Assembly: GCA_903846945.1 (NCBI GenBank)
Contig: CAINCE010000073.1
Span: 13,626-77,625 of the forward strand
Reading direction: 5' to 3'
Origin: an uncultured bacterium
Lineage (GTDB): Bacteria; Patescibacteriota; Minisyncoccia; Phycocordibacterales; PALSA-1337
Length of the DNA stretch: 64,000 bases
Shown here: positions 1 through 64,000 of the stretch, in pieces
How the letters are laid out: each line of letters opens with the position of its first letter
Position numbering within the stretch: position 1 is the first letter of the stretch
The notes under the pieces: generated by a model
Databases searched by the model: none
What the model saw: the letters and a program-made list of their open reading frames with translations, nothing else
What the model was told of the DNA's origin: nothing
Made by a program: the position numbers and the translations under genes

Positions 1-862
1 CGACTATCGCTGGATAGGAAGCCGTATGATGTGGTGCTCGAAATGGTGGATATACGATGAGGTTGTCATTCAATGTCTGAGCCGCGGAGTGGATGCCAGT
101 CACTTCGACTGACTGCTCATAGGATAGTGGTGGCAAGATACTAGAGAAACTATGAGCCAGCATGGTCTTTCCTGTTCCTGGTGGACCATACATGATGAGG
201 TTGTGTGCACCCGCTGCAGCTATCTCCAGACCTCTCTTCGCTAGTTCGTGGCCGCGGATAGTATGCATATCTATGGTATTTTCTGCTGGATATGACATAT
301 TTTCTTCCCACCTAGGCTCTAGAGATGTGAGAGGAGATGTTCTATTTAGGTGTGCGATGATCTCCACGAGGGAACTCACTACATATATGTTGATACCCTT
401 TGCCAGGGATGCTTCGCGCTCGTTACCTTTGGGGATGAAAGCTTGAGTAAATCCTAGTTTTTCGAGTTGGCACAATATCGGCAGGACACCACTAATTTTC
501 TGAATGCTACCCTCGAGAGAGAGTTCTCCTAGGAACAGCTTGTTATCGTGGTCAAAATCTATCTCCCCTGCGGCTTTGAGGTATGATAGAGCGATGGATA
601 GGTCGAAAGATGGTCCCTCTTTGCGTATATCCGCTGGAGCCAGTGAGACGACGACTTTTTGGTTCTTCTGCTTCGGGGAAACATAGCCGCTGTTCTTGAT
701 CGCGGCGGCGACGCGGTCCTTTGCTTCCTCGACTGCCCTATCCCCGAGTCCGACTATAGAAAATGCATGAAGACCGTTAGATATGTCCACTTCGACATTG
801 ACTATCTCCACATGGAGACCGATGAGTTGTGCGCTATATACTTTTGCTATGCTCACTGACAT
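1..862 (-). CDS. Mg-chelatase-like AAA+ ATPase ComM/YifB family, partial; 3' end lies beyond the window
   Basis: Hand translation of minus strand from ATG at 862..860: MSVSIAKVYSAQLIGLHVEIVNVE...GPPGTGKTMLAHSFSSILPPLSYEQSVEVTGIHSAAQ, i.e. Lon-like N-domain followed by a Walker A motif typical of YifB/ComM. Not in the ORF track because it runs off the window edge. Confidence 0.7.
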   Translation of the reverse strand, partial: MSVSIAKVYSAQLIGLHVEIVNVEVDISNGLHAFSIVGLGDRAVEEAKDRVAAAIKNSGYVSPKQKNQKVVVSLAPADIRKEGPSFDLSIALSYLKAAGEIDFDHDNKLFLGELSLEGSIQKISGVLPILCQLEKLGFTQAFIPKGNEREASLAKGINIYVVSSLVEIIAHLNRTSPLTSLEPRWEENMSYPAENTIDMHTIRGHELAKRGLEIAAAGAHNLIMYGPPGTGKTMLAHSFSSILPPLSYEQSVEVTGIHSAAQTLNDNLIVYPPFRAPHHTASYPAIV

Positions 863-983
863 AGCATATCAGAGAGAGATAAAATCCTGATAAAAAAAGA
901 ATGAAGGAATGATAAAAAAAGGTTCAAATTTTGATAAAATAATAATGAAGGAAAATAAAACGGGCTAAACCCGTTTCATGTCT

Positions 984-1349
984 TTATTCGTGGCTGTGCT
1001 TTATGGAAACCCTGGCTGATGGATTTGCTTCCAAACGGTCCTTTTCTATAGGTTTACCGCAGGTTTCGCATATTCCATAGGTGCCTTTGGCGACGCGATC
1101 TAGGGCGGCGTTGACTTCCTTAAGTTGGCTATCGAGTTTACTAACAATATGGCGGTTACCTTCGTATTCTTCTAGTTTGTCGGCTACTTCATTTTCGTCT
1201 GCTTTGTCGACTTCCATATCTCGAGTGGATGCTTCCCAACCATTTACGGCAGATGAACTCTTTTCTCCGATAGAAGACAGCTCGCCTTCGAGTTCAGCCT
1301 TTTCTGCTAATAATTGCTTCTTGAAGATATCGGTTTCTGTTGTATTCAT
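984..1349 (-). CDS. DksA/TraR family C4-type zinc-finger protein
   Basis: 121 aa; C-terminal CETCGKPIEKDRLEANPSAR zinc-finger motif and coiled-coil N-terminus. Confidence 0.8.
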   Translation of the reverse strand: MNTTETDIFKKQLLAEKAELEGELSSIGEKSSSAVNGWEASTRDMEVDKADENEVADKLEEYEGNRHIVSKLDSQLKEVNAALDRVAKGTYGICETCGKPIEKDRLEANPSARVSIKHSHE

Positions 1350-1361
1350 GATGATTGAATA

Positions 1362-3020
1362 TTACCGCATGAAGGCCCCTTTTTCAAGTCTGGCGATGAT
1401 CTCTGTTAGGGTGGCTTCGTTGCTCGTTATTACCAGTTTGGCATTATCTATAAAGGAATATAGGAAAATGATGTTCCCATCAGAAGAAACAAACTCTCTT
1501 ACATCTTTGTTTTTTATGATTTTGTCAACAAACTTTCCTTTGATGGTCGTATAAGGTGTGAGTGGTGTAATGGTATCGATAGTTGAGGATGATGTTGATG
1601 TTGAGGTGGTTGATGCTAGTGATCTGGTGCTGGTGGATATGACATTTTTTACTACAGTTTTCGGTGTAGTTTTAGGAGTAGTGGAAGCAATTTTTTTAGT
1701 GGTCGTCGTTGTAGTTGCGGATGTCGCTGTAGAAGTTGCTGTTGATGTACTGACCATACTCGCTGGAAGGATAGAGTCGATATTTTGTAGAGGATTGGAA
1801 ATCAGTGTCGTCGGAGTGTTAGCGATACCCATCACAGAAGTTGGATAGAGGTATAGTTTCAGATCATCAGATATAACACTCTCCCATGACAACATGCCTG
1901 CAAATGCATTTTGAAAGAAATTGTTCGTGATGACGACGAAGGTGCTGGTCTTGTTCTGTTTGTCGGTATATGTTCCCAACATCCAATTCGCGGTCAATGA
2001 CCTTGTCAACATGTTTGGTGCCGGGATATCCATGAGGGCGACCATCTCATTTGCCGTGACACGGGTCTTGATGTTTTTCACTGTTACATAGGGAATAATT
2101 TCCTGGATGGTACCTGCTGGTTTCGGTGAAGAAATCAATGCCCTCAGCTTAGTGAGGACGGCGTTGGTAGTTAGGCCATCGACTGCCAGAGTGATCTGTG
2201 AATCACTGGGTATGAGTGATACTGGAGCTGCTGTTTGCTGAATGACTGGTGTTTTACTCGGTGCTAGGGGACTGATGCTGTACAGATAATACGCTCCTAT
2301 AATGCCAGCGCCGATCAGGATGAGACTGAGTATCGCTAGCAGACTCTTTCTTCCGGAATTCGTAGAGTCTTTGTGAACTATCACAGCCTCTTCACCTGTT
2401 TCTTTTTTGTTTTCCGCAATGACCATTTCTGTGGTCGAGGTTCCCTTCTCAGTGATTACCTGAGCTACGTCGCTCTCATAAGTCCTTATAGAACTGATGC
2501 CTGGAACAGTCTTCTCTGCTTGTGGTATATATGAGTATGCAGAAGATTTTTGTAGGGCCTCTTCCGGCACAAAAGTTCTAGGGGTAGGAGTTATCGGTGC
2601 AGCGGGTATTGAGTTTGTCGTTGTGGTGGGAGTCTCTCTAGTTGATAAAGGAAAGTTTTGTTTTGTTGCCATCATCGGTGCTTCTGTGGTCGGCTTGGCG
2701 TAAGCATGAACTACGCTGCCCTTCGTGTCGGGGGCAGCTGTCATAGAATACACCTTCAGTGAGGGAGTTTCTTGGGACGGTATCGCTTTCTTGGGTATTG
2801 GAATTATCGGTTGAGGTTCTGGAGCTGGTTCTACCGCCTTATCTGGATCGATCGGTGATATGTTGAGGTCAGGTGTGATCTCAAAGACTTGTTCGGATTT
2901 GGTGGTCAGATCATCAGCATCATCATTCTTTGTAGAAGATGTATTCCCTGAATCCGTCATGCTATCTTTTGGAGTCGATCCGTCTATTTGAGGTTCCAAT
3001 ATTATATTGTCGTCATCCAT
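1362..3020 (-). CDS. Ser/Thr/Pro-rich membrane-anchored hypothetical protein
   Basis: 552 aa; acidic N-terminus, one TM helix (LLAILSLILIGAGIIGAYYLY), long low-complexity T/S/P-rich region. Confidence 0.5.
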   Translation of the reverse strand: MDDDNIILEPQIDGSTPKDSMTDSGNTSSTKNDDADDLTTKSEQVFEITPDLNISPIDPDKAVEPAPEPQPIIPIPKKAIPSQETPSLKVYSMTAAPDTKGSVVHAYAKPTTEAPMMATKQNFPLSTRETPTTTTNSIPAAPITPTPRTFVPEEALQKSSAYSYIPQAEKTVPGISSIRTYESDVAQVITEKGTSTTEMVIAENKKETGEEAVIVHKDSTNSGRKSLLAILSLILIGAGIIGAYYLYSISPLAPSKTPVIQQTAAPVSLIPSDSQITLAVDGLTTNAVLTKLRALISSPKPAGTIQEIIPYVTVKNIKTRVTANEMVALMDIPAPNMLTRSLTANWMLGTYTDKQNKTSTFVVITNNFFQNAFAGMLSWESVISDDLKLYLYPTSVMGIANTPTTLISNPLQNIDSILPASMVSTSTATSTATSATTTTTTKKIASTTPKTTPKTVVKNVISTSTRSLASTTSTSTSSSTIDTITPLTPYTTIKGKFVDKIIKNKDVREFVSSDGNIIFLYSFIDNAKLVITSNEATLTEIIARLEKGAFMR

Positions 3021-3136
3021 TGATTAATAGTATAGCGTCGAACGAGGGTTTGTGGAAGTCCAGCTTTACACAGAACCCGAGTGAAGACGATATATGAACT
3101 TTTCGATTATAGTGCCAAGTGGGGATTTGTGAAAGT

Positions 3137-5350
3137 TTAGTACCTCTTTGTGAATGGCTTTTTCACCATAGGAGTTTCTTCCTTCTTTGTAAAGAAGTCT
3201 GGATTTGCACCCTTGATGGACAGATTGATCCTGCCCTTGTCGTCGACCTCCTTCACAACTACTGGCACCTTGTCACCTTCTTTCAGGTATGTAGTGACTC
3301 TCTCGACTCGGAATGGAGCTATCTCAGAAACATGTACGAGACCCTCAGCATTGGCACCGATCTTCACAAATGCTCCAAAGTCCATGAGTCTCGTGACTTC
3401 CCCGTCGAACTTTTCACCGGGCATATACTCACGAGTCATGCCGATGATGATCTCTTTTGCTTTTTGTGCAGTCTCATTCTTACCTGTGATGAATATGGCG
3501 CCATCATCTTCTATGGTGATGTCTTCTACACCCGTGACATCACGGATCTCATTGATCGTCTTTCCTCCAGAACCGATGACTAGACCGATTTGTTCAGGCT
3601 TGATCCTTATAACTAGTATCTCTGGCGCATTTACAGATATTTTTGCACGAGGTGCAGCGATCTCATTTTCTATAACATCCAATATCTTGAAACGAGCGGC
3701 TTTGGCTTTTTCGAAGGCTTCGCTGAGGATCTTTAGTGGGATACCGCCAACCTTCACATCCATCTGTACGGCCGTGATACCATTTCGTGTACCCGCAACT
3801 TTGAAATCCATATCACCATGATGATCTTCTGGTCCTTGGATGTCAGTTAATACTTTGTATTCGAGTTCACTGCTACTCATTGGGTCACGAGGGGAGGATT
3901 CGGAAATCTTACCCTCTGGTTTACCTACAGTGCTTTTTTTTGCTTTTCTCATCATGAGGCCAGATGCGATACCAGCAACTGGTGCCTTTATCGGAACTCC
4001 CCCGTCCATGAGTGCGAGTGTTGAGCCGCAAACTGAGCCCATAGAAGTTGAGCCATTCGAAGCAAATGCTTCAGAAACGAGTCTTATCGTATATGGGAAT
4101 TTGTCTTTTTCTGGGATTACTGGGACGAGCGCTTTTTCTGCGAGTGCGCCGTGGCCTATCATGCGACGATTCGTCCCTCCGACTCTCCCTGTCTCGCCAG
4201 TCGAGAATGGTGGGAAGTTGTAGTGATGCATGAACCTTTTGTTTTCTGTAAGGCTCAATCCTTCTACTACTTGTGCGTCTCCAGGAGAACCTAGTGTGAG
4301 TGTTGACATGATGTGTGTTCCACCTCTGTAAAATATTCCTGAACCATGCAATATAGATGAGATTCCGCCAGCTTGGGCAAATAGTGGTCGCACATCGTCC
4401 ATTCCACGGCCGTCTGCGCGCTTGTTACCATCTATAGCACCATCATGGAGGAGGTCATTTACTGCTTCTTCGAACACTTCTTGGGCCATCATCGTATCGC
4501 CTTCGGGCATCTTTTCCTTGAACAATGTTGCCCATTCACCATTTATCTCGGATATTTTTGCGTGTCCTGGGACTTTGCTAAATATGAATTTCTCCATTTT
4601 AGGAGAGATCTCCTTGTCGAATAGCTCTTTCGTACCAGGAGTTGGTTCCTTGATCGCGACTTCTGCCTTTGGTTTACCTATCTCTGCGACGATCTTTGAT
4701 TGCCAGGCTTGTATCTTTTCTATTTCGGTGGAGGACAATTTAAGAGCCTCATTCAATGTGCTCTCAGAAACTTCTTTACTAGCTACTTCGATCATGTTGA
4801 TCATGCCGTCTTTACCACAAGCGACCATCTCTAAACTAACACCTAGGTCCTCGCGAACTTTGTAGTCAGGGTTGATGAGCCATTCGCTATTTTTTGCTAT
4901 ACGAACTGCAGATGCAGGTCCATTCCATGGTATATCTGATACTCCGAGCGCTAGTGATGAGGCGATAACTGCGACTACATCTGGGTCATCTTGACCTATG
5001 GCGAGTGTCGTAACTATAACCTGAACTTCATTTCGCATGCGTTGATTGAATAATGGGCGTATCGTACGATCTACTATTCGACCAGAAAGGATAGCATCAG
5101 TTGATGGTCTACCCTCTCGACGCATGAATCTCGACCCCAATATTTTACCAGTTGCATAAAACCTCTCTTCGAAGTCTACTGTTAGCGGGAAAAAGTCTCC
5201 GTCTTTGAGTCCTCCCATACATGCTGTTGCTAATAATGCAGTTTCTCCATAACGAACGATGACGGAACCATTGGTCTGGTCAGCGAGGTCGTTGAACTCA
5301 GCAGAAAGTGTCTTCCCGCCTATCTCGATCGAATATTGTTTTTTGTTCAT
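3137..5350 (-). CDS. pnp: polynucleotide phosphorylase
   Basis: 737 aa; two RNase PH domains with KH and S1 domains at the C-terminus (GEKFDGEVTRLMDFGAFVKI). Confidence 0.95.
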   Translation of the reverse strand: MNKKQYSIEIGGKTLSAEFNDLADQTNGSVIVRYGETALLATACMGGLKDGDFFPLTVDFEERFYATGKILGSRFMRREGRPSTDAILSGRIVDRTIRPLFNQRMRNEVQVIVTTLAIGQDDPDVVAVIASSLALGVSDIPWNGPASAVRIAKNSEWLINPDYKVREDLGVSLEMVACGKDGMINMIEVASKEVSESTLNEALKLSSTEIEKIQAWQSKIVAEIGKPKAEVAIKEPTPGTKELFDKEISPKMEKFIFSKVPGHAKISEINGEWATLFKEKMPEGDTMMAQEVFEEAVNDLLHDGAIDGNKRADGRGMDDVRPLFAQAGGISSILHGSGIFYRGGTHIMSTLTLGSPGDAQVVEGLSLTENKRFMHHYNFPPFSTGETGRVGGTNRRMIGHGALAEKALVPVIPEKDKFPYTIRLVSEAFASNGSTSMGSVCGSTLALMDGGVPIKAPVAGIASGLMMRKAKKSTVGKPEGKISESSPRDPMSSSELEYKVLTDIQGPEDHHGDMDFKVAGTRNGITAVQMDVKVGGIPLKILSEAFEKAKAARFKILDVIENEIAAPRAKISVNAPEILVIRIKPEQIGLVIGSGGKTINEIRDVTGVEDITIEDDGAIFITGKNETAQKAKEIIIGMTREYMPGEKFDGEVTRLMDFGAFVKIGANAEGLVHVSEIAPFRVERVTTYLKEGDKVPVVVKEVDDKGRINLSIKGANPDFFTKKEETPMVKKPFTKRY

Positions 5351-5629
5351 AAGTTTTTAGCAAGGTTCCACCTTGCTAGTTCGCCTACAGATTTCAGACT
5401 TGGGTCCGCTCTAAGTAAGCGGTCAAACCTGTCTATCTGGAGGCGAGTTAATCTATTAATAAATGTGCTTTCTCGTCACGCCGTAGCTTTGTGCGGAGGC
5501 GGACTAGTGGTTCAAATGTAGCAGAAATGAATGGAAATTGCCATTGCCCCCAATGTGGTTGGGGGATGCTTTACGAACCACGCACTGTATCCTGATACGA
5601 ATTGATGCCACTCTAGTTTTCTGTTAGGG

Positions 5630-7153
5630 CTATTTAAAATGATTCAATGTATAGTCAATGAGAGCTCCTGCATCAGTTTTCTCGTCTGGTGATTTGAGGA
5701 TGATAGTGACGATCGGTCTCTTCGTGTTTCCGACTGGAAACTCGAATACAGATAGATTGGACTCGGCAGCTGCTGTAGTTTTTCCATTCTTGCCACCGAA
5801 GAAATACTCATTCTCGATGAAGTCGTTGAAATTACCAAGATCAGAGAATCCACTGGCGCCATAGGCGTTATCTTTGAGCTTGCCTGAAGTAATATTGAAT
5901 ATAAAACTGCGATTATTGTAGATATATTTAGCAAGCATGAACAAATCCTCGGCTGTTGAAATGTTGTCTTCCGAAGCGCCAGACGGATCAGTGAAATGGC
6001 TATGCGTCATGCCTATGGAGGCAGCCTTATCATTCATGTGTCGAATGAAATCGTCTCGTCCATAATATCGGGCTATAGTTTCTGCTGCCTCATTTGAGGA
6101 TTCCATCAGCAGAGGGAAAAGAAGCTGGTAGATAGTGTATTGCTGTCCCGGTTTCAACCGAGCTTTGGACGTATAGATTATAGCCGCTTTGGGTACAGTC
6201 GCAGTATTGTCTATGTTTATGTATTCTGTTGCTACCAATGCGGTAACTAATTTTGTGATAGATGCGATAGGTACAGATTCTGTGGAATTCTTGCTTGTGA
6301 AAACGTGATTGTTCTGTAGGTCAGCAGAAAGATATATAGGTGCAGAAAGTGACAGAACACTGTCTACGTACGAGAAATTATCAGGTGAAAAACTTTGTTC
6401 GAAGACGAGTACGGGAGTCCCAACGTCAATGGCATCGTAAACCTTTTCCGCGTCGTTGGTATCTAAACGTATGCATCCGCCCGTGTAGGCTTTTGATGTG
6501 AGGGTGCCATCCGGGTAATACGTTCGGCCGTGAATATAGAAATTTCCTTGGAAATTCATACTCCATGGCATCCAAACATGTCCCATTCCAGAAAAGTGAG
6601 ATTTTTCTTTACTACTGATTTTGTATAATCCTGCAGGAGTTTCCCACCATGAACCGGGCCGTCCTTTTGTAACGATTGGTACTTCCAAAACCAAAGTACC
6701 CTCTTTGTACGCTTGAATTTTCATTGCAGATAGATCAGCTTCAAGAAAATCAGCCTTACTATCGATAAATTGCTGTTTGACCTTGCCGAAAAAGTCAGGA
6801 TTAGATAAAGCTGGTTGCGCACCGTATGTAAATTGAACTTGTTGCAATGGCGGAGTTTCAGGAAGATTTACTGTATAGTTGAGAGTTTTATTTCCATAAG
6901 CGTAGGAAAATCCTCCAATGCCCATAACTGTTAATATGATAAGTATGATTGTTACGGCCGCTGGAACTTCTGAATGCAGAGTTCTCCAGAAGGAAAAGTG
7001 ACCAAGTTTCCCAGGAAATGAACTGTAGTAAAAGGCTTCTTTAATGTCGTCTTCAGTCCATCCATCCATAATTAGTTCGTTGCGGATTGCATCTATTGGC
7101 ATACCTGCACATTGTCTCGTTGTCACATGATTTACGAGTTGCTTATGATACAT
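5630..7153 (-). CDS. fusion protein: L,D-transpeptidase (YkuD) domain plus serine-type D-Ala-D-Ala carboxypeptidase (PBP5-like) domain
   Basis: 507 aa; N-terminal TM helix; HGRTYYPDGTLTSKAYTGGCIRLDTNDAEKVYD matches the YkuD catalytic His/Cys motif; C-terminal half has SITK (SxxK), SSN (SxN) and KNGKTTAA (KTG-like) motifs. Confidence 0.65.
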   Translation of the reverse strand: MYHKQLVNHVTTRQCAGMPIDAIRNELIMDGWTEDDIKEAFYYSSFPGKLGHFSFWRTLHSEVPAAVTIILIILTVMGIGGFSYAYGNKTLNYTVNLPETPPLQQVQFTYGAQPALSNPDFFGKVKQQFIDSKADFLEADLSAMKIQAYKEGTLVLEVPIVTKGRPGSWWETPAGLYKISSKEKSHFSGMGHVWMPWSMNFQGNFYIHGRTYYPDGTLTSKAYTGGCIRLDTNDAEKVYDAIDVGTPVLVFEQSFSPDNFSYVDSVLSLSAPIYLSADLQNNHVFTSKNSTESVPIASITKLVTALVATEYINIDNTATVPKAAIIYTSKARLKPGQQYTIYQLLFPLLMESSNEAAETIARYYGRDDFIRHMNDKAASIGMTHSHFTDPSGASEDNISTAEDLFMLAKYIYNNRSFIFNITSGKLKDNAYGASGFSDLGNFNDFIENEYFFGGKNGKTTAAAESNLSVFEFPVGNTKRPIVTIILKSPDEKTDAGALIDYTLNHFK

Positions 7154-7317
7154 GATATTATGCTAATAGTAACAAAATTTAACCAATTATGGAAAGGACA
7201 AAACATGTATAGAATAGTAGTCAGTGCAATTGCAATTTTAAAAAGGAAGCCTTGGTAGTTTCGGATAATACGGTCCGTTCATTTCCCAGAAAAGTGTCGA
7301 AGCATACCGGGAGAGTA

Positions 7318-7569
7318 TTAAGAATAATGATGACTTCTCGGTGAAACTTGCACAGGTTCCGCGCTCCAAACTTTGCGAAATTCATCCATATCCCTATGCA
7401 GGCAGATATATCTGATGCAATTCAGACTGAATTCGTCAATGTTCTCTGAAAACAGAGCATGTATCATGAGGAGAGCTTCTTCCTTGTCGACCTTACCCTC
7501 CTGGTTGGCCTTGAAGATCAATTCTACTAACTCAAAAACATTGTCCACTTCTTTTGTATTTGTGTACAT
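7318..7569 (-). CDS. hypothetical protein
   Basis: 83-aa ORF with no recognisable motif. Confidence 0.3.
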   Translation of the reverse strand: MYTNTKEVDNVFELVELIFKANQEGKVDKEEALLMIHALFSENIDEFSLNCIRYICLHRDMDEFRKVWSAEPVQVSPRSHHYS

Positions 7570-7594
7570 TGAATTATATTTAGATTAATAATGC

Positions 7595-8425
7595 TCACTT
7601 ACTACTTTTTAACTTTTTGTTCTCCACATTATTCAAAAAATTCTTCTTAGAAACCACTGATCGTCCTAACTTTTCTTCTAGCTTTCTGCGTGCTCCACCA
7701 GCAATGTCACCACCAGCTCGTGCGTCACTCTGTAATTTTGGTATACCTTTCGAATCTTCGTTTCGGTGTATCTCTGTTGTTGCGCGTTCACCGAGCATGT
7801 TAAATATGAGTTCGAAATCATCCATGTGATCACGTAGGTTTTCTCTTTCTAGACCTTTCAGTTCTTTGTACTCACTAGGAGTGACACCGAATGTAGCCTT
7901 GGATATTTCGGCAGTCAGGATTTCGTAGTCTCTCTGTTCCTTTGCTCCCCTATTCTTCCATTCATCGGTAAGTTCCTCGCGTATAACGATGCCACGCATG
8001 CGTTTTTCGATCCATGAGTCGCTGTAACCTTTGGATTTATACATGGCACGAGTCCTCTTGGTAGCAAGTTCGGGATCTTCGATCTCTTGGATGCGCTCGT
8101 ATCCAACTCTCGCGAGCCAACGTTTTAATGGTTCCAATTTTGGCGATGGGATAGACTGGATAATTCGAAATACACCTTCTGCATTAGCACAATCCGTTTC
8201 ATATTTTTTACCATCGGTAGCTTCCAATTTCAGTCCGTGACAAATTGTCACGACCTCACTTCCTTCTTCAATGAGTCTCTGTTTAAGTTTCCTCCAATAG
8301 GCTCCTGGGTCGTTACTGTTTGTAAGAATTCCGCAAATATCAACAAGAGATAACCACCACTCATTGTTATGAATGATTTTACGTATCCCTAAGCCTTGGA
8401 ATAATGCAATCTTTTGAATTTCCAT
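7595..8425 (-). CDS. DinD-like protein with Bro-N/KilA-N type N-terminal domain
   Basis: 276 aa; N-terminal NEWWLSLVDICGIL...AYWRKLKQRL; C-terminal half resembles DinD (YKSKGYSDSWIEKRMRGI, ATFGVTPSEYKELKGL). Paralog of 49916..50788. Confidence 0.55.
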   Translation of the reverse strand: MEIQKIALFQGLGIRKIIHNNEWWLSLVDICGILTNSNDPGAYWRKLKQRLIEEGSEVVTICHGLKLEATDGKKYETDCANAEGVFRIIQSIPSPKLEPLKRWLARVGYERIQEIEDPELATKRTRAMYKSKGYSDSWIEKRMRGIVIREELTDEWKNRGAKEQRDYEILTAEISKATFGVTPSEYKELKGLERENLRDHMDDFELIFNMLGERATTEIHRNEDSKGIPKLQSDARAGGDIAGGARRKLEEKLGRSVVSKKNFLNNVENKKLKSSK

Positions 8426-8509
8426 CCCTCAATTATACTACCCAAAAAATTCTTGGGAACTTCCGTCGTCAAATATTTTGTTTCCTAGTGCAAAAATACA
8501 AAAAATTTC

Positions 8510-9034
8510 TTATTTCTTCCCTCCGCCACCTCGTAGCAAGTATTTATTTGGACTCTCGTCTAGGTCCATGAAATGATCTGTAGCCTCGATGAGTTTTGCT
8601 GATGTAGATTTGCCGAATGAGACTACTTCAACTTGGCATCCCTGATTCATCTGTAGATATTCTACGAGTGGTACGAAGTCCCCGTCACCTGTTATGAGTA
8701 TGACCGCATCTAGCTTCGGTGATAGTTTGACTGCATCTATGGCGAGACCAACATCCCAGTCAGCTTTCTTTGCACCGGAACTGAAGATTTGGAGGTCTTT
8801 GACCTTTGTTTCGATACCCATTTTGGTAAGTGCGTCGAAAAAGGCATTTTCTTCACCTGATTCTGTGGCGATGACATATGCGACGGCACGAACGAGTTTG
8901 CGCCCGTCCATGGCATCTTTCACTATCTGACCAAAGTTAACCTTTGAATGATAGAGATTCTTGGCACTGTGATATAGATTTTGTGCGTCTATAAATATTC
9001 CGACGCGTTGTTCTTTGTGTTTGATGATAGACAT
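8510..9034 (-). CDS. NYN/LabA-like domain protein
   Basis: 174 aa; IFIDAQNLYHSAKN...VILITGDGDFVPLVEYLQ typical of NYN (DUF88) nucleases. Confidence 0.75.
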   Translation of the reverse strand: MSIIKHKEQRVGIFIDAQNLYHSAKNLYHSKVNFGQIVKDAMDGRKLVRAVAYVIATESGEENAFFDALTKMGIETKVKDLQIFSSGAKKADWDVGLAIDAVKLSPKLDAVILITGDGDFVPLVEYLQMNQGCQVEVVSFGKSTSAKLIEATDHFMDLDESPNKYLLRGGGGKK

Positions 9035-9135
9035 GATAGTTAATGATATCCGCCAGCTGGCGGAGAAAAATCAAAATGGAAAATATGCCAAATTAATTTA
9101 TCGATTTTATTAATTGATTAGTTAGTTGAATAGAT

Positions 9136-9438
9136 TTATATAAAATATCGTTGTATTCCGAGCTCGATAATATAGGAAAGGAATCCGCCCACGAATATAA
9201 CTAGCATTGATGTCGTCACCGAGTATTTTTGAATGAGTGTGAGTACGAGATATGCTCCGATGATGGCGACTGCGTAACCTATAGTTCCAAAAACTGTAAG
9301 TAAAGTGAGGCCGCTCATTATTATAGAAATAAAGATCGACCTACCAAAGCTATTTTCCTCGTCATGCTGTGAAAAATACAACACAACAAAATAGCCTAGG
9401 AAACTCGCGATGATAATTTGTATCGTGGTTTGGTCCAC
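9136..9438 (-). CDS. small membrane protein, hypothetical
   Basis: 100 aa with three predicted TM helices. Confidence 0.4.
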   Translation of the reverse strand: MDQTTIQIIIASFLGYFVVLYFSQHDEENSFGRSIFISIIMSGLTLLTVFGTIGYAVAIIGAYLVLTLIQKYSVTTSMLVIFVGGFLSYIIELGIQRYFI

Positions 9439-9489
9439 GGATATAGTATAGCGAGAAGTGAGGAATTATGAAAGCGAAGCGATCTTGTC

Positions 9490-9756
9490 CTATTTCTTCA
9501 AATCCAACTGTTTGATGATGGAAGAATAGCGTCGAGGGTAGTTCTTTTTGAGGTAAGCTAGATGTGTCTGACGGTCAGCAACCATGCCTAGAAGACCGCG
9601 TCTGGAGTGGTTATCTTTGCGGTGTTTCTTCAGGTGGCCAGTCAATTCGTTGATTCTCTTGGTCAATAAAGCTACTTGAACTTCCGGAGAACCAGTATCC
9701 TTCTCGTGGACGCCTGATTCCTTGATGATTTTGATCTTTTGTCTCGGTGTTAACAT
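9490..9756 (-). CDS. rpsO: 30S ribosomal protein S15
   Basis: 88 aa from internal Met: [71 protein letters not shown]. The track ORF is extended upstream. Confidence 0.9.
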
Positions 9757-9840
9757 GAAAATGATATTAGCATGAATGTTTGGTGAGCGCAAATTTGTAT
9801 GCAATGCTACAATATCCTCATGTCGCACAATATTTCCGAA

Positions 9841-10743
9841 ATGAAACAGCAGTTTCTCGAATACATCGAGATAGAAAGAGGTCGTAGTGTAAAGACTGTG
9901 GAGAATTACGATCGATATTTAAGAAGGTTTATCGACCATACAAAGGTAAAGAAGGCTGGCGATGTCACTCCAGAGATGGTCCGTGAATTCAGATTGTGGC
10001 TAAATAGGCAGTCAACGGGCAATATCCGTTCAACGGGTGACACATTGAAGAAGAAGACTCAGAACTATTATTTGATCGCTCTACGGGCATTTCTAAAGTT
10101 TCTCGCAAAGAAAGGTGTGAAGTCGTTAGCTCCCGAGCAGATCGAGTTGGCAAAGGTTGGTGATAGATCACTCGATCTCATCACAACTGGAGAATTGGAG
10201 AGACTCCTCAAAGCTCCAGAAGGCAACGAACTACAGGTACTCCGAGATAGGGCCATTCTCCAACTACTATTTTCAACAGGTTTACGCGTATCTGAGCTCA
10301 CTTCCCTCTCATCTGACCTCGATCTTTCATCGGACGAATTCACCGTGCGAGGTAAAGGAGATAAAACCCGTGTGGTGTTCATGTCTGATGATGCGAAAGA
10401 TGCCCTGAAGAAGTATTTGGCGAAGCGTACTGATGTGGACGATGCGATGTTCGTGCGTATTCCAGGAAATGAGATGCGTGGTGTGAAAGGTGGAGCAGGG
10501 CTGACTCGTCGATCTATCGAAAGGATAGTAAAAAAGTATGCAGTGAAGGCTGGAATCTCGAAAAAAGTCACTCCTCATGTCATGCGTCACATGTTCGCGA
10601 CAGATCTATTGCGAAATGGTGCTGACCTCCGTTCTGTGCAAATGCTCCTCGGTCATGCGAATATCGGGACGACGCAGATATATACGCACGTGACTGACAG
10701 CGAACTCAAGAGAGTTCACAAGCAGTTCCATAACAAGAAGTAA
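9841..10743 (+). CDS. tyrosine recombinase XerC/XerD-like
   Basis: C-terminal [39 protein letters not shown] (R..H..R..Y catalytic residues); start taken at [10 protein letters not shown]. Confidence 0.85.
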
Positions 10744-10808
10744 AGTATCATTAGTAAGGTTCCACCTTGCTATCTAGCCGAAGTTCAATATTCTGCTATG
10801 ATTGGTAT

Positions 10809-11612
10809 ATGAAAATCATTTCTTGGAATGTAAATGGTATCCGTGCCGTTATAAAGAAAGGTTTATTTGCGCCATTTATCGAAAAATATCAGCCGGATAT
10901 TCTATGTCTCCAAGAAACCAAAGCGGAAAAGGGTCAGGTAGTCATAGACCTACCCGAATACTCAGAGTATTGGAATTCGGCTGTAAAGAAGGGTTATTCA
11001 GGTACAGCCATATTTACGAAGACGAAGCCAATCGATGTGATGAATGGCCTTCCAGATGATATCTGTGAGAAATATGACCTAGTCGCCGATGAATATGGTG
11101 ATCCTAGAACAGAAGGTCGTGTCATCGCTGCAGAGTTCGCTGATTTCTATGTAGTCACTGTCTATACTCCGAATGCCAAGGATGATCTTAGCCGTATTCC
11201 CCTTCGACACAACCAGTGGGACCCGGCGTTTCTGGCATATTGCCAGCAGTTGGAGGAGAAGAAACCTGTTATCTTCTGTGGTGACTTGAATGTTGCCCAT
11301 ACTCTGGATGACCTCGCTCGACCGAAGGAAAATGAAGGTTTGAAAGGATTTACGGCCGAAGAGCGCGAAGGGTTTGATAATTTTGTAAAAGCTGGCTTTG
11401 TAGATACATTCAGGATGTTCAACAAAGGCAACGGTCACTATTCCTGGTGGTCTCATTTCGCTAATGCTCGTGCTAGGAATATTGGCTGGAGGATAGATTA
11501 CATACTCGTCTCTGCTGCATTGAAAGACAGAGTGAAGTCGGCAGCTATTTACCCTGAAGTACTAGGTTCAGATCATTGCCCGGTGGAGGTGGTCGTAGAA
11601 TTGATAGTTTAA
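10809..11612 (+). CDS. xth: exodeoxyribonuclease III (AP endonuclease)
   Basis: MKIISWNVNGIRAV...LCLQETK...WWSH...SDHCPV: ExoIII/APE1 family motifs. Confidence 0.9.
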   Translation: MKIISWNVNGIRAVIKKGLFAPFIEKYQPDILCLQETKAEKGQVVIDLPEYSEYWNSAVKKGYSGTAIFTKTKPIDVMNGLPDDICEKYDLVADEYGDPRTEGRVIAAEFADFYVVTVYTPNAKDDLSRIPLRHNQWDPAFLAYCQQLEEKKPVIFCGDLNVAHTLDDLARPKENEGLKGFTAEEREGFDNFVKAGFVDTFRMFNKGNGHYSWWSHFANARARNIGWRIDYILVSAALKDRVKSAAIYPEVLGSDHCPVEVVVELIV

Positions 11613-11686
11613 TTTATTTCCAGGTGCATAGAATAAAACCCACCAAAGCTAGAGCTATTGAGCTCTGCATTGATGGGTCGATGTCA

Positions 11687-12010
11687 CTACTTCTTGAGCT
11701 CCATTGGTTTGTGACCAAGTGCGCGATCTGTTCCCAAGCTTGCTTCTATAAACTTGCGGAAACTGTCCTTTGGTATCTGAAACATTGCACGTATCATTGG
11801 GGCTGTCTTTTCCATGTAAAGATTCGATGTGGAAACCTGTAGTATGAGTGCCAGCTTCTTGAAATGAACCTCTGGCAATTCTCCGCGTTGTTCGGCTTTT
11901 TGAAGTGCAAGCCTAGTAACACCTATAGCAAATGCAATATCTGCTTGGGTAAGGCCGAGCTCCACTCTTCTATCTTTCAAGAAGGATGTTGGGTATTTAA
12001 TTTTTGGCAT
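11687..12010 (-). CDS. XRE-family helix-turn-helix transcriptional regulator
   Basis: 107 aa; LGLTQADIAFAIGVTRLALQKAE HTH. Confidence 0.55.
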   Translation of the reverse strand: MPKIKYPTSFLKDRRVELGLTQADIAFAIGVTRLALQKAEQRGELPEVHFKKLALILQVSTSNLYMEKTAPMIRAMFQIPKDSFRKFIEASLGTDRALGHKPMELKK

Positions 12011-12653
12011 AAAACGTAGAACGATTTTTGGTCAGTTGGCTGAATCTGTCTCGTACGCTAACATAACGACACTATATTGTCAAACGTTACGTAATGATTT
12101 ATTGTATCGAAAAGGCCGCGAATGGACCGAGAAATGGTGCAATACGCGGCCTACTTGTGAAGCTGCGAAGAACGAAAGAGCAATGAGGCAGACCGCCTCG
12201 TTTTTGATTCCAAAATGGCGGAATCAATGTCATCTGGGACTGTTCCTTTTATAAGGTGTCAGTGTGCAGTATTCTTCTATAGATTGGCTGTCCGGAAGGA
12301 CGCCTTGAAATTTGTGAAAGAAAATGCAGTGACATATCCTCAGCAACAGAGCGATGAGAAAAAATGTTCTTCACGGCTTCTAACTAACCCGTACTAGTGT
12401 GAAGCCTACCCATAAGTTGTGTAAAGAACATTTAACTTGTTTCGATTGTGAGAACAATATTTCCGAAAAAATTTTCAGAGACATTATTCTCACAATCACC
12501 TCGGATAACAAATTGAATCTGGGATAAGTATATGTCCTTTATAAATGTCTGTAAAGGACATGCCTGTGGATAACTTTTTTTATAAAGGACACAATGTAAT
12601 ACACATACATGGATTCCCGCGTAGGCGGGAATGACAAGCCAAAGGACGCAATG

Positions 12654-14141
12654 CTAATTTACATTGTGTTTACTATGTATTTCGGAGATGAGTTTTTCTT
12701 CTTCTAACTCTTTTCTTTCTTTTCCCTTCTCGGACAATGCTCGCAAATCGGTTTCGGAAAGAGAATTCATTTCTTTTGTGCGCTTGGTTAGGTATTCTTC
12801 TGTATTCAATTTCGGATCGTCCAAAACCTCTTCTAGTAGTGCACTCAAGATCATCCCGATCTTTGGTCCAGGGGTTATGTTGAGAACCTGCATGATTCCC
12901 TTCCCATCAATCTTCAACATAGTCACAGATACTGGATCCATGAGAGCTTGATCTATCATCGCCTTGTATTTGCGTAGTCTGAATGGGTTTTCCTTGGGTC
13001 TACCAGTGCCTATGCGGTCACAAGCCCTCAGATTCATCAGGTCCCAGATGTTTTCACGGCCAACATTGACCACCATACGACGGACCGCGGAAAGACTAAT
13101 CATTGCTGTATCAGCGAAAAACATATGCCAACGCACGAGTTTAGTCACTTTTTCGATGGTTACACGTGAAAACTTCATTCTTTCGAGGATTTTACGTGTT
13201 TCACGTGAACCAACTACTTCGTGGCCGTAAAACGTCGGTTGCTGTGTTTCACGTGAAAAACCCTTTGTCTGTGGCTTTGCAATATCATGAAATAGAGCCG
13301 CCAAACGGATTTCTAGGTCCCATTTACGGTCTGCGGCATGCTGGACACTACGGATGAGGTGGTTCCAGACGTCATATGTGTGAGCTTGTGGCTGTTCGAC
13401 CCCAATTCCCCTCTCGAGTTCTGGAACGATGTATTGTAATAGGCCAGCGTCATGTAACATCAAGAGTCCATTCATAGGACTGTCGGACGTGATGATCTTG
13501 GTGAATTCATCACGAACTCGCTCTACCGAGACACCTTTTATGAACGAGTTCTGGCTCTGTATAGCCTTCATGGTATCTCTGTTACACGTGAAATCTAATT
13601 CTACAGCGAGTCGGATGGCACGCATCATGCGTAGGGCGTCCTCGTTGAAGCGGTCACGAGGCGCACCTACTGTTCTGATAGATTTGTCCTTTATGTCTGC
13701 AAATCCTCCGTATAAGTCGATTATGTCCTTTATAGCCCCATTGGAAAGAGACACCGCGATCGCATTTACTGTAAAGTCGCGTCTCATGAGATCGTCCTCT
13801 ATTTTGTCGCTAAAGTTCACTACATCTGGATGTCTGCGGTCTGAATACCCTTTTTCCATACGATATGGTGTGACTTCGATGTTTTTCAGTGTTTTTTCTT
13901 CAGTTTCCTCATTTATCACGCAAACCGTTCCAAAAGTGTTCTCGTATACAGTTTTTACGAATAATGCCTGGATCTGCTCTGGTTTTGCGTTGGTCGTAAC
14001 ATCCCAGTCTTTTGGCGCTCTACCTAAGAATAGATCACGAACGCATCCTCCGACGAGATAAGCCTGAAAACCGCCCTTTTCAAGGGTTTCCACGACAGTG
14101 ATGACTTCGGATGGAATTGTACTGCTTTTTACGGCTTTCAT
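12654..14141 (-). CDS. cca: CCA tRNA nucleotidyltransferase with HD domain
   Basis: 495 aa; FQAYLVGGCVRDLFLGRAPKDWDVTT polymerase-beta head plus HD domain (LFHDIAKP). Confidence 0.9.
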   Translation of the reverse strand: MKAVKSSTIPSEVITVVETLEKGGFQAYLVGGCVRDLFLGRAPKDWDVTTNAKPEQIQALFVKTVYENTFGTVCVINEETEEKTLKNIEVTPYRMEKGYSDRRHPDVVNFSDKIEDDLMRRDFTVNAIAVSLSNGAIKDIIDLYGGFADIKDKSIRTVGAPRDRFNEDALRMMRAIRLAVELDFTCNRDTMKAIQSQNSFIKGVSVERVRDEFTKIITSDSPMNGLLMLHDAGLLQYIVPELERGIGVEQPQAHTYDVWNHLIRSVQHAADRKWDLEIRLAALFHDIAKPQTKGFSRETQQPTFYGHEVVGSRETRKILERMKFSRVTIEKVTKLVRWHMFFADTAMISLSAVRRMVVNVGRENIWDLMNLRACDRIGTGRPKENPFRLRKYKAMIDQALMDPVSVTMLKIDGKGIMQVLNITPGPKIGMILSALLEEVLDDPKLNTEEYLTKRTKEMNSLSETDLRALSEKGKERKELEEEKLISEIHSKHNVN

Positions 14142-14219
14142 AGCATTATTCTACAATAATTTGGGATTTTTTCCAATGTGCGCTATGATTTACTCGTTCT
14201 GCATTTGTCGCGCATATAT

Positions 14220-14291
14220 GCCCTCGTGGTGAAATGGATATCATTACTGTCTTCGGAACAGTCGTTGGGGGTTCGAATCCCTCCGGGGGCA
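14220..14291 (+). tRNA. tRNA-Arg (anticodon TCG)
   Basis: Hand-folded 72-nt cloverleaf: acceptor GCCCTCG/CGGGGGC, D-loop with GG, anticodon stem ACTGT/ACAGT, loop CTTCGGA, T-arm GGGGG-TTCGAAT-CCCTC, discriminator A; no encoded CCA (ACAA follows). Confidence 0.75.
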
Positions 14292-14471
14292 CAAATCAAT
14301 AGGTCCGCTAGCGAGCCAACTGCTTGGCTCGCGTCTATGGATTCGAAAAGTCTGAGCATATTTCCAGCCATTTGGGTGGCTGGAAATGCGAAGACTGTAC
14401 CGTTCCCGTAGGGAAAGAATCCCGTAAGGAGGCGGGGTCGCAGGCGAGCATAGCAATGCGAGACCTGTGAC

Positions 14472-14490
14472 CGAATCCCTCCGGGGGCAC
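14472..14490 (+). repeat. 19-nt exact copy of the tRNA-Arg 3' end (cgaatccctccgggggcac), here followed by CA giving CACCA
   Basis: Identical to 14274..14292; no cloverleaf can be built around it, so it is a fragment or att-like direct repeat. Confidence 0.7.
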
Positions 14491-14787
14491 CAAAGGCCAC
14501 TTCTTGTTTCCTAATTCGCTTTGCTCATAAGGAAACAATAGACTTGTCCCGTAATAAGCAGATTTTGAATGATTCATGGCTATGTTAAGCCACATATTGA
14601 TAATTCTTAAAATTTGTCAATTTTACGGCTAAGGTAAGCCCTGATAAGTGGTTTTTTCCTTATTAGGGGACTTGTCTAATGTCGGGCACCCATTTCTTTC
14701 ACGTGAAACATCGAATCACTAGGTTTCATAATATGGCCCAATTATTCCCTCTTGAAAGTGAACAACTGCTAGTATATAATACAAGGC

Positions 14788-15525
14788 ATGCGAAAAGATA
14801 GAGAACAAGCTACAGTCCTTAGGAAGTCTGGGATGTCTTACTCAGACATCATTGCTCGTATGAGTGTACCTAGGAGTACTTTGTCGAAGTGGTTCCATGA
14901 CCAGAAGTGGTCAAATGATATCGCAATAGAAAGTGCTACTAGGGCAAGGAATAGTGGGGCGATCAGGTTCGCTGTTTTGAACACGGTTCGAAAGGGTCGT
15001 CTAGATAATCTACGCAAACAGGCGAGGCAAGATGCATTGCTAGATTTCGAGGATTTGAAATATCATCCACTATTTCTCGCTGGAGTTATGGCGTACTGGA
15101 TGCATGGTGATATAAAGTCCCCAAATAGGGTAAGTTACTCGAGTACTGATCCTGACAAGATCAGACTATTCAAATCGTTCCTAGAGAAGATCTGTGGCAT
15201 TGAGAAGCCTAAGGTGTGGATCAACCTCCCGAGAGGGAATTTAACATTTTTGGCAGAGTCATTTTGGGCAGAAAAGTGCAGTATGAGTGTGGATGACCTT
15301 GGAAAAACTATGATTTCTGGCGGATTTGATGGTTTTCCCAGTGGAAACACAACGATTTCAACTGATTCAAAGAGACAAAGGGTCATAAAGATGGGGAATA
15401 ATCACGGAGTTTGCAATATGGTTGTAAATAGTGCATACTTGAAAAATAAATTTTTGAAATGGGTGGAACTTTTGAAGGATGATCTGCTGAATGAGAGGTA
15501 TTTGAACGATGTTTCACAAATTTAG
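14788..15525 (+). CDS. hypothetical protein with N-terminal resolvase-type HTH
   Basis: 245 aa; LRKSGMSYSDIIARMSVPRSTLSKW HTH; weak LAGLIDADG-like stretch FLAGVMAYWMHGDIK (not confident). Lies between tRNA-Arg and tRNA-Gly. Confidence 0.4.
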   Translation: MRKDREQATVLRKSGMSYSDIIARMSVPRSTLSKWFHDQKWSNDIAIESATRARNSGAIRFAVLNTVRKGRLDNLRKQARQDALLDFEDLKYHPLFLAGVMAYWMHGDIKSPNRVSYSSTDPDKIRLFKSFLEKICGIEKPKVWINLPRGNLTFLAESFWAEKCSMSVDDLGKTMISGGFDGFPSGNTTISTDSKRQRVIKMGNNHGVCNMVVNSAYLKNKFLKWVELLKDDLLNERYLNDVSQI

Positions 15526-15578
15526 ACACGGTTCGTAGTGTAGTGTGTGAAAATCGAGTTCGAGAGTTGAAAATTCAT

Positions 15579-15649
15579 GCGGGTATAGTTTAATGGTAGG
15601 ACGCGTCCTTGCCAAGGACGAGTTGGGAGTTCGATTCTCCCTACCCGCA
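15579..15649 (+). tRNA. tRNA-Gly (anticodon GCC)
   Basis: 71-nt cloverleaf: acceptor GCGGGTA/TACCCGC, anticodon stem CGTCC/GGACG, loop TTGCCAA, T-arm GGGAG-TTCGATT-CTCCC. Confidence 0.8.
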
Positions 15650-15796
15650 CAATGATTCGTGAGCAGGCATGTTATGCCTGCGAATGGAACATCATTGAGA
15701 CGAGGGAGGGAGAAGCGAACGCCGGAGCGTGCGAGGCTAGTAAGCCGAGCCGCGAGGCGGTGCCCAGACCGAACGAGCGGGTAGCGAGTGAGAGTC

Positions 15797-15814
15797 GCGG
15801 GCGATTCTCCCTAC
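15797..15814 (+). repeat. 18-nt exact copy of the tRNA-Gly 3' end (gattctccctacccgcac)
   Basis: Direct repeat of 15632..15649; a second 13-nt repeat aatgattcgtgag occurs at 15650..15662 and 15869..15881. Confidence 0.7.
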
Positions 15815-16100
15815 CCGCACTACTTCGCAAATCAGCTAATCGCTGATTTGCTTCGAAGTGCAGGCACAATGATTCGTGAGGAATAGATGTCCTAAATAAA
15901 TGGCTTAAATTCGTGGAGTAAGGGACAGAACTGTGGATAAGTCTGTGGATAGTGTGTATAAGAGACGAATAGTATGGCTTATTATCGTCTTTTAGGTATT
16001 TTTATGCACCGCCTGCAAGCTAGCGAAGGAAAGGGATATTGGATAGTATGGCTTTATTGCAGAGCATTGAGCAATTACAAATTAATAGACCTTCAAAGTC

Positions 16101-16478
16101 ATGAGTACAAGATCAAAAGGAAATATCGGGGAAAATGTCGCTTGCATATTCCTTGAGAAAAGGGGATTCAAGATCGCTGTGAGGAATTATATGAAGAAAT
16201 GGGGTGAAATAGATATTATTGCTATAAAAGACAAAGTAGTCCATTTCTTTGAAGTAAAGAGTGTGACTTTTAACCCTGTGCATGACTCTGTATCTCATAA
16301 AGCTGAGGATAATGTTCACGGATTCAAAGTTAGACAGATCCGTAGGATGGTCGAGACATTCCTAGAAGAGACGAACAGGGGACTCGATGCGGAGTTTCAT
16401 TTTCATGTATTGTGTGTGTATTTGAACATGGAGACTAGGGGCGCGCGAGTGAAATGGATCAAGGATTTGGTTCTCTGA
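16101..16478 (+). CDS. YraN (UPF0102) family endonuclease
   Basis: 125 aa; GENVACIFLEKRGFKIAVRNY...GEIDIIA...VHFFEVKS matches YraN/UPF0102. Confidence 0.75.
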   Translation: MSTRSKGNIGENVACIFLEKRGFKIAVRNYMKKWGEIDIIAIKDKVVHFFEVKSVTFNPVHDSVSHKAEDNVHGFKVRQIRRMVETFLEETNRGLDAEFHFHVLCVYLNMETRGARVKWIKDLVL

Positions 16479-16570
16479 TTAGATAGCATGTCGGTTTGTC
16501 GGGCTCAATGAAGAATATTCAAACGGAAATAATTTGTAGAATCGCTATAGTGTGCTAACATGACAACATT

Positions 16571-16643
16571 CGGGGCGTGGTGTAACGGCTAACATGCCTC
16601 TTTTGGGAAGAGGTGACTCCGGGTTCGAATCCCGGCGCCCCGA
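16571..16643 (+). tRNA. tRNA-Pro (anticodon TGG)
   Basis: 73-nt cloverleaf with C1:G72 pair typical of bacterial tRNA-Pro; anticodon loop TTTGGGA; T-arm CCGGG-TTCGAAT-CCCGG. Confidence 0.8.
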
Positions 16644-16708
16644 CAAGGTAGATAATGTAAAATTGAACTTCCTCCACACTCTCCTACGCCCCCTCCGTCG
16701 CCGAGGCT

Positions 16709-17230
16709 ATGGAGGGCAAGAAGGCTTCGGAGGGCAAGAAAATCAAAATGGAAAGCTATAAAAAAATAATAAATTTCTTCGATAAGTTTGAGGATAGAGT
16801 TCGCGGACAGTTGAGTCGCTTTCCGATTCTGTACACTTTTATCGGTGGTATTGCCATCGTCTTGTTCTGGAGAGGTGTTTGGCATACGGCGGATATATTA
16901 CAGGCACAAGGAGGTATTTTAGGATGGCTGTTCTACGAACCGATAAACATGTTGATCGTTCTTGTCATATTGCTCGCTACAGGATTGTTCGTTTCATATT
17001 TCATCGGTGATACGATACTCATGAGCGGACTCAAGGGAGAGAAGAAGGCGACAGAGAGGACTGAGAGGGAGATCAAGGAAGAGGAAAAACAGATCCAGGA
17101 GGAAGAGGTGCAGATCAAGCAAGAACAGAAAGAACTGAAAGAAATAAAGGCGTCGATCAGTGACATGAAAGCGGAAGTTGATGAGATCAAGGAGATCGTG
17201 GAGAATGTCGAAAATCAGCATCACAAATAG
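16709..17230 (+). CDS. membrane protein with K/E-rich coiled-coil C-terminus, hypothetical
   Basis: 173 aa; two TM helices then a highly charged EEKQIQEEEVQIKQEQKELKEIK repeat region. Confidence 0.45.
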   Translation: MEGKKASEGKKIKMESYKKIINFFDKFEDRVRGQLSRFPILYTFIGGIAIVLFWRGVWHTADILQAQGGILGWLFYEPINMLIVLVILLATGLFVSYFIGDTILMSGLKGEKKATERTEREIKEEEKQIQEEEVQIKQEQKELKEIKASISDMKAEVDEIKEIVENVENQHHK

Positions 17231-17342
17231 ATTTGGTCCCTTACTAATTCGAGGATATTTTGAAATTACAAAAGACTTCGTGGCCAGTCTTGTTACAACG
17301 CAAAATTATTGCTAGCATTGACTTTGCTCTCAAACAAAACAT

Positions 17343-17413
17343 GCGGGATTAGTTAAATGGTATAATAACAGTTTTCCAAACTGTGGTTGGGAGTTCGATT
17401 CTCCCATCCCGCA
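17343..17413 (+). tRNA. tRNA-Gly (anticodon TCC)
   Basis: 71-nt cloverleaf: acceptor GCGGGAT/ATCCCGC, anticodon stem ACAGT/ACTGT, loop TTTCCAA, T-arm GGGAG-TTCGATT-CTCCC. Confidence 0.8.
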
Positions 17414-17497
17414 CTATCTAAATCGTATTTAAAATTTGAATACAAAAAAGCCGATCCTGATGACCGGTTTGCGTCTCAGCTTTCGTAAGCCCATGAA

Positions 17498-17929
17498 CTA
17501 TTGACTCGATTTTAACCACACCCTCCTCATCGTGGACCTCGTCTTTTTAAGAAACGGGTGCCACCTCATGATTTGTTGGCAGAGTTCCATTCGCCATATC
17601 CGGATGGTGCACTCATCGACATAGTCGCGCCCTGAAGGGAACAGGTGTTCGATGAGAGAGTGTTTTCGAAACTCGAAGAACGCATCACTCATCTCGATTG
17701 GCTCAACACCAGATCGTGGTAATCTCAATTTACGCACACACTTAGGTGTTATGTGCCACATATTTTTGCGTCGCTTTACTAAGCTCAAGATCTTCCGCCA
17801 CGCGCTGTGTGCCATGGGCATCATTCCCTCATCATGGGCTGTAATACATAGTAGTTTGATGAGATCATTCAACGATGGGTCATTGACCCCCATTTTCACC
17901 CTATCTCTGTATTTTTTTGTTTGCTTCAT
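17498..17929 (-). CDS. hypothetical protein
   Basis: 143-aa basic ORF between tRNA-Gly and hup; no motif recognised. Confidence 0.35.
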   Translation of the reverse strand: MKQTKKYRDRVKMGVNDPSLNDLIKLLCITAHDEGMMPMAHSAWRKILSLVKRRKNMWHITPKCVRKLRLPRSGVEPIEMSDAFFEFRKHSLIEHLFPSGRDYVDECTIRIWRMELCQQIMRWHPFLKKTRSTMRRVWLKSSQ

Positions 17930-18108
17930 AATCTGATGAACAAACTAACATATAAGGTGTTGTCGAGTAAAGGCGTAGATATACAAACAAAAAACCACCA
18001 TTACGGTGGTCTCTCGTTCTGCCTACCACGGCAGTATGGTCGATAGCAATCAGCAAAGCCATATGGCGAAGCTGGATTGTGTAAATAGCCCCGAGGAGCG
18101 AAGTATCC

Positions 18109-18381
18109 TTATTTTACTGCGTCCTTGAGTGCCTTTGCGGCGCGGAACTTTGGAACCTTCATAGCAGGGACCTTTATGGCCTCACCTGTACGAGGATTGC
18201 GAGCTTCACGAGCTGCACGCTGCTTTACTGAAAAGATACCGAGACCTGCGATAGAAACTTCCTCACCCTTCTTTAGAGAGTCGATGATGCTATTTACTAC
18301 TGTATCGACTGCCTGCTCTGCCTGAACTTTCGTTCCTGCGAGAACTCCATGAACTGCTTCTACTATTGCTGCTTTGTTCAT
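18109..18381 (-). CDS. hup: DNA-binding protein HU
   Basis: 90 aa from internal Met: MNKAAIVEAVHGVLAGTKVQAEQAVDTVVNSIIDSLKKGEEVSIAGLGIFSVKQRAAREARNPRTGEAIKVPAMKVPKFRAAKALKDAV. The track ORF is extended upstream. Confidence 0.85.
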   Translation of the reverse strand: MNKAAIVEAVHGVLAGTKVQAEQAVDTVVNSIIDSLKKGEEVSIAGLGIFSVKQRAAREARNPRTGEAIKVPAMKVPKFRAAKALKDAVK

Positions 18382-18577
18382 TGTTTTTTTGTTATTAATT
18401 AATAATTCGACTAATTGTTGGTCTCGGCCCGCCGCTCTCACAGCGGAGCGAGTCATTACCATGTGCTCTATTATATAGTAAGCCATATAATAGGCAATGG
18501 GGTATAAATGTGGATGGCTATTACGACACGAAAGTAGGTGAGTGGCAAAAGAGGGGAAATAATTATATTTCACGTAT

Positions 18578-19351
18578 CTAATACGTATCTTTTATCGAAT
18601 CAAACATGAAATCAAACATCTTTTCGAACGTTTCGCGTACGGATGCGTTTTCTATGATGGTGATGATAAGTCCACTTTTGAAGTCTGTTATCGACACTTT
18701 GTCTCCGTAAATGATGATTTGTGCTGGGATATAGAAACCATCTGGTATAGTTTTGCGTGTGACGTTGCGGGCCTTGTCTTTCTTTATCAATACGTCCATA
18801 GGAACATCCTCTCTCTTTGGGCCGATGAGTTTTACTTTGATGCCAATTTTCGCTTGTTTTTCGATGTGGGCGCGTAATATCGATGCGGTATCGATATCTT
18901 TGTGATCAAGTAAAGATCTTATCAGTTTTATATCTTTACCTTCGGCTAATATGTCATTATACATTTCCTTTAGTCCATCTGACCCTTCCAGGAATTGAAT
19001 GTTCGGTTTACCAGAAAGCAGGTTAAATTTGGAAGATAGTAAGCCAAATGAATCGTTAAATACAATGTTTGCTTGATCACTTGTTTGCTTTTCTTCTTCT
19101 AGGATGATCTTGATCCTGTTTGGGTGAACAGGGAAGAACATAGATATCTTTCCAACATCATCTCGCTTGGTAATGATACCCTTTTCGACCAGTTGAGCTA
19201 GAACTTTGTAGCAAAGTGCCCGGCCCAGGTTCGTTTTTGTCGAAATAACTCTGGCATTGCATAGTCCATTTTCAAGCAGAAATAAATATATCTTTGACTG
19301 CTCTCTAGTCAGTCCTATGTCGACAAGTGTTTTTTCATCATAGTTTGTCAT
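18578..19351 (-). CDS. TrmB-like HTH transcriptional regulator
   Basis: 257 aa; N-terminal wHTH (LTREQSKIYLFLLENGLCNARVISTKTNLGRALCYKVLAQLVEKGIITK); paralog of 28074..28853 in inverted orientation. Confidence 0.6.
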   Translation of the reverse strand: MTNYDEKTLVDIGLTREQSKIYLFLLENGLCNARVISTKTNLGRALCYKVLAQLVEKGIITKRDDVGKISMFFPVHPNRIKIILEEEKQTSDQANIVFNDSFGLLSSKFNLLSGKPNIQFLEGSDGLKEMYNDILAEGKDIKLIRSLLDHKDIDTASILRAHIEKQAKIGIKVKLIGPKREDVPMDVLIKKDKARNVTRKTIPDGFYIPAQIIIYGDKVSITDFKSGLIITIIENASVRETFEKMFDFMFDSIKDTY

Positions 19352-19442
19352 GAGTGTGTAACAGATTAGCTAATGATAATGCTCATATTTCAGTACTGTA
19401 TCACAATATAAGGAATATTGCACGCATTTAGGTCAATGAGGG

Positions 19443-19471
19443 TTGACAAATTCTGTCATCGTGCTATAAAT
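19443..19471 (+). promoter_or_regulatory. sigma70-like promoter candidate
   Basis: TTGACA (19443..19448), 16-nt spacer, TATAAAT (19465..19471), upstream of 19582..19965. Confidence 0.45.
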
Positions 19472-19581
19472 ATGCACAGAAACGGTGGATATGGGATGAG
19501 TATTTACTCGCCGCTATCGTTTGACAATTTAGGGGCATTATATAGGTGGCCCATCAAACTACCAGTTCGGAAAGAAAAGTT

Positions 19582-19965
19582 ATGAAGAAATTCGTTTTTA
19601 TTATGCAGCATACTCCCACTGCTGAACAGGTTACAAGGGCTAGTGAGTCCGGCCAGGTGGTTGAACTCTCGGACAAGAAGTTGCTGTTGGTGCCAGATGA
19701 CCTGTATCTCGATTACGCGTGGTTCGTAAGTCGGGCTGCAGATATTGTTGCGGCGGTCGGCGGCATCTGCCCCGGGGATACGGTACAGGTCATGGGCCAG
19801 CAGCAGTTGGCGATGGTCGTAAACGCCCATGCGCGGAGTTGTGGTGCGGAGCTGGTGGAGTCGGTGACTCCACGGACTTCGAAGGAGGTCCACCAGCCGG
19901 ACGGCACGGTAAAGAAGGAGACGGTATTCTCCTTTGCTGGATTTCGGAAACTCCACAACTACTAG
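19582..19965 (+). CDS. small hypothetical protein P1, paralog of 26786..27172
   Basis: MKKFVFIMQHTPTAEQ...LLLVPDD...GAELVESVTPRTSKEVHQPDGTVKKE; about 60% identical to the minus-strand paralog at the far end of the island; GC-rich. Confidence 0.5.
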   Translation: MKKFVFIMQHTPTAEQVTRASESGQVVELSDKKLLLVPDDLYLDYAWFVSRAADIVAAVGGICPGDTVQVMGQQQLAMVVNAHARSCGAELVESVTPRTSKEVHQPDGTVKKETVFSFAGFRKLHNY

Positions 19966-20005
19966 TTTGTGGACAGGTTGAAAGACCTGAAAAAACTTTC
20001 CTCCA

Positions 20006-20020
20006 CGCATTGAGTCAATG
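20006..20020 (+). terminator. hairpin GCATTGA-GT-CAATGC immediately upstream of HHR1
   Basis: Perfect 6-7 bp palindrome 3 nt before the ribozyme. Confidence 0.4.
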
Positions 20021-20022
20021 CG

Positions 20023-20075
20023 TTGCTTCTCGGAATGTGTATTCCGACTGATGAGTCTGAAAGGACGAAAAGCAA
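20023..20075 (+). ncRNA. hammerhead ribozyme, type III (HHR1)
   Basis: TTGCTTC / stem I TCGGAAT-GTGT-ATTCCGA / CTGATGAG / stem II GTCT-GAAA-GGAC / GAAA / AAGCAA; stem III 6 bp; predicted cleavage after UUC at 20029. Confidence 0.8.
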
Positions 20076-20153
20076 AATTCAGGACTTTAATATATTGGTT
20101 ACATACAATATTCTTCATAGTAACTTGGCGATATCATTTGTCGACAGCTTACT

Positions 20154-20342
20154 ATGAAGAAAGTCGTAGACTCCATCAGTGCAGCAGCTGCTGAAAAAGC
20201 AGCTGAGGCGACGAAGGAAGTACTCAGTGGGTTCAAGCCTGCTGAGAGGCTTCTCCTAGTCGGTCTCGCACTGATCGGACTCGCCATCATTTCTGCAGAT
20301 GGCGAGAAAGAAAAGCAGAAGGGTTCTAGGAAATCCCACTAA
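20154..20342 (+). CDS. small membrane protein, hypothetical
   Basis: 62 aa; one TM helix (LLLVGLALIGLAIISA); directly downstream of HHR1. Confidence 0.4.
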   Translation: MKKVVDSISAAAAEKAAEATKEVLSGFKPAERLLLVGLALIGLAIISADGEKEKQKGSRKSH

Positions 20343-20346
20343 ACAC

Positions 20347-20368
20347 GCTCGTATTCCTAGATACGAGC
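20347..20368 (+). terminator. hairpin GCTCGTAT-TCCTAG-ATACGAGC immediately upstream of HHR2
   Basis: 8-bp perfect stem starting 5 nt after the stop of 20154..20342. Confidence 0.45.
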
Positions 20369-20370
20369 AA

Positions 20371-20418
20371 CTGTCTCGGAATATCGTTCCGACTGATGAG
20401 TCTGAAAAGACGAAACAG
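20371..20418 (+). ncRNA. hammerhead ribozyme, type III (HHR2)
   Basis: CTGTC / stem I TCGGAA-TATCG-TTCCGA / CTGATGAG / stem II GTCT-GAAA-AGAC / GAAA / ACAG; stem III ACAG:CUGU; cleavage after GUC at 20375. Confidence 0.8.
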
Positions 20419-20478
20419 AGTAGTTCTTCACATATTGTATTCATGTAGCTTGCGTCTATATCCTTGGTCGCAGACTAC

Positions 20479-20850
20479 ATGAATACAAACAACAAAGAGG
20501 TAGCCGCAAACTCTATAAAAGCGGTAGAGGCGTACAGGGCACAGATCGCCAATCTGCAGAGTCAAATCTGCAAATTGGAAGAGGCGGCCGCGGTCGCCAT
20601 GGAGACACTCGTCGGGGCGAAGGTTGCCGACGGCTGGAAGAAGTTTGAATACTATTCCAGCTACTACGGGTCGCATAGTGAGCTCGGTGAGGGTGATGAG
20701 GAGAGGACGCTCCTCTTTCACCCCAGTGTGGACTTGTCCACATGGGACGGTGTGTCGTTCTCGCATGGCCATCGTGGCCAGAGCGAGGAAAACGGGCGGT
20801 TCTGTAAGTGGCTCTCCGGTCTCCCGGAAGGTCACTACATCGAACTGTAG
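20479..20850 (+). CDS. hypothetical protein
   Basis: 124 aa from MNTNNKEV; coiled-coil N-terminus; follows HHR2; GC-rich. Confidence 0.4.
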   Translation: MNTNNKEVAANSIKAVEAYRAQIANLQSQICKLEEAAAVAMETLVGAKVADGWKKFEYYSSYYGSHSELGEGDEERTLLFHPSVDLSTWDGVSFSHGHRGQSEENGRFCKWLSGLPEGHYIEL

Positions 20851-20851
20851 T

Positions 20852-20956
20852 GATTTACCTGCTGTAACAGGTTGATTTAACCGGACGAGTCTTTACAGAG
20901 ATTCCTCCACTTCATTGAGCCGTATGAGTGAAAGATTCTCGTCGGTTCATAGAGTT
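20852..20956 (+). ncRNA. conserved structured RNA element, copy A (unclassified)
   Basis: About 105 nt near-identical to 22629..22733: hairpin ACCTG-CTGTAA-CAGGT; hairpin GACGAGTCTT-TACA-GAGATTC..; palindrome CTCAATTGAG; hairpin ATGAG-TGAAAGATT-CTCGT. Covarying base pairs between the two copies. Confidence 0.55.
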
Positions 20957-20978
20957 CGTTAAATGGGAGAAAAAAATT

Positions 20979-21140
20979 ATGGGTATGAACCTAGGTGGTG
21001 TGAAGGTGAAAGGCGGTTCTGGTGGGAAGCGGGGACACTCCGGGATGTGTCATTGGATGCCGACCGAGCAGGTAAAGGTAGTATCCAAGAAGGCCCGCCG
21101 CCGTGAAGATAAGTGCCTGGTTAAGCCTTCGGCCGAGTGA
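20979..21140 (+). CDS. small basic hypothetical protein
   Basis: 53 aa MGMNLGGVKVKGGSGGKRGHSGMCHW...; GGGAG 12 nt upstream. The track's 20928 GTG start lies inside the conserved RNA element. Confidence 0.3.
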   Translation: MGMNLGGVKVKGGSGGKRGHSGMCHWMPTEQVKVVSKKARRREDKCLVKPSAE

Positions 21141-21315
21141 TCGGCTTAGTAACACCTCTAACCAAGGTTGCCACAAAATTCCTCCTTCGCTCTAATGAGC
21201 TATGGAGGGACAAGCCGGTGGTGTAAATCAAGGTAAAGAGTTTTGTCCCCGTCTTTCTCAGAAAAGACGGAGAGCCTAGAGGAAGCAGAGCCTCACCGAG
21301 ATATATCTCTCGGTT

Positions 21316-21388
21316 CTGTCTCGGAATATCGTTCCGACTGATGAGTCCCTCTACATCCTATTCGGGGTGAGAGTGAAGGACGAAACAG
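21316..21388 (+). ncRNA. hammerhead ribozyme, type III with extended stem II (HHR3)
   Basis: CTGTC / TCGGAATATCGTTCCGA / CTGATGAG / extended stem II GTCC-CTCT-A-CATCC-TATTC-GGGTG-AGAG-TGAA-GGAC / GAAA / ACAG. Upstream hairpin CCGAGAT-ATAT-CTCTCGG at 21295..21312. Confidence 0.75.
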
Positions 21389-21410
21389 AGTTGGTCTTTA
21401 AAATCAAATT

Positions 21411-21674
21411 ATGCCAATGTTAAAAACCAATGTGGTGCCGTACAACAAGACGGCGAGCTGCAACCGGCAGCCAGTAAATGTCAACCATCAGCAGAAAATC
21501 GTGGTAGTCAATACACGGTGCGGTGATGGTCAGGAAGGGAAACACCAGACCCATCTGGACGCCATGGTCAAAGTCGAGGCCGAAAAGGGATTCAAAATCC
21601 TTCAGGCATCGACGGTGATCGTGCCAGTGAGTGCTGGGCTGCTCTTCTCTACGACGGTGGTGTTGGTGTCGTGA
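21411..21674 (+). CDS. hypothetical protein
   Basis: 87 aa; follows HHR3 after a conserved acagagttggtctttaaaat spacer. Confidence 0.35.
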   Translation: MPMLKTNVVPYNKTASCNRQPVNVNHQQKIVVVNTRCGDGQEGKHQTHLDAMVKVEAEKGFKILQASTVIVPVSAGLLFSTTVVLVS

Positions 21675-21765
21675 GCGGTGCAGGGTAGACAAGGCTGATG
21701 GTTCCTAGTAATCATTCTCGACCACGGAGTGCAGTGGTAGACGTGATCGCCCTACGGTAGTGGGT

Positions 21766-21796
21766 GCGTAATTCCGAGGGGAAGCTCCTCGGCGCC
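21766..21796 (+). repeat. motif GCGTAATTCCGAGGGGAAGCTCCTCGGCGC (hairpin)
   Basis: Near-identical copy on the minus strand at about 25266..25296; both sit between a gene end and a hairpin+HHR. Confidence 0.5.
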
Positions 21797-21814
21797 TGGT
21801 GAGCGGAAACTACT

Positions 21815-21834
21815 GGAAAGATGCAAATCTTTCC
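21815..21834 (+). terminator. hairpin GGAAAGAT-GCAA-ATCTTTCC immediately upstream of HHR4
   Basis: 8-bp perfect stem 2 nt before the ribozyme. Confidence 0.45.
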
Positions 21835-21836
21835 TT

Positions 21837-21909
21837 CTGTCGCGAAGTTGAACTTCGCCTGATGAGTCCCTCTACATCCTTTTCGGGATGAGAGTGAAGG
21901 ACGAAACAG
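21837..21909 (+). ncRNA. hammerhead ribozyme, type III with extended stem II (HHR4)
   Basis: CTGTC / stem I GCGAAGT-TGA-ACTTCGC / CTGATGAG / same extended stem II as HHR3 / GAAA / ACAG; followed by the same acagagttggtctttaaaat spacer. Confidence 0.8.
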
Positions 21910-21926
21910 AGTTGGTCTTTAAAATT

Positions 21927-22622
21927 ATGAAGCACGTAAATATGACCCCGCGGCAGTGGGGATTCAGTATTGAACCGTTTCCGGCCTTCCGGTCGGAGAT
22001 AGTCTATGGTCGGCACAAGCACGACCAACAGTTTCTCCCTGTTAAGGGAATATCTCCCGTTACCACATTTACTGTGGAAGGCGGAGGAGTCGTTCTCTAC
22101 AAGGGAACGGACTGTGTTCTGGCGCAAAAAACAGTCGCAGACTTTGATGATGTTCAGCGGAAAAAAGTCCCGTTCACATTGTCGCATGCGATATTCACGG
22201 TATCACCGCAGACTCTGCCGGAGAATCGCTTCCAGGTCATCAAGACCAAGGAGAAGGGAACCATCATGGTTGTACCTGGCGAGGACCTGACCAGACGATG
22301 CCTACTGTTCGCAGAGTGCAAGGGTGGGTTTCGTGGCGGCGTTGCACTCATCGGTGGGAGCAATTCAGCTGACGTCATCAAGAAGTGTCATGCCGGAGAT
22401 GCTTGCGATAGCTTGATGGCTGTTATCGCAATACTAGAGGTGGATCAGTCTATCGCATTTCATTCCTGGGGCAGGAGGAAGGACGAAGTCTACCGCCATG
22501 CTTGGGATGGTGAGACCATCAAGGTCGAGCATTATTCCATAGACGAATGGAACGTCAGGAGTGAGCTCATCACTGCCGATGTGGCACAGGCTCATGAAGC
22601 TCTTCCGGGCGACGGAAGTTGA
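21927..22622 (+). CDS. hypothetical protein
   Basis: 231 aa from MKHVNMTPRQWG; follows HHR4; no motif recognised. Confidence 0.45.
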   Translation: MKHVNMTPRQWGFSIEPFPAFRSEIVYGRHKHDQQFLPVKGISPVTTFTVEGGGVVLYKGTDCVLAQKTVADFDDVQRKKVPFTLSHAIFTVSPQTLPENRFQVIKTKEKGTIMVVPGEDLTRRCLLFAECKGGFRGGVALIGGSNSADVIKKCHAGDACDSLMAVIAILEVDQSIAFHSWGRRKDEVYRHAWDGETIKVEHYSIDEWNVRSELITADVAQAHEALPGDGS

Positions 22623-22628
22623 TAGTGG

Positions 22629-22733
22629 TATTTACCTGCTGTAACAGGTTGATTTTAACCAGACGAGTTTTTACAGAAACTCGTCTACTCAATTGAGCTG
22701 TACGAGTGAAAGATTCTCGTCGGTTCATAGAGT
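22629..22733 (+). ncRNA. conserved structured RNA element, copy B (unclassified)
   Basis: See copy A; hairpin here is GACGAGTTTT-TACA-GAAACTCGTC (the C:G pair in A is U:A in B) and ACGAG-TGAAAGATT-CTCGT (U:G in A becomes C:G in B). Confidence 0.55.
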
Positions 22734-22762
22734 GTTCGGTGAAATTTTGCAAAAAAGAAAAT

Positions 22763-23026
22763 ATGTTGAAAATTCCAGTGAATGGTGCGGAGATTCAAGA
22801 GGTCGATGGGGTCGAGTACCTTGTTGCGCGACTGGACAAGACACTGGTGTGTTCAGACTACGTAGACGAGTTGAGGAAGGGTCGTCCCGTAGTTGTGCCT
22901 AGCTCCAAGCGCGGGCATTTGACGACTCAGCTCAAGGCAGGGAACATCTCCACCCGGCAGAAGTCTATGGTTGCCGGACAGTGGATAGCCTTCATACCAT
23001 GTGAAGCGAGGGAGTTCAAGTCCTGA
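22763..23026 (+). CDS. hypothetical protein
   Basis: 88 aa MLKIPVNGAEIQEVDGVEYLVARLDK...; the track's 22706 GTG start lies inside RNA element B. Confidence 0.35.
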   Translation: MLKIPVNGAEIQEVDGVEYLVARLDKTLVCSDYVDELRKGRPVVVPSSKRGHLTTQLKAGNISTRQKSMVAGQWIAFIPCEAREFKS

Positions 23027-23375
23027 TCGTAGGAAAGACTTCCAAAGGATCACTCTAACCTTCTCAAAAGAGTGTATTGTCACCGTAAGAACAATGGTGA
23101 GAGATTTCAAAACACCGTACGAAAGTGCGGTTTTTTCATAGTGAATAAGAGCGTTTTTTACATTGTCCCAAAAACGGAACCACCCCCTTTCGGGGGTTCT
23201 GTAAGCTTTATTGCCGTGAATATTACAGTGAATGCGTGCAAGTTGTGCTAGAGGTATCTTATGTGCTAACATATGCATACACAGAGACATTATCCGAACT
23301 GTCACCGGACGGTGGCTTGGTTGGGACAACCAACATAGGTAGTGTATCGGGAAATCGCCCTTCGGGGCTTTTTCT

Positions 23376-24032
23376 TTATTTAAATCGCCATTCATCCTCG
23401 ATATGTTTCCGAATGATCTTTTTGTAAATAATTCCATCTTGTTTGTTACCCTCATAACTCCTCCGTATGCTCCCAGCGATCATATCAGCCAATTGGATGA
23501 GCACGTTATCTTTTGAGTCTGAAAACTTCAAATTTGAAATCACCTTAATTCCATTTGAGTTAAGAGATTTTCGTAGGTATGATGAAAAATTCCTCCGGAA
23601 AGCCCTGTCTCCACTACCATCAAGCTTGATCTTTGCTTCTAGAATACTCATATCACTGTGTTTCAGTAACATCTTTATGGAATAACTATAAAATGAATTC
23701 TTGTCATTTTTTAACTCATCACTATGTAGGATGGTCTTGTCTATAACCAGTGTTCTAACTTTAAATGCAAACACGTTGATAGTATTCATGAAACCTAGAC
23801 GGACTTTTTTGTTTGACTTGTTAAACTTGAATTCCATCGTATCTGGAAATCCGATACTTCTCCTAAACTCTTTTATGGCCACGGCAACCTTTTCGGCTTC
23901 TAACGGATCGTCGAATATGACAGCGGCAATAACAAAAATCTTGCTCGATCCTCTTTCGAATTTGAATCCAGCATCACCGGAATCATCGATGAATACTAAA
24001 GTTTGCGAATTTTGTGTGTGTTTGCTAAGCAT
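23376..24032 (-). CDS. DUF3800 family protein
   Basis: 218 aa; LVFIDDSGDAGF at the N-terminus and LIQLADMIAGSI near the C-terminus are DUF3800 hallmarks; AT-rich gene inside a GC-rich island. Confidence 0.65.
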   Translation of the reverse strand: MLSKHTQNSQTLVFIDDSGDAGFKFERGSSKIFVIAAVIFDDPLEAEKVAVAIKEFRRSIGFPDTMEFKFNKSNKKVRLGFMNTINVFAFKVRTLVIDKTILHSDELKNDKNSFYSYSIKMLLKHSDMSILEAKIKLDGSGDRAFRRNFSSYLRKSLNSNGIKVISNLKFSDSKDNVLIQLADMIAGSIRRSYEGNKQDGIIYKKIIRKHIEDEWRFK

Positions 24033-24400
24033 ATCGTGGAACTATTATACTCTCGAAATATTGATTGGCTAGTGAGGACAAAAAATCCCCACGAGGCTAC
24101 GGATATAGACATAGGACTTAGTCGAGAAGCGGTGTTTAGAGGAGAGAGATTTTGCAATCACTCACACCGCCTCGCTACATAATCCGATATCATACCCATA
24201 GCCCCGCGGGGACTCGTGTTTAGACACTAATAATAACTCAATGAGCCTGTAAACCTCTAAATTTATAGGCTCAATAAAGTGGAGATTTTCTTGAAATCTC
24301 CAGAAAAGCACCGAGAAACCAATCTCGGAAACCATTATCGCTCCACTCTGCGATCGAGGAAAGTTTTAGAGGGTGACTTTCAACCTATTGACGTCAGCTA

Positions 24401-24940
24401 TTATACCGACGTCTTCTGGAGCCGCGCCATCGCGTGCTCCCACGCGACCGCAGCAGCGGTCGCATCGTACATGGGGTGGTGCGCCACCCCCGCGAACGGC
24501 ACCGCGATGCCGTTCTTTTTGTTATATGCGTCCACTGAGGACGCGTCCTCGCTCAGTGCGAGGAGCGCCGTGCCTAGGTCATGTAGGCACGGATAAGGGC
24601 CCTCGAAGGCCCGTTCGTCGAGATTTCTCTCGACGCAGCGGCGGAACAGCCCCGATTCCACGGGGCTACCGCAATGGGCGATCACAGTCGCCCCTACCTT
24701 TTGGGCCTGCCAAAAGGCCCAGAAGGCCTCTTCCAACTCCTCCGAAGAGGAGTGGGAGACCGGCATCCCCGCCAGAGCGGGGAGAACGTTTGCACGCACC
24801 CAGCCGTCCGACACGGCTGAGTCGGCGATCCGGCCCTCGAAGCGGGCCGTTTCCACACCGTCCACCCGGACGGTCGCGGCGATTGCGAATGACGGGCCAT
24901 ACAGCCCGTCAACTTCTGCGTCACAACTAAAGATTTTCAT
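24401..24940 (-). CDS. DEDDh-type 3'-5' exonuclease (DnaQ-like fold), putative
   Basis: 179 aa, GC-rich; IFSCDAEVDGL (Exo I D-x-E), AHCGSPVESGLF (Exo II-like), HHPMYDATAAA (Exo III H-x4-D); GAGG 13 nt upstream of ATG. Confidence 0.5.
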   Translation of the reverse strand: MKIFSCDAEVDGLYGPSFAIAATVRVDGVETARFEGRIADSAVSDGWVRANVLPALAGMPVSHSSSEELEEAFWAFWQAQKVGATVIAHCGSPVESGLFRRCVERNLDERAFEGPYPCLHDLGTALLALSEDASSVDAYNKKNGIAVPFAGVAHHPMYDATAAAVAWEHAMARLQKTSV

Positions 24941-24954
24941 AATATTCCTACCTC

Positions 24955-25135
24955 TCTATTCGTCCAACAATCTCTTTCTAATCACACATCGTGCGACTAC
25001 ATCCCTCCTCCAGGAATGCTCAACTGAGAAAAAAGACCACCGAAGTTTCGATTGGTAGAATGTATTCATTATGTTCGAGCTTATCTTCTGTAATGATAAT
25101 GAATACGTTCCACCAATCGATAGTAGTAGAAACAT
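24955..25135 (-). repeat. 181-bp conserved 5' leader, copy 1, upstream of the DEDDh exonuclease gene
   Basis: About 95% identical to 27186..27366; contains a roughly 24-bp imperfect hairpin (cgattggtggaacgtattcattat ... ataatgaatacattctaccaatcg). Confidence 0.7.
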
Positions 25136-25146
25136 ATGATATTTTT

Positions 25147-25197
25147 CTGTTTTCGTCCTTTCGGACTCATCAGTCGGGATACACATCCCGAGAACAG
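25147..25197 (-). ncRNA. hammerhead ribozyme, type III (HHR5, minus strand)
   Basis: Minus-strand read: CTGTTC / TCGGGA-TGTGTA-TCCCGA / CTGATGAG / GTCC-GAAA-GGAC / GAAA / AACAG; stem III 5 bp; cleavage after UUC. Preceded on the minus strand by hairpin GGAGAAGCTTTTGGTTAAAAGCTTCTCC (25199..25226). Confidence 0.75.
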
Positions 25198-25335
25198 TGG
25201 AGAAGCTTTTAACCAAAAGCTTCTCCATTTAACCTATGAAGTATTTTCCGCGTGCCTCATCATCACGCGCCGGGGAGCTTCCCCTCGGAATTACGCGGTA
25301 TGTTTATAGTCTTACCGATAAGACTTGAAGTGCTA

Positions 25336-25671
25336 CTACGGCAGCAATTGGTTGCCGTGTTGCTCACGGAGCTTGGCCATTCGTTTGGCCACCCTCCTCT
25401 GCATCGCCGCATACCTGTGCGGCGGTTCGGTGAATCCGGGAACTTCCCGGTTATGTGCGAGGTCGTCGCACATCTGCTCCACCATGATGGCAAGGATGAA
25501 CTCCTTGTCATCATGGGTGAATTCCTGGGACTCGCCCAGGTCCTGTGTCCAAACCAAGTATGGTCGCACTAGCGACTCATACTGGCTGCCGATACTGATT
25601 CCGGCGGCAGTACCCAAATTTTCTGATGTATTCATGCAACCTATTTCCGATCCTTCAGAAACAAATTGCAT
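25336..25671 (-). CDS. hypothetical acidic protein
   Basis: GC-rich ORF; start uncertain (the track's N-terminus MEKLLVKSFST is a translated palindromic hairpin); DKEFILAIMVEQMCDDLAHNREVPGF. Confidence 0.3.
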   Translation of the reverse strand: MQFVSEGSEIGCMNTSENLGTAAGISIGSQYESLVRPYLVWTQDLGESQEFTHDDKEFILAIMVEQMCDDLAHNREVPGFTEPPHRYAAMQRRVAKRMAKLREQHGNQLLP

Positions 25672-25812
25672 GAATACATCTAAGACTCTAAGAGCCAACC
25701 TCCTGGGAGACCGGCTCAATAAAGTGGAGAAGCTTTTAACCAAAAGCTTCTCCATTTAACCTTGCGACGATTTATCCAGTAACGGAAAGGAAGTCGCTGT
25801 TCCTTTGTTGTA

Positions 25813-26424
25813 TTAGGTCATTGCCCGTATAACGGACAGTGAGACGTCTCTGGGGGCGTCACTCTCTCCGACGGGATGCAACCCACCCCTCCAACTCTCG
25901 AGGGCTTCGGTGTACATCCCATGTTTGGTGGGATGATACACATGCGCGGGCTCGCCTCGCAAGAAAGCCCCGTTGGTCCACCAGAATAAAATTAGGGAAA
26001 TGCACTCTTTGTCTTTGTGTGCTTTCCCGTATTCTGATTTGTACCCAGAATCGATAAGGAGCTGCCAGTCAATGTCTGGTAGCTCCTCGACCAACCATTC
26101 CGGGTGGCCGTGATCTTCCCATTGGATTAACTCGTCCAATGGTAGGAAGATGTCTTTCTGAAACACTAGTTTCAGAAAGTAATTCTGTAAATTTTCCGAG
26201 CACAACCGCGTGCTCGCTTCTAGGAGTTGCCGTTGCAACTCCTTGTTCAGCCAGTAGGAGATCTTTCCGTCTCCTGACTGGATGTACCCCTTACAGGTCA
26301 GGCGGTTCGCGCCTGACCTGTAGGTCGTTTCACGAGTCCCCATGCCATCGGGGGACTCGTATTTAACTACTGTTTGCGTGCCGAACGGCTCAACGTCGGC
26401 ACGCAACATTCTCATTTGCGACAT
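25813..26424 (-). CDS. hypothetical protein
   Basis: 203 aa; AAGGAGG 9 nt upstream of ATG on the minus strand; no motif recognised. Confidence 0.5.
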   Translation of the reverse strand: MSQMRMLRADVEPFGTQTVVKYESPDGMGTRETTYRSGANRLTCKGYIQSGDGKISYWLNKELQRQLLEASTRLCSENLQNYFLKLVFQKDIFLPLDELIQWEDHGHPEWLVEELPDIDWQLLIDSGYKSEYGKAHKDKECISLILFWWTNGAFLRGEPAHVYHPTKHGMYTEALESWRGGLHPVGESDAPRDVSLSVIRAMT

Positions 26425-26785
26425 TTTAATGCCCTCCTTCTAGGGCATGTTTCCACAACTTGTTTCGCATGTGGATTGCGGTTCGAGAAGATCATTCTCT
26501 ATCAACCGTCAACATGGAAGTTGTTGGCTGAATAAAGCGGAGAAATTTACGTATTCTCCAATTGACTTTCGTCACGGCAAGCAACCACGCCTGCAACCCG
26601 ATCTAGGATTGACCTCCATCCTTGATCATTATAGGAGTATTCAGATTTGTCTTGCGACAGGTCTCATACACAAAACCTTTTTACTTTTTTTGACACGACC
26701 AGTTTGTCCCTCCGAAGCCTGTTGGGGCGAAGGAGGAATTTTGTCGCAACTATAGGCTATCCCTATAGGTTTTTACGTCCAGAGC

Positions 26786-27172
26786 TTAGTAGCTGTGGAC
26801 GAGACGGAAGCCCTTGAACGTGAAGATGAACTCCTTCTTCACGGTCCCGTCCGGCTGCGGGATGTCCTTAGACACCCGCGGTGTGACGCTCTCAACGAGC
26901 TCAGCGCCAGCCTGGCGTGCCAGCGCCTGCACAGCGCTAGCCAACTGAGCCTGACCCATAATGTGGGCCACGTCGCCGGCGGAAAATCCGCCGACCGCCA
27001 AGGCGATTTCCTCGGCGCGCTGGACAAACCAGTCACGACCTAGATTGGCGTCGTCCGGAACGATCAAGAGCTTCTTGTCGTTCACCTGGACCACTTCACG
27101 TCCGCCTTCGGACGCCGCGGTGATCTGTTCCGCCGTGGGGACGTGGGACATTATAAATGCAAAAGTTTTCAT
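26786..27172 (-). CDS. small hypothetical protein P2, paralog of 19582..19965
   Basis: 128 aa MKTFAFIMSHVPTAEQ...LLIVPDD...GAELVESVTPRVSKDIPQPDGTVKKE. Confidence 0.5.
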   Translation of the reverse strand: MKTFAFIMSHVPTAEQITAASEGGREVVQVNDKKLLIVPDDANLGRDWFVQRAEEIALAVGGFSAGDVAHIMGQAQLASAVQALARQAGAELVESVTPRVSKDIPQPDGTVKKEFIFTFKGFRLVHSY

Positions 27173-27185
27173 ATTTTTTCTACCA

Positions 27186-27366
27186 TCTATTCGTCCAATA
27201 ATCTCTTTCTAATCACACATTGTGCGACTACATCCCTCCTCCAGGAATGCTCAACTGAGAAAAGAGACTATCGAAGTTTCGATTGGTAGAATGTATTCAT
27301 TATGTTCGAGCTTATCTTCTGTAATGATAATGAATACGTTCCACCAATCGAGAGTAGTAGAAACAT
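27186..27366 (-). repeat. 181-bp conserved 5' leader, copy 2, upstream of P2
   Basis: See 24955..25135. Confidence 0.7.
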
Positions 27367-28073
27367 GCACACGCTTAGGAATCGTTTTATACGATCCCTC
27401 TTATCATGCCGATCTAGAAGTTTGTTACGCTATCGGTCAGCATGACGAAGAGGAATAACATCTAGTGGTATTGCAAAAAAGCAATATTATTCCACCAGTT
27501 TCCTATCATTCGCTATTTCATTTTCAAATTACTTCCTTGATCTTACCGTCACTCCCGATCTCTCTAAAAGATCGGCTTCTGGTTACAAGGACATTTCTGG
27601 GAGCAAATGTGGTTAGCATTCACTCACAGCAGATGTCATTGCGACACTGTGTAGATATCGGACTATAGTCATCACTACCCGTCGGGAGTGACCTTTCTCA
27701 TAGATCTGGTTCGTTTGCAGGGAACCGTCACTATGTAAGCGATATCTGGCAAACAAGATAACAAATGGCTGTTGTCCTTCTCACTCTCTCCTCTTTACCA
27801 TGCTTAGCGGGGTCAAACCCGAGGCCATGGTGCCTGCCCAACATAGGGACTAGAGGTGAAAAGCAATCATTCACTATCTTCATTACTGTAAGGAACTATC
27901 GTTTCCGAACTTCATCTCATCTGGCATAATCATAACATTTATTAACTAGAATGTCAATACACAATGACACGGAACTGTGAGATGTCAGAATAGCCCGTGA
28001 CAAAGCCAGAATAATGGCTTATCCACACATTGTACTTGTCACAAATCCGTGACGATGATATGCTATATTCATC

Positions 28074-28853
28074 ATGTATGAACAAACACTTACAAATGCG
28101 GGGCTTTCAAAAGAGCAGGCATCCGTTTATCAGCTCCTCATGCAGGGAGGATTGACTCCTGCAGGCGTTATTAGCAAAAGGGCGGCCCTAAAGCGTGGTT
28201 TGACGTATAAAGTCCTAGAACAGCTCATAAATATGGGTTTAGTTCAGAAAAGGGACGATCTAGGCAAAATAACGCTATTTCAAGCATCTCATCCTGGCGT
28301 ATTGAGGAAACTTACTGAAACCAAGGCCGAGGAGGTAAAGAACGCCCAAGTATCATTGGAATCAGTGATGGGTAAGATGGTATCAGACTATAATTTGGTG
28401 ACGGGGAAGCCAAATGTGCAGTTTTTCGAAGGTTTGGAGGGGGTAAGGAGGGTATTGGATGATTCTCTGAGTGCTACTGGTGTGATCTATTCATATGCAG
28501 ATATTGAATCAATCGAGAAATATATACATGGGGTTAACGAAAAATACGTTGAAAAGCGTGATAAGTTCAATATCAAAAAGAAAGCAATAATACTAGATAC
28601 GCCATTTGCACGTGATTTTTTGAAAGATTACCATCGAGAAACTACTGATATCAAGCTTATCAAACATGATTCACCTCCATTTCATACAGTTATGCAGGTT
28701 TACGACAACAAGGTTAGTTATATTACGCTGTCTGAAAAGGAAATGATCGGTGTTATCATAGAAGACCCGCACATCTTTGAGATGCATAAATATCTGTTCG
28801 AATATTCTTGGGATAAGGCGGAATCATTGCCGAAACTAGATACTCCTAAATAA
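28074..28853 (+). CDS. TrmB-like HTH transcriptional regulator
   Basis: 259 aa; LSKEQASVYQLLMQGGLTPAGVISKRAALKRGLTYKVLEQLINMGLVQK; paralog of 18578..19351. Confidence 0.6.
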   Translation: MYEQTLTNAGLSKEQASVYQLLMQGGLTPAGVISKRAALKRGLTYKVLEQLINMGLVQKRDDLGKITLFQASHPGVLRKLTETKAEEVKNAQVSLESVMGKMVSDYNLVTGKPNVQFFEGLEGVRRVLDDSLSATGVIYSYADIESIEKYIHGVNEKYVEKRDKFNIKKKAIILDTPFARDFLKDYHRETTDIKLIKHDSPPFHTVMQVYDNKVSYITLSEKEMIGVIIEDPHIFEMHKYLFEYSWDKAESLPKLDTPK

Positions 28854-31698
28854 TGATAGCGTGTCGGGTCTCTATCATTTGAGGGAGTTGAAAATCATTC
28901 CTGTATCGTTCCAGTTTCTCGCCCAATTTCTCTACAACCAATATAACCAGCTCTTCACTACCTGTTGTTTTCTCTCTGAACATTCTGGTTACCGCATAAC
29001 CTTCTCCAAAGGAAGCGAGGTTTAATGTATAAGACTTGTAATCTGACGCCGTGGTTGCGTATACCATCGCATCTTCTGGGTTGTCAGAAAGGCCCAGTGT
29101 CTCCCAGGAATTCATCACCATATGATCTAGTATGTATGATTCGTCCAGAGATTTTGTTACTAACTCATTGTTTATGGAGTCATTCCTCACAATATCCCAA
29201 CATGCTATCTCATCTAGGGGGTATTCGTTGTATGCGATAAATCCCTTCTCAATGTATTTTGCAGCTATCTTGGTGTTTCTGTCACATTCAGCTTTGACGA
29301 TATGCATGACAGCGTAATCATCTAGAGTTTCCTCTAGCATTTGTTCGCCAACTTTGCGACCATTAAAATCTGGATCGATATTAAATTTACCAAAATGAAC
29401 ACTTCCATCATCTTCGAATTCAAAGACACAATATCCTATCGGTTGCCCATCGAATTCGGCGACATGAAATATGGTCCTAGTATTCTTTCTCGAAACTTCT
29501 AGTCCGGCTAGCAACCTTTTCAGTAGCTTAGGTTTGTCTTGGTAGTTTTTCTTGTAAAGATTTCGGATTGCTTTCACAAATTCCGCGCTGTTGGTTTCGT
29601 TGTCTCCACCCTGGTATTGGATATTCTTGATAAATGGCATCTCGTTCATATTGGCGATATCGAATGAGCCGCGGCTAGCTTTAAGTATGGTTTGAACAAC
29701 TATTGCCTCAGGTTTGATATTTTCGATATATTCACGGATTGCTTCTGGAGTAGATACATTTTCAGATGCTATTTTACTAATGATAGTGTCGACTTGAGCT
29801 AGGATGAGTTTCTTTGCTTGAGGAATGACGGTTTTTTTGATAACAACATCATTTGGCTCCAAGATTTCTTCTTCCTCATATGTTTTAGATCTTTCATAGA
29901 TATCATCAAACTCATCATCTAGGCGTGATATATATGATGATATACTGGCCAATAACTCCAATATCTGATGAGAATCAATACCGTCAGGCAAGTTAGATAT
30001 TACATCGAGTGTCTTTGTGGCAACTACAGGATCAGTCTCATAGTAACGAAGAAATACTTTTAAGCCAGATTCACCATGAGTCTTTGCTAGATTTAGGAGT
30101 TTATCTTCGGATACCTGCTCCAATTCATTGAGTATGATGAGTAAGGCGCCTTGTTCCTTGAATGAGAAGTTGTTTAGTCGTATGTCACCTGAGAATATAT
30201 CGCTATCGGAAATATTGAAGTAGTGCTTTTTGAATTCTTCTAAATATCGTTCTCGTTGCCTCTTTTCATCTTCTGTCTCACCTGTATGTGGTCTGAAAAG
30301 AGTATTATATGTAAAATCGAGCACATCCGCCTTGATGTTTTTCTCTGTTTCAGAAAGATTTCCGACATCAAAATATTTCAATAATTCTAGATCTTGATTG
30401 AACACACCGATCTCTCCACTGGTAGATAATCTTTGAACGAAGTAGTCTGGGTTATTGAGTGCTCCTAGGTCGTACATCTTGTTCAGATACTCGACACCTT
30501 CAGTCGAAACTCCTATTCTCTTGAATTCGACTCTATATAATATAGCTGCTATAGCTGTTTTATCATTGTTATCGTTCACGTGCTCCATCAATTTCACTGA
30601 AGCATATTGTCCGTCAATAGCGCTTAGCGCGTCAGCTACTGAGTTTGCAAAGATAGGATTTAGATTCTTTGACCAGAAGTCAACTACGAGGTCGACATCG
30701 TCGTGGTCACCGCTCGTGCCGAGGTATCTATATTGGTCCAATACCGCCAGCATTATTCTATGGAAAGGGTATTCTTCTATATGCTCGAAACTGATATAAT
30801 CCTGCGTATCATTCATTTCATATTCAAAGACTGATTGAGCTGAATTGTATGCAGCACTTGGTTGATATGTTTTAAAGAGCATCGAGTGTGCTGCATTGAA
30901 GTAATCTGACTTTGATAATCTCCTTTTAGAGTTATCTTCTGATACGCTTTCTCTGGTGAAGCTTGAATTATTGGCTTCGAGAAAGACCAGTGACTCTTGC
31001 AAGTATGCGAGACATAGACTGAGTAACTTTTTCCGAGATTGAGTATCTAGTGTTCTGTATTCATCATTATCGAACAAGTCGCGTGTTTGCAGAATTTCGC
31101 TTAAGCCTACAGGATTCGAACTTGCCTTATCAATGGCATTCGATATATTATTTGACGCCATACCAAATGAAGCGATTTCATCAAGAAGGTTTGTGCCATT
31201 GGATAGTAAATGTTTTGGGGCTTCGATTCTTCTCTTGTTTATCTTTTGCCACGGATTGAGGGTAGTTTGATTTGATGAGTCTTTTGTGGATAAAAAAACT
31301 CTATGTGCGGCCATACTCCAAACTGAAAATTCCTCGGTAGTTTGCGGACCTATATTGCTGGAAATCAATACCCGAAAGGCTTCTAAGTCGTCAGGATATG
31401 TGTCAAAGTACAGATCCGCATCACTAGGACTTACAGAAATGTTGCGAGATGACAGACCAAAAAAAGCCATTCTTTTTCCCGGTGACATAGAGCCCAGGTT
31501 GTCGAGGTTATCGGGAGAGAAAAATGTCAGTGGATTGTTCCCATATTCTTTTTTCCATTCTGCATAAGTGGCAACGTTGTTATTCTCTCGTTCGAACTCA
31601 TCTATAGGATCGCATAATGACTCTTGGGAAAACTGAGTGGCATTGTTATTTGTAGTATTCTGTTCTTCGGTCACTGGTATTGATTCAAATTTCATCAT
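28846..31698 (-). CDS. large hypothetical protein with GNAT-like C-terminal region
   Basis: About 950 aa; C-terminal GYCVFEFEDDGSVHFGKFNIDPDFNGRKVGEQMLEETLDDYAVMHIV resembles an acetyltransferase fold (low confidence); start taken at the MMKFES tandem Met. Confidence 0.45.
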   Translation of the reverse strand: MMKFESIPVTEEQNTTNNNATQFSQESLCDPIDEFERENNNVATYAEWKKEYGNNPLTFFSPDNLDNLGSMSPGKRMAFFGLSSRNISVSPSDADLYFDTYPDDLEAFRVLISSNIGPQTTEEFSVWSMAAHRVFLSTKDSSNQTTLNPWQKINKRRIEAPKHLLSNGTNLLDEIASFGMASNNISNAIDKASSNPVGLSEILQTRDLFDNDEYRTLDTQSRKKLLSLCLAYLQESLVFLEANNSSFTRESVSEDNSKRRLSKSDYFNAAHSMLFKTYQPSAAYNSAQSVFEYEMNDTQDYISFEHIEEYPFHRIMLAVLDQYRYLGTSGDHDDVDLVVDFWSKNLNPIFANSVADALSAIDGQYASVKLMEHVNDNNDKTAIAAILYRVEFKRIGVSTEGVEYLNKMYDLGALNNPDYFVQRLSTSGEIGVFNQDLELLKYFDVGNLSETEKNIKADVLDFTYNTLFRPHTGETEDEKRQRERYLEEFKKHYFNISDSDIFSGDIRLNNFSFKEQGALLIILNELEQVSEDKLLNLAKTHGESGLKVFLRYYETDPVVATKTLDVISNLPDGIDSHQILELLASISSYISRLDDEFDDIYERSKTYEEEEILEPNDVVIKKTVIPQAKKLILAQVDTIISKIASENVSTPEAIREYIENIKPEAIVVQTILKASRGSFDIANMNEMPFIKNIQYQGGDNETNSAEFVKAIRNLYKKNYQDKPKLLKRLLAGLEVSRKNTRTIFHVAEFDGQPIGYCVFEFEDDGSVHFGKFNIDPDFNGRKVGEQMLEETLDDYAVMHIVKAECDRNTKIAAKYIEKGFIAYNEYPLDEIACWDIVRNDSINNELVTKSLDESYILDHMVMNSWETLGLSDNPEDAMVYATTASDYKSYTLNLASFGEGYAVTRMFREKTTGSEELVILVVEKLGEKLERYRNDFQLPQMIETRHAIII

Positions 31699-31781
31699 AG
31701 TTATATAATAGCTATAAATATGAAAAATGACCACTAGGGTCATTTTTCATTGAGTGCACTATTGATTTTACTTTACAAATC

Positions 31782-33311
31782 CTACCTCGCGAACTCCATC
31801 GTCCTGGTCTCACGGATGACGATAACCTTGATCTCACCTGGATACTTGAGGTCTTTCTCTATCTTTATGGCGATATTACGGGCGAGCTCCTTGGCGGCGA
31901 CGTCATTGATCTCCTCCGGCTTGACGAAGACGCGTATCTCGCGACCGGCTTGGAGAGCGTATGACTTTTCGATACCTGGGAAGCTATTTGCAGTAGCTTC
32001 GAGGTCACCGAGGCGTTTTAGGTAGTTCTCTATGTTGTCGCGTCGTGCACCAGGTCTAGCGCCAGAGATGGCGTCAGCGGTCTGGACGATGCGGGACTCG
32101 ATAGTCTCGTAAGGATATTCTTCGTGGTGAGACTGCATAGCCTTCACTATCTCCTCCGAAGCACCGAACTTTTGCAGTATTCTGCGGCCAATATCGACAT
32201 GTGTACCTGCGACCTCGTGATCTAGAGCCTTACCTAGGTCATGGAGTAGGGCACCAGCTTTGGCGACCTGAACATTTGCACCGAGTTCTTCGGCGATCAT
32301 CCCTGCGATATGTGACATCTCTACTGAGTGTTGCAATACATTCTGACCATAACTAGTACGGAAATGTAGGCGACCGAGGATGAGTAATATCCTAGGATCT
32401 AGTCCGATGACTCCGCACTCATATGCGGCTGCTTCACCCTTTTCCTTGATAGTTTTGTTGATGTCCTGCTTGGCTTTCTCTACTACTTGCTCTATCTTTG
32501 CTGGCTGTATACGGCCATCTTTGATGAGTTCTAGCAATGCGAGTCTAGCAACATGACGGCGTACTGGATCGAATGATGAGATAGTGATCGCGCCAGGTGT
32601 GTCATCAACCATCACTTCAACGCCGGTGATGCGCTCAAATGCCTTGATATTGCGACCTTCTTTGCCGATGATCTTGCCCTTCACATCGTCACTAGGTATT
32701 TCGACTATCGTCGACATAACATCCTGAGCAACAGAAGATGCGAGACGCTGGATAGAGATGGCGAGGATATCTCGAGCTCTATTTTCGAGCATGTCTTCAC
32801 CTTTGGTCTCTAGCTTGTTCATGCGTATCAGTATGTCTTCCTCAGACTGCTTCTCGACAAGCTCGATGAGCTGGTCCTTGGCTTCTTCGGCTGACAATCT
32901 GGCGATCTTCTCGAGCTCGTGTTTGCGATCTTCTTCCATCTTGTCTGCTTTCTCACGAATAGCCTTTATCTCAGCCACGCGCGTCTTTATCATCTCGACT
33001 TCTTTGTCGATGTCTGACTGCCTACGATCGAGGATATCCTCGCGTTTTACGAGACGGTCCTCACTCTGATGTATCTTGTCTTCTTTCTCTTTTATCTCTT
33101 TCCTGGCTTCTTCGGCAACTTGGGAGGCTTTGGTTTCTGCTTCGGCGGTGATCTTCTTGGACTCTTCTTTGGCGGCGAGGAGCATCTCCTTGATCTCGAG
33201 CTCCATCGAACCTTTCTTTCCAAGCGATATGATCAACCTGAGATAGTAACCAATAGCGACACCAGCTACTCCGGCAAGAGCGAGGAATATGGCTGCTAAT
33301 TTTAGTGACAT
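31782..33311 (-). CDS. rny: ribonuclease Y
   Basis: 509 aa; N-terminal TM helix, coiled coil, KH domain and HD domain (LLHDLGKA). Confidence 0.9.
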   Translation of the reverse strand: MSLKLAAIFLALAGVAGVAIGYYLRLIISLGKKGSMELEIKEMLLAAKEESKKITAEAETKASQVAEEARKEIKEKEDKIHQSEDRLVKREDILDRRQSDIDKEVEMIKTRVAEIKAIREKADKMEEDRKHELEKIARLSAEEAKDQLIELVEKQSEEDILIRMNKLETKGEDMLENRARDILAISIQRLASSVAQDVMSTIVEIPSDDVKGKIIGKEGRNIKAFERITGVEVMVDDTPGAITISSFDPVRRHVARLALLELIKDGRIQPAKIEQVVEKAKQDINKTIKEKGEAAAYECGVIGLDPRILLILGRLHFRTSYGQNVLQHSVEMSHIAGMIAEELGANVQVAKAGALLHDLGKALDHEVAGTHVDIGRRILQKFGASEEIVKAMQSHHEEYPYETIESRIVQTADAISGARPGARRDNIENYLKRLGDLEATANSFPGIEKSYALQAGREIRVFVKPEEINDVAAKELARNIAIKIEKDLKYPGEIKVIVIRETRTMEFAR

Positions 33312-33549
33312 ATGCGGGTTGGATCCGCCCGTTCAGAGACTATGGTGAAATAATAGGGTTATGAGTCTTTTTTGGTGTTTGTAACTGGTTCTGAATCATA
33401 AGTTTTCGTTCACAAAGCATTAGAAAGGGTGAATCAAAATTTAATTGGTAACATAGGCATCATACAACAGAAGTGATGGTTTGCGCAAGTTTTGCGCAAG
33501 GGAAGGTTAAGTCTAAGTAAGTTCAATGGCAGATTTCAAGATCGTAAAG

Positions 33550-33789
33550 CTAATTGTAAGTATTATCATCTCTCCGGACTATTTTATCCAATCTCGGGTG
33601 TCCATTTGTGTCGAAAAAGAAAAGAATACGAGTTTTACCAACTCGAGCACGATAATAGTTGTTATAACCCTTGAGTTTCTTGATGTCTAGGTTGTCTGTG
33701 TCTCCACCTTCGATCTTAGCCAATATTTCTAGAATAGAAGACCTCTCCTTTGGTAGAAGTTTGTCCAAGTACTTGTCGATCTTATTCAT
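33550..33789 (-). CDS. RelE/ParE-family toxin, putative
   Basis: 79 aa; YYRARVGKTRILFFFDTNGHPRLDKIVRRDD; overlaps the upstream partner by 4 nt. Confidence 0.55.
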   Translation of the reverse strand: MNKIDKYLDKLLPKERSSILEILAKIEGGDTDNLDIKKLKGYNNYYRARVGKTRILFFFDTNGHPRLDKIVRRDDNTYN

Positions 33790-34043
33790 TTTGACTTTTT
33801 TAGATGTTTAATCAACTCAGACATTAAAATCCCACCTTTTTTACTGTAGTTAGAGAAATCAGCTACAGTCTCCCAAGTCCCGTCGTCGCCCCACTCATCT
33901 ATCGGTTCTAGTTTGAATACGGGGCTGGATTTGCGTACTACGGTAAAAGAATGACCTTTATGTATCAGTTTTATGTATTTCTCGATATTTAGCCGTAAAT
34001 CTTTTAGACCTATGATGTTTGATTGTTTTGTTTGGGTAGTCAT
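33786..34043 (-). CDS. antitoxin partner, putative
   Basis: 85-aa ORF immediately upstream of the toxin with a 4-bp overlap. Confidence 0.45.
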   Translation of the reverse strand: MTTQTKQSNIIGLKDLRLNIEKYIKLIHKGHSFTVVRKSSPVFKLEPIDEWGDDGTWETVADFSNYSKKGGILMSELIKHLKKSK

Positions 34044-34099
34044 GTATGAAGTTTATCTTAAGGTAAACTTGGAGTCAAGGGTTTGTGCATAGCTAGTAA

Positions 34100-34260
34100 G
34101 AGCCCATCCACCATCTTCCCCCTGCCATATAAAGCCTTATTTTTGGCTACAAAACTGCGCTTCGTTCTCGCCATAATTCATTATGGCTCGAACTCCAGCT
34201 TGTTTTTCGCCTAAAAATAAAGCTTTCCTGGTAGGGTACCACGAGATGGTGGATGGGCTC
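34100..34260. mobile_element. 161-bp MITE-like element, copy 1
   Basis: 17-bp perfect terminal inverted repeat GAGCCCATCCACCATCT / AGATGGTGGATGGGCTC; flanked by TAA (34097..34099) and TAA (34261..34263); 98% identical to 50756..50916. Confidence 0.7.
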
Positions 34261-34307
34261 TAAGAAAAATTGCTTTTCTATACAGCTATATTATACTTGT
34301 AACCCAT

Positions 34308-34856
34308 ATGAAAGAGCGATTTGCTACAAAATTTGCAGGTTTACCGAAATACGCAGTCGGATTTGCTGGGACTATGTTATTTAGACTCATATCTCCTTTC
34401 TTGGGAATGTGGAATGTTTCACCACTCATGGCTACGGAGATCGCTGGCTCGAAGGCATACGGACCTTGGGTTGGAGGATTGTATGGGGCACTCAGTATAG
34501 TGCTTCTCGATATCATCGTTGGAAGAGTTGGGACATGGACTATAGTTACGGGATTAACTTATGGGGCTGTCGGGATATGGAGTGCGTATTTCATGAAGGA
34601 CCGTTCTGCATCTGCTCGCAACTTTGTACTAGCGAGCATCGTCGGCACTCTATCTTTCGACCTTATCACTGGAGTCCTGATGGGACCGATATTCTACGGT
34701 CAACCTTGGATGTCGGCGATCATCGGTCAGGTACCATTTACATTGAGGCATCTAGTGGGGAACATAGCATTCGCTAGCATGCTCGCCCCTTGGTTCTATA
34801 GGAAGATCATGACAAACCCACGATGGGAGTTGTCTAGGGTGTTCAGGTTTGTATAG
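34308..34856 (+). CDS. ECF-transporter S-component-like membrane protein
   Basis: 182 aa with about 5-6 TM helices; family assignment by general resemblance only. Confidence 0.45.
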   Translation: MKERFATKFAGLPKYAVGFAGTMLFRLISPFLGMWNVSPLMATEIAGSKAYGPWVGGLYGALSIVLLDIIVGRVGTWTIVTGLTYGAVGIWSAYFMKDRSASARNFVLASIVGTLSFDLITGVLMGPIFYGQPWMSAIIGQVPFTLRHLVGNIAFASMLAPWFYRKIMTNPRWELSRVFRFV

Positions 34857-35133
34857 TTTAGATTGGGGCTGAGTATTTCTGTCGACCTAAATATCGTTGA
34901 GCAAATATTCTTTGTGTAAATGCCAGCGTTGGTATTACTCGGAAGTGCTTGCAATAAAGCACCACCTAATGTATATTGTGTCAATAAGAAACCAAAGGTG
35001 CCTGTGATATAGTAGAAATATAGAAATGGCCGCGATAAATATATTAATAGATTAATCTAACATTCTTGTGTCGTCATCATCTACCGATCGTGTAGGGAAA
35101 GATGGCGTAGTTCAGGAATGACAATACAAACCC

Positions 35134-35718
35134 ATGTTAATACCAACAGTCATAGAAAAATCATCATTCGGCGAACGAGCATACGACATATATTCGCGCC
35201 TACTTCGAGACAATATAATATTCCTCGGTGGTCCTATCGACGACCACATGGCGAACCTCATCATCGCTCAACTATTGTTCCTCCAATCCGAAGATCCAAA
35301 GAAAGAGATCCAGCTCTATGTAAATTCTCCTGGAGGATCAGTCACGGCAACTCTCGCTATCATCGACACGATGCAACATATCAAGAATGATATCTCGACA
35401 GTCTGTGTCGGTATCGCAGCATCAGGTGCAGCACTAGTTCTCTCGGCTGGAACGAAAGGGAAGCGCCTCGCGTTACCTAACTCTGAAGTGATGATCCATC
35501 AGCCTATAGGGGGTGCAGAAGGTCAGGCATCAGATATCGAGATCAGTGCAAAACATATTTTGAAAATGAGATCAGCTCTAAACAAGATGCTCGCCAAAAA
35601 TACTGGTCAGCTATTATCAAAGATCGAGAAAGATGTTGACCGCGACTTCTTCATGGATGCAGAAGAGGCGAAGAAGTACGGAGTGATCGATCAAGTGGTT
35701 ACAGGAAAGAAATTGTAA
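35134..35718 (+). CDS. clpP: ATP-dependent Clp protease proteolytic subunit
   Basis: 194 aa; [20 protein letters not shown] and MIHQP catalytic triad context. Confidence 0.95.
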
Positions 35719-35785
35719 TAACCAATAACCAATAACCAAAAAGTCTCTGGTTATTGATGTTTGGTTATTGGAGCGATCTAATTAC

Positions 35786-36583
35786 ATGAGGTTACACAGA
35801 TTCCATATTCAAAGTCCGATCGAAGTTGGCAGAGAATTGACCATCAGTTCTCCCGAACTCATCAGTCAACTAACAAAAGTATTCCGAATGAGAGTTGGCG
35901 ACCATCTCATCGTCTTCAATGGAACAGGTTTTGACTATGAGTGCAAGATTGACAATATAAATAGAAGGAGTACTATAGTTAGCAATAGTGTTATCAGCTT
36001 AACGGTCCTCGATTCGCAACGCAATAATTTTTCACAAGTGCAGAAGCTTTTTTTGGGCGCAGCAGTTATCAAGAAAGATCACTTCGAATGGATCGTAGAG
36101 AAGGCGACAGAGCTCGGAGTTACAGATATCGTTCCCATAGCTGCAGAGAGGAGTGAGAAGAAAGCTTTGAACGAAGAACGCTTGAGGAAGATCGCGGTCG
36201 AAGCGAGTGAACAGTCTGGGCGCGACACTACTCCCATGGTGTGGCCGATCATGGAATCGGAGAGTGCTGTCTCATTGTTAAAAAAAGAAAATCCTGGAGT
36301 AAAGATATTTGTGTTTCATACTTGTATAGGTCAGACCTCTACAGAGGGTGAAAGTCGCAGCGGTGAGGCGGGTAGTGACATTCGTATGTTTAGGTCAAAC
36401 CTCGACACCTTGCATAGGTCAGACCTATGCACAGCTGTTTTCATAGGACCAGAAGGTGGTTGGTCTCCAGCTGAGATAGGGATGTTTCACAGAGAGGGGG
36501 CGGAGGTAGTCTGCCTCGGTCCTCAGGTATTGCGCGCTGAAACGGCCGTAGTTGCTGCCCTATCGGTGGTAGTATTCGGGTAA
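35786..36583 (+). CDS. rsmE: 16S rRNA (uracil1498-N3)-methyltransferase RsmE
   Basis: MRLHRFHIQSPIEVG...LTKVFRMRVGDHLIVFNGTGFDYECKI...GPEGGWSPAEI; carries a roughly 40-aa in-frame insert flanked by ATAGGTCAGACCT direct repeats. Confidence 0.75.
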   Translation: MRLHRFHIQSPIEVGRELTISSPELISQLTKVFRMRVGDHLIVFNGTGFDYECKIDNINRRSTIVSNSVISLTVLDSQRNNFSQVQKLFLGAAVIKKDHFEWIVEKATELGVTDIVPIAAERSEKKALNEERLRKIAVEASEQSGRDTTPMVWPIMESESAVSLLKKENPGVKIFVFHTCIGQTSTEGESRSGEAGSDIRMFRSNLDTLHRSDLCTAVFIGPEGGWSPAEIGMFHREGAEVVCLGPQVLRAETAVVAALSVVVFG

Positions 36584-36873
36584 TCAGACGTTTCATCTGC
36601 GATAGATTTCACACAGAAAATACTAATCATTACAGCGCTAAATTGCGCTATTGACACATATGTCGTTTGGGTGTATAATACAGGCAGTATTTAGGTCCTT
36701 GAAATGTAAGGAATCAGATGCGAAATTGAGGCCATAAATATTATTAGTTGAGATAATACTAAATATGTTAGTCGCTTCAACTTCGCGTCTGATTACACAC
36801 TGATAAGCTCTCTGGTTTTCCACGCGGTGGAGACGAAGAGATGACACAGTCACTATGATGATGCGAGTATGTT

Positions 36874-37626
36874 ATGAATGCAAATATTGCAACACCAGGC
36901 ATGTGCCTGTCAGCGGGTGCGCGGTTCGCGACGAAACTTGGTTCGATCAGTGCTTCACATGATCTTGTGGACGCATTTCTGAAAGAGGGTGACAGTCACT
37001 CCTTCTACCAGGTTATCCTCGAACACTTCACTCCCAAGGCATCGAAGACCCAGTCACTCACACCGTGGGTTGCTGCGGCACTCGCGAATTGGGGAGACTT
37101 CTACCAGAAGTTCTTCGGTATCGACCTTGATGTGACGGCCATCCGTATTCCCGAGAAGGTGGACGGCTTCGACCGCCTGATCGTGGTCGCGAAGGGGATT
37201 CGTCTCAATCAAGTTTGGAATGCTCACGAAGAGCGTGAGATCCGAACCTGGAAGTGGTGGAGTGGCTCACTCGAGAAGGCGATGCAGGAATCTGAACGCG
37301 GTCCCGTGAAAGAGAGTTACGCATTCTGGGTTCGCGATGTTCAAGAAGCTGATGAGGAGAATAAGAATCTCTCTGCTCAGATGATCGCCGACAGCCCGAA
37401 AAAGATCGACACCGAGACTCTGCTCGAGAGGCTCGTACATGGACTCAAGTTCTGGGACGAGATAGAGAAGCAACTCGATGTGAATAACATCACGTTGTGC
37501 GCCTCGTCGCGCTGTGCCGATGGCGATGTGCCGCGGGTCTGTTGGGACGTCGGCGACGTGAACGTCGGCAGGTACGGTCCTTCGCTTCGCGATCCGGACT
37601 TGCGTGCCCGTCAGGCAGTTCGGTAG
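36874..37626 (+). CDS. DGR target (variable) protein with C-terminal C-type-lectin-like variable region
   Basis: 250 aa, GC-rich; C-terminus CADGDVPRVCWDVGDVNVGRYGPSLRDPDLRARQ is encoded by the VR; the TR-encoded NWNDDNVNVNRYNPSNRNPNLRARQ resembles CLec-fold DGR variable regions. Confidence 0.7.
   Translation: MNANIATPGMCLSAGARFATKLGSISASHDLVDAFLKEGDSHSFYQVILEHFTPKASKTQSLTPWVAAALANWGDFYQKFFGIDLDVTAIRIPEKVDGFDRLIVVAKGIRLNQVWNAHEEREIRTWKWWSGSLEKAMQESERGPVKESYAFWVRDVQEADEENKNLSAQMIADSPKKIDTETLLERLVHGLKFWDEIEKQLDVNNITLCASSRCADGDVPRVCWDVGDVNVGRYGPSLRDPDLRARQAVR
37506..37616 (+). repeat. DGR variable repeat (VR)
   Basis: 111 bp homologous to TR 37867..37977; about 20 mismatches, every one where TR has A and VR has G/C/T. 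Confidence 0.85.
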
Positions 37627-37658
37627 CGGTGTCCTTACACCTTGTTCCTTTTTCACTC

Positions 37659-37682
37659 GGCACAGAGACTTGTCTCTGTGCC
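37659..37682 (+). promoter_or_regulatory. GC-rich hairpin GGCACAGAGAC-TTG-TCTCTGTGCC downstream of VR
   Basis: 11-bp perfect stem about 43 nt 3' of the VR; DGR target sites commonly carry such a hairpin. Confidence 0.5.
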
Positions 37683-37866
37683 GACTTTTCGTATACAATA
37701 CTTCTGGTTATGAAATTTGTTGTCACATTGATGACGATAACAATTTACCAAACTTAGAAACTGCCTGTCTCCATTTATACTACGATCAAAGTACCCCGAG
37801 TTTGACACAGAGAACTTTGGTGGAAGAGGAAGGTTCTCGGAGATGTGGACGAAAGGAGACAGAATG

Positions 37867-37977
37867 GTCGCGCTATGCCGATGGCAATGTGCCGAAGGTC
37901 AATTGGAACGACGACAACGTGAACGTCAACAGGTACAATCCTTCGAATCGCAATCCGAACTTGCGTGCCCGTCAGAA
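37867..37977 (+). repeat. DGR template repeat (TR)
   Basis: A-rich copy of the VR; followed by hairpin GGAGTCT-TTATTTAA-AGACTCC plus TTTT (37986..38012). Confidence 0.85.
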
Positions 37978-38036
37978 GTTTCTCGCATTTATAGAGGAGT
38001 CTTTATTTAAGAGACTCCTTTTGCGTATAGATGCCG

Positions 38037-38375
38037 TTACGAGCTTGTCTTTAGGGAGGCTATGTATGAAATCCATTTACTTAACATTCGTGAAATTTCC
38101 ACTATTTCCTTTGAGAGTTGTATGTATTTGTCTTCGCTGATAATTTTTAGTTCGTGTTCAGTGCGAATGAGGTTCTTCAATACTTCCGCCTGAACCCTTG
38201 CTAGTTCCAATGTCTTCAGTTTTTGCTCTCTCCGTGTAAATGCCGCTTCTATTAGCAGGGCTAGCAACTTGACCGCGAGATCCTCATTAAGTTTATGAAT
38301 TCCCAATTTATCTCGTTTGGACAATTCGTGTCCTGTGGTATAAATATCCTTATGCAGAATTCTAACTCTATTCAC
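38037..38375 (-). CDS. avd: four-helix-bundle protein, Avd-like DGR accessory protein
   Basis: 112 aa, helical; C-terminal ISEDKYIQLSKEIVEISRMLSKWI; located between TR and RT but on the opposite strand. Confidence 0.65.
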   Translation of the reverse strand: MNRVRILHKDIYTTGHELSKRDKLGIHKLNEDLAVKLLALLIEAAFTRREQKLKTLELARVQAEVLKNLIRTEHELKIISEDKYIQLSKEIVEISRMLSKWISYIASLKTSS

Positions 38376-38385
38376 AATAGTCGGT

Positions 38386-39459
38386 GTGCTGTTGGTATCG
38401 GAAATACTCGCGATATCAGTGGGGCAGACTTTGCGGGGGGGGGGCGCTCATAGTTGTGATTTTTATGATGTAATTTCTATCAAAAATTTACTGATAGCTT
38501 GGAAGGAATTTAGAAAGGGAAAAAGATCGAATGCCAATGTTGCTTCATTTGAACTTTGTTTGGAAGAAAATATATTTAACATGCATAGGATTCTTTCTAC
38601 AGGGACATGGAAACCAGACCCTTATAGAGTATCAGTAATTCAAGATCCGAAACGACGGACCATTCATGCGGCTAGTATACGAGATCGGGTTCTCTATCAA
38701 GCATTATACAGGAAATTGTATCCTGTATTTGATCAGCATTTTATCTACGATGTGTACTCCTCGCGAAATTTCAAGGGGACACACGCTGGTGTGGGAAGAT
38801 TTGCTGTATTTACTAGAAAAGTTTCGCAGAATTATACGAGAGCCGGATATGTATTGAAGTGTGATATACGAAAGTTTTTTGATTCTGTGGATCACCGTAT
38901 ATTGTTCCAACTCATTTCAAAGCGGATTTCGGATAAACGACTTTTGAGGTTGATTTACGATATTATCGATTCATTTCATCACGCTTCGAATAAAGGTTTA
39001 CCTCTTGGAAACGTGACTAGTCAGCTGTTTGCGAATATCTATATGAATGAATTTGATCAATTTGTTAAACACAGACTTAAGGCGAAATATTACATTCGCT
39101 ATTGCGATGACTTTATCATTGCGGAGGTGTCGCTAGAGATACTATTGAAGTATATAGAAACAATACGAGCAGTCCTCCATGAAGAATTGCTATTGGATCT
39201 ACATCCGAAAAAAGTTGAAATACGAAAGATACATAGCGGTATAGATTTTCTCGGCTACGTTTCTCTTCCACATTATGCAGTTATTCGAACTAGTACGAAG
39301 AATAGAATGCTTCGAAAGCTTCATGAAGCAAAAAAACAACGTGATTCGGGGGTCATTTCTAAAGCAAAATTTGATAGCATAGTTGCTTCATATTCTGGAA
39401 TGTTGAAGCATTGTAAGGGCAAGAAGATACTTGATCAGATCAAGGATATTATTAAGTAA
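38386..39459 (+). CDS. DGR reverse transcriptase
   Basis: 357 aa; domain 0 (NLLIAWKEFRKGK), motif 1-2 RRTIHAASIRDRVLYQAL, motif 4 LPLGNVTSQLFANIYMNEFD (the SQ variant typical of DGR RTs), motif 5 YIRYCDDFII (YxDD). A G10 tract sits at codons 17-20. Confidence 0.85.
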   Translation: MLLVSEILAISVGQTLRGGGAHSCDFYDVISIKNLLIAWKEFRKGKRSNANVASFELCLEENIFNMHRILSTGTWKPDPYRVSVIQDPKRRTIHAASIRDRVLYQALYRKLYPVFDQHFIYDVYSSRNFKGTHAGVGRFAVFTRKVSQNYTRAGYVLKCDIRKFFDSVDHRILFQLISKRISDKRLLRLIYDIIDSFHHASNKGLPLGNVTSQLFANIYMNEFDQFVKHRLKAKYYIRYCDDFIIAEVSLEILLKYIETIRAVLHEELLLDLHPKKVEIRKIHSGIDFLGYVSLPHYAVIRTSTKNRMLRKLHEAKKQRDSGVISKAKFDSIVASYSGMLKHCKGKKILDQIKDIIK

Positions 39460-39474
39460 AAAAGGTGAGGTTTT

Positions 39475-40563
39475 CTATTTTTCCCCCTTCTCCAACCACT
39501 GAAATACTTTTTCATTCATGATGACAGTAGCTGCATAGACAGTTGCTCTCTCACGGTCTGCGTCCTTGTAATGCTCGATGATGTGTGCGACCTCTGTTTC
39601 TATCTCTTCTTTTGTTGGTACGATGTTTTCTTTCTTGGATATCTCATTTAGAACGAGCTGCAACTTTGCCTTCTTCTCTGCATGAGGACGCCACTCCCTG
39701 CGAATGTCTTCGAGAGACTTCTTTGCATGTTTCAGATAGTCTTCCATCGTTACTCCCATCTGTTCGATGTCATGTCCGAACTGAGATTGGGTGCGATCTA
39801 ATTCTGCCTCCACCAAGATATCAGGCAGCTCGACTTTTGTTTTTTCGGCAATAGCATCAGCGATACGGATGCGCATCTTTTCTCTGGCTTCATCTTTCTT
39901 GTTCTCACCGATCATCTCACGAACTTTCACTTTGAAATCTTCGATGTTGGTAAAGTCACCAAGTCCACGGACGAACTCATCGTTGAATTCTGGGAGAGAG
40001 TCCATGATGGCTTTCTCATGCTCTTCTGGAGACAATTTTTCATGATCATGTCCTTCGTGTGATGCGTGCGACTTCCTAAGTTTTAGAATTGAATCATCAA
40101 CATCTTTATCGGTCACTTCGATCTTTGCATTTTTCGATTTCTCTACTTCTGCTGTGGCGGTCTTTTTGTAATCTGGCAATGTCATCTCGGGGACTATCGC
40201 AGTTGTGATTTTGAATTCGAGAGGGTTACCTTTTGCAATCTTGGTGATAGCAACTTTCGGTTTACCGACCGCATCTATCTTTTCATTTTGTAAAATATCG
40301 AGATATGCCTGTGAGATGGCGAGCTCTGCCATTTCTTCATTCACTGCTCCATCGCCAACTTTGGCAACGAGGACATTCTCTGGAATCATACCTTTACGGA
40401 AGCCGTCGACGGTTACATATTCATTGATATTTTTAAGCGCTTGGGCACGAAATTTCTCCCAGACCTCGACAGGTATGGAAACGGTTATCTCAACTTCTGA
40501 ACGATCGAGCTTTTTAATAGAGGCGGAGTCATAGGACTTCGCAGTATTCGATGTATTTATCAT
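39475..40563 (-). CDS. tig: trigger factor
   Basis: GFRKGMIPENVLVAKVGDGAVNEE ribosome-binding signature (GFRxGxxP); start taken at MINTSNTAK; the track start is a TTG further upstream. Confidence 0.8.
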   Translation of the reverse strand: MINTSNTAKSYDSASIKKLDRSEVEITVSIPVEVWEKFRAQALKNINEYVTVDGFRKGMIPENVLVAKVGDGAVNEEMAELAISQAYLDILQNEKIDAVGKPKVAITKIAKGNPLEFKITTAIVPEMTLPDYKKTATAEVEKSKNAKIEVTDKDVDDSILKLRKSHASHEGHDHEKLSPEEHEKAIMDSLPEFNDEFVRGLGDFTNIEDFKVKVREMIGENKKDEAREKMRIRIADAIAEKTKVELPDILVEAELDRTQSQFGHDIEQMGVTMEDYLKHAKKSLEDIRREWRPHAEKKAKLQLVLNEISKKENIVPTKEEIETEVAHIIEHYKDADRERATVYAATVIMNEKVFQWLEKGEK

Positions 40564-40629
40564 AAATGGGAGTTTACACGAATAATAAGTTGGGGGCAAG
40601 TATTGGCAGTATTGGCAGGATTTCTGACT

Positions 40630-41004
40630 CTAGAAATTTTGACTATCTATACCAGTTGTAGAGTTGTTGAGATCATTTTGTAATGATTGGATATCGTCGG
40701 TACTGTTAGTTATCGGCTGAACAGATGTTGTCGCTCGGTTAACATCTGCCTGTTGTGTCGCTACTGGAGAATTATCTGCAGGAGGTATGATCTGCTTGTT
40801 CGAATTTGCACCGATAAAATATAGAATGGCAGCAATGACGATGATGACTACTACAAAGATGGCGATGATCGGGCCAACCTTCTTTGAACTCGTGTTTGAC
40901 CTTGTAGGTGTTGTGACGGGAGGAGTCGGAGATGAAGGGCTGACTCGTGGTGTTTCGACGAGTATAGGGAGGTCTTTTATATCTGTGTTGTTTTGTTGGT
41001 CCAT
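40630..41004 (-). CDS. membrane-anchored hypothetical protein
   Basis: 124 aa; Pro/Thr-rich N-terminus and one TM helix (IIAIFVVVIIVIAAILYFI). Confidence 0.4.
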   Translation of the reverse strand: MDQQNNTDIKDLPILVETPRVSPSSPTPPVTTPTRSNTSSKKVGPIIAIFVVVIIVIAAILYFIGANSNKQIIPPADNSPVATQQADVNRATTSVQPITNSTDDIQSLQNDLNNSTTGIDSQNF

Positions 41005-41046
41005 GGAATTATTATAAATTATTTATAAATAGATAGTGAGAGAGAA

Positions 41047-41970
41047 TTATGGTGTAGTCGTGGCGGTGGTAGTAGCAGGAGGTGTAGAAGTTGTTGGGCG
41101 ACCTTCTCCTTTGTTTTCCCCTAGGCGCAGACCCATAGCTCTGGCGATAGCGACAACGACATCGTTCAGTGCCTTCTGGGCGTCTCTCAACGCTCTCTGT
41201 GCTCCGTTAGCGACCAATCGAGGCTTATCTAGGTCGATGGTTGTAGAAGCTGTAGAAGAACCTATATTAGCGGTACTCGTGGCAGATAAGTTCCTAATCG
41301 AGTTTATAGCATTCTGTGCTGCAGTGATCTTGGTATCCGCTATAGCTAGCAAGCGTCTAGCTTCTGTCATATCTCGTGTCGTTGATGCTGTAGTTGTACC
41401 CGTAGTTGCACCGATCTTATCAATACGAGACTGGATACGATCACGAACATTATGGAGATTGTTCACTGCTTTCTGGAGTTCTTTGACTATATTGTTCTTA
41501 CGAGCTTCGAAGAAGTGTATTAGCATCATTTTACCCCCATTCATATATCCACGATCATCTGATGCTTCGCCGCGACCATTTTTCTCGTCATTGCCCCTCA
41601 ATGGCGGAGTTGAAGTCGCCCGTGTAGTTGATGCGTTTCTGTCTCCTATACGAGGTGGTGTTGTAGAACCGTTCCATGGTCGCATGAGGCCTCCGACTAA
41701 TGGTCTAGTTGAACTTCCATTGATCATTCTAGTGGTACTAGCTCGGTCTTCCAATCTAGTATTCCTCAAATCTTGGTTGATTTTGGCGTTATCTAGCTTA
41801 TTTTGAATATCGTTTCTCAATTCTTGCCTCATAGTTGCTGGGGCAGGACGAGGGGGTACTCCTCGAGGTGTACCAGTGGCCGTACCATCGATCTGTGCTT
41901 TTAAAATGGTCGGCATAATGATAACCGCAACGAAAGCGATCAGTGCAAGTGAAATGTATGTTTTTTTCAT
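41047..41970 (-). CDS. secreted hypothetical protein
   Basis: Signal-peptide-like start MKKTYISLALIAFVAVIIMPTILKA; Thr/Ala-rich, helical. Confidence 0.45.
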   Translation of the reverse strand: MKKTYISLALIAFVAVIIMPTILKAQIDGTATGTPRGVPPRPAPATMRQELRNDIQNKLDNAKINQDLRNTRLEDRASTTRMINGSSTRPLVGGLMRPWNGSTTPPRIGDRNASTTRATSTPPLRGNDEKNGRGEASDDRGYMNGGKMMLIHFFEARKNNIVKELQKAVNNLHNVRDRIQSRIDKIGATTGTTTASTTRDMTEARRLLAIADTKITAAQNAINSIRNLSATSTANIGSSTASTTIDLDKPRLVANGAQRALRDAQKALNDVVVAIARAMGLRLGENKGEGRPTTSTPPATTTATTTP

Positions 41971-42111
41971 GGTTATTTTGATTATTGGTGAATTATTAGC
42001 CACATTATCGTGGTCATAATAAGTATATCATAGGAGTAATATTTGGGGTAACGAGAGTTCCCCGAGTTCAACAATCAATTGTTAGCGACAAGGTCTACCC
42101 TTGTCGGATAA

Positions 42112-44133
42112 TTAGACCAGGAATGCAACGATGAGCAATGCCACGATGTTCAAGATCTTGATCATTGGGTTTATCGCTGGACCTGCTGTGTCTTTGTAAG
42201 GATCACCAACCGTGTCTCCAGTGACAGCTGCTTTGTGAGCATCTCCACCCTTGCCACCATGTGCACCACCTTCGATATGCTTCTTCGCATTGTCCCAGGC
42301 ACCACCACCAGAAGTCATAGATATAGCCACAAATAGGCCAGTGACGATAGATCCTACGAGCAAACCCCCTAGAGCTACAGGACCCAAGACGAATCCGACG
42401 AAGATAGGAGCGACGATCGGGATGAGAGCAGGAACGATCATCTCCTTGATAGCGGCAGAAGTGACGATATCGACACATCGTGCATAGTCAGGTTTGGCAG
42501 TTCCTTGCATGATGCCTTTGATCTCGCGGAACTGGCGGCGAACTTCCTCAACGACTTTACCAGCTGCTTTTCCAACAGCTTCCATGGATAGGGCGGCAAA
42601 GTAGTAAGGTAGTAGACCTCCGATGAATAGACCGACGATAACGAGTGGGTCACTTAGGTCAAATAATACTTTCGGTGCCATTTTACACATTGCTCCGATC
42701 GGACATGCTGGGTTTATAACCTCTGTATACGAAGCGAACAATACTAGAGCGGCTAGACCTGCTGAACCGATAGCGTAACCTTTCGTAACAGCTTTGGTGG
42801 TATTACCGACAGCATCTAGCGGATCTGTAACATCGCGAACTTCCTTTGGAAGGTTGGACATCTCTGCGATACCGCCAGCATTGTCAGTGATAGGTCCGTA
42901 TGCGTCGATAGCGACGATGATACCTGCCATAGAGAGCATGGACATTGCAGCCACTGCTATACCGTATAGACCTGCGAAGTAGTAAGCGGCGAGGATACCT
43001 AGAACTATCGTTATGAGAGGCCATGCTGTGGATTTCATCGAGATAGCTAGACCTTGGATGATGTTAGTACCATGACCAGAGACGGAAGCTTTGGCTATGG
43101 ACTGGACGGGTGCGTACTTGGTCGAAGTGTAGTACTCAGTGATGACGACCAAGAGTGCTGTAACTATGAGACCGACTAGTGTACAACCAAATAGATTTGC
43201 AACACTGTAGAGGCCATTTAGTTTCATTAGTACATTTGTAACAGGGTAGAAGACGATAGCAGAGAGGACGGCCGCGACGATGAGACCTTTGTACATGGCA
43301 CCCATGATATTCTGTGACTTTCCTAGTTTTACGAACCATGTACCGATGATCGAGGCGATGATGGCGATACCACCTAGAGCTAGTGGATATACGAGCGCAC
43401 CACTAAATCCATTGAATATAGTGTTTCCGAGCATCATGGCGGCGATAGTGGTAACAGCATATGTTTCGAATAAGTCAGCTGCCATGCCTGCGCAGTCTCC
43501 CACATTATCTCCGACATTGTCAGCGATAACTCCTGGATTTCTAGGATCATCTTCTGGGATGCCGGCTTCAACCTTTCCTACTAGATCCGTTCCTACATCA
43601 GCGGCTTTGGTAAATATACCTCCACCTAGTCTAGCGAATACTGATATGAGAGACGCACCGAATGCTAGACCGATGAGTGAACTGATATCCTTGGTTATGG
43701 CGTAAAATCCTGTAACTCCGAGCAGAGCTAAACCTACTACGAGAAATCCCGTCACGGAACCGCCTTTGAATGCTAAGTCGAGTGCTGGAGCTAGTCCGTG
43801 TCGAGCTGCCTCTGCTGTACGGACATTGGTTCTAACAGATACATTCATACCGATATATCCAGCTAGGGCAGATAGGACAGCACCGACGATGAATCCTAGT
43901 GCGATAGTGATACCTAGTGCTAGCCATAGGACGATGAATAGGACCACGGCGATCATGGCGATAGTGCGGTATTGGCGGTTTAGATATGCCTTGGCACCTG
44001 CCTGGATAGCAGCGGCGATCTCCTTCATTTTGTCATTTCCCGCGGATTTCTTTAGGATAGAATTGATAAGGTATGCTCCATATAGTAGAGCGATGATAGA
44101 AGCTACGAGAGCGAAGATGATTGAGTTTGACAT
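42112..44133 (-). CDS. hppA: membrane-bound proton/sodium-translocating pyrophosphatase
   Basis: 673 aa, about 15 TM helices; [38 protein letters not shown] and [14 protein letters not shown] motifs. Confidence 0.95.
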
Positions 44134-44566
44134 TTTATTGAGTCAAAAGTCTTTAAAGTATTTAAAGTCTATAAAGTTATATTGGTGCACTTTATGGACT
44201 TTATGGACTTTCGACTTTATGGACTGGTTTGATATTTGATAATTAATAATGATAACTATACAATAGTGCCGATTCTAGCAGGTTTTCGTGCATTTGGGAG
44301 GGTTGACAGAATATATATATACTTATGTAAGATTTTGTTGAATCGAAAGGAGATGATTCCTACTTTAGTATCATTCAAGATAAAGTTGTATCTGTCATAA
44401 CTATTGACCATTAAAGCAAAACCGCACAAACCTTTGCGATCATCCCTTGGATGGTCCCGTTGTGCGGAATTACTTGATTTCTAATCTATTCTGAGTAATT
44501 ATTTCTAGTTAAGTAGACTGTGACGTTCCATGCACGTTCGATGGTAGCCGAAGTACCGTCGAGCAC

Positions 44567-45577
44567 TTAATGCCCCTTGACGTGTTTGCTGATGGACTCC
44601 GCATCTAAACTATAAGCTCTAACAAAGGAATCGTCCACATGAGCATACAGAATACCCTTACCTCTATCGACTTCTACGAATTGACTAGCAAAAGTGATCG
44701 TCTTTGCCTCACTATCTCTGATGAGTGGTTCTGGTGATACCCAATCAATGACCCCATTTTCATAGTCATAGATAAATAGGCCTATTGAAAATATTCCGTA
44801 TTTTATCGTATCACCAACTCTCATGTTAGCTTCACGCCCGTTCATCACACCTAGTAATTTTCCTTCTCCTACATCGATGAAATCTCTAGAAAATAGTGGT
44901 CCAGGGGAAGCGTGCCCACCGATCCAAGGAATCTCGTGTTCAGCAGGGTGAAATACTATCTCTCCAAATTTCCAGTTTTTCCCCATATCGTCAGCCACCG
45001 CGAGTCTCACGACAGAATATGTAAAGTCACTTTCTGTTTTGCCTGATTCGACGAGGTTGTATCTAAACCCTTGTTTGTTTATAGGTGATATAGATAACTC
45101 TTTTGCACCACCTTGTTTGTCAGCCATGAGTACAGGCATCGTCATCTCAAGTGAGTCTAGGTCTCTGCCAACTGCATGACCTAGGTGAATCTTGGTATTG
45201 TGTTCGAGTTTATCTATGAGGGGAAGGGTAAAATATAAATGCATCAAATCGGTCTTTTCATCAATCCAGATATCAGGATCTTCAAGACCGATGAAATCCA
45301 ACCCGTCTTCGATGAGTTTACTTATGATTTCTTTCTCATTTTTTATATTTAAACGCTCACCTATTTGAAAAGATTCGAGTGAATTGCCTATTATCTTATG
45401 TAACTCACTTCGGTCGATGTATCCATGGACTTGGACATCACCTTCACGACTCGTTATGCACCTCGCGACCCCTTCTCTGTAATTTACTCGTGGGTCGAGT
45501 GAGATTGCCATCATATGTGTGAATCGTGGATTGGTATCTATCACTCTACCTGTATGCTGAATGTATCGGTTGTTCAT
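44567..45577 (-). CDS. hypothetical protein
   Basis: 336 aa; no confident family assignment. Confidence 0.45.
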   Translation of the reverse strand: MNNRYIQHTGRVIDTNPRFTHMMAISLDPRVNYREGVARCITSREGDVQVHGYIDRSELHKIIGNSLESFQIGERLNIKNEKEIISKLIEDGLDFIGLEDPDIWIDEKTDLMHLYFTLPLIDKLEHNTKIHLGHAVGRDLDSLEMTMPVLMADKQGGAKELSISPINKQGFRYNLVESGKTESDFTYSVVRLAVADDMGKNWKFGEIVFHPAEHEIPWIGGHASPGPLFSRDFIDVGEGKLLGVMNGREANMRVGDTIKYGIFSIGLFIYDYENGVIDWVSPEPLIRDSEAKTITFASQFVEVDRGKGILYAHVDDSFVRAYSLDAESISKHVKGH

Positions 45578-45650
45578 GGGTTGATTTTATAACAATCCAC
45601 GAGTGAGAGCAAACTTTCTCCAAAAAATTGGCGCTATACCCGAAAGGTAT

Positions 45651-46490
45651 TTATTTTTCAAATACCATCAGATGATGTCTATCTTGGATAGTAGGCTGAT
45701 CGAATCCTAGGTCTTTAGAATGTGTGCATTTCCAACCATATTTCTCAAACCTTTTTATCCAAGTGAATGGCGTCTCGTATGAGCCTGGAACTGGAATGTT
45801 GGCGTAGTTAAAAAATCTATTCCATAAAGAATCATTCAATATCATCCTTCCCCAATCCTGTTTCGCATTTTCATCATTATCTGCTTCTGGTACGGTTTCT
45901 ATGATGACAAGTTTTTTGGCTGTAATACGATCGAGTTCGGCAAGGATCTTTTCGTTATCAAATTCATGATGAATTACATTTGTAAGCACAGCACAAGAAT
46001 AATATTTATCTGCTACCGGTACAGAATACCCATCAAAGACTTTTACGGGTACAGTTATATTACTGGCGCGAAAATCCCTCACATCAACCCCTTCAATGTC
46101 TAGACCTAGTGAATCATGGAGTATCTGCGTGAATGTCCCACTTCCACAACCATAGTCAATGACTTTACCTTTGACTCCATCAAGAAATCTCTCCAATTGG
46201 CTGAACATGATCTGGAAACGCCCGGCGAGCCCATCTCGGATCATTTCAAAGACCGTCTTCCCGTTCACCTTTTCGGTTTCAAAAAACTTCTTAACTTTTG
46301 ATTCTGCATCCTCTATTGTTGAGGCGTTTTTTATGGAAGAAAGAACAAGCTCGGCAAATCTATTGGCTTGCTTTTGATCCGCGCCAAGTCTTTCAAAGGT
46401 CTTTGAATAATCGAGGAATACTTTTTCGTATGTATTCGGATCATCGGTCCATGTCTGTAAATTAGTAAGTAATTTTTTGTTGGATTCCAT
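45651..46490 (-). CDS. class I SAM-dependent methyltransferase
   Basis: VIDYGCGSGTFTQIL motif I; start taken at MESNKKLL. Confidence 0.75.
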   Translation of the reverse strand: MESNKKLLTNLQTWTDDPNTYEKVFLDYSKTFERLGADQKQANRFAELVLSSIKNASTIEDAESKVKKFFETEKVNGKTVFEMIRDGLAGRFQIMFSQLERFLDGVKGKVIDYGCGSGTFTQILHDSLGLDIEGVDVRDFRASNITVPVKVFDGYSVPVADKYYSCAVLTNVIHHEFDNEKILAELDRITAKKLVIIETVPEADNDENAKQDWGRMILNDSLWNRFFNYANIPVPGSYETPFTWIKRFEKYGWKCTHSKDLGFDQPTIQDRHHLMVFEK

Positions 46491-46684
46491 TTTGATTAAT
46501 AAGTTTATAAGAATAGAAAAGTATGATTTGATCGCTTGGCTACACATAGCAAAACCTCACAAACCTTTGCGATCATCCCTTGGATGGTCCCGTTGTGCGG
46601 AATTACTTGCTTACACAATATATTACACGAAAAATTCAATAAATCAATCTAGACATAGCTAACCATAGTATGTAGAATGAGACA

Positions 46685-46906
46685 ATGGCAAATCTAAGCA
46701 AACAATACCAAATATTTATCGGCAGAAAGATCCGTGTTGAGAGGGAAAAGATGGGGGTGTCGCAGGAAGGGTTAGGGAAACTAGCAAAAGTTCATCGAAC
46801 TTATGTTGGTATGGTTGAACGCGGTGAAAAGAATATAACTATACATAACCTGATCAAATTTGCCGATGCTCTCGGTGTGAAAGTGAGAGATTTGGTTGAT
46901 TTCTAA
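46685..46906 (+). CDS. XRE-family HTH transcriptional regulator
   Basis: 73 aa; MGVSQEGLGKLAKVHRTYVGMVERGEKNITIHNLIKFADALGV. Confidence 0.8.
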   Translation: MANLSKQYQIFIGRKIRVEREKMGVSQEGLGKLAKVHRTYVGMVERGEKNITIHNLIKFADALGVKVRDLVDF

Positions 46907-47255
46907 TCTATTCTGAGTAATTATTTCTAGTTAAGTAGACTGTGGATAACTAAATTGCTTGACATATCTTTTTACTTTGCTATGCTACTCATAGATAGCG
47001 CTAATCAAGATTAGCATGTCGAGAGTACAAAGATGAAATCAAAAACGAATATTTGGGTCATTGTTGGTGTGAGCAAATTTACCTTGCGTTCTGGTATTGA
47101 TTCCATGAGTACCCCGATCAAGGGTGATGAAATCGACGATCATGACGACAGGGTTCCGAACTGACCGTTAGTAACCAATGGTCAGTAGAGATATTTCCGC
47201 CTTAATTCAAAGGCGGCATAGCAAAGCAACAATATAGACCAAGATTAGAAATCTT

Positions 47256-47468
47256 ATGAAAAAAGCGTTTACCTTTCAGTTGAAAGACGACGACTTCAAA
47301 GTTTCTGGTTGGTGTGGAAATCGTCCAAAATGTGTCCAAGTCGCAGTAAAACCTCAAGGGGTTGCACTGCGGGACAGCAAAGACCCGTCGAAGACGACCC
47401 TCTTCTTCACCAATGGTGAGTGGAATGCCTTCACGAAAGGCGTCATCTCAGGAGACTTTCGACAGTAG
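47256..47468 (+). CDS. DUF397 domain protein
   Basis: 70 aa; FKVSGWCGNRPKCVQVAV...VALRDSKDPSKTTLFFTNGEWNAFTKGV matches the DUF397 pattern known from actinobacterial XRE-DUF397 pairs. Confidence 0.65.
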   Translation: MKKAFTFQLKDDDFKVSGWCGNRPKCVQVAVKPQGVALRDSKDPSKTTLFFTNGEWNAFTKGVISGDFRQ

Positions 47469-47534
47469 TCATTACATACTGACCGTGTTAGTTTCAAGAG
47501 GGGCACGACAAATGCCCCTCCCTTATTTAATTAC

Positions 47535-48032
47535 ATGATCTACATAATTCCTGGACTGGGAGAGGATTGTCAGTTGCTAAGATATAGAAGATTAAAATTA
47601 GCCCTACAATCCCAAGGGTACAAAGTAAAGTGTTTCAATCCTGACTGGTATAAGCCTCTGTCTGACCAGATATTTCGTGTTGAGAAGAATTCTATCGTTA
47701 TAGGCTTTTCTTTTGGTGCCGTTCTCGCGTATTTGATAGCCAAGAGATTTACATTCAAGAAGGTTATTTTCGCTTCACTTTCACCCATCCACGAGTTCAC
47801 ATTTGAAGATCTGGTGAATGATCTAAATAAACACATGCCAAGAAAACTTGCCGTTCAAATATCGAGGGATATCAAGAACATTAGGATTTCTATTGGTAGT
47901 CTGGATGTCCCACGAATTTCTTTGGCAGGGGAATATGAGAAGATGTTTGCGGACATCGTCGTCCCCAAGACAAGACATCGAATAACAAATCGATATATTG
48001 ACTATATATTGCTAGCGGTAGAGAGTTTGTAA
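47535..48032 (+). CDS. alpha/beta-hydrolase-fold protein, putative
   Basis: 165 aa; GFSFGA nucleophile elbow (GxSxG). Confidence 0.45.
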   Translation: MIYIIPGLGEDCQLLRYRRLKLALQSQGYKVKCFNPDWYKPLSDQIFRVEKNSIVIGFSFGAVLAYLIAKRFTFKKVIFASLSPIHEFTFEDLVNDLNKHMPRKLAVQISRDIKNIRISIGSLDVPRISLAGEYEKMFADIVVPKTRHRITNRYIDYILLAVESL

Positions 48033-49373
48033 TTACGCTTTCTTCTTTTTAGTTGGCTTTTCAGTAGAAGATGCTTTTTTGTCTCCTTCATCTGCAGCTT
48101 TCGTAACTTCTTCGACCGTCTCCTTTACCTCAACAACTTCATCTTTTGCTTTTTCGATGACCGCATCAGCGGCTTTTTCGGCTATTTCCTCTTTGACCTC
48201 TTCGATAGTGACGGTTTCCTCATCTTCGTCTGTACCGGGAGCTTCTGCTAGCTCTTCGCCACCAGTAGACTTGATATCTATCTTCCAACCGGTGAGTTTG
48301 GCAGCTAGACGGACATTCTGACCACCTTTACCGATAGCTAGTGACTGTTCATCTTCGGTAACTGTGACAACTGCACGATGAGATGAGTCGTCTAACTCCA
48401 GTGAGACAACTTCTGCAGGGGAGAGCGCTTCCTCGATAAATAGGGCAGCATCCTGATTCCACTCTATGATATCTATCTTCTCACCTGACAATTCGCTGGT
48501 GACAGTAGAAACACGAACTCCACGCTGACCAACCATCGAACCTATAGGGTCGATGTGCGGATCATGAGAAACCACGGCGATCTTTGAGCGAGAGCCAGCT
48601 TCACGGGCGATGGCTTTGATCTCGACAGTTCCAGATGCGATCTCTGGTGCCTCTGTTTCAAATAGTTTCGCTAGGAACTTTGGATGCGAACGGGAAAGTT
48701 TCAAAACGACACCTTTTGGAGTCTCTTCCACAGCGTAGAGATATGCACGGATACGATCTCCAGTCTTCCAGCGCTCGCTAGGAATCTGTTCTTCATATGA
48801 TATAACACCGACTGCGCGACCCATGTCTATATAGACTGTGCCTCGTTCGACTCGTTCGACTGTACCAGCGACGATCTGGTCTCTCTTCTCTCCATATTCT
48901 CCGAGAACGGAAACCTTCTCGGCTTCGCGAATCTTCTGAATGATGATCTGTTTGGCTGTCTGAGCGGCGATACGACCAAAATCAGCCTTGGTTTCGAGAG
49001 GGAAGATTAGTTCATCACCGATCTCCGCGTTCTTCTTTATCTTCCTAGCATCCTCGATGAGCATGTGCTGTTCTGGATTGAAACGGATCTTGATATCCTC
49101 AACATCTGCATCCTTGAGTTCTTTGTGGTCCATTTCCTCATCTCCTTCCATGATGACTTGGGCACGATCTACGACTATCTTTACCTGCCAGAACTCTACT
49201 CCACCAGAGTTTGAATCAAATGAAGCACGAACTATCTGGCCTTTCTTGCCATACTCTTTCTTGTAAGCGGTAGCTAGAGACATGGCGATAGCCTCGAGAG
49301 TTTTCTCACGAGGAATACCACGCTCTTCTTCTAGTTGTTGTACTACGGAATTGATGACTTTTAGATCAAACAT
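48033..49373 (-). CDS. nusA: transcription termination/antitermination factor NusA
   Basis: 446 aa; N-terminal domain, S1 domain, two KH domains, acidic C-terminal tail. Confidence 0.95.
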   Translation of the reverse strand: MFDLKVINSVVQQLEEERGIPREKTLEAIAMSLATAYKKEYGKKGQIVRASFDSNSGGVEFWQVKIVVDRAQVIMEGDEEMDHKELKDADVEDIKIRFNPEQHMLIEDARKIKKNAEIGDELIFPLETKADFGRIAAQTAKQIIIQKIREAEKVSVLGEYGEKRDQIVAGTVERVERGTVYIDMGRAVGVISYEEQIPSERWKTGDRIRAYLYAVEETPKGVVLKLSRSHPKFLAKLFETEAPEIASGTVEIKAIAREAGSRSKIAVVSHDPHIDPIGSMVGQRGVRVSTVTSELSGEKIDIIEWNQDAALFIEEALSPAEVVSLELDDSSHRAVVTVTEDEQSLAIGKGGQNVRLAAKLTGWKIDIKSTGGEELAEAPGTDEDEETVTIEEVKEEIAEKAADAVIEKAKDEVVEVKETVEEVTKAADEGDKKASSTEKPTKKKKA

Positions 49374-49915
49374 ATATTTATTATTTAGTTGTTATTTTGA
49401 TAAGCGAGGATCTGTGGATGATATCATACACAAGATTCGAGCGTAATCAAAAACTTCTATTAAGTTGTAATCTTACCCTTTTAACAAACAAGTCCGCCGG
49501 ACGGGCGAACAGTGACTAATATGAGTAATATAACATGTATATGTCGTTTGTGCAACTTATGCGCGCCTGAGTTCAACAATCAATTGCAACAGCTGTATTG
49601 CGATATTATTCTGACGATTCAGTAGAATCGCCTACTGGGTTCGAAGTCAGAACAAACGAGTAAATACTCCGCAGCTTGCTCGTGTAAAGAAACAGAGCTT
49701 CTACTTAATACCTCGCCAGCTTGCTGCGAGGTAGTTTATTACAAAACGAAATCATCCAATTAACTAGATTGCAAAACTTTTTAAAGTGGTAAGATTATAG
49801 TAACAAATAAAAGGAGTGCAAGTCGACACTCTTTTTTGATACGAGAAATGTGTCATGAATTTGATGGGTTACTAATTTACTAAATTATTACTATTTTAAT
49901 TAGTTTATAAATCAT

Positions 49916-50788
49916 ATGAATAATAATTCAAACAAATCACCGCAAGTGATAGGTCCGAGCAAGGGTTTTGAGTCTATAAAGAAATTGGATGAAAATGGGA
50001 TTGAATATTGGGAGGCGAGGGAATTAATGTGTCTTTTTGGCTATTCAGAATGGCGGTCGTTCGATGAAGTTATAACGAAGGCTATAGTTGCCGCAAAAAA
50101 TAGTAATCAAAACACGGAAAACCATTTTGGTCGATTGACCAAAATGGTGCGGACAGGTTCTAATACCGTAAGGCCAATTAAAGATTGGAAGCTAGATAGT
50201 TACGCATGTTATCTAGTAGCTCAAAATGGTGATTCTCATAAATTAGAAATTGCCGGTGCACAAACATATTTCGCGATCCAGACGAGAAAACAGGAAATAT
50301 TGGATAGTTTACCTCAAGCTGAGAGAAGAATACATATTCGTGAGGGTATGAGAATAGAAAATAGGTTCCTTTTTGGTGTTGCGAAAGATGCTGATGTATC
50401 AAAGTTTGGTGCATTCAATGGTGCGGGGTATAGAGGTCTATATAATATGTCGTTGTCAGAAATAGAAAAGAAGAAAAATATTGATAAGGGCGCCTTGCTC
50501 GATAGTGCTGGTTCTGTTGAGTTGGCAGCCAACCTGTTTCGTATCACCCAAATAGAAGCTAAACTAAAGAGGGACAGAGTTAAAGGTGATGATAATGCTC
50601 AGAGTACACATTTCAAAGTTGGTGCTAAAATACGTCAAACCATGAAAGAGCTCGGAAGTGAGATGCCTGAAAGCCTAAAACCAGAGAAACATATCAAGAA
50701 ATTGAAGAAAAATATCAAGAATGCAAAATCAGCACCTAATATCAAGGGTATCTCAGAGCCCATCCACCATCTTCCCCCTGCCATGTAA
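49916..50788 (+). CDS. dinD: DNA damage-inducible protein D-like
   Basis: YWEARELMCLFGYSEWRSFDEVITKAI...YACYLVAQNGDSHKLEIAGAQTYFAIQTRKQE...ELAANLFRITQIEAKL; the last 11 codons are supplied by the MITE-like insertion. Confidence 0.8.
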   Translation: MNNNSNKSPQVIGPSKGFESIKKLDENGIEYWEARELMCLFGYSEWRSFDEVITKAIVAAKNSNQNTENHFGRLTKMVRTGSNTVRPIKDWKLDSYACYLVAQNGDSHKLEIAGAQTYFAIQTRKQEILDSLPQAERRIHIREGMRIENRFLFGVAKDADVSKFGAFNGAGYRGLYNMSLSEIEKKKNIDKGALLDSAGSVELAANLFRITQIEAKLKRDRVKGDDNAQSTHFKVGAKIRQTMKELGSEMPESLKPEKHIKKLKKNIKNAKSAPNIKGISEPIHHLPPAM

Positions 50789-50916
50789 AGCCTTATTTTT
50801 GGCTACAAAACTACGCTTCGTTCTCGCCATAATTCATTATGGCTCGAACTCCAGCTTGTTTTTCGCCTAAAAATAAAGCTTTCCTGGTAGGGTACCGCGA
50901 GATGGTGGATGGGCTC
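50756..50916. mobile_element. 161-bp MITE-like element, copy 2
   Basis: Same 17-bp TIR; flanked by TCA (50753..50755) and TCA (50917..50919); 3 substitutions relative to copy 1. Confidence 0.7.
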
Positions 50917-50977
50917 TCATAAAGTATTCCACAGTTTGCAGTAAAATACACAGCGCAAAGTTTTCTGAAATGGTATA

Positions 50978-52738
50978 ATGTTTATCAACATGCTCATCGA
51001 AGACACCCAACTCTTTAAGTTTATCCAAGATTCTGGACTAGTTTCCAAGGATGATCTAGAAGTAGCAAAAAATGAGGCAGATGAAAATAACAAGAGGCTC
51101 GGCGATGTGCTAGTTACCAATGGCAAGATCACCGTCGATAATTTGCGTCGCATGCAAGCCTATGTTCTAGGTATTCCTTTCGTAAATCTAAAGAACAAGA
51201 AGATCCCCCTCGATACCCTGTCTCTCATACCAGAACCTATCGCTCGTACACACAATATCGTCCCATTTAAAAAGACTGATACGACGCTAGAAGTGGCGAT
51301 GCTCAATGTAAATGATCTCTCAGCTATCGACTTCATAAAAAAGAAAGTAAATCTAAAGATATTGCCACGACTCACTGATGCGGACTCTCTGAAGGAAGTG
51401 ATGGTTCAGTATCAAAAAAGTCTAAAAGCGGAGTTTGGAGACATCATCCAAAAGGAAACGGCAGCATTGAAGATGGTTGCAGAAGAGAAAGGGGAGCCAA
51501 CTTCAGCAGATGATCTTAAAAAGATCGCAGAGGATCTGCCAGTCGTGCGCATTGTGGATACACTCGTTAAGCATGCCATCATTCAGAATGCGTCAGATAT
51601 CCACATAGAACCCATGGAAGATCAAGTACTAGTTAGATACAGGATAGATGGCATGCTACATGATGCCATGGTACTACCAAAACAGGCGGGACCATCAGTA
51701 ACTGCGCGTATCAAGGTGTTGTCGAATCTCAAATTGGACGAAAAGCGTTTGCCACAGGATGGTAGGTTCCGTGTAGATATAGCTAATGAGAGAGTTTCGT
51801 TCCGTGTTTCCATCTTGCCGACATATTATGGCGAAAAGACCGTGATGCGTCTACTTCGTGAGAATATCACCAGCTTTTCACTCGAGTCACTCAATTTCCA
51901 TGGAGAAAGTTTGGAGCGTATACATGAAGCATTGAAGAAAACTACAGGGATGATCCTCACGACTGGTCCAACAGGATCTGGTAAGACTACTACCCTGTAT
52001 ACCATGTTGGATATATTGAACACTCCAGATGTGAACATTTCGACTATCGAAGATCCTATAGAATATCAGATGGCTCGTATCAATCAGACTCAGGTCAAAC
52101 CTGATATCGGATTTTCATTCGCTCAGGGTATACGCACTCTAGTGCGCCAGGACCCAGATATCATCATGGTGGGTGAAATCCGAGATAACGAGACGGCAGC
52201 GCTCGCTATAAATGCGGCTCTAACTGGACACTTGGTCTTGTCAACATTGCATACGAACAGTGCCGCGGGTGCTATCCCTCGTCTTTTGGATATGAAAGCG
52301 GAAACATTTTTGCTGGTCTCAACTATCGATGTTGTTATCGGACAGAGACTGGTTAGACACCTAACTGATACAAAGGAATCATATAAACTCTCGAAAGCAG
52401 AATTAGCAGAGCTAACAAAGCTCGTCGATCTCGATCGAGTTCTGGCAGCACTCATAGAAGAAAAGATCATTCACCCATCTGATACATGGGAAAATATACC
52501 ATTTTTCAAGCCAGTCAAGGGTGTAGATGATGATGGATTCAAGGGTCGTGTGGGGATTCATGAAGTGATCAGGATGACACCGAGTATCAAAGACCTCATC
52601 ATGAAGAATTCTAGATCTAGTGTTATCGAAGACCAGGCAAAAAAGGAGGGGATGCTCACCATGTTAGAGGATGGTATATTTAAGTGTGTGCAGGGACTGA
52701 CTACGATAGAAGAGGTGCTCCGAGTTATCACAGAGTAA
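50978..52738 (+). CDS. pilB: type IV pilus / type II secretion ATPase PilB/GspE
   Basis: 586 aa; Walker A GPTGSGKTTTLY, His/Asp boxes, N-terminal GSPII domain. Confidence 0.95.
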   Translation: MFINMLIEDTQLFKFIQDSGLVSKDDLEVAKNEADENNKRLGDVLVTNGKITVDNLRRMQAYVLGIPFVNLKNKKIPLDTLSLIPEPIARTHNIVPFKKTDTTLEVAMLNVNDLSAIDFIKKKVNLKILPRLTDADSLKEVMVQYQKSLKAEFGDIIQKETAALKMVAEEKGEPTSADDLKKIAEDLPVVRIVDTLVKHAIIQNASDIHIEPMEDQVLVRYRIDGMLHDAMVLPKQAGPSVTARIKVLSNLKLDEKRLPQDGRFRVDIANERVSFRVSILPTYYGEKTVMRLLRENITSFSLESLNFHGESLERIHEALKKTTGMILTTGPTGSGKTTTLYTMLDILNTPDVNISTIEDPIEYQMARINQTQVKPDIGFSFAQGIRTLVRQDPDIIMVGEIRDNETAALAINAALTGHLVLSTLHTNSAAGAIPRLLDMKAETFLLVSTIDVVIGQRLVRHLTDTKESYKLSKAELAELTKLVDLDRVLAALIEEKIIHPSDTWENIPFFKPVKGVDDDGFKGRVGIHEVIRMTPSIKDLIMKNSRSSVIEDQAKKEGMLTMLEDGIFKCVQGLTTIEEVLRVITE

Positions 52739-52839
52739 TTAGATTTAAGATTAATGATTTTCGATTTAAGATTCACACAAAATTCATTCCAAATAGCGTT
52801 ATTCATAAATCTTATCTCTTAAATCCTAAATCTATTCCT

Positions 52840-54063
52840 ATGAGCCACTTTACATACAAAGCAAAAAAGCCAGGAGGGGCGATATACAGCGGTGACCGTG
52901 ATGCGGCTGATCGTTATGAACTATATAGACTAGTCAGAGAAGGGGGGGATGAAATAGTCCAATTCCGAGAAGTCGGTTTGTCAAAAGGGCTGAATCTGCA
53001 TATGTCATTTTCTATGCTCACAAATAGTGTCAGGATGATAGACAAGATCAATTTTGCTAGGAATCTCGGTTCAATGTTGGAAGCTGGTTTGGCGCTGGCT
53101 CGAGCACTATCAGTTCTAGAGAGACAGACTGGCAGCAAATCATTGAAGAAAGTCATAACAGACCTGATAGAGGAGATCACAAAAGGAACGACATTGTCAG
53201 ATGCCCTAGCAAAGCATAAAAAAGTTTTTTCTCCTTTGTTCATATCCATGGTCCACGCAGGTGAGCAGAGTGGAACTTTGTCCGACTCATTGAAAGTCGT
53301 CGCTTCTCAGATGGATAGTAACTATTCATTGCAAAAACGTATTCGTGGTGCCCTCATGTATCCAGGAGTCATCATTTCGGCGATGATCGTGATCGCAATA
53401 CTCATGTTCGTATTTGTCATCCCAACGCTCTTGAAGACATTTACTGATCTAAATGTTGCACTACCGCTCAGTACGCAGGTTGTCCTAGGATTGAGTAACT
53501 TGGTTCAACACCAGGGTTTGTTGCTGTTGGCAGTCGTGATAATGATCGCGGGGATGTTCTACTGGTGGGCAAAACAAATCAAAGGCAAGTATGTAATGGA
53601 CAAGGCGGTATTGAAAATCCCCATGATAGGAAAGTTGGTTCAAGAAGTAAATACGGCTAGAACGGCCCGAACCTTGGCTTCATTGCTCAATTCTGGCGTA
53701 GATGTTGTTGAGGCCATGGCTATAACAGCCAATGTTGTGCAAAATGTCCATTTCAAAGCCGTGCTCATGAAAGCTATGGAGGCGATCAAGAAGGGTGATC
53801 TCATGTCCAAAGTTTTTGAGGAAGAGACGAAATTATACCCAGTGTTCTTTTCGGAAATGGTCAGTGTTGGAGAGGAAACTGGTAAGACGGGAGAAATGTT
53901 ACTCGGTGTAGCTCATTATTACGAAAATGAAGTTGAGCAGAAAACTAAGGACATGTCGACGATCATCGAACCATTCCTCATCCTCTTGATCGGAGCCGCC
54001 GTTGGATTCTTCGCAGTCTCTATGATACAGCCGATGTATTCACTAGTGGGAGCGATCAATTAG
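52840..54063 (+). CDS. pilC: type IV pilus platform protein PilC/GspF
   Basis: About 407 aa from MSHFTYKAKK; two GspF repeats and three TM helices. Confidence 0.9.
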   Translation: MSHFTYKAKKPGGAIYSGDRDAADRYELYRLVREGGDEIVQFREVGLSKGLNLHMSFSMLTNSVRMIDKINFARNLGSMLEAGLALARALSVLERQTGSKSLKKVITDLIEEITKGTTLSDALAKHKKVFSPLFISMVHAGEQSGTLSDSLKVVASQMDSNYSLQKRIRGALMYPGVIISAMIVIAILMFVFVIPTLLKTFTDLNVALPLSTQVVLGLSNLVQHQGLLLLAVVIMIAGMFYWWAKQIKGKYVMDKAVLKIPMIGKLVQEVNTARTARTLASLLNSGVDVVEAMAITANVVQNVHFKAVLMKAMEAIKKGDLMSKVFEEETKLYPVFFSEMVSVGEETGKTGEMLLGVAHYYENEVEQKTKDMSTIIEPFLILLIGAAVGFFAVSMIQPMYSLVGAIN

Positions 54064-54120
54064 GAAAGTATATTAGTATGGCAGTAAGAAAATAATGAGT
54101 ATGGAACACTGTTAATATAA

Positions 54121-55905
54121 ATGAATAAAAGGCAGAATTCAAATAGGGGATTTTCACTTATAGAGGTACTCATAGGTACTGCTGTATTCCTTATGGTATC
54201 AACGGCTGCTTATGGTCTATTTGCAAATCTATTTAAATTGGCAGCCGCGAGTCAGGCCAATATATTGGCAGTTGAGCTAGCTGATGAACAGTTCGAAATC
54301 ATCCGTAACATGCCATATACGAGCGTCGGTCTCACCAATGGTATTCCTCTGGGTATATTGCCACAAACACAGACATTGGTTCGAGGAGGCTACAGTTTTG
54401 CAGTTGATCTCACGGTTCGTAATATAAATCTCTCTACTTCGACAGTTCAGGCCAGTGACAAGTTGGTCGAGGTTAACATCTCTTGTCCTACATGTCGTAA
54501 TTTTAGTCCAGTAACACTAACGGGTCAGATATCCCCAGCCAATCTCCAGTCTGCGTCCAATGGCGGAGCCCTGACTGTCAGGGCTTTTGATGCTGGAGGT
54601 CAACCTGTCGAAGATGCAGTAGTGAATGTACAGAGTGTCTCAACTTCGTCTGTTATGAATAACGATGTAACGAACAATTTGGGAACTTTGAATATCATCG
54701 GTGTACCAGGAGGAGTAAATGCATACCAGATCATCGTTTCAAAATCAGGATATTCAACAGATCGAACTTATGCAGTGAGTGGTCCCAATCCTACTCCGAC
54801 CAATCCGAACAAAACGGTATTGAATGGTCAGATCAGTCAAGCTAGTTTCGCTATCGATAGATTGAGTACACTAAATTTCTCTAGCGTCTCACCACTATGC
54901 GCGCCAGTAGGGAATATCCATATGAATCTGGTGGGGGCGAAACAGATCGGAACGAACATTCCGAAATATTCACAGAGTATCGTCACAAATTCATCTGGTG
55001 TTTTGTCACTTAATTCTATGGAATGGGATACTTACACTATCACTCCTACAGACAGTTCGTATGATATCGCAGGTGTGAACCCTTTTAGCCCCCTCACTCT
55101 AAATCCAGATAATACTCAAAGTGTCCAGCTCGTAGTATTACCAAAGAATCCAAATAGTCTGATGGTCTCAGTGATGGATACTATCACCAAGTTACCTATA
55201 TCTGGAGCCACGGTTCAGTTGACCAAGTCTGGATATGATGTGACTCAAGTAACTGGGCAGGGATATTTTACGCAGACTGATTGGTCGAATGGAGACACGC
55301 AGAGTGGTCTATATGTAGATAAGAGTGCATATGCTGTAGGAAGCGGAGTGGATACGACGACATCTTCTTCTTCTGGAAATATATTGTTACATTGGAATAC
55401 TGCTAGCACTCCATATGATGTGGTGGTGACAGGAACTCTAGAATCTTCTACTTTTGATACTGGAACTTCTAGTAATTTCTACACGATGTCTTGGAAACCT
55501 TCCAATCAACCACTCTTGACTGGTACTAGTAGTGTAAAGTTTCAATTTGCCACAAAACCAACTGCTACTTCCACTTTTTCTGACGCAGACTATTTTGGAC
55601 CAGATGGAACGCATGACAGCTTCTTTACTGTTCCAGGTGGTATGATCAATGCGGTTAGCAACAACGTTGCATTTGCTAGATACAAGGCGTATCTCACCAC
55701 AAATACAGCTACTGTTACTCCTAGTATTTCTGAAGCTACATTTTCTTTTACTTCTGGATGTATTCCACCCGGTCAAGTGTTATTCCAAGGCCTCACAGCT
55801 GGTACATACACCCTCAATGTTTCTCAGTCAGGCTATGTGACGAGTTCAGGAAGTGTAACAGTTGCTAGTGGTTGGCAGGAAAAGGTCGTGAAACTCACAC
55901 ATTGA
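54121..55905 (+). CDS. large prepilin-type N-terminal cleavage/methylation domain protein
   Basis: 594 aa; N-terminal RGFSLIEVLIGTAVFLMV class III signal (G/F cleavage, E+5). Confidence 0.7.
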   Translation: MNKRQNSNRGFSLIEVLIGTAVFLMVSTAAYGLFANLFKLAAASQANILAVELADEQFEIIRNMPYTSVGLTNGIPLGILPQTQTLVRGGYSFAVDLTVRNINLSTSTVQASDKLVEVNISCPTCRNFSPVTLTGQISPANLQSASNGGALTVRAFDAGGQPVEDAVVNVQSVSTSSVMNNDVTNNLGTLNIIGVPGGVNAYQIIVSKSGYSTDRTYAVSGPNPTPTNPNKTVLNGQISQASFAIDRLSTLNFSSVSPLCAPVGNIHMNLVGAKQIGTNIPKYSQSIVTNSSGVLSLNSMEWDTYTITPTDSSYDIAGVNPFSPLTLNPDNTQSVQLVVLPKNPNSLMVSVMDTITKLPISGATVQLTKSGYDVTQVTGQGYFTQTDWSNGDTQSGLYVDKSAYAVGSGVDTTTSSSSGNILLHWNTASTPYDVVVTGTLESSTFDTGTSSNFYTMSWKPSNQPLLTGTSSVKFQFATKPTATSTFSDADYFGPDGTHDSFFTVPGGMINAVSNNVAFARYKAYLTTNTATVTPSISEATFSFTSGCIPPGQVLFQGLTAGTYTLNVSQSGYVTSSGSVTVASGWQEKVVKLTH

Positions 55906-55906
55906 T

Positions 55907-56596
55907 ATGAAATATGATATGAGAAATATGAAATATGATCGGTCAAGAGAGCAGAAAAAATGCGATGGTCATATCTCATATCTCGTATCTCATATTTCCA
56001 GTCGCGGCATGACCCTGGTCGAAGTTCTCGTCACTTTGGGAATATTTATGGCGATCATGTTTGCAGTGGCGACATTTGAATACAATGTCTTTACATATCC
56101 CAAAAATATTTCCGGATCATTCCAGACTGCTCAAGATACCCAGATCTTGTTAAGAACCATGTTAAGAGAGATGCGTACGGCACAACAGGGGGCAAATGGT
56201 GCATATCCGCTAGTTAATGTGGGTACGAGCACCATTTCATTCTTTGCGGATCCTGATAATAATGGCACGATCGAACGGGTTTCATATTTTTTGGCGAGTT
56301 CTAGTATTTACAGAGGAATAATACAGCCCTCAGGCAATCCTGTCGTATATATTGGAACCAGTCAGATAAATAAAATGATCGTTACTAATGTACGCAATAG
56401 TTCTTCTACGCCACTATTTCAATATTTTGATACTAATTACAATGGGACTAGTTCACCACTGACTCAACCAGTGACAGCAACAGCTGTCCGACTCGTCAAG
56501 ATAAATCTGACACTGGATGTAGATCTAAACAGGTCTCCAACACCGATGACTTACACTGTTCAAGCCAGCTTTAGAAATCTAAAATCAAACCTATGA
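55907..56596 (+). CDS. pseudopilin with prepilin-type N-terminus
   Basis: RGMTLVEVLVTLGIFMAIMFAV class III signal. Confidence 0.6.
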   Translation: MKYDMRNMKYDRSREQKKCDGHISYLVSHISSRGMTLVEVLVTLGIFMAIMFAVATFEYNVFTYPKNISGSFQTAQDTQILLRTMLREMRTAQQGANGAYPLVNVGTSTISFFADPDNNGTIERVSYFLASSSIYRGIIQPSGNPVVYIGTSQINKMIVTNVRNSSSTPLFQYFDTNYNGTSSPLTQPVTATAVRLVKINLTLDVDLNRSPTPMTYTVQASFRNLKSNL

Positions 56597-58110
56597 TGAA
56601 ACGATCGAAATATGATAAAGCGTCGCAGAAAGGCGATATTCTCCTCACGGTTCTCGTTTTTGCAGCTATCACGATCACTGTTACTATCGGTCTGGTGAAT
56701 TGGGGGGCGACGATGCTGGCCAGTATTCGAAATATTAAAGCCAAAGAACAAGCATTTCAGATAGCTGAAGCGGGAGTTGACTACTACAGATGGCACCTCG
56801 CTCAATATCCTACTGATTATAGAGATGGTACGACAACGCCTCAGCCATATATACACCAGTTTTACAATAGAGATGGTGATTTGCTGGGTACATATTCTCT
56901 CACCATTACCGCACCGTTAGTTGGTTCAACACTGGTAAAGATAGTCTCAAAGGGTACAGCATCGTCGACGCCACCTGTTTCGAGGAGTATAGAAGCCGTC
57001 ATGGCGATACCGTCATTTGCCAAGTTTGCGGTCGTGGCGAATGATAATATGCGTTTTGGTGAAGGAACAGAAGTATTTGGTCCTATACATTCTAACAAGG
57101 GAATACGATTCGACGGTGTGGCACACAATCTCATCTCTAGTGCCCTGACTACATATACGGATCCAGATAGTGGATCGTGCACCACTAACAATTCATGGGC
57201 AGTTCACACATGTGTTACTCCGAATGCCGATCCAGCATCACCGTCAACCATCTCGAGTAGACCTGATATATTCTTGGCAGGGAGGCAGTTTCCTGTACCT
57301 TCTGTTGATTTTGCTGGGTTGATTTCAGGACTCACTCAGTTGCAAACATTGGCACGAAATGGCGGTAAGGAGTGGGCATCGTCAAATGCGGAGGGGTATC
57401 ATATCGTATTCAATACGAACAATACCTATTCCCTATACAAAGTTAATGGTAGGGAGTCTATTGCCGGTAGCTGTACTAGTAACTCTGGTGGTACTGGTCA
57501 ATGGGGATCGTGGAGTATACAGAGCCCGATTTCTTCAAATCAAACTGCTGTAAAAACGAGTGGTAGTAATGTTTACTCGATTCCTTCGAATGGTGTCATC
57601 TTCTTTAATGATGATGTATGGGTCGACGGTACTATCGATGGGTCACGCGTGACTGTCGTTGCTGCCATCATCGGAGAGACCAACCCTGACAATTATGTCA
57701 ATATCACTGTAAACAATGATCTGAAGTACACGCATTTTGATGGTACTGATGTTATCGCACTTATCGCGCAAAACAATATCAATGCAGGACTGGTGAGCGA
57801 TGATAATCTAGAGATTGACGCCGCACTAGTAGCAGAAAATGGTCGTGTTGGAAGATACTACTATGATGATAGTTGTGGTTCAAACTATGTTAGGAGCACC
57901 CTCACATTAAATGGCATGATCGCTAGCAGTATTCGCTATGGGTTTGCTTATACTGGTTCGAAATATAACTGTGGCGGCTCTGTTGGTATGACTGGTGGGG
58001 GATATTGTGTTAGAAATATCATATATGATGGGAACTTGTTGTATGGTCCGCCGCCATCATTTCCATTGGCAACTAGCCAGTACCAGCTCATTTCTTGGAA
58101 GGAGATATAG
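56593..58110 (+). CDS. pilus-associated membrane-anchored protein, putative
   Basis: 505 aa; one N-terminal TM helix then a large Thr/Ser/Gly-rich extracellular domain; same operon as the pilins. Confidence 0.5.
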   Translation: MMKRSKYDKASQKGDILLTVLVFAAITITVTIGLVNWGATMLASIRNIKAKEQAFQIAEAGVDYYRWHLAQYPTDYRDGTTTPQPYIHQFYNRDGDLLGTYSLTITAPLVGSTLVKIVSKGTASSTPPVSRSIEAVMAIPSFAKFAVVANDNMRFGEGTEVFGPIHSNKGIRFDGVAHNLISSALTTYTDPDSGSCTTNNSWAVHTCVTPNADPASPSTISSRPDIFLAGRQFPVPSVDFAGLISGLTQLQTLARNGGKEWASSNAEGYHIVFNTNNTYSLYKVNGRESIAGSCTSNSGGTGQWGSWSIQSPISSNQTAVKTSGSNVYSIPSNGVIFFNDDVWVDGTIDGSRVTVVAAIIGETNPDNYVNITVNNDLKYTHFDGTDVIALIAQNNINAGLVSDDNLEIDAALVAENGRVGRYYYDDSCGSNYVRSTLTLNGMIASSIRYGFAYTGSKYNCGGSVGMTGGGYCVRNIIYDGNLLYGPPPSFPLATSQYQLISWKEI

Positions 58111-58152
58111 GGTGCAGATTGAGAGACTGATAATACATGATATAATGGAAGC

Positions 58153-58920
58153 ATGACAAATAGAAAACTCATCATAGGTAACTGGAAGATGAATCCTGGA
58201 ACGCTGGAAGAGGCGAAAAAGATCGTCGCAAAGACGAAGCGTGTTGCTGCTAAGTTGGACCATACTGATGTCGTAGTGTGTCCACCATTTGTATTTTTGC
58301 CACAACTCGCTCCAAGGAGATCGGTGAAACATTTTCATGTTGGGGCACAGTCTGTATATTTCGAAGAAAGTGGTTCGTACACGGGTGAAGTTAGTGTAGC
58401 AATGCTCCGAGATGTTGGTACGGAGTATGTCATCGTCGGTCATTCTGAAGAGAGGAAGAGGGGAGATACGGATGAGATTGTCGCTAAGAAAGTGAAGGCG
58501 GTGATCGATGCAGGTCTAACTCCTATAGTCTGCGTCGGTGAGATCTCTCGTGATGTTGAGGGTGCTTCGCATTATGAAGTATTGAAAAAACAGATACAGA
58601 ATAGCTTTGCAGGCGTACCCAAGAGGGCCGGAAGAGATATCGTCCTCGCTTATGAACCTGTCTGGGCGATAGGCGCGAAGGAGTCCATGGTTCCGAGTGA
58701 GATCTATGAGATGTCTCTATTCGTAAAGAAAGTCTTTTCTGATGCCTTTGGTCCAGAAACTGCGGTGAAAGTAACTATTCTCTATGGGGGAGCAGTAAAT
58801 TTCAGGAATGCTGCGGATATCATCTCTATAGGTAAAGTTGACGGCCTACTCGTCGGCCGTGAGAGTTTGAATACTGTTGGTTTTGTAGAGTTACTAAAGG
58901 CGGTGGATGCGGTGAAGTAA
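58153..58920 (+). CDS. tpiA: triose-phosphate isomerase
   Basis: LIIGNWKMNPG, VVGHSEERK and YEPVWAIG catalytic motifs. Confidence 0.95.
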   Translation: MTNRKLIIGNWKMNPGTLEEAKKIVAKTKRVAAKLDHTDVVVCPPFVFLPQLAPRRSVKHFHVGAQSVYFEESGSYTGEVSVAMLRDVGTEYVIVGHSEERKRGDTDEIVAKKVKAVIDAGLTPIVCVGEISRDVEGASHYEVLKKQIQNSFAGVPKRAGRDIVLAYEPVWAIGAKESMVPSEIYEMSLFVKKVFSDAFGPETAVKVTILYGGAVNFRNAADIISIGKVDGLLVGRESLNTVGFVELLKAVDAVK

Positions 58921-58983
58921 GTCTCAAGTTAATTGAATAATTGCCAGTCCGTAAACAACTCAAAATAGTCAAAATATGGTATA

Positions 58984-59226
58984 ATGACCTCAATGCTACC
59001 GACCATATTAAAACCAATCTTTTGGGATGCTCCGTTCGATAAAATTGACCGTGATGTCAATAAGAGCTATGTAATATCACGCATATTGGAGTTGGGTGAT
59101 GAGTCTGCTGTAGATTGGCTCCGACATTATTATTCATCAGTGGACTTGAAATCAATTCTAAAAACCAGTAGGTCGATTTCACCAAAAAGTAGGAATTATT
59201 GGAATCTTATATTCAATCATAAATAA
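58984..59226 (+). CDS. small partner protein of the AbiEii-like nucleotidyltransferase (antitoxin-like), putative
   Basis: 80 aa; FWDAPFDKIDRDVNKSYVISRILELGDESAVDWLRHYY; 5 nt upstream of the NTase gene. Confidence 0.4.
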   Translation: MTSMLPTILKPIFWDAPFDKIDRDVNKSYVISRILELGDESAVDWLRHYYSSVDLKSILKTSRSISPKSRNYWNLIFNHK

Positions 59227-59230
59227 TTTT

Positions 59231-59842
59231 ATGCATGAAGAAACTCTGGCTAAACCAACGTTAAAATTGTTTGAAAAGCTCGCACAAAATTTGTGGGTTT
59301 CTGATTTTTATCTGGCTGGTGGAACAGCTCTCGCATTGCGACTCGGGCATCGTGTTTCTGTTGATCTAGATTTCTTTAGCGAAAATGATTTCAATGAAGC
59401 TGCTTTCGTAGATAAGCTGGTTCCTATAGGTGATCTCAAAGTGCTTCAAAAGTCGCCCCAATCGGTGATTGGTAGTATGGACGGTGTGAAGTTCTCATTT
59501 CTAGGCTATAAATATCCAATATTGCAATCAGGTATTAAATGGAAGGGTATAACTATTGCGTCAGTCGAAGATATTGCATGTATGAAACTAGACGCTTTAT
59601 CTAGTAGGGGGACCAAGCGTGACTTTATTGACTTGTATTTTATAGCAAAGCAAATACCGTTGCCAACAGTTGTTAAGTTATTTGAAACGAAGTTTGCGAA
59701 GATCAAGTATAATATGCTGCATATAAAGAAAAGTTTGGTTTACTTTGACGATGCGGAAGGTGATCCGATGCCGAATATGCTCGTGCCGATCAAGTGGAGT
59801 GAGGTAAAAGAATATTTTATCAAACAAGGAACCGCGCTCTAA
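59231..59842 (+). CDS. nucleotidyltransferase AbiEii/DUF1814-type toxin family
   Basis: 203 aa; FYLAGGTALALRLGHRVSVDLDFF nucleotidyltransferase motif. Confidence 0.65.
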   Translation: MHEETLAKPTLKLFEKLAQNLWVSDFYLAGGTALALRLGHRVSVDLDFFSENDFNEAAFVDKLVPIGDLKVLQKSPQSVIGSMDGVKFSFLGYKYPILQSGIKWKGITIASVEDIACMKLDALSSRGTKRDFIDLYFIAKQIPLPTVVKLFETKFAKIKYNMLHIKKSLVYFDDAEGDPMPNMLVPIKWSEVKEYFIKQGTAL

Positions 59843-59844
59843 AT

Positions 59845-60996
59845 ATGAAAACACTCAAAGATATAGAATATTTGTCAGGCGTGAAAGTTTTGGTACGAGT
59901 TGATTTTAATGTTCCTATAAAAAACGGCGTAGTTGTTGAGGATTTCCGTGTGCGGGCCGCATTACCAACGATTGATTATTTGATAGGAAAAGGTGCCAAA
60001 GTAATACTGATGAGTCATCTCGAGGCAGCTGATGGTACGAATCCATCACTTGCGCCAGTTGCTGATTGTTTGAAGCGACTAGGCAAGGAAGTGATGTTCA
60101 TAAAGGATTTCAATAGGGCACATGATGTTACCAATGAGCAACTGAAAGGTGGCGCATGTGCATTACTAGAAAACCTGCGCTTTTTTGATGGCGAGAAGAA
60201 GAATGATCTGAAATTTGCCAAGGAACTGGCTTCACTTGGCGACCTTTATGTAAATGATGCCTTCTCTGTATGTCATCGTGAGCATGCGTCAGTCGTCGGT
60301 GTTCCAAAATTCTTACCGAGTTACGCTGGTCTACAACTCGAAAAGGAAGTCGCGAACCTCTCACGGGCATTCACTCCGACACACCCATTTCTATTCATCC
60401 TAGGCGGTGCCAAATTCGATACGAAATTGCCATTGCTGGAGAAATTCATAGAGATAGCTGACTCGGTATTTGTCGGTGGGGCACTGGCGAACGATCTGCT
60501 CAAAGCAAAGGGATATGCAGTCGGAAAATCTGTGGTTTCAAAAGAAGATGATTTAAGATTAAAGATTTACGATTTACGAAAATTGGCGCAAAATCCCAAA
60601 ATTATTTTACCTTTAGATATTATCGATGAAAAGAAACAAGTGGAGCCCGTCAATGCTATCGGTGCTGACGACAAGAATATGGACATAGGACCAGACACGA
60701 TGGAAGCATTAAAATCAATAGTGGCAACCGCCAAGTTTATTCTGTGGAACGGCCCGCTCGGACTCTATGAAAGTGGTTTTAAGGAGGCAACAATAGAATT
60801 AGCAAAGATGATCAGTGAGGCGACGGCGAATGGTACAGAATCTATCGTCGGTGGGGGAGATACATTGGCGGCTATCGCTGAACTCGGTGCGCAAGAGAAG
60901 TTCACATTTATATCAACAGGTGGTGGCGCAATGTTGGATTTCTTGGCTACTGGAACATTGCCAGGGATAGAGGCATTGAAAAACTCGAATCTTTAA
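59845..60996 (+). CDS. pgk: phosphoglycerate kinase
   Basis: 383 aa; VLVRVDFNVP, ILMSHLGRP-like region and GGGA/GGGD nucleotide-binding motifs. Confidence 0.95.
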   Translation: MKTLKDIEYLSGVKVLVRVDFNVPIKNGVVVEDFRVRAALPTIDYLIGKGAKVILMSHLEAADGTNPSLAPVADCLKRLGKEVMFIKDFNRAHDVTNEQLKGGACALLENLRFFDGEKKNDLKFAKELASLGDLYVNDAFSVCHREHASVVGVPKFLPSYAGLQLEKEVANLSRAFTPTHPFLFILGGAKFDTKLPLLEKFIEIADSVFVGGALANDLLKAKGYAVGKSVVSKEDDLRLKIYDLRKLAQNPKIILPLDIIDEKKQVEPVNAIGADDKNMDIGPDTMEALKSIVATAKFILWNGPLGLYESGFKEATIELAKMISEATANGTESIVGGGDTLAAIAELGAQEKFTFISTGGGAMLDFLATGTLPGIEALKNSNL

Positions 60997-61074
60997 TTCT
61001 TTAGATAGTTGAAAATGATTTCAGGTCGGAATTGACCAGTCACCGATTTGGAGGAAAAATTCTTGGCGAGCTAA

Positions 61075-61443
61075 CTATTTTATAGCAGCTTCCAAAATCT
61101 TCTTTTTGTTTCCTTCAAAATCTTCTTTGTCTCCTTTGGTACTCTTGGGATCTGGATATAGCCAGATGTGTGCATGTTCAACTTCTTCACCAACTATCTT
61201 TGCGTGTATGGCAGGTTGTTTGAAGGCTTTCTGTAGAACTGTGGCTATCTTACTCACTGCTTCGAAGTATTCACCGACATTGGTAACTTCCCAGACCCAT
61301 CGGTAATGCTTCTTAGGTATGACTAATGCATGACCTGGTGATAGGGGACGAACATCTAGAAAAGCTAGAAAATTCGTATCTTCATAGATAACTGTCGCAG
61401 GAATCTCCTTTTTGATGATTTTACAGAAGATGCAGGAGGTCAT
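61075..61443 (-). CDS. HIT-family (histidine triad) protein
   Basis: 122 aa; CIFCKII and HAHIWLYP (HxHxHxx). Confidence 0.85.
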
Positions 61444-61575
61444 GTATTAATGGTAGCACAATTATGGTGTCGAGAGAGGTGACTTATGCACCGTTTCTCT
61501 ATTGATGTACATATTGACATATATATCTAATATATATAAGATATAGGTGTTAAGAATAATGATAAACAAATCAAC

Positions 61576-61845
61576 ATGATCACTCAAGTTATAGTAAATA
61601 TGGATAGCACCTTGAAGGCAAGGGCTATGAAAAAGGCAAAGAAAGCGGGCCTGCCATTTTCTTATGTCATCAATCACGCTGTTCGTGCGTACGTCGAGGA
61701 CAAATTTGGCATCGAATTCGTCCAAAAGTTCAATGCAAAGACAGATAGAGAGATCCGTCAGGCTTTGAAGGATATAAAAGAAGGGAAAAATTTGTCGCCA
61801 GTCTTTCATTCAGTTGACGAAGCGAGAAAATACCTAGATAATTGA
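61576..61845 (+). CDS. type II antitoxin (DinJ/RelB-like), putative
   Basis: 89-aa ORF immediately upstream of a YafQ/RelE-like toxin gene. Confidence 0.5.
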   Translation: MITQVIVNMDSTLKARAMKKAKKAGLPFSYVINHAVRAYVEDKFGIEFVQKFNAKTDREIRQALKDIKEGKNLSPVFHSVDEARKYLDN

Positions 61846-61848
61846 CCA

Positions 61849-62103
61849 GTGCCTTATATTTTCCACAGAAAATTTAAGAAAAAATTCAAAAGACTGTCTC
61901 CTGAAACAAAGGAGCAGTTTTTTGACCGACTCAAAATATTTTATGTTAATCCGTTTGATGAGAGATTGAGTAATCATACTGTCTATAAAGTATATCCAGG
62001 ATGCAGGAGTATCAATATAACTGGCGATATTAGGGCTTTGTATGAGACTCATGATAATGTTGCTGTATTCGTAAATATCGGTACACATTCTGACTTGTAT
62101 TAA
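61849..62103 (+). CDS. YafQ/RelE-family mRNA interferase toxin, putative
   Basis: 84 aa; GDIRALYETHDNVAVFVNIGTHSDLY C-terminal pattern of RelE/YafQ. Confidence 0.55.
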   Translation: MPYIFHRKFKKKFKRLSPETKEQFFDRLKIFYVNPFDERLSNHTVYKVYPGCRSINITGDIRALYETHDNVAVFVNIGTHSDLY

Positions 62104-62117
62104 TATTAGATCAAACC

Positions 62118-63929
62118 ATGTCCTACAATATCCGCAAACCTTTAACCGATGAGCAACGACAACGATATGCTGGTATGTCGGATACTGTGGCACACCTCCT
62201 GTTTCATCGAGGTGTTACTGATGTGGAATCGGCGAAGGAATTCATTTTTCCTGACTATGACGCAGGTACACATGACCCATTTCTACTCAAAGACGCGGAA
62301 AAGGCGGCGATCAGAGTCATCTATGCAATTGAGAATGATGAACGAATCGCTATTTACTCTGACTATGACGCGGATGGCATTCCTGGAGCTGCTATATTCA
62401 ATGATTTTTTCAAGAGAATTGGCTACAAGAACTATTCCATATACATACCTCATCGTCATGATGAAGGATTTGGGGTGAATGTGGGAGCTGTTGAACAACT
62501 GGTGAGTGAAGGTGTGAAGCTAGTCATCACTATAGACTGTGGTATCACTGATGTCGGACCGATCACACTCGCAGTCGAAAAAGGAATGGATGTCATCGTT
62601 ACTGACCACCATGAACCACCAGCAGAATTGCCACCCGCATTCGCTATCGTTGATCATAAACAAGTTGATTGTGCATATCCAGATAAGAATCTTTGCGGTT
62701 CTGGTGTTGCGTACAAGTTGGTTCAGGCAATATTGAAGAAGAATCGTTTTGGTTTGAAAGAAGGTATGGAAAAATGGCTGCTAGATTTGGTAGGTATCGC
62801 TACGATGTCCGACATGGTTCCTCTAGTAGGGGAGAATCGCATATTTGCTTACTATGGATTGTCGGTTCTACGAAAGAGTCCACGTAAAGGCATTATGCAA
62901 CTATTGCGCAAGCTCGGGATCAGTCAGCGACATCTCACAGAAGATGATATCGCCTTCATGGTGACGCCGCGGATCAACGCCGCCTCTAGGATGGGGGTGC
63001 CTATGGATGCATTCAAGATGCTCTCTGCGGACAATGATGATGATGCATATAGCTCGGTCGATCATCTAGACAAGATAAATAATGAGAGAAAGGGTGTTGT
63101 AGCTTCATTGGTTAAGGAGGTGAAAAAGGTATTGCATAGTAGGTATGGAAATATGGCTAATACCTCGCACCCGCTTGGGGGTGCACGAAGTGAATCCAAT
63201 ACATCCTTACCAGCAGTTATCTTTCTCGGAAATCCTGATTGGAGGCCTTCATTACTCGGGCTGGTCGCGAATACATGTGCAGAAGAATACGACCGACCGG
63301 TATTTCTATGGGGTCGTGACGGAGGTAATATCATCAAAGGTTCATGTAGATCTGAGGGTAGGACCAATGTTGTCGGGCTCATGCGTGCAGTACCGGCTGG
63401 TATCCTCGGGCACTTTGGTGGGCATAAACATTCTGGGGGATTTGCTGTGAAGAACGAAGATATCCATTTCGTTGAGAAGCATCTGAATGATGCGATGGAA
63501 AAAATGAAAAATGTAGGTCAAAATAATGATGAGTCTGGTAATATTCAAAATCAAGTGGAAGGTAGTGATTCTGATACTGCCACGATCGACATGGAAATAA
63601 CTATTGATCAAGTCGACTACACATTGTATGAAGACTTGAATAAGTTAGCACCATTCGGTATAGGTAATCCAAAGCCAGTTTTCTTGTTGAGAAATGTGTC
63701 ACCAGTCACAGTTCGCAAGTTCGGTAAGACGAACAATCATATGGAACTGATGTTCAAGAAGGGTAATGGTGTCAAAATCCCAGCTATTTGCTTCTTCGGT
63801 GCTGAAAATGAGTGGGTGACGAAGGTGATAGTTGGTAAGCCACTGGATCTGGTCGCTTCTGTTGAGAAATCGATGTTTAGGAACAAGGCTGAGCTAAGGC
63901 TGAGAATTATTGATATACTAGTAAAATGA
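62118..63929 (+). CDS. recJ: single-stranded-DNA-specific exonuclease RecJ
   Basis: 603 aa; DHH motifs (YSDYDADGIPGAAIF, ITIDCGITD, VTDHHEPP) and a C-terminal OB-fold region. Confidence 0.9.
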   Translation: MSYNIRKPLTDEQRQRYAGMSDTVAHLLFHRGVTDVESAKEFIFPDYDAGTHDPFLLKDAEKAAIRVIYAIENDERIAIYSDYDADGIPGAAIFNDFFKRIGYKNYSIYIPHRHDEGFGVNVGAVEQLVSEGVKLVITIDCGITDVGPITLAVEKGMDVIVTDHHEPPAELPPAFAIVDHKQVDCAYPDKNLCGSGVAYKLVQAILKKNRFGLKEGMEKWLLDLVGIATMSDMVPLVGENRIFAYYGLSVLRKSPRKGIMQLLRKLGISQRHLTEDDIAFMVTPRINAASRMGVPMDAFKMLSADNDDDAYSSVDHLDKINNERKGVVASLVKEVKKVLHSRYGNMANTSHPLGGARSESNTSLPAVIFLGNPDWRPSLLGLVANTCAEEYDRPVFLWGRDGGNIIKGSCRSEGRTNVVGLMRAVPAGILGHFGGHKHSGGFAVKNEDIHFVEKHLNDAMEKMKNVGQNNDESGNIQNQVEGSDSDTATIDMEITIDQVDYTLYEDLNKLAPFGIGNPKPVFLLRNVSPVTVRKFGKTNNHMELMFKKGNGVKIPAICFFGAENEWVTKVIVGKPLDLVASVEKSMFRNKAELRLRIIDILVK

Positions 63930-63942
63930 ATAATACAAATAC

Positions 63943-64000
63943 AATGAAGACAACAATTTTCACCGATGGTTCATCGAGGGGCAATCCTGGGAGAGGAGGG
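63943..64000 (+). CDS. rnhA: ribonuclease HI, partial (continues beyond the window)
   Basis: MKTTIFTDGSSRGNPGRGG matches the RNase HI N-terminus (TDGSxxGNPGxGG). Confidence 0.55.

Follow-up and report, generated by a model that had tools for sequence, protein, structure and literature searches.

Hairpin-flanked hammerhead ribozymes between cistrons and at cassette boundaries in a gene island of a Candidate Phyla Radiation bacterium

The punctuation of polycistronic RNA by ribozymes is an old concept. It dates from Perreault et al. 2011, who proposed that clustered bacterial hammerheads process polycistronic RNA and who observed cleavage in vitro of three such clusters and of polycistronic transcripts of ~2 kb (PMC3088659). 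The locus described here lies in a 64,000-nucleotide stretch of bacterial DNA (the window). It resembles the prophage clusters of that study in that several co-oriented hammerheads occur per few kb and flank single genes or short blocks. It differs from them in its host, a Candidate Phyla Radiation (CPR) bacterium that probably belongs to Ca. Taylorbacteria, and in being an island without phage or integrase signature. Furthermore, all ribozymes here are of type III, and most copies fall under the Rfam gathering score. The unit found here has three parts, namely a hairpin flush with the 5' side of the ribozyme, the ribozyme itself and a GUUCUU motif, an arrangement that the text of the 2011 paper does not mention (PMC3088659). 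A portable module of this kind and its enrichment in CPR genomes appear to be undescribed so far. In haloviruses HF1/HF2, a polycistronic RNA begins with a hammerhead located 13 nt before the start codon of the helicase gene, and the mapped 5' end of that RNA is the cleavage site (PMC3088659). Likewise, two hammerheads of the window (HHR3 and HHR4) sit 19 and 14 nt before start codons. Unlike them, the halovirus hammerhead belongs to an archaeal virus, has a variant core for high salt, is present in a single copy and has no reported accessory hairpin.

After an internal cut in a bacterial operon mRNA, the upstream segment can be protected against 3' exonucleases by a stable stem-loop that immediately precedes the cut. 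Among the findings of Dar and Sorek 2018 are endonuclease cuts within bacterial operon mRNAs and stabilities that differ between cistrons (PMC5927463). In that setting a protein enzyme, RNase E, makes the cut, whereas the RNA here is predicted to cut itself at a fixed nucleotide, leaving a 2',3'-cyclic phosphate and a 5'-OH. In synthetic insulators of the RiboJ type, a hammerhead-type ribozyme and an adjacent hairpin give the downstream cistron a 5' end that is independent of context. The extra hairpin of RiboJ comes after the ribozyme and keeps the ribosome-binding site accessible. Unlike in RiboJ, the hairpin here lies upstream, is predicted to be stacked on stem III and would stay on the upstream product. 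Finally, type III hammerheads in the same orientation bound the RNA unit of retrozymes and viroid-like circular RNAs, whose 5'-OH and 2',3'-cyclic phosphate ends can be ligated (PMC4918200, PMC7229834). Unlike retrozymes, the present locus has no long terminal repeats or reverse-transcription signals and its units carry ordinary ORFs; compatibility between stems III is partial here and weak after controls.

Five hammerheads in a variable gene island

A small variable gene island, flanked by housekeeping genes, holds five hammerheads. It consists of two mirrored arrays of ORFan genes, each with a promoter at its head, that converge on a DUF3800 gene and have ribozymes inside both. Four hammerheads are interspersed with plus-strand ORFs over 1.9 kb, and the fifth lies between minus-strand ORFs. 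The plus array is headed by a strong sigma-70-like promoter-like site (19443..19470, plus strand; TTGACA, 16 nt, TGcTATAAA) that is kept in a relative (L001) as TTGACA-16-TATGAT. The automated promoter scan missed this site because the last base of its -10 hexamer is A. The minus array is headed by a site matching at 11/12 positions (27929..27957, minus strand; TTGACA, 17 nt, TATGAT, with TG), and a canonical terminator, a hairpin with a U-tract (23114..23140, plus strand), closes the plus array. A scan of the ribozyme junctions revealed no promoter or terminator signals comparable to these, and inside the plus array there was only one weak promoter-like match (9/12). This layout bears out the polycistronic setting that had been proposed in the initial annotation of this DNA.

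The first cistron of the plus array, A0 (19582..19965, plus strand), is Csx20-like/MJ1673-like (PADLOC Csx20, E=3e-7) and has a paralogue on the minus strand (26786..27172). The other plus-strand genes named here are ORFans: A1 (62 aa; 20154..20342), whose start codon lies within a long hairpin, A2 (123 aa; 20479..20850), A4 (87 aa; 21411..21674) and A5 (231 aa; 21927..22622). A conserved structured RNA, element Y (21141..21294, plus strand), precedes HHR3 and its hairpin and has no entry in Rfam 15. On the minus strand, the fifth hammerhead serves gene B3 (179 aa; 24401..24940), which contains 15 perfect hairpins. Between the two lies a conserved non-coding leader of ~190 nt (24942..25143, minus strand), and a second copy of this leader heads the minus array (27181-27367). 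The DUF3800 gene (23376..24032, minus strand; Pfam E=2.5e-18) adjoins a DUF3800-IX RNA (Rfam RF02968; 23284-23352, plus strand; 43.1 bits, above the gathering threshold of 36.8), a motif class described without known function (PMC5737381).

Model alignment confirms that all five elements are type III hammerheads of full length and that their catalytic core is intact. When the whole window was searched against 4227 families, RF00008 (Hammerhead_3) matched HHR1 (20022..20076, plus strand; 40.2 bits), HHR2 (20368..20421, plus; 41.2 bits), HHR3 (21313..21391, plus; 42.0 bits), HHR4 (21834..21912, plus; 37.0 bits) and HHR5 (25145..25199, minus; 37.6 bits), with E-values from 9e-6 to 2.4e-4 for the four on the plus strand. 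Cleavage is predicted after C20029, C20375, C21320, C21841 and C25192, respectively. The four plus-strand matches span the full length of the model, and HHR1 and HHR5 score 73.3 and 71.4 bits with model R1. All five RF00008 scores (37.0-42.0 bits) are below the Rfam gathering score of 48.5, which is a curation cut-off and not a biochemical feature, so a default Rfam scan lists no hammerhead here. The low scores trace to loop and insert lengths, not to defects in the core or in pairing. Further CTGATGA...GAAA strings in the window gave no match to the RF00008 model.

HHR1-HHR4 all have CUGAUGAG, CGAAA, an A15.1-U16.1 pair and C17. In all five hammerheads, CTGATGA(G) and (C)GAAA are invariant and align to the core columns of the model (C3 U4 G5 A6 N7 G8 A9; G12 A13 A14), and the A15.1-U16.1 pair and C17 (a non-G H17) are present. 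The type III topology, in which stems I and II are closed by loops and stem III is open, comes from the model alignment and minimum free energy (MFE) folds. The MFE fold of HHR1 is a hairpin plus a three-way junction, and HHR5 together with its hairpin has an MFE z-score of -5.8; the MFE folds of HHR2 and HHR3 favour a small alternative pairing over stem III. Compensatory pairs in stem I set HHR4 and HHR5 apart from HHR1-3, and HHR4 differs from HHR3 by three such pairs. HHR3 has a hairpin inserted in loop II and HHR4 has an extended stem II; the inserts of other hammerheads with extended stem II have different sequences. HHR3 and HHR4 sit in a 91-nt direct repeat of 87% identity, which is not LTR-sized. 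HHR2, HHR3 and HHR4 have CUGU/C in common at stem III and the cleavage site.

A perfect hairpin of 7-13 bp precedes stem III by 0-2 nt in 5/5. The hairpins H1 (8 bp; 20005..20023, plus strand), H3 (7 bp; 21295..21314, plus), H4 (8 bp with a GCAA loop; 21815..21834, plus) and H5 (13 bp; 25198..25227, minus) are flush with stem III of HHR1, HHR3, HHR4 and HHR5, and H2 (8 bp; 20347..20368, plus) ends 2 nt before stem III of HHR2. Perfect hairpins are common in the island (48 in 9 kb). The chance that one ends within <=4 nt of a given site is ~0.02, and 5/5 would therefore be expected with a probability of ~4e-9. In an orthologue (L123), H1 carries compensatory changes from A-T to G-C. Downstream of the ribozymes, the motif GUUCUU follows HHR2 (20423..20428, plus strand) and GGUCUUU follows HHR3 (21393..21399, plus) and HHR4 (21914..21920, plus).

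The initial annotation had read HHR1-4 as type III hammerheads with a full core and had put forward a comparison with Hammerhead_3 as a check; the four full-length matches, all under 48.5 bits, the aligned core and the covariation in the family uphold this reading, and its cleavage triplets (UUC in HHR1, GUC in HHR2-4) were correct. Its four hairpins are real. Two keep their coordinates (20347-20368 and 21815-21834), whereas 20006-20020 becomes 20005-20023 and 21295-21312 becomes 21295-21314, and the gap to stem III is 0-2 nt instead of the 2-5 nt given. An ORF had been placed 40-80 nt after each ribozyme. This is right for HHR1 (77 nt) and HHR2 (57 nt), but genes A4 and A5 start 19 and 14 nt after the Rfam matches of HHR3 and HHR4. 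The 20-nt spacer common to HHR3 and HHR4 exists, but it begins with 4-6 nt that belong to stem III as its 3' strand. All four modules stand, and a fifth on the minus strand (hairpin 25227..25198 with HHR5 at 25199..25145) had been missed.

The ribozyme family and its accessory elements

Because the pattern used to collect relatives kept the core and stem II constant, the family is a sample of a single hammerhead lineage. The set comprises 167 related hammerheads from 103 loci, mostly in CPR genomes. The locus has ~190 relatives, and 61 of the 80 genome matches listed are named CPR lineages. Only 4 of ~70 relatives in 18 loci reach the Rfam gathering score. In other words, routine Rfam annotation mostly misses this lineage. 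Among 144 distinct relatives, 99.6% of the cells at paired positions are paired and 630 cells show double-sided changes, which occur at 12/15 pairs. The covariation score is 0.80, compared to 0.24 in shuffles and ~0.1 for slid partners. The U16.1-A15.1 pair is present in 144/144, and H17 is C, U or A but never G in 186/186. Loop II is an invariant GAAA tetraloop in the 144 relatives, and apical pairs of stem I are conserved as A-U in 109/144 and as U-A or U-G in 142/144. These sequence features are compatible with a tetraloop-receptor contact between loops I and II, the type of tertiary contact that hammerheads need to cleave fast at low Mg2+. Several hammerheads per locus are seen elsewhere too, up to ~10 in one locus (L032), and by crude ORF calls they tend to share the orientation of flanking genes.

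The accessory hairpin is a family trait. A stable hairpin abuts stem III in 126/167 (75%), whereas offset controls have one in 19%; for perfect adjacent hairpins the values are 32% and 2.4%. Hairpin sequences are unrelated at the same place, in agreement with the earlier claim that structure and not sequence is conserved. The hairpin is not obligatory because it is absent in 25% of the family and at the HHR2 orthologue of two relatives (L001 and L055). By crude ORF calls, the distance from the closest upstream stop to the ribozyme is most often 20-60 nt. On the other side, start codons cluster at 10-60 nt from the ribozyme, and the 80 nt downstream are less structured than controls. A GUUCUU-type motif occurs directly downstream in 36% of the 167 compared to 2% of controls (GTTCTT itself in 42/145 family members and 1/138 controls). 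GUUCUU(U) just downstream is a third conserved part of the module.

How would such a module act? The favoured model, with a probability of roughly 0.6, is that self-cleavage divides a polycistronic RNA into units, each with a structured 5'-OH at its start and a hairpin at its 3' end, and that the hairpin also clamps the short stem III. The module of ~110 nt, in which the stable hairpin is followed by a type III hammerhead of minimal size (stem III of 4-6 bp) and often by GUUCUU(U), occupies internal junctions of two promoter-headed multi-gene transcripts. During transcription the hammerhead would fold, the hairpin would stack coaxially on stem III and stabilise it, and the ribozyme would cut after C17. 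The upstream product would carry a 3' hairpin and then a tail of 5-7 nt with a 2',3'-cyclic phosphate, an end that 3' exonucleases such as PNPase may attack poorly; the genome encodes PNPase and RNase Y. The downstream product would have a 5'-OH on a first nucleotide paired in stem I, followed by an A/U-rich leader and a start codon 14-80 nt on, or by the 190-nt leader in the case of HHR5. With a cut at each module, every cistron or short block would thus be released as an RNA of its own whose ends are defined and structured. Points against the model are the Rfam scores below threshold, the alternative pairing favoured over stem III in the folds of HHR2 and HHR3, the members of the family that have no hairpin and a copy of H5 that stands without a ribozyme. 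The interpretation given in the initial annotation is partly supported: ribozyme type, structural conservation of the hairpin, polycistronic setting and the link of the hairpin to a co-oriented upstream gene stand, and the role of the hairpin, the make-up of the module and its portability are amended.

Rather than only a 3' cap, the hairpin is probably a clamp that stacks on the ribozyme as well, because it is flush with stem III and because hammerheads without it have a longer stem III. In the 57 hammerheads whose hairpin is perfect, the number of unpaired nt before stem III is 0 in 54% and <=2 in 86%; stem III reaches >=7 bp in 34% of hairpin-less but 11% of hairpin-bearing hammerheads (p=8e-4). 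Could the hairpin be solely a structural accessory, a coaxial clamp that lets a stem III of 4-6 bp fold and then release the product fast? This is possible, if on the unlikely side. The longer stem III of hairpin-less hammerheads speaks for it, but adjacency fits clamping and protection equally, since both predict it, and the two roles are not mutually exclusive. The hairpin is commoner where same-strand coding lies upstream (34/40 versus 10/19, p=0.012, crude ORF calls), which a clamp alone does not account for, although a hairpin is also present in about half of the cases where the upstream context is on the opposite strand. Comparisons between relatives point both ways. The module is the sole common part of three loci (L029, L043 and L047), in which the hairpin moves with the ribozyme and not with the upstream gene. 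In the window, by contrast, homology to L001 and L055 resumes exactly at 20371 (HHR2), a breakpoint that places H2 with the upstream cassette. H5 is also duplicated identically at 25725-25754, where it ends a gene and has no ribozyme behind it, again not as expected of a mere clamp.

Portability and other readings of the locus

In strain comparisons, cassette breakpoints fall at the hairpin/ribozyme junction. The flanks of 18/24 near-identical module pairs are unrelated, and one pair with ~95% identity joins Saccharibacteria and Harrisonbacteria copies. The ~110-nt unit of hairpin, ribozyme and motif thus behaves, as judged from sequence, as a portable mark of cassette boundaries. It may be regarded as a portable expression joint because it lies at exchangeable cassette edges and in unrelated contexts of other genomes. 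The same pairs, and the multiple copies per locus, would also be expected if the module were a selfish or mobile miniature element, possibly RNA-mediated, that inserts at CPR gene boundaries and processes host RNA as a by-product. This reading is doubtful. An 8-nt direct repeat borders the insertion of the HHR5 cassette, but homologous recombination between similar hairpin ends explains it equally. Inspection of the island turned up no transposase, integrase or reverse transcriptase, and the island proteins scanned with Pfam gave no phage, integrase or other mobile-element domains. A PHROG search of its genes (E<=0.01) returned nothing except one marginal match for A1 (E=0.008). The orientation bias matching flanking genes and the start codons placed 10-60 nt downstream also argue against a mobile element.

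A less probable idea is that RNAs between hammerheads with a common stem III re-form the ribozyme and are closed into circular mRNAs or sRNAs. The ligation would be carried out by the ribozyme itself or by an RtcB-type enzyme, in the manner of retrozymes and viroid-like RNAs. Stem III is cross-compatible in 45/62 adjacent same-strand hammerheads compared to 30% expected, and it is identical in 52% compared to 21% between loci (one pair per locus, diverged stem I). In L032, the ~10 hammerheads have identical stem III and all-different stem I and flank non-coding units of 135-300 nt; the CUGU/C common to HHR2, HHR3 and HHR4 points the same way. However, much of this identity is expected from ancestry because only three pairs of stem III vary and the family majority (82/186) has CUGU. 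HHR1 is incompatible with HHR2, so that 2/3 adjacent pairs of the window are cross-compatible, and Perreault et al., who looked for them with clustered bacterial hammerheads, found neither circular nor spliced products (PMC3088659). In the present analysis no ligase came to light. Since neighbouring units tend to have the same stem III, RNAs between joints could re-form the ribozyme across their own ends, and it is a long shot that the hairpin-hammerhead-GUUCUU unit is both a portable CPR cassette joint and a DNA-encoded, ribozyme-driven system for circular-RNA expression in bacteria.

It is very improbable that the hairpins are transcription terminators or attenuators, with hammerheads acting only on read-through RNA or in separately initiated 5' UTRs: hairpins at 25754..25725 (identical to H5) and 24302..24280 precede CUUUAUUGAG and were flagged as terminator-like, and the HHR2 orthologue in L001 comes after a different intergenic element and not a gene end, but a U-tract is absent after all five pre-ribozyme hairpins and present at the true array end (23114-23140), the gap of 0-2 nt has no space for a promoter between hairpin and ribozyme, and the interior of the plus array has the single weak promoter-like match noted above.

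Implications for small-genome bacteria

The role of bacterial self-cleaving ribozymes, glmS aside, was called largely elusive in a 2019 review (PMC6765202). The present findings describe a CPR-centred hammerhead lineage that has two conserved accessories and is placed between cistrons and at cassette boundaries. They turn a vague idea of processing into falsifiable predictions, beginning with exact cleavage coordinates. Removal of the hairpin should slow cleavage, shorten the life of the upstream RNA, or both. Likewise, a portable joint should insulate any cassette behind it. Some Saccharibacteria grow in culture together with their hosts. Since one family match is a Nanosynbacter (L037), these predictions are testable on real RNA. 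The modules are also compact natural parts for synthetic operon design. More broadly, the findings suggest that very small genomes may in part swap protein-based mRNA processing for built-in RNA catalysts.

A ribozyme island of two converging arrays

The window is part of a bacterial chromosome and encodes PNPase, RNase Y, H+-PPase, type IV pilus ATPase, and RecJ. Exact sequence matches link the window proteins to MAGs, one of which bears the label Candidatus Taylorbacteria. Its ribozymes are found in a 9-kb stretch with a GC content of 48–54% versus 38–45% in the flanks. This island consists of two mirrored arrays that converge on a DUF3800 gene (23376..24032, minus strand). The plus array runs from 19582 to 23026, with a promoter-like site at 19443-19470 (TTGACA-16-TGcTATAAA) and a canonical terminator, a hairpin with a U-tract, at 23114-23140. 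The minus array runs from 27172 to 24401, with a promoter-like site at 27957..27929 (TTGACA-17-TATGAT). The first cistrons of both arrays are Csx20/MJ1673-like paralogues (19582-19965, plus; 26786-27172, minus), and diverged, outward-facing TrmB-like paralogues bracket the arrays (18578-19351, minus; 28074-28853, plus). A DUF3800-IX RNA (23284-23352, plus; 43.1 bits, above the gathering score) adjoins the DUF3800 gene and is convergent with it, in agreement with the reported association of this RNA class with such genes (Weinberg et al. 2017, PMC5737381). The DUF3800 gene has a further match in PDC-M04A, a candidate defence family. The other island genes are ORFans, and a search of PDB sequences for structural relatives of one of them, the 179-aa gene behind the fifth ribozyme, returned none. 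A phage origin of the island found no support and was rejected. In strain-level relatives the chromosomal position of the island is the same, but its gene content differs. Just upstream of it, tRNA genes (Arg-TCG, Gly-GCC, Pro-TGG, and Gly-TCC) occur among small ORFs at 14220-17414 (plus).

The initial annotation described four plus-strand type III hammerheads with a full catalytic core: HHR1, HHR2, HHR3, and HHR4 (matched by Rfam at 20022-20076, 20368-20421, 21313-21391, and 21834-21912). A reading of 19700-22300 found the core CUGAUGAG...CGAAA in all four; their stems I (7 bp) and II are closed, and stem III, of 4-6 bp, is open. The covariance search it had suggested bears this out. With E-value reporting, all four aligned end to end with the Rfam Hammerhead_3 model at 37.0-42.0 bits (E-values 6e-7 to 2e-5 in 4.5 kb and 9e-6 to 2.4e-4 in the whole window), below the gathering score of 48.5; the default Rfam scan of the window reported no hammerheads. 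The list of four was incomplete, as the whole-window scan revealed a fifth match, HHR5 (37.6 bits), at 25199..25145 of the minus strand. Further CTGATGA...GAAA strings in the window were not matched by Hammerhead_3. Minimum free energy folds of HHR1, HHR4, and HHR5 consist of a hairpin and a three-way junction; in those of HHR2 and HHR3 the hairpin, stem I, and stem II form, but stem III faces competition from a small alternative pairing. In a sub-variant, loop II bears an inserted hairpin followed by a conserved UGAA (window 21347-21382 and 21868-21903; in related loci, L041 5430, L038 2323, L051 3115, and L032 2608). The pairing of these inserts is kept and their sequence varies from genome to genome.

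A perfect hairpin precedes each ribozyme: H1 (20005-20023, 8-bp stem), H2 (20347-20368, 8 bp), H3 (21295-21314, 7 bp), and H4 (21815-21834, 8 bp) on the plus strand, and H5 (25227..25198, 13 bp) on the minus strand. The hairpins are real, as first described, but the proposed gap of 2-5 nt is not: stem III is flush with the hairpin in four of the five modules, and only H2 stands 2 nt off. Likewise, a small ORF was said to follow each ribozyme after 40-80 nt. Measured from the end of the Rfam match to the start codon, this holds for HHR1 (77 nt) and HHR2 (57 nt) but not for HHR3 (19 nt) and HHR4 (14 nt). Between HHR5 and the gene downstream of it (24940..24401, minus) lies a non-coding leader of ~190 nt.

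Other hairpins recur in the window. A hairpin followed by CAC(T)TNATTGAG(CC) is found at gene ends (24280-24302 and 25725-25754, minus; about 20903, 22681, and 19999, plus). Two copies were flagged as terminator-like, and one of these gene-end hairpins is identical to H5, yet has no ribozyme behind it. Start codons lie within the stems of long hairpins at 20104-20168, 20435-20488, 25625-25680, and 25048-25120; because three of these have ATGAATACA in common, three ORFs start with Met-Asn-Thr. Sequestration of start codons was rejected as a general trait, and is regarded as local to the window, because the 80 nt downstream of family hammerheads are less structured than controls.

The module across the family

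Relatives were sought with the pattern CTGATGAGTCYGAAARGACGAAA, which fixes only the core and stem II. It matched 17 viral contigs and 113 genome stretches; among the 80 genome matches listed, 61 bore CPR/Patescibacteria names and 11 belonged to other taxa. With the five window ribozymes as the basis of a covariance model, 163 + 45 hammerheads, often clustered, were found in these loci. Their stems covary strongly: 99.6% of cells are paired, there are 630 double-sided changes, the A15.1-U16.1 core pair is invariant, and the cleavage-site nucleotide H17 is G in none of 186 sequences. Only 4 of ~70 hammerheads in 18 loci reached the Rfam gathering score.

A stable upstream hairpin whose end is within 3 nt of the stem III core was present in 75% of hammerheads versus 19% of controls (n=167, 103 loci), and a perfect hairpin at the same position in 32% versus 2.4%. 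The 57 perfect hairpins are unrelated to each other in sequence, and compensatory changes occur between orthologous hairpins. A third component lies downstream. GTTCTT was found within 28 nt of 42/145 hammerheads versus 1/138 controls, and a GUUCUU-type motif within 25 nt in 36% versus 2%. The idea that GUUCUUU, by pairing with loop II and the 3' strand of stem II, serves as an anti-ribozyme strand was rejected: the motif is unchanged across stem II sequences, and duplexes with permuted partners are energetically at least as good as those with its own partner.

Start codons are concentrated 10-60 nt downstream of family hammerheads. The genes themselves are heterogeneous, and a Pfam scan of the first such gene product examined gave no match. 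By eye, Shine-Dalgarno sequences are absent from the plus-array genes behind HHR1-HHR4 (A1, A2, A4, A5). Their loss from ribozyme-served genes was rejected family-wide, where they precede 35/107 genes, not below a crude background of 19%.

Non-coding elements and cassette boundaries

Perfect hairpins (stem of at least 7 bp) are 14-fold over-represented in the island at 19000-28000, with 48 versus 3.5 in dinucleotide shuffles. The ORF at 24401..24940 (minus, 179 aa) contains 15 versus 1.17 +/- 1.05 under synonymous-codon shuffling and that at 25813..26424 (minus) 6 versus 0.30; housekeeping genes of the window contain 0-1. As a general trait of coding regions near family ribozymes, such packing was rejected, since the enrichment elsewhere is just 1.7-fold.

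The island also carries conserved non-coding elements. Element Y (21141-21294, plus; partial copy 26754-26670, minus) is a conserved, covarying structured RNA: its blocks UUUUGUCCCC, GGAGAGCC, and AGCAGA are invariant, and its two hairpins show compensatory changes. At least five other genomes have it ahead of a hairpin-hammerhead module, directly so in several CPR genomes (L092 1729-1806, L082 1481-1394, L059 2937-2829, L076 5943-5867, L137 4660-4581). Element X, a ~110-nt intergenic repeat (20852-20977 and 22630-22742, plus; also in L001, L055, and L006), takes the place of the ribozyme modules at gene junctions lacking a hammerhead. In order, it has a stop-proximal hairpin, a second hairpin of 10 bp whose copies differ by compensatory changes, and CACTTCATTGAGC. 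The ~190-nt leader precedes both the gene behind HHR5 (24942-25143, minus) and the gene that opens the minus array (27181-27367, minus); therefore, cleavage by HHR5 would recreate a leader resembling that of the array head. An ORF internal to the leader is not kept between the two copies. A further ~530-nt conserved non-coding stretch (27400-27929, minus) separates promoter and leader and is also present in L001-L005 and L137. Elements X, Y, and Z and the leader had no match among known ribozyme or RNA families at E<=10 (for Y, in Rfam 15).

Comparison with related loci exposes cassette boundaries. Relative to L001, the minus strand has a 910-nt insertion (25195..24286) with the repeat TCTCCACT on both sides; it contains HHR5 and the leader, then the gene and most of a terminal hairpin. 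L005 retains the hairpin, HHR5, and leader with a different ORF behind them. Among between-locus module pairs with at least 85% identity over at least 90 nt, 18 of 24 have unrelated flanks, Saccharibacteria versus Harrisonbacteria copies included. This portability supports a reading of the module as a selfish mobile element; however, no mobility genes were found in the island, and the orientation of the modules and the start-codon positions look functional.

Proposed action of the module

How would the module act? The analysis establishes the identity of the ribozymes, their accessory elements, the layout of the transcription units, and the breakpoints; the steps proposed here build on what is known of hammerhead chemistry and of RNA decay in bacteria. 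The hammerhead would cleave co-transcriptionally after C17. The upstream product would then end in the hairpin and a 5-7-nt tail with a 2',3'-cyclic phosphate, and the 5'-OH that starts the downstream product would be paired within stem I. Stacking of the hairpin may stabilise the short stem III, and the hairpin may also shield the upstream RNA from 3' exonucleases, PNPase being encoded in the genome. This combined account, cleavage with a hairpin that serves as both stem III stabiliser and 3' shield, has a probability of roughly 60%.

A rival explanation is that the hairpin is a clamp for the ribozyme only. It is supported by the hairpin-stem III gap, which is 0 nt in 54% and at most 2 nt in 86% of the 57 perfect-hairpin hammerheads, and by stem III length, as stems of at least 7 bp occur in 34% of hairpin-less versus 11% of hairpin-bearing hammerheads (p=8e-4). 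Further support comes from three other genomes in which homology is limited to about 100-115 nt, that is, to hairpin, ribozyme, and GTTCTTT. Two observations weaken it. The hairpin is commoner where the upstream flank is coding on the same strand (34/40 versus 10/19, p=0.012), an ORF-based context made noisy by spurious overlapping ORFs. Moreover, the window is unlike L001 and L055 from 19577 to 20370 and homology resumes exactly at 20371, where stem III of HHR2 begins, so that this cassette breakpoint falls between H2 and HHR2.

RNA circularisation via a shared stem III was suggested by a within-cluster stem III result of 77% versus 24%, and became much weaker after controls. The apparent strong homogenisation is dominated by L032 and was rejected; when each locus contributes a single pair, the figures drop to 52% versus 21%, close to the expectation from three variable pairs, and Perreault et al. 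2011 (PMC3088659) sought such products and detected none. A terminator role for the pre-ribozyme hairpins is contradicted, as none in the window is followed by a U-tract and no room is left for a promoter between hairpin and stem III.

Clustered bacterial hammerheads that flank genes were described by Perreault et al. 2011 (PMC3088659), who proposed polycistronic processing, showed cleavage in vitro, and noted that in a halovirus a hammerhead precedes a start codon by 13 nt and the mapped 5' end matches the cleavage site. The function of bacterial ribozymes was still "largely elusive" in a 2019 review (PMC6765202). No literature was found on hammerheads in CPR/Patescibacteria/Saccharibacteria or on flush upstream or flanking hairpins of hammerheads, though either may have been described elsewhere. 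The window ribozymes therefore belong to a known family, and processing by such ribozymes has been proposed before; the three-part portable module and its CPR enrichment appear to be new. Its use may extend beyond mRNA. The Parcubacteria contig L032 carries about ten hairpin-hammerhead units, 135-300 nt apart, at 2340-3860 and 5880-6530, with a stem III common to all and a stem I different in all. Because these units flank short non-coding repeats with their own structured motif (ggtcgg..ccgac / cttaagt..acttaagg), the module appears, judging from sequence, to process small RNAs too.

What the first reader, a model, noticed from the sequence alone, without database searches (positions are those of the whole stretch)
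20852..22733. Two copies of a roughly 105-nt structured RNA with compensatory base changes, each between an HHR-preceded gene and a small downstream ORF
20852..20956 and 22629..22733 are about 85% identical, although the flanking genes are unrelated. Within them a 10-bp hairpin with a UACA loop shows covariation (A: GAGUCUU/GAGAUUC; B: GACGAGUUUU/GAAACUCGUC; C:G is replaced by U:A). A second hairpin ([A/C][U/C]GAG-UGAAAGAUU-CUCGU) swaps U:G for C:G. There is also a conserved ACCUG-CUGUAA-CAGGU hairpin and the palindrome CUCAAUUGAG. The 3' end overlaps the predicted RBS region of the downstream small ORFs. Candidate roles are a translational operator, a protein-binding element, or an additional self-cleaving ribozyme, since such ribozymes are known to cluster near hammerheads (twister, pistol and hatchet were found this way). 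I could not match it by eye to a known consensus.
Basis: seen in the sequence. Interest (0 to 1): 0.75.

Follow-up and report, generated by a model that had tools for sequence, protein, structure and literature searches.

The report
New intergenic structured RNA of Patescibacteria
The two repeats belong to a large, apparently undescribed family of folded RNA elements that sit between co-transcribed accessory genes of Patescibacteria, in the slot that hammerhead ribozymes fill in the same gene arrays, so they probably mark where the long transcript is cut or made resistant to termination.

Summary
Window 20850-20958 and 22627-22736 (+) are about 87% identical and fold into three hairpins with compensatory changes. 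They are not a private duplication. A covariance model finds three diverged copies in the window (24233-24335, 25682-25776, 26493-26588, all -) and 151 matches in 80 sources, nearly all named ones Patescibacteria. No Rfam family matches, and no paper in the searched library describes it.

Each element has three parts:
- a variable 5' domain (P1, P2; in the two reported copies their loops pair, with covariation);
- a conserved 40-47-nt hairpin (ACUU/GAGU helix, conserved 3x2 internal loop, 11-12-bp upper stem);
- in about half of the copies, a boxA-like AGUUCUUUGAAAA.

The element lies between co-oriented genes in arrays that also carry hammerheads. The hammerheads have the same upstream hairpin and the same downstream box. 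In a related strain the conserved hairpin sits where the window has a hammerhead-led cassette.

Best reading (about 0.45): a co-transcriptional punctuation site, cut more likely by a host RNase than by itself. Self-cleavage (about 0.2) and a non-cleaving boxB-like antitermination hairpin (about 0.2) remain open. The coding and recent-duplication readings are refuted.

The parts
20850..20958 (+). Copy A of the element, whole match to the model
   Evidence: cmsearch R1 128.3 bits and R2 95.0 bits. It starts at the last base of the stop codon of the 123-aa gene (stop at 20848-20850).
20857..20872 (+). Copy A, P1 hairpin ACCUG-CUGUAA-CAGGU
   Evidence: The P1 helix covaries in the family.
20883..20908 (+). 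Copy A, P2 hairpin (11 bp, loop UACA). UUACAG at 20893-20898 is complementary to the P1 loop CUGUAA at 20862-20867 (kissing loop).
   Evidence: The kissing pairs covary in 20 clade members aligned by MAFFT: 95.8% paired, 4 of 6 pairs with double changes.
20909..20955 (+). Copy A, conserved hairpin: helix ACUU/GAGU, internal loop CAU/UA, helix UGAG.../...UUCA, variable upper stem
20954..20963 (+). Copy A, degenerate boxA-like string GUUCGUUAAA
   Evidence: Read. The family consensus is AGUUCUUUGAAAA at this offset.
22627..22736 (+). Copy B of the element, whole match
   Evidence: cmsearch R1 136.9 bits and R2 100.1 bits. It starts 4 nt after the stop of the 231-aa gene.
22634..22649 (+). Copy B, P1 hairpin
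22661..22686 (+). Copy B, P2 hairpin. UUACAG at 22671-22676 pairs with the P1 loop at 22639-22644.
22687..22733 (+). Copy B, conserved hairpin (ACUC/GAGU base)
22734..22744 (+). Copy B, degenerate boxA-like string GUUCGGUGAAA
24233..24335 (-). Copy C (diverged), between the 179-aa gene and the DUF3800 gene
   Evidence: R1 33.6 bits and R2 68.8 bits, E = 6e-11. Synteny breaks with L029, L057 and L075 fall at its P2/core junction, window 24270-24285.
25682..25776 (-). Copy D (diverged), after the 203-aa gene
   Evidence: R1 30.7 bits and R2 55.9 bits. Its P2 hairpin is identical to the hairpin that precedes the hammerhead at 25145-25199.
26493..26588 (-). Copy E (most diverged), after the 128-aa MJ1673-like gene. 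It carries the compensatory change G-C to C-G in the conserved helix.
   Evidence: R2 39.6 bits, E = 5e-5. Sequence.
25145..25199 (-). Type III hammerhead that takes the place of the conserved hairpin after the same upstream hairpin (context, not a copy of the element)
   Evidence: Rfam 37.6 bits. Alignment A7 with the related strain L075.

Best explanation
The two repeats are members of a large, so far undescribed family of intercistronic structured RNA elements of Patescibacteria.

**Anatomy (shown).**
- A variable 5' domain, P1 and P2. In the two reported copies the P1 and P2 loops form a 6-bp kissing interaction.
- Directly abutting it, a hairpin constrained in length and sequence. It has a 4-bp ACUU/GAGU helix, a conserved 3x2 internal loop (NAU/UA), and an upper stem of 11-12 bp that starts UGAG/YUCA and is usually capped by a tetraloop.
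- In about half of the copies, a boxA-like AGUUCUUUGAAAA at 0-6 nt downstream.

**Setting (shown).**
- The element lies between co-oriented accessory genes that read as one operon.
- It occupies the slot that type III hammerheads occupy in the same arrays: a hairpin before, a boxA-like box after, and the same strand.

**Mechanism (inferred).**
- It acts on the nascent polycistronic RNA as a punctuation site.
- The conserved hairpin is recognised and cut close to its internal loop, just upstream of the box.
- The upstream cistron then keeps P1-P2 as a protective 3' structure. The downstream cistron, with its box, is uncoupled from upstream decay and from Rho.
- I think the cutter is more likely a conserved host endoribonuclease of the RNase III type (about 0.3) than the RNA itself (about 0.2).
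For: **Family and structure.**
- 151 model matches at E <= 1e-3 in 80 sources, with up to 5-6 co-oriented copies per locus.
- All four helices covary. This holds on an ungapped alignment not fitted to a model, where RNAalifold recovers the same fold.
- The top 20 mutual-information pairs are all modelled pairs.
- Many G.U pairs on the sense strand.
- The kissing loop covaries.

**Selection on the core.**
- 58 copies that do not match the bait patterns keep the core at about 75-98% per position.
- A size constraint on the hairpin (a ruler): length peaks at 41 nt, and 97 of 140 copies have 11-12 nt between the internal loop and the apical loop.

**Position.**
- The element starts about 0-60 nt after the upstream stop codon, on the gene strand, at a variable distance from the next ATG.

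**Equivalence with hammerheads.**
- 35 hammerhead-like sites in motif loci, 34 on the strand of the nearest motif.
- All five window hammerheads are directly preceded by a hairpin, and the same shows in the family table.
- 20 of 31 hammerhead-like sites are followed by the box.
- Motif D and the hammerhead at 25145-25199 share a 41-nt upstream hairpin.
- In strain L075 that hairpin is joined directly to the core and P3 of motif C.

**The box.**
- A strict match lies within 30 nt in 34 of 140 copies, against 0.0036 expected per window.
- The published boxA consensus is GYTCTTTAANA (PMC5725501).
- boxA also protects non-rRNA arrays from Rho (PMC7665894).
Against: - No cleavage has been observed. 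No transcript-end data were available.
- In L029 and L096 the element is followed 25 nt later by a hammerhead. That would be redundant if both cut, although tandem hammerheads also occur (L005).
- RNase III is not known to need so conserved a sequence.
- The conserved nucleotides lie mostly in helices, as in protein-binding sites that are not cut.
- The box is absent or degenerate in about half of the copies, including the two reported ones.
- Its identity as a NusB/NusE site rests on resemblance only. No Patescibacteria rRNA leader could be examined.
Confidence: 0.45

Rival explanations
1. It is a new class of self-cleaving ribozyme. P2 and the conserved hairpin, helped by the tertiary contacts of the 5' domain, form an active site. 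The RNA cuts itself as the hammerhead does in the same slot.
For: - Same slot as hammerheads, and a natural swap with one.
- Twister-sister, pistol and hatchet were found by this kind of association (PMC5737381).
- Tertiary pairings: a covarying kissing loop, and pseudoknot-like and A-rich loops in other subtypes.
- A strongly conserved internal loop.
Against: - The only universal part is a plain hairpin with a 3x2 internal loop next to a second hairpin. From my own knowledge, no natural ribozyme is that simple.
- P2 and P3 are exchanged freely between copies, so no co-adapted tertiary contact joins their variable parts.
- No extra long-range covariation was found.
- The element is restricted to one lineage, as expected if it depends on a lineage-specific protein.
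- It sometimes sits 25 nt from a hammerhead.
Confidence: 0.2
2. It is a non-cleaving protein- or RNA-polymerase-binding hairpin, the partner of the boxA-like box, as boxB is in rrn and lambda nut sites or as the EAR and put RNAs are. It helps to load a termination-resistant complex at each intergenic region.
For: - The boxA-like box lies at a fixed offset of 0-6 nt after the hairpin.
- rrn leaders have the order boxB-boxA-boxC (PMC10250234).
- The same string GTTCTTTGAAAACT is a conserved block of the Mycoplasma 16S-23S spacer, used as a PCR primer (PMC4312986).
- The conserved nucleotides sit in a helix with an internal loop, as in protein-binding sites.
- P2 followed by CUUUAUU looks like a weak terminator that such a complex would read through.
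Against: - The hammerheads in the same slot keep their catalytic core, so the slot seems to require cutting.
- Half of the copies have no clear box.
- The first two bases of the box are often paired in the basal helix (offset -1).
Confidence: 0.2
3. It is primarily a DNA-level element: the recombination site of an integron-like cassette system, or a selfish intergenic repeat, whose hairpins form in single-stranded DNA.
For: - Arrays of small, co-oriented, mostly unknown genes, each followed by the element.
- Cassette gains and losses between strains end exactly at the P2/core junction, in the shared string UCUCCACU.
- Gene conversion between copies: copy A of L029 is 98% like window copy B.
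Against: - No RYYYAAC/GTTRRRY boxes, and not a single bulged hairpin.
- No recombinase among the ORFs directly flanking copies.
- The window's recombinase is of the Xer type: 124.6 bits against the integron-integrase cut-off of 265.
- Loop-loop pairing, and abundant G.U on the sense strand only.
- Interchangeable with a ribozyme, which acts on RNA.
- Breakpoints at a conserved 8-15-nt string are also what homologous recombination between repeats would give.
Confidence: 0.08
4. It is an intrinsic terminator (P2 plus a U-rich tract), followed by the 5' leader hairpin of the next gene.
For: The scan calls P2 plus CUUUAUUGAG of copies C and D terminator-like.
Against: - The tract is ACUUNAUU, with at most 5 U in 8 and often fewer. 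It is invariant in sequence and paired with a conserved downstream strand that covaries with it.
- P2 loops reach 28 nt and are conserved within subtypes.
- The window's clear terminator has a run of six U (23114-23137).
Confidence: 0.05
5. It is a recent DNA duplication, or a conserved coding N-terminus (GTG-MKDSRRFIE).
For: In both copies the GTG frame stays open into the downstream ORF.
Against: - More than 140 distinct copies in many lineages, with covarying stems.
- Hairpin length from 39 to 64 nt with no multiple-of-3 pattern.
- Only 3 of 46 copies lie inside an ORF of 35 aa or more.
- From direct reading of the sequence: UGA and UAG fall in the conserved strands in two of the three frames.
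Confidence: 0.01

Closest known systems
Type III hammerhead ribozymes of the same gene arrays (Rfam RF00008)
   Same: - Intercistronic, on the gene strand.
- Directly preceded by a hairpin and followed by the boxA-like box.
- The two replace one another after an identical hairpin in related strains.
   Different: - No CUGANGA or GAAA core.
- A two-way internal loop rather than a three-way junction.
- No Rfam match.
- Self-cleavage is unproven.
rrn and lambda nut antitermination sites (boxB hairpin plus boxA; NusB/NusE)
   Same: - A hairpin immediately 5' of a GYUCUUU(A/G)AA box (consensus from PMC5725501).
- Repeated along a long transcription unit.
- boxA is also used outside rRNA, at CRISPR arrays (PMC7665894).
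   Different: - The hairpin is 40-47 nt with a conserved base and internal loop.
- It has an added pseudoknotted 5' domain.
- It sits between protein genes.
- The box is missing or degenerate in half of the copies.
- Binding is untested.
Phage T7 early-mRNA RNase III processing signals (R1.1 type). This comparison rests on my own knowledge.
   Same: - Conserved intercistronic hairpins about two helical turns long, with an asymmetric internal loop.
- Cutting leaves a 3' hairpin on the upstream mRNA.
   Different: - Unrelated sequence.
- The element is conserved far more strongly than RNase III needs.
- The enzyme and the cut are untested.
Integron attC sites / Vibrio cholerae repeats
   Same: - A structured repeat of about 100 nt after each small, co-oriented cassette gene.
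- Cassette indels are bounded by the repeat.
- GNAT genes are among the cassettes.
   Different: - No R or L boxes.
- Three hairpins rather than one.
- No IntI.
- Loop-loop pairing and sense-strand G.U pairs.
RAGATH and DUF3800-associated RNA motifs (Weinberg et al. 2017, PMC5737381)
   Same: - Found next to hammerheads and DUF3800 genes. DUF3800-IX and DUF3800-V RNAs lie in the same loci.
- Complex conserved structure of unknown function.
   Different: None of those covariance models matches it at E <= 10.

Membership tests
Hammerhead ribozyme | Three-way junction with the conserved CUGANGA and GAAA core and an NUH cleavage site | tested here: not met
   Rfam search at E <= 10 finds the five hammerheads of the region but nothing on the element. 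The consensus has no such strings.
Other small self-cleaving ribozymes (twister, twister-sister, pistol, hatchet, HDV-like, hairpin) | Match to the family covariance model | tested here: not met
   No hit on any copy in 10 kb of the window (E <= 10), in four array loci (E <= 5), or in 20 loci at the gathering score.
Self-cleaving ribozyme (as an activity) | Site-specific self-scission in the absence of protein | not testable with these tools
   This needs in vitro transcription and cleavage assays.
Group II intron domain V | Match to RF00029: a 34-nt D5 helix with the AGC triad, a 3'-strand bulge and a GNRA loop | tested here: not met
   17.8 bits against a gathering score of 40, E = 9.5. The bulge is on the 5' strand. 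This part of P3 varies across the family.
Integron attC site | R''/R' boxes (RYYYAAC, GTTRRRY) closing one imperfect hairpin with extrahelical bases | tested here: not met
   The consensus ends are ACUUNAUUGAG and YUCAUAGAGU. The fold is three hairpins.
Integron attC site | An integron integrase (IntI) at the head of the array | tested here: not met
   The only tyrosine recombinase in the window (9799-10740) scores 124.6 bits against the cut-off of 265 for TIGR02249, and is of the Xer type. No recombinase is among the 59 ORFs flanking copies.
Integron attC site | Arrays of co-oriented promoterless cassettes, each followed by the site | tested here: met
   Up to 5-6 co-oriented copies per locus, each just after a stop codon.
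rrn/nut-type antitermination site | A boxA sequence (GYUCUUUAANA-like) next to a hairpin | tested here: inconclusive
   The family consensus AGUUCUUU(G/A)AAA lies 0-6 nt after the hairpin. A strict match is in 34 of 140 copies (about 67-fold over background) and a loose match in 71 of 139. In the two reported copies it is degenerate: GUUCGUUAAA and GUUCGGUGAAA.
rrn/nut-type antitermination site | Binding of NusB/NusE and read-through of terminators | not testable with these tools
   No rRNA leader of these organisms was among the loci for comparison.
RNase III processing signal | A double helix of about two turns, with an optional internal loop that sets the cut | tested here: met
   The median hairpin is 43 nt with 17 bp. 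The internal loop lies 11-12 bp from the apical loop in 97 of 140 copies.
RNase III processing signal | Cleavage by RNase III | not testable with these tools
   This needs the enzyme or transcript-end data.
Intrinsic terminator | A G+C-rich hairpin followed directly by a run of U | tested here: inconclusive
   A lenient scan flags P2 of copies C and D only. The tract is ACUUNAUU and is paired downstream.
DUF3800 / RAGATH RNA motifs | Match to one of the Rfam models | tested here: not met
   Only DUF3800-IX (23284-23352) and DUF3800-V (L043) match, and both lie elsewhere in the loci.
Protein-coding sequence | A conserved reading frame across homologs | tested here: not met
   The substitutions are compensatory in stems.

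The most novel reading that the evidence does not exclude
The conserved hairpin with its adjoining P2 is a new class of self-cleaving ribozyme. It substitutes for the hammerhead immediately upstream of a boxA in Patescibacteria gene-cassette arrays. Ribozyme cutting and Nus-factor loading would then act together to insulate each cassette from Rho and from upstream decay.
Probability: 0.2. Interest if true: 0.9.

Novelty: new variant of a known kind. Interest (0 to 1): 0.72.

Why it matters
Patescibacteria make up a large share of bacterial diversity, yet almost nothing is known about how they control gene expression.

- **A common, conserved element.** It is complex and punctuates their accessory-gene operons.
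- **A link between RNA cutting and antitermination.** Both the element and the hammerheads are tied to a boxA-like box. No paper in the searched library reports this link. It suggests a concrete, testable role for bacterial hammerheads, whose function in operons has been an open question: cut the nascent RNA just before Nus factors load.
- **If it self-cleaves,** it is a new ribozyme class.
- **If it is cut by, or binds, a protein,** it defines a new recognition site that could be used to find that protein.
- **Genome plasticity.** The modular swapping of cassettes at its core is also of interest for genome plasticity in this lineage.

Tried and rejected
- **Exact blocks of the two copies in viral contigs:** no hits.
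- **Degenerate pattern in viral contigs:** three hits, none confirmed by the model.
- **blastn of the island against phage records:** nothing.
- **Rfam:** no family at the gathering score or at permissive E-values. The only hit on the element, group II intron D5 at E = 9.5, falls on the variable part of P3 and is chance.
- **Sigma-70 promoter reading (TTGAGY...TAGAGT):** rejected, because by direct count on the sequences the spacer varies from 23 to 40 nt.
- **K-turn, loop E and T-loop readings of the core:** rejected by inspection. The required G.A pairs or consensus are absent.
- **The 5' core as a boxA:** rejected, because CCACUUUAUUGAG does not fit GYUCUUUAANA outside CUUU, and it is base-paired.
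- **A general test for P1-loop:P2-loop complementarity in all subtypes:** not significant (12.8% at p <= 0.05). The interaction is a feature of one subtype, where it is well supported.
- **Mutual information:** no further long-range pairs.
- **Literature:** searches for the element, its sequence, hammerheads or ribozymes in Patescibacteria or the candidate phyla radiation, and integrons with attC in Patescibacteria found nothing relevant.
- **rRNA genes in the fetched loci,** sought in order to compare the organism's own boxA: none.
Full report
**1. The observation**

They are identical in 96 of 110 aligned columns, while the genes around them are unrelated and match no Pfam family. The two long identical blocks occur nowhere else in the window, and none is expected by chance.

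Each copy folds into three hairpins well below shuffled controls: -34.4 kcal/mol (z = -3.75) and -40.6 kcal/mol (z = -4.96). P2 has two double changes, one mismatch turned into a pair, and one G.U turned into G-C.

Two details are wrong. CUCAAUUGAG is a palindrome only in copy B. The 3' end does not reach the ribosome-binding site.

**2. A family, not a duplication**

A covariance model built from the two copies found three diverged copies in the window. All are on the minus strand, inside the same 8-kb island: 24233-24335, 25682-25776 and, more weakly, 26493-26585. It also found copies next to homologs of the 231-aa neighbour gene in Parcubacteria genomes.

The shared part was a hairpin ending in CC, followed by ACUUUAUUGAG, a variable hairpin, then YUCAUAGAGU.

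- A pattern built from that core retrieved 48 loci from species-representative genomes. About 17 were expected by chance. The model confirmed those from Wolfe-, Taylor-, Nomura-, Saccharibacteria, Paceibacterota and unclassified MAGs, plus one MAG labelled Bdellovibrionales (L048). It confirmed none from the other phyla.
- A slightly different pattern retrieved 99 metagenome loci.
- A second model then gave 151 matches at E <= 1e-3 in 80 sources, with up to five or six co-oriented copies per locus.

The window holds exactly five copies. Near-identical strains carry the same copies.

**3. Structure**

On 140 distinct sequences, 92.5% of cells form standard pairs, against 40-47% when partners are slid. 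30 of 32 pairs show double changes. The covariation score is 0.61, against about 0.1 for slid partners.

That alignment was fitted to the model, so I repeated the test on the 39 hairpins that are exactly 41 nt long, where no alignment is needed. There 94% of cells are paired, against 31-45% slid. RNAalifold on its own predicts ((((...((((((..((((....))))..))))))..)))). The 20 best mutual-information pairs are all modelled pairs. G.U pairs are frequent on the gene strand, so that strand is the one that folds.

The register of the core follows from covariation (U-A to C-G at the first pair of the upper stem):

- helix A-U, C-G, U-A, U.G;
- internal loop 5'-NAU / 5'-UA;
- helix U-A, G-C, A-U, G.U, then variable pairs.

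The 58 copies that do not match either bait pattern still keep these positions at about 75-98%. The conservation is therefore not an artefact of the search.

The hairpin is also constrained in size. Its length peaks at 41 nt, and 97 of 140 copies have 11 or 12 nt between the internal loop and the apical loop.

**4. The 5' domain**

P2 always abuts the core and varies freely in sequence, with covariation. P1 differs between subtypes.

The two reported copies belong to a subtype in which the P1 loop (CUGUAA) is complementary to the P2 loop (UUACAG). In 20 members of that clade, chosen by their P2 stem and aligned by MAFFT, the six inter-loop pairs are 95.8% paired. Four of the six show double changes, for example CCGCAA:UUGCGG and CUGCAA:UUGCAG.

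Other subtypes have an A-rich P2 loop (ACUUAAAACAC) and an upstream AGGUA...UACCU pairing, or a GCGAC...GUCGC hairpin with a conserved loop. I did not test these.

**5. Setting**

The element lies between ORFs on its own strand. It starts about 0-60 nt after the upstream stop and ends at a variable distance from the next ATG. The neighbouring genes are diverse and mostly of unknown function, with a few GNAT acetyltransferases, TerC and DUF3800.

In the window the island consists of two convergent gene strings. Each diverges from a TrmB-family gene and starts with an MJ1673-like gene.

The same strings carry five type III hammerheads, all just below Rfam's threshold. My own hammerhead descriptor recovers those five. 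It finds 35 sites in 548 kb of motif loci, 34 of them on the strand of the nearest motif, and none in 161 kb of the chance-hit control loci.

**6. The same slot as the hammerhead**

Every hammerhead in the window is directly preceded by a hairpin, and the same shows in the family table. The hammerhead at 25145-25199 shares 41 nt of upstream sequence with motif D, including that hairpin and the string CCACU, and then the two diverge.

In the related strain L075 the segment 24286-25195 of the window is absent. The hairpin that precedes the hammerhead in the window is there joined directly to the core and P3 of motif C, which makes an intact element. Other strain comparisons also break at the P2/core junction or at a hammerhead start.

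P1-P2 therefore travels with the upstream gene. The conserved hairpin, or a hammerhead, travels with the downstream gene.

**7. A third module**

Most hammerheads are followed within a few bases by AGUUCUUUGAA (20 of 31). So are the elements.

- A strict match lies within 30 nt in 34 of 140 copies, against 0.0036 expected.
- It lies at offset -1 (overlapping GAGU) or at +4/+5.
- A looser match is found in 71 of 139 copies.

The consensus is A-G-U-U-C-U-U-U-(G/A)-A-A-A. The published boxA consensus for gamma-proteobacteria is GYTCTTTAANA (PMC5725501). GTTCTTTGAAAACT is a conserved block of the Mycoplasma 16S-23S spacer, used as a PCR primer (PMC4312986); from my own knowledge, that block is the spacer boxA. 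boxA elements also protect CRISPR arrays from Rho (PMC7665894).

In the two reported copies the box is degenerate (GUUCGUUAAA, GUUCGGUGAAA). That accounts for the sequence identity that extends past the hairpin.

**8. Interpretation**

The facts shown are:

- a conserved, size-constrained hairpin;
- a variable pseudoknotted domain before it;
- a boxA-like box after it;
- an intercistronic position;
- interchangeability with a self-cleaving ribozyme.

The hammerheads in this slot keep their catalytic core, so the slot appears to call for a cut in the nascent RNA just before the box. I infer that the element is a punctuation site that is cut. The cut would leave P1-P2 as a 3' cap on the upstream cistron and free the downstream cistron, with its box, from upstream decay and Rho.

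The universal part is a plain hairpin with an internal loop a fixed distance from the apical loop. P2 and P3 recombine freely. The family is confined to one lineage. For these reasons I rate a host endoribonuclease of the RNase III type as the more likely cutter (about 0.3) than the RNA itself (about 0.2).

A non-cleaving boxB-like role in loading an antitermination complex is a serious rival (about 0.2). A DNA-level recombination site is less likely (about 0.08), for four reasons:

- the element has loop-loop pairing;
- its G.U pairs are on the sense strand;
- it lacks attC boxes;
- no integron integrase is present.

A terminator reading explains too little. Coding and recent duplication are refuted.

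**9. Novelty**

No Rfam family matches. No paper in the searched library describes the element, its sequence, or a natural link between hammerheads and boxA.

It resembles known kinds of elements: hammerheads in operons, rrn boxB-boxA sites, T7 RNase III signals and attC repeats. It is a member of none of them. I file it as a new variant of a known kind, an intercistronic RNA punctuation element, with a one-in-five chance of being a new ribozyme class.

Noticed in passing
window 23284-23352 (+): DUF3800-IX RNA (Rfam RF02968, 43.1 bits, gathering score 36.8). It lies just beyond the 3' end of the DUF3800 gene at 23376-24032 (-), on the opposite strand. The same pairing recurs in L029 and L057, and DUF3800-V lies in L043.
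   Followed up: partly
window 20022-20076, 20368-20421, 21313-21391, 21834-21912 (+); 25145-25199 (-): Five type III hammerheads, all below Rfam's gathering score (37-42 bits against 48.5). Each is directly preceded by a hairpin, and most are followed by a boxA-like AGUUCUUUGAA. No paper in the searched library reports a hammerhead-boxA link.
   Followed up: yes
window ~21765-21815 (+) and ~25305-25250 (-); also L098, L121, L140, L068: A repeat, GUAAUUCCGAGGGGAAGCUCCYCGGCGC, followed by CUGGUGAGCGGAAAC. In other loci the second part reads CUGACGAGCSGAAACYGUUGG. It lies 20-40 nt upstream of hammerheads and contains a hammerhead-core-like string, but gave no Rfam hit.
   Followed up: no
window 21167-21246 (+) and 26670-26750 (-): Another repeated non-coding element, ACAAAAUUCCUCCUUCGC...GGAGGGACAA..., about 80% identical between the two convergent gene strings.
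   Followed up: no
window 24935-25226 (-) and 27167-27365 (-): A repeated leader of about 200 nt ahead of the 179-aa and 128-aa genes. In strain L123 the ORF between the conserved leader and trailer modules is replaced.
   Followed up: partly
window ~19998-20021 (+): CCUCCACGCAUUGAGUCAAUGCGU, directly upstream of the hammerhead at 20022, looks like a shortened version of the CCACUUUAUUGAG...GAGU core.
   Followed up: no
window 38386-39456 (+); 9799-10740 (+); 14220-17413 (+): A reverse transcriptase gene (RVT_1; group-II-like, 144 bits, below the cut-off of 300), a Xer-type tyrosine recombinase, and four tRNA genes interspersed with ORFs.
   Followed up: partly
L005 7834-7886 and 7888-7962 (+): Two hammerheads in direct tandem, 1 nt apart, upstream of the 80%-identical homolog of the window's 231-aa gene.
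   Followed up: no
L049, L061, L081, L097, L006, L098, L141 (downstream of the element): An extra hairpin (AUUCUGAUGUUCUUGAGAACAUCAGAAU-like) is inserted between the element and the boxA-like box in several lineages.
   Followed up: no

Follow-up and report, generated by a model that had tools for sequence, protein, structure and literature searches.

The structured leader that stands in two nearly identical copies before two minus-strand genes of the window (the whole 64,000-nucleotide stretch of DNA that was analysed) is read here, with moderate confidence, as a lineage-restricted, portable 5'-UTR cassette that would lock the ribosome-binding site (RBS) of whichever gene follows and would also serve as a recombination substrate for gene shuffling. 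This reading is drawn from modelled RNA folds and from comparisons between strains. The leaders are located in an island of ~8 kb (~20.0–27.9 kb) in the chromosome of an uncultured groundwater bacterium of the CPR (Saccharibacteria-like). The island, which is hypervariable and rich in accessory genes and RNA modules, contains five type III hammerhead ribozymes, a DUF3800 gene (23376–24032), a DUF3800-IX RNA (23284–23352, above the Rfam threshold) and several other repeated structured modules.

Extent and predicted fold of the leader

A repeat search of the window gave a family of two copies of 181 nt each. The first-pass annotation of this DNA had placed them at 24955–25135 and 27186–27366 with an identity of about 95%; the two-copy repeat was recovered as described, with an identity of 97% (six differences). 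The homology reaches past these positions, across the Shine–Dalgarno (SD) region to ATGAAA, and the full leader unit measures ~200 nt on the minus strand (24938–25137 for copy 1 and 27170–27368 for copy 2), beginning with a 5' CAU and ending with the start codon and one Lys codon. In the alignment, the full units are identical at 187 of 199 positions. Copy 1 (haplotype A; 233 bits with the covariance model) runs from 5' (C)AU..GUUUCUAC to the ATG at 24940–24938 of a 179-aa gene, and copy 2 (haplotype B; 229 bits) ends at the ATG at 27172–27170 of a 128-aa gene. The genes behind the two leaders are unrelated, as that annotation had claimed (BLASTP E = 16 between the proteins), and the upstream flanks differ, copy 1 being preceded by a hammerhead ribozyme and copy 2 by a long hairpin (the X element); the repeat therefore does not, again as claimed, belong to a larger segmental duplication.

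The 179-aa gene (24401–24940, minus strand) had been labelled a DEDDh exonuclease. Sequence searches of Pfam and PDB do not support this label, which is backed instead by the invariant residues D7/E9/H154/D159 and by an AF2 model (pLDDT 91.7) that matches Pol III epsilon, RNase T, TREX1 and ExoX, pointing to a DnaQ-like DEDDh 3'–5' exonuclease fold. The 128-aa gene (26786–27172, minus strand) has a precomputed match to PF27247 (MJ1673), and a third protein encoded behind the leader, in the related locus L064, is Cys-rich and 142 aa long. The three proteins have no mutual similarity.

Structure beyond a single hairpin had also been proposed for the leader, and the folding z-scores of the minus-strand RNA bear this out (−5.2 for copy 1, folded with its hammerhead, and −7.9 for copy 2, folded with its upstream element). 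The predicted fold has three parts: a closing helix (P1), a hairpin (P2) and a four-way junction (P3). P1 joins the 5' end of the leader to the SD region and the AUG, since 5' CAU..GUUUCUAC is complementary to GUAG(G/A)AA..AUG at the other end. According to the base-pair probabilities, the 5' or anti-RBS strand of P1 (UGUUUCUACU, 25125–25134, minus strand) pairs with 24943–24952, which is the P1 3' strand within the SD-like AGAGAGGUAGGAAUA (24943–24957, minus strand), and the start codon (24938–24940) is predicted to be able to pair with the 5' CAU; in copy 2, 27356–27365 is paired with 27175–27184 (minus strand). P2 (25048–25120, and 27279–27351 in copy 2, minus strand) is a 25-bp hairpin with one G·U pair, one mismatch and the 23-nt loop noted in the first-pass annotation. 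The repeat search recovered its arms on the minus strand as 25-nt stretches, 92% complementary and 23 nt apart (25048–25072/25096–25120 in copy 1 and 27279–27303/27327–27351 in copy 2), and the arm sequence is confined to the two repeat copies (four arm matches against zero expected in shuffles). The junction (24963–25044, and 27194–27275 in copy 2, minus strand) is composed, in the consensus structure of the same strand, of the P3 helix (25029–25044/24963–24978), P3a (25019–25028), P3b (25000–25018) and P3c (24979–24999). A possible loop–loop contact of the P2 loop GCUCGAAC with GUUGAGC of P3a was calculated at −8.3 kcal/mol.

The consensus structure comprises 69–74 pairs; over four haplotypes, 99.6% of cells are paired, compared with 40–51% when the partners are slid. 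Substitutions between the haplotypes keep pairing, with double compensatory changes at four pairs in a sample of four DNA haplotypes from one lineage that represent approximately three independent events. The G·U to A–U changes are consistent with the minus strand only, and many single changes fall at G·U pairs, where any transition keeps the pair. P1, P2, P3a and P3b never vary, so that covariation supports P3 and P3c only. The P2 hairpin is unchanged across all haplotypes; however, adjacent non-coding DNA is also 99–100% identical between strains, the strain comparisons being mosaic, and the invariance of P2 is therefore not readable as purifying selection. Purifying selection on P1, P2, P3a and P3b as a whole was rejected on the same grounds.

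The ribosome-binding site and the upstream reading frame

In the four haplotypes, the RBS region (−18 to +3) has an unpaired probability of 0.17–0.33 and the AUG one of 0.00–0.13, with the P1 strands near 0. Among 31 other genes of the window, used as a control, the median is 0.44 (range 0.27–0.62); occlusion in the leader is thus at the low end of the range of the genome, yet overlaps it at the lowest control value. In the ground state of RNA thermometers and translational riboswitch platforms, the SD sequence and AUG are paired with an anti-SD strand located upstream. The leader resembles such SD-sequestering elements in that, as modelled, its SD sequence and start codon are paired with an upstream strand in the dominant fold. 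Unlike them, its anti-RBS strand is located ~180 nt upstream, in a helix that closes the whole multi-domain structure, it matches no ligand-binding family, and inspection by eye gave no alternative pairing for the anti-RBS strand.

These features bear on whether the leader is a regulatory sensor, as had been suggested in the first-pass annotation, in which P1 would open in response to a signal. The signal could be a small molecule acting on a riboswitch, an sRNA or a protein, such as the DUF3800 protein, the exonuclease or a target of the flanking TrmB-like regulators. A multi-helix junction, invariant loops and junctions, an RBS held in the closing helix as in translational riboswitch platforms and the possible contact of the P2 loop with P3a would all suit such a regulated element. 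However, we consider it unlikely, the riboswitch form in particular; a leader answering to a protein or an sRNA is conceivable. A helix mutually exclusive with P1 was not seen by eye. A riboswitch would be expected as an aptamer across many taxa and before genes of one ligand pathway, whereas the leader was found in one species-level lineage and its three downstream genes share no function. Rfam 15, scanned with three stretches at the gathering threshold (GA) and at E ≤ 10, gave no family for the leader or the X element; the matches of the leaders were to generic miRNA-precursor models only (15–26 bits, against GA values of 67–100), which arise because the leader has a long hairpin. When 46–62 related loci were searched with nhmmer and with a calibrated covariance model (R1), matches came from the same lineage only, with 666 kb of related CPR loci scanned. 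A JGI metagenome scan returned one true match and three chance matches to a 19-mer, two viral-contig pattern scans did not find the leader, and a search of 5.8 billion proteins with a spurious 90-aa ORF spanning the hammerhead and leader added one cluster.

The best complement to an anti-SD sequence in the unit is the exposed GGAGG loop of P3b (25007–25011, and 27238–27242 in copy 2, minus strand; unpaired probability ~0.99), which is followed by AUG-UAG at 25002–24997. Its pairing energy is −14.6 kcal/mol, compared with −4.2 to −12.5 kcal/mol for real SD regions, as computed with an assumed generic 16S tail that may not be that of the host. The loop may act as a ribosome standby site, an idea that depends on this assumed anti-SD, and most core genes of the genome have no SD motif and appear nearly leaderless. 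Given such core genes, the SD-bearing structured leaders of the island point to a separate mode of initiation for accessory genes.

An AUG in the 3' arm of P2 (25069–25067) starts an upstream ORF (uORF). In haplotype A the uORF is 37 codons long, with its end 13 nt upstream of the main AUG, so that a ribosome could conceivably pass through P3 to the UAG before the SD sequence, melt P1 and couple uORF translation to that of the main gene. This coupling would gain from the fact that the same AUGAAUAC start, also inside a hairpin, begins two real island genes. It is nevertheless highly improbable: the uORF is reduced to ten codons in haplotype B (by an in-frame UAG), has 32 in haplotypes C and D and stops after SKLQ in P0121, unlike the conserved translated small ORF of a leader-peptide attenuator; the substitutions track RNA pairing and not codon structure; and the uORF AUG is buried in a 25-bp helix without a good SD sequence. 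The idea that the leader is the decayed 5' end of an 'MNT...' gene was rejected, as just the 9–10-nt AUGAAUACA core is common to two real gene starts. The two proteins with AUGAAUACA-type gene starts are unrelated, and since the same start is also found in other phyla, it looks like a favoured start context and not a mark of shared ancestry.

The island and exchange of genes behind the leader

A type III hammerhead ribozyme is located directly 5' of copy 1 (25145–25199, minus strand; 37.6 bits, E = 2.6e-5, below the GA of 48.5 and thus not an Rfam-threshold match). As modelled, it has the core CUGAUGA...GAAA, three stems, of which stem III is open, and a cleavable NUH, with predicted cleavage between 25192 (C17) and 25191. 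Its stems covary among eight copies with intact cores, a covariation to be taken qualitatively only, MAFFT having put stem III one column off; the same arrangement is found in L064. The first-pass annotation had mentioned neither the hammerhead abutting copy 1 nor a role of recombination in the island. A hairpin termed D8 (GGAGAAGCUUUUGGUUAAAAGCUUCUCC, 25196–25235, minus strand), with a second copy at 25723–25762, abuts the 5' side of the cleavage site. Directly 5' of copy 2 is the X element (27378–27453, minus strand), a long hairpin whose stems are conserved and whose tip varies, together with a small hairpin; the element is conserved in L064, in L004/L011 and in the more distant L007. The best promoter-like site for the minus-strand operon (27929–27957, minus strand; TTGACA-17-TATGAT with a TG extension, 11/12) is ~560 nt upstream of copy 2 and divergent from a TrmB gene (28074–28853). 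The leader itself has no usable promoter, and the suggestion of a shared promoter cassette was accordingly dropped: its sole sigma-70-like match scores 9/12, with a −10 hexamer that overlaps the ATG. Neither copy has a terminator-like site inside it, and P2 has no U-tract behind it.

From these elements, a course of expression can be proposed. Transcription of the island would start at the promoter at 27957–27929 and yield a long RNA, which the hammerhead would cut at 25192/25191, so that the downstream mRNA would start with the ribozyme and leader. P1 would then keep the RBS and AUG inaccessible, so that translation would be low or conditional. With an anti-RBS strand of its own, the cassette would be expected to behave alike in any upstream or downstream context and hence to be exchangeable. 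As DNA, the leader copies would provide portable homology through which recombination deletes, inserts and swaps ORFs, and the duplication of the leader in the window would itself be a product of recombination between such copies.

It may be asked whether the element instead governs processing or stability, with RNase III acting on P2 or the folded 5' region serving as a stabilizer, and, together with the hammerhead, sets the ends and half-life of monocistronic mRNAs from a long transcript rather than their translation. The near-perfect helix of at least 20 bp, the adjoining self-cleaving ribozyme, the D8 hairpin that would cap the upstream 3' end and the RNase Y encoded in the genome are compatible with this, and for hammerhead clusters that flank variable genes a part in the processing of long transcripts has been proposed (PMC3088659). 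However, the window contains no RNase III gene, copy 2 and haplotype C have no hammerhead, and a unit that ends exactly at, and pairs with, the SD sequence and AUG would be left unexplained; the probability of this alternative is accordingly small.

How the copies act as DNA is seen in related strains. One of them lacks exactly the 2,231-bp unit between the leader copies and bears a chimeric leader. The inter-copy segment (25136–27166, minus strand), with 128-aa, 203-aa and ~100-aa genes, D8 hairpins and a hammerhead, is missing in L011/L004, L011 corresponding to the window minus 27166–25136; judged by sequence, this loss matches what would be expected of a crossover between leader copies. 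Haplotype C is chimeric, with a B-like 5' end and an A-like 3' end. In L064, the D8 hairpin, hammerhead and leader are followed by the unrelated 142-aa ORF, which gives a third context and, relative to the window, an ORF-for-ORF swap behind the same hammerhead and leader. Homology with L064 stops 6 nt into the CDS and restarts 15 nt past the stop codon, at a conserved 3' module (24270–24386, minus strand) that begins 15 nt after the stop of the 179-aa gene and follows the 142-aa ORF in L064. The leader therefore precedes three unrelated ORFs, each starting AUG-AAA with the start codon correctly spaced, and, of the options raised in the first-pass annotation, that of a shared UTR cassette is the one that fits: a self-contained, structured minus-strand leader before unrelated genes.

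The deletion polymorphism and the chimeric haplotype, which show that the copies recombine, would equally suit a neutral scar, that is, DNA duplicated by cassette insertion or illegitimate recombination, with no RNA function and a fold incidental to old hairpin-rich sequence. The very narrow distribution is also in keeping with such a scar, and conservation alone is uninformative because the whole regulatory region is near-identical among strains. However, the unit ends coincide exactly with the two P1 strands and the start codon, the compensatory changes, three of them in P3c and the fourth in P3, maintain the helices despite falling in a 36-nt patch that is just 61% identical between alleles, and the unit has been kept at the correct spacing before three different ORFs. 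Furthermore, a Komeilibacteria MAG, from another phylum, carries an analogous design of unrelated sequence, in which a hairpin, a hammerhead and a ~270-nt leader are repeated 4.29 kb apart before different genes. For these reasons a neutral scar appears improbable.

The Komeilibacteria locus would be a second instance if the leader exemplified an undescribed expression architecture of the CPR, in which bare ORF cassettes stand between standardized RNA adaptors, namely a hairpin capping the 3' end, a hammerhead and a leader that locks the RBS while exposing an SD-like standby loop. Transcript processing and insulation, gating of translation and homology for plug-and-play ORF exchange would all be supplied by these adaptors. 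We regard this wider proposal as possible but doubtful.

Comparison with known systems

RiboJ combines a self-cleaving ribozyme with a hairpin before the RBS, and both RiboJ and bicistronic designs were engineered to expose the RBS. Copy 1 is similar in that a fixed structured leader stands behind a ribozyme and would make the RBS context independent of the upstream sequence, and haplotype A, as in bicistronic designs, has a short upstream ORF that ends at the SD sequence; however, the natural leader is predicted to occlude the RBS. If the favoured model of an RBS-locking cassette is true, the leader would be a natural 'insulator' part that could be placed before any ORF to impose the same translational gate.

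Promoter-early stem-loops (PeSLs) are mobile regulatory cassettes of T4-type phages (Arbiol et al., 2010, PMC2839356; Comeau et al., 2014, PMC4122927). They are ~50–100 bp long, contain a sigma-70 promoter and a terminator stem-loop and act on transcription in phage genomes (PMC2839356; PMC4122927). The leader shares with them the form of a short conserved non-coding cassette repeated between variable ORFs (mostly ORFans of a hyperplastic region in the case of PeSLs), as well as recombination between copies that leads to indels and replacements among close relatives, here the L011 deletion and the L064 swap. In contrast to PeSLs, it is a ~200-nt, multi-helix, RBS-enclosing 5' UTR in a CPR chromosome, with neither a strong sigma-70-like promoter nor a terminator stem-loop. 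A phage origin was rejected, as the leader and the 20–32 kb region have no DNA match in 50,697 phage records; in PHROGs, only the DUF3800 protein was matched among ten island and flanking ORFs. Integron attC sites, imperfect hairpins with R''/R' (RYYYAAC/GTTRRRY) core sites downstream of each ORF and an accompanying IntI, were also rejected: the P2 arms (TCGATTGG.../...CCAATCGA) lack GTTRRRY, the unit is upstream of ORFs and no IntI integrase was found among the island ORFs scanned. The island would be a concrete case of an uncultured, genome-reduced CPR bacterium shuffling accessory genes by recombination in conserved structured RNA sequences and not by integrases.

Clustered hammerheads flank variable genes in prophages, in an arrangement that suggests long transcripts cut into single-gene mRNAs (Perreault et al., 2011, PMC3088659). 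Similarly, the five type III hammerheads punctuate the short variable genes of the island, and one abuts copy 1. The leader differs from these clusters in not being a hammerhead, in that copy 2 is without one, in its CPR host and in the lack of detected phage genes; the passages of PMC3088659 consulted make no mention of a conserved RBS-enclosing leader fused to a ribozyme.

DUF3800-associated RNA motifs (Weinberg et al., 2017, PMC5737381) provide a further comparison. As in DUF3800 loci (PMC5737381), a DUF3800 gene and a DUF3800-IX RNA occur in a locus crowded with unrelated structured RNAs, whereas the leader matches none of the DUF3800 motifs in Rfam and is associated with the start codons of genes other than the DUF3800 gene. 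The leader might also be a new protein- or ligand-responsive riboregulator tied to these unexplained RNAs. It would in any case add a new structured RNA to a type of locus, with DUF3800 genes and their RNA motifs and with hammerhead clusters, that has been puzzling since 2011–2017.

Borders of the repeated leader

A repeat search of the window returned a two-copy direct repeat of 181 nt at 24955–25135 and 27186–27366, as the first-pass annotation had described, although its estimate of approximately 95% identity was revised to 97%. Each copy carries a 25-nt inverted repeat with 92% complementary arms and a 23-nt spacer, in agreement with the imperfect hairpin of about 24 bp and 23-nt loop noted originally. 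The arm sequence is absent from the rest of the 64-kb window (0 matches expected in shuffles); the locus was recovered again from related strains. In the alignment, similarity continues past the Shine–Dalgarno (SD)-like region up to ATGAAA, with 187 of 199 positions identical; because the homology reaches this point, the unit is about 200 nt long (24938–25137 and 27170–27368, minus strand). The upstream minus-strand flanks are unlike, with a hammerhead ribozyme before copy 1 and a different conserved hairpin before copy 2, and the encoded proteins that follow (179 and 128 amino acids) are unrelated. The original observation is thus borne out and, as the first-pass annotation had stated, the repeat is not a piece of a larger duplication.

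The 179-aa protein (gene at 24401–24940, minus strand) gave no sequence match in Pfam or the PDB. However, D7, E9, H154 and D159 are conserved in its family and its AF2 model (pLDDT 91.7) matched DnaQ-like DEDDh exonucleases at a TM score of ∼0.6–0.67, which makes the original DEDDh exonuclease label reasonable.

The best-supported reading of the repeat is a portable 5′-UTR cassette. A common regulator or shared UTR cassette had been proposed, of which the UTR cassette was retained and the riboswitch and promoter variants were not. The suggested Rfam scan was run and no family matched the leader. Across 666 kb of loci, those of related CPR among them, both nhmmer and a calibrated covariance model recovered the unit from this lineage only. 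Neither of two viral scans gave a match and phage records contained none to the leader or the island DNA; a JGI metagenome scan gave one true match. A regulated sensor leader is considered unlikely, and its riboswitch form is disfavoured by this narrow distribution and by the functionally unrelated downstream genes. No usable promoter was found within the leader, which argues against a promoter cassette; the best promoter of the minus-strand operon is located at 27957–27929 (TTGACA-17-TATGAT).

Predicted fold and predicted occlusion of the start codon

RNAalifold and single-sequence folds agreed on the structure. In the closing helix P1, the 5′ strand UGUUUCUACU (25134–25125, minus strand) is predicted to pair with GUAGGAAUA of the SD region (24952–24943), and pairing between the start codon and the CAU just before this strand is possible. 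P2 (25120–25048) is a 25-bp hairpin and P3 (25044–24963) is a four-way junction with a 3-bp P3a, P3b and P3c, in which the P3b loop presents GGAGG (25011–25007); further structure between the hairpin and the SD-like sequence had been noted originally. Shuffled sequences fold far less stably (z = −5.2 and −7.9 for the two predicted folds). Another RNA-level reading, in which the unit is an RNase III site or a stability element, is considered very improbable.

Related-strain loci came from look-ups of exact proteins, from a scan of GTDB and from a single scan of metagenomes, and gave haplotypes A (window copy 1, L013), B (window copy 2, L002, L003), C (L004, L011) and D (L064), with a fifth deduced from a translated spurious ORF (protein cluster P0121). 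Standard pairs make up 99.6% of the pair cells in the four-sequence alignment, compared with 40–51% with slid partners, and double compensatory changes occur in three pairs of P3c and one of P3, four in all, in a comparison that represents only about three independent events. Several G·U pairs of one haplotype are A–U or G–C in another, which is sensible for the minus-strand RNA only. P1, P2, P3a and P3b are invariant, so that covariation neither supports nor contradicts them, and this invariance is not readable as selection because adjacent noncoding DNA is equally identical between strains.

With 210 nt upstream included, the unpaired probability in the four haplotypes was 0.17–0.33 over positions −18 to +3 and 0.00–0.13 at the AUG, compared with a median of 0.44 (range 0.27–0.62) for 31 other window genes; the predicted ribosome-binding site of the leader lies at or beyond the most closed extreme that the genome shows, the two ranges overlapping slightly. 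The GGAGG loop (predicted unpaired 0.99) would pair with an assumed, generic anti-SD at −14.6 kcal/mol, whereas the real SD regions are weaker (A, −12.5; D, −9.6; B, −4.2). From structure prediction and limited covariation, we infer that at the RNA level the cassette's own closing helix would lock the ribosome-binding site and start codon, with the GGAGG loop possibly a standby site, and that the cassette would be delivered at the operon head or following hammerhead processing. Coupling to an upstream ORF is likewise very improbable. The ORF starting from the AUG in the P2 3′ arm differs in length between haplotypes (37, 10 or 32 codons) and so is not a conserved peptide.

A minimal start–stop ORF, AUG-UAG (A, B) or AUG-UGA (C, D), occurs 4 nt after the GGAGG loop (25007–24997 and 27242–27232, minus strand) and survives the compensatory rewrite of P3c; chance is possible at roughly 1 in 5. 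Four hairpins share the motif GUAUUCAU...AUGAAUAC (0 expected by chance), namely 20437–20486(+), 25628–25677(−) and P2 of both leaders. In two of the four, a real gene starts at the AUG, the two genes being unrelated and both proteins beginning MNT, and AUGAAUAC also marks gene starts in L007 and L019. The island thus seems to make a habit of burying start codons in the 3′ arm of long hairpins, a further example being 20104–20168. Most core genes have no SD motif, and many have a TATAAT-like box ending ∼6–11 nt before the ATG (for example, upstream of 14788, 58153, 7595, 24032 and 1362–3020), suggesting that leaderless or near-leaderless mRNAs are widespread. Strong SDs occur in a few island genes, such as AAGGAGGG before 26424; long SD-bearing island leaders are atypical for this genome.

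Exchange of reading frames between strains

At the DNA level, the cassette copies provide homology for deleting, inserting or swapping ORFs, and strain comparison, with breakpoints taken from BLAST, directly shows this role. From the TrmB gene to copy 2 inclusive, L011 and the window are collinear; L011 then passes directly to the 179-aa gene, thus lacking a 2231-bp unit equal to one leader copy plus the inter-copy segment (25136–27166). Its leader, of haplotype C, resembles B at the 5′ end and A from P3 on, as would be expected of a crossover inside the invariant P2 region. In L064, the D8 hairpin (25196–25235, minus strand, in the window), hammerhead and leader share 90% identity with the copy 1 region; homology ends 6 nt into the CDS, where an unrelated 142-aa ORF follows, and restarts (97%) 15 nt past the point that corresponds to the stop codon of the 179-aa gene. 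From these breakpoints, the leader and a conserved 3′ module bracket ORF-exact replacements. The leader precedes three unrelated ORFs, each beginning Met-Lys. That the repeat is a neutral scar has only a small probability.

Island setting and neighbouring RNA modules

The window is bacterial chromosome, encoding PNPase, CCA-adding enzyme, RNase Y, H+-pyrophosphatase, type IV pilus genes, RecJ and four tRNAs. The island (∼20.0–27.9 kb; G+C ∼0.50 versus 0.43) is made up of small ORFs arranged in two convergent operons, and the nearest public relatives of its genes are in uncultured groundwater MAGs and in Candidatus Saccharibacteria or other CPR phyla. Genes for two winged-helix regulators of the TrmB family lie one at either flank (18578–19351, minus; 28074–28853, plus), each divergent from one operon; the right-hand gene of L011 is just 67–81% identical to the window in its C-terminal half, as against 99–100% in its N-terminal part and the promoter region. 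A DUF3800 gene (23376–24032, minus) is met at its 3′ end by a convergent DUF3800-IX RNA (23284–23352, plus; 43.1 bits, above the Rfam threshold), after which comes a terminator-like hairpin; the function of this RNA is not established in the literature (PMC5737381).

Small island genes are punctuated by type III hammerheads with intact CUGAUGA/GAAA cores (20022–20076, 20368–20421, 21313–21391 and 21834–21912, plus; 25145–25199, minus). All five score 37–42 bits, below the Rfam gathering threshold of 48.5, so that a default scan misses them; their stems covary and stem II comes in two sizes. The minus-strand hammerhead lies directly 5′ of copy 1 (predicted cleavage 25192/25191), and the stable D8 hairpin adjoins the 5′ side of this site. 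GGAGA...UCUCC hairpins of the D8 type (25196–25235, 25723–25762 and 24280–24302, minus) stand immediately 5′ of a hammerhead cleavage site or a common ACUUUAUUGAGCC motif, and might serve as a 3′ cap for the upstream cleavage product or stack against the short stem III. The hairpin-AC-hammerhead junction recurs in the Komeilibacteria MAG L019 (8581–8611).

In that MAG, a hairpin, hammerhead and ∼270-nt AT-rich leader occur twice (hammerhead plus leader at 8609–8883 and 12902–13174), 4.29 kb apart and 90–96% identical, in front of different genes. Three consecutive genes are each preceded by an 80-nt leader with GGGAGGAGATATGAAAA at its end (5264–5343, 5991–6070 and 6756–6835). These repeats are unrelated to the leader in sequence; the architecture recurs. 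Among described systems, the nearest analogues are the PeSL cassettes known from T4-type phages (PMC2839356) and, as outlined in PMC3088659, hammerhead clusters flanking variable prophage genes. Unlike PeSL, which acts on transcription, the unit has neither promoter nor terminator and is proposed as a translational element.

Further noncoding modules lie in the island, several of them repeats returned by the repeat search. The X element, a long hairpin (window 27378–27453, minus; L064 1880–1960, minus; L007 2115–2235), stands at the head of the minus-strand operon, preceded by ∼450 untranslated nucleotides. Its basal stems, CCUCUU-C-GUCAUGCUGA/UCGGCAUGAU-AAGAGG, are shared without change even by a Saccharibacteria MAG that is more distant, its tip varies from 24 to 50 nt and a small covarying hairpin comes after it. 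A small hairpin with an 80-nt two-hairpin module (20853–20955 and 22630–22733, plus; L013 6500–6620, minus), without an Rfam match, is located after the stop codons of two genes unrelated to each other, with compensatory changes in six pairs among three copies. Two modules are common to both operons, 21167–21244(+)/26673–26750(−) at 78% and 21766–21802(+)/25260–25296(−) at 92% identity; they are oppositely oriented, hence of the same transcript sense, and each lies just past a stop codon.
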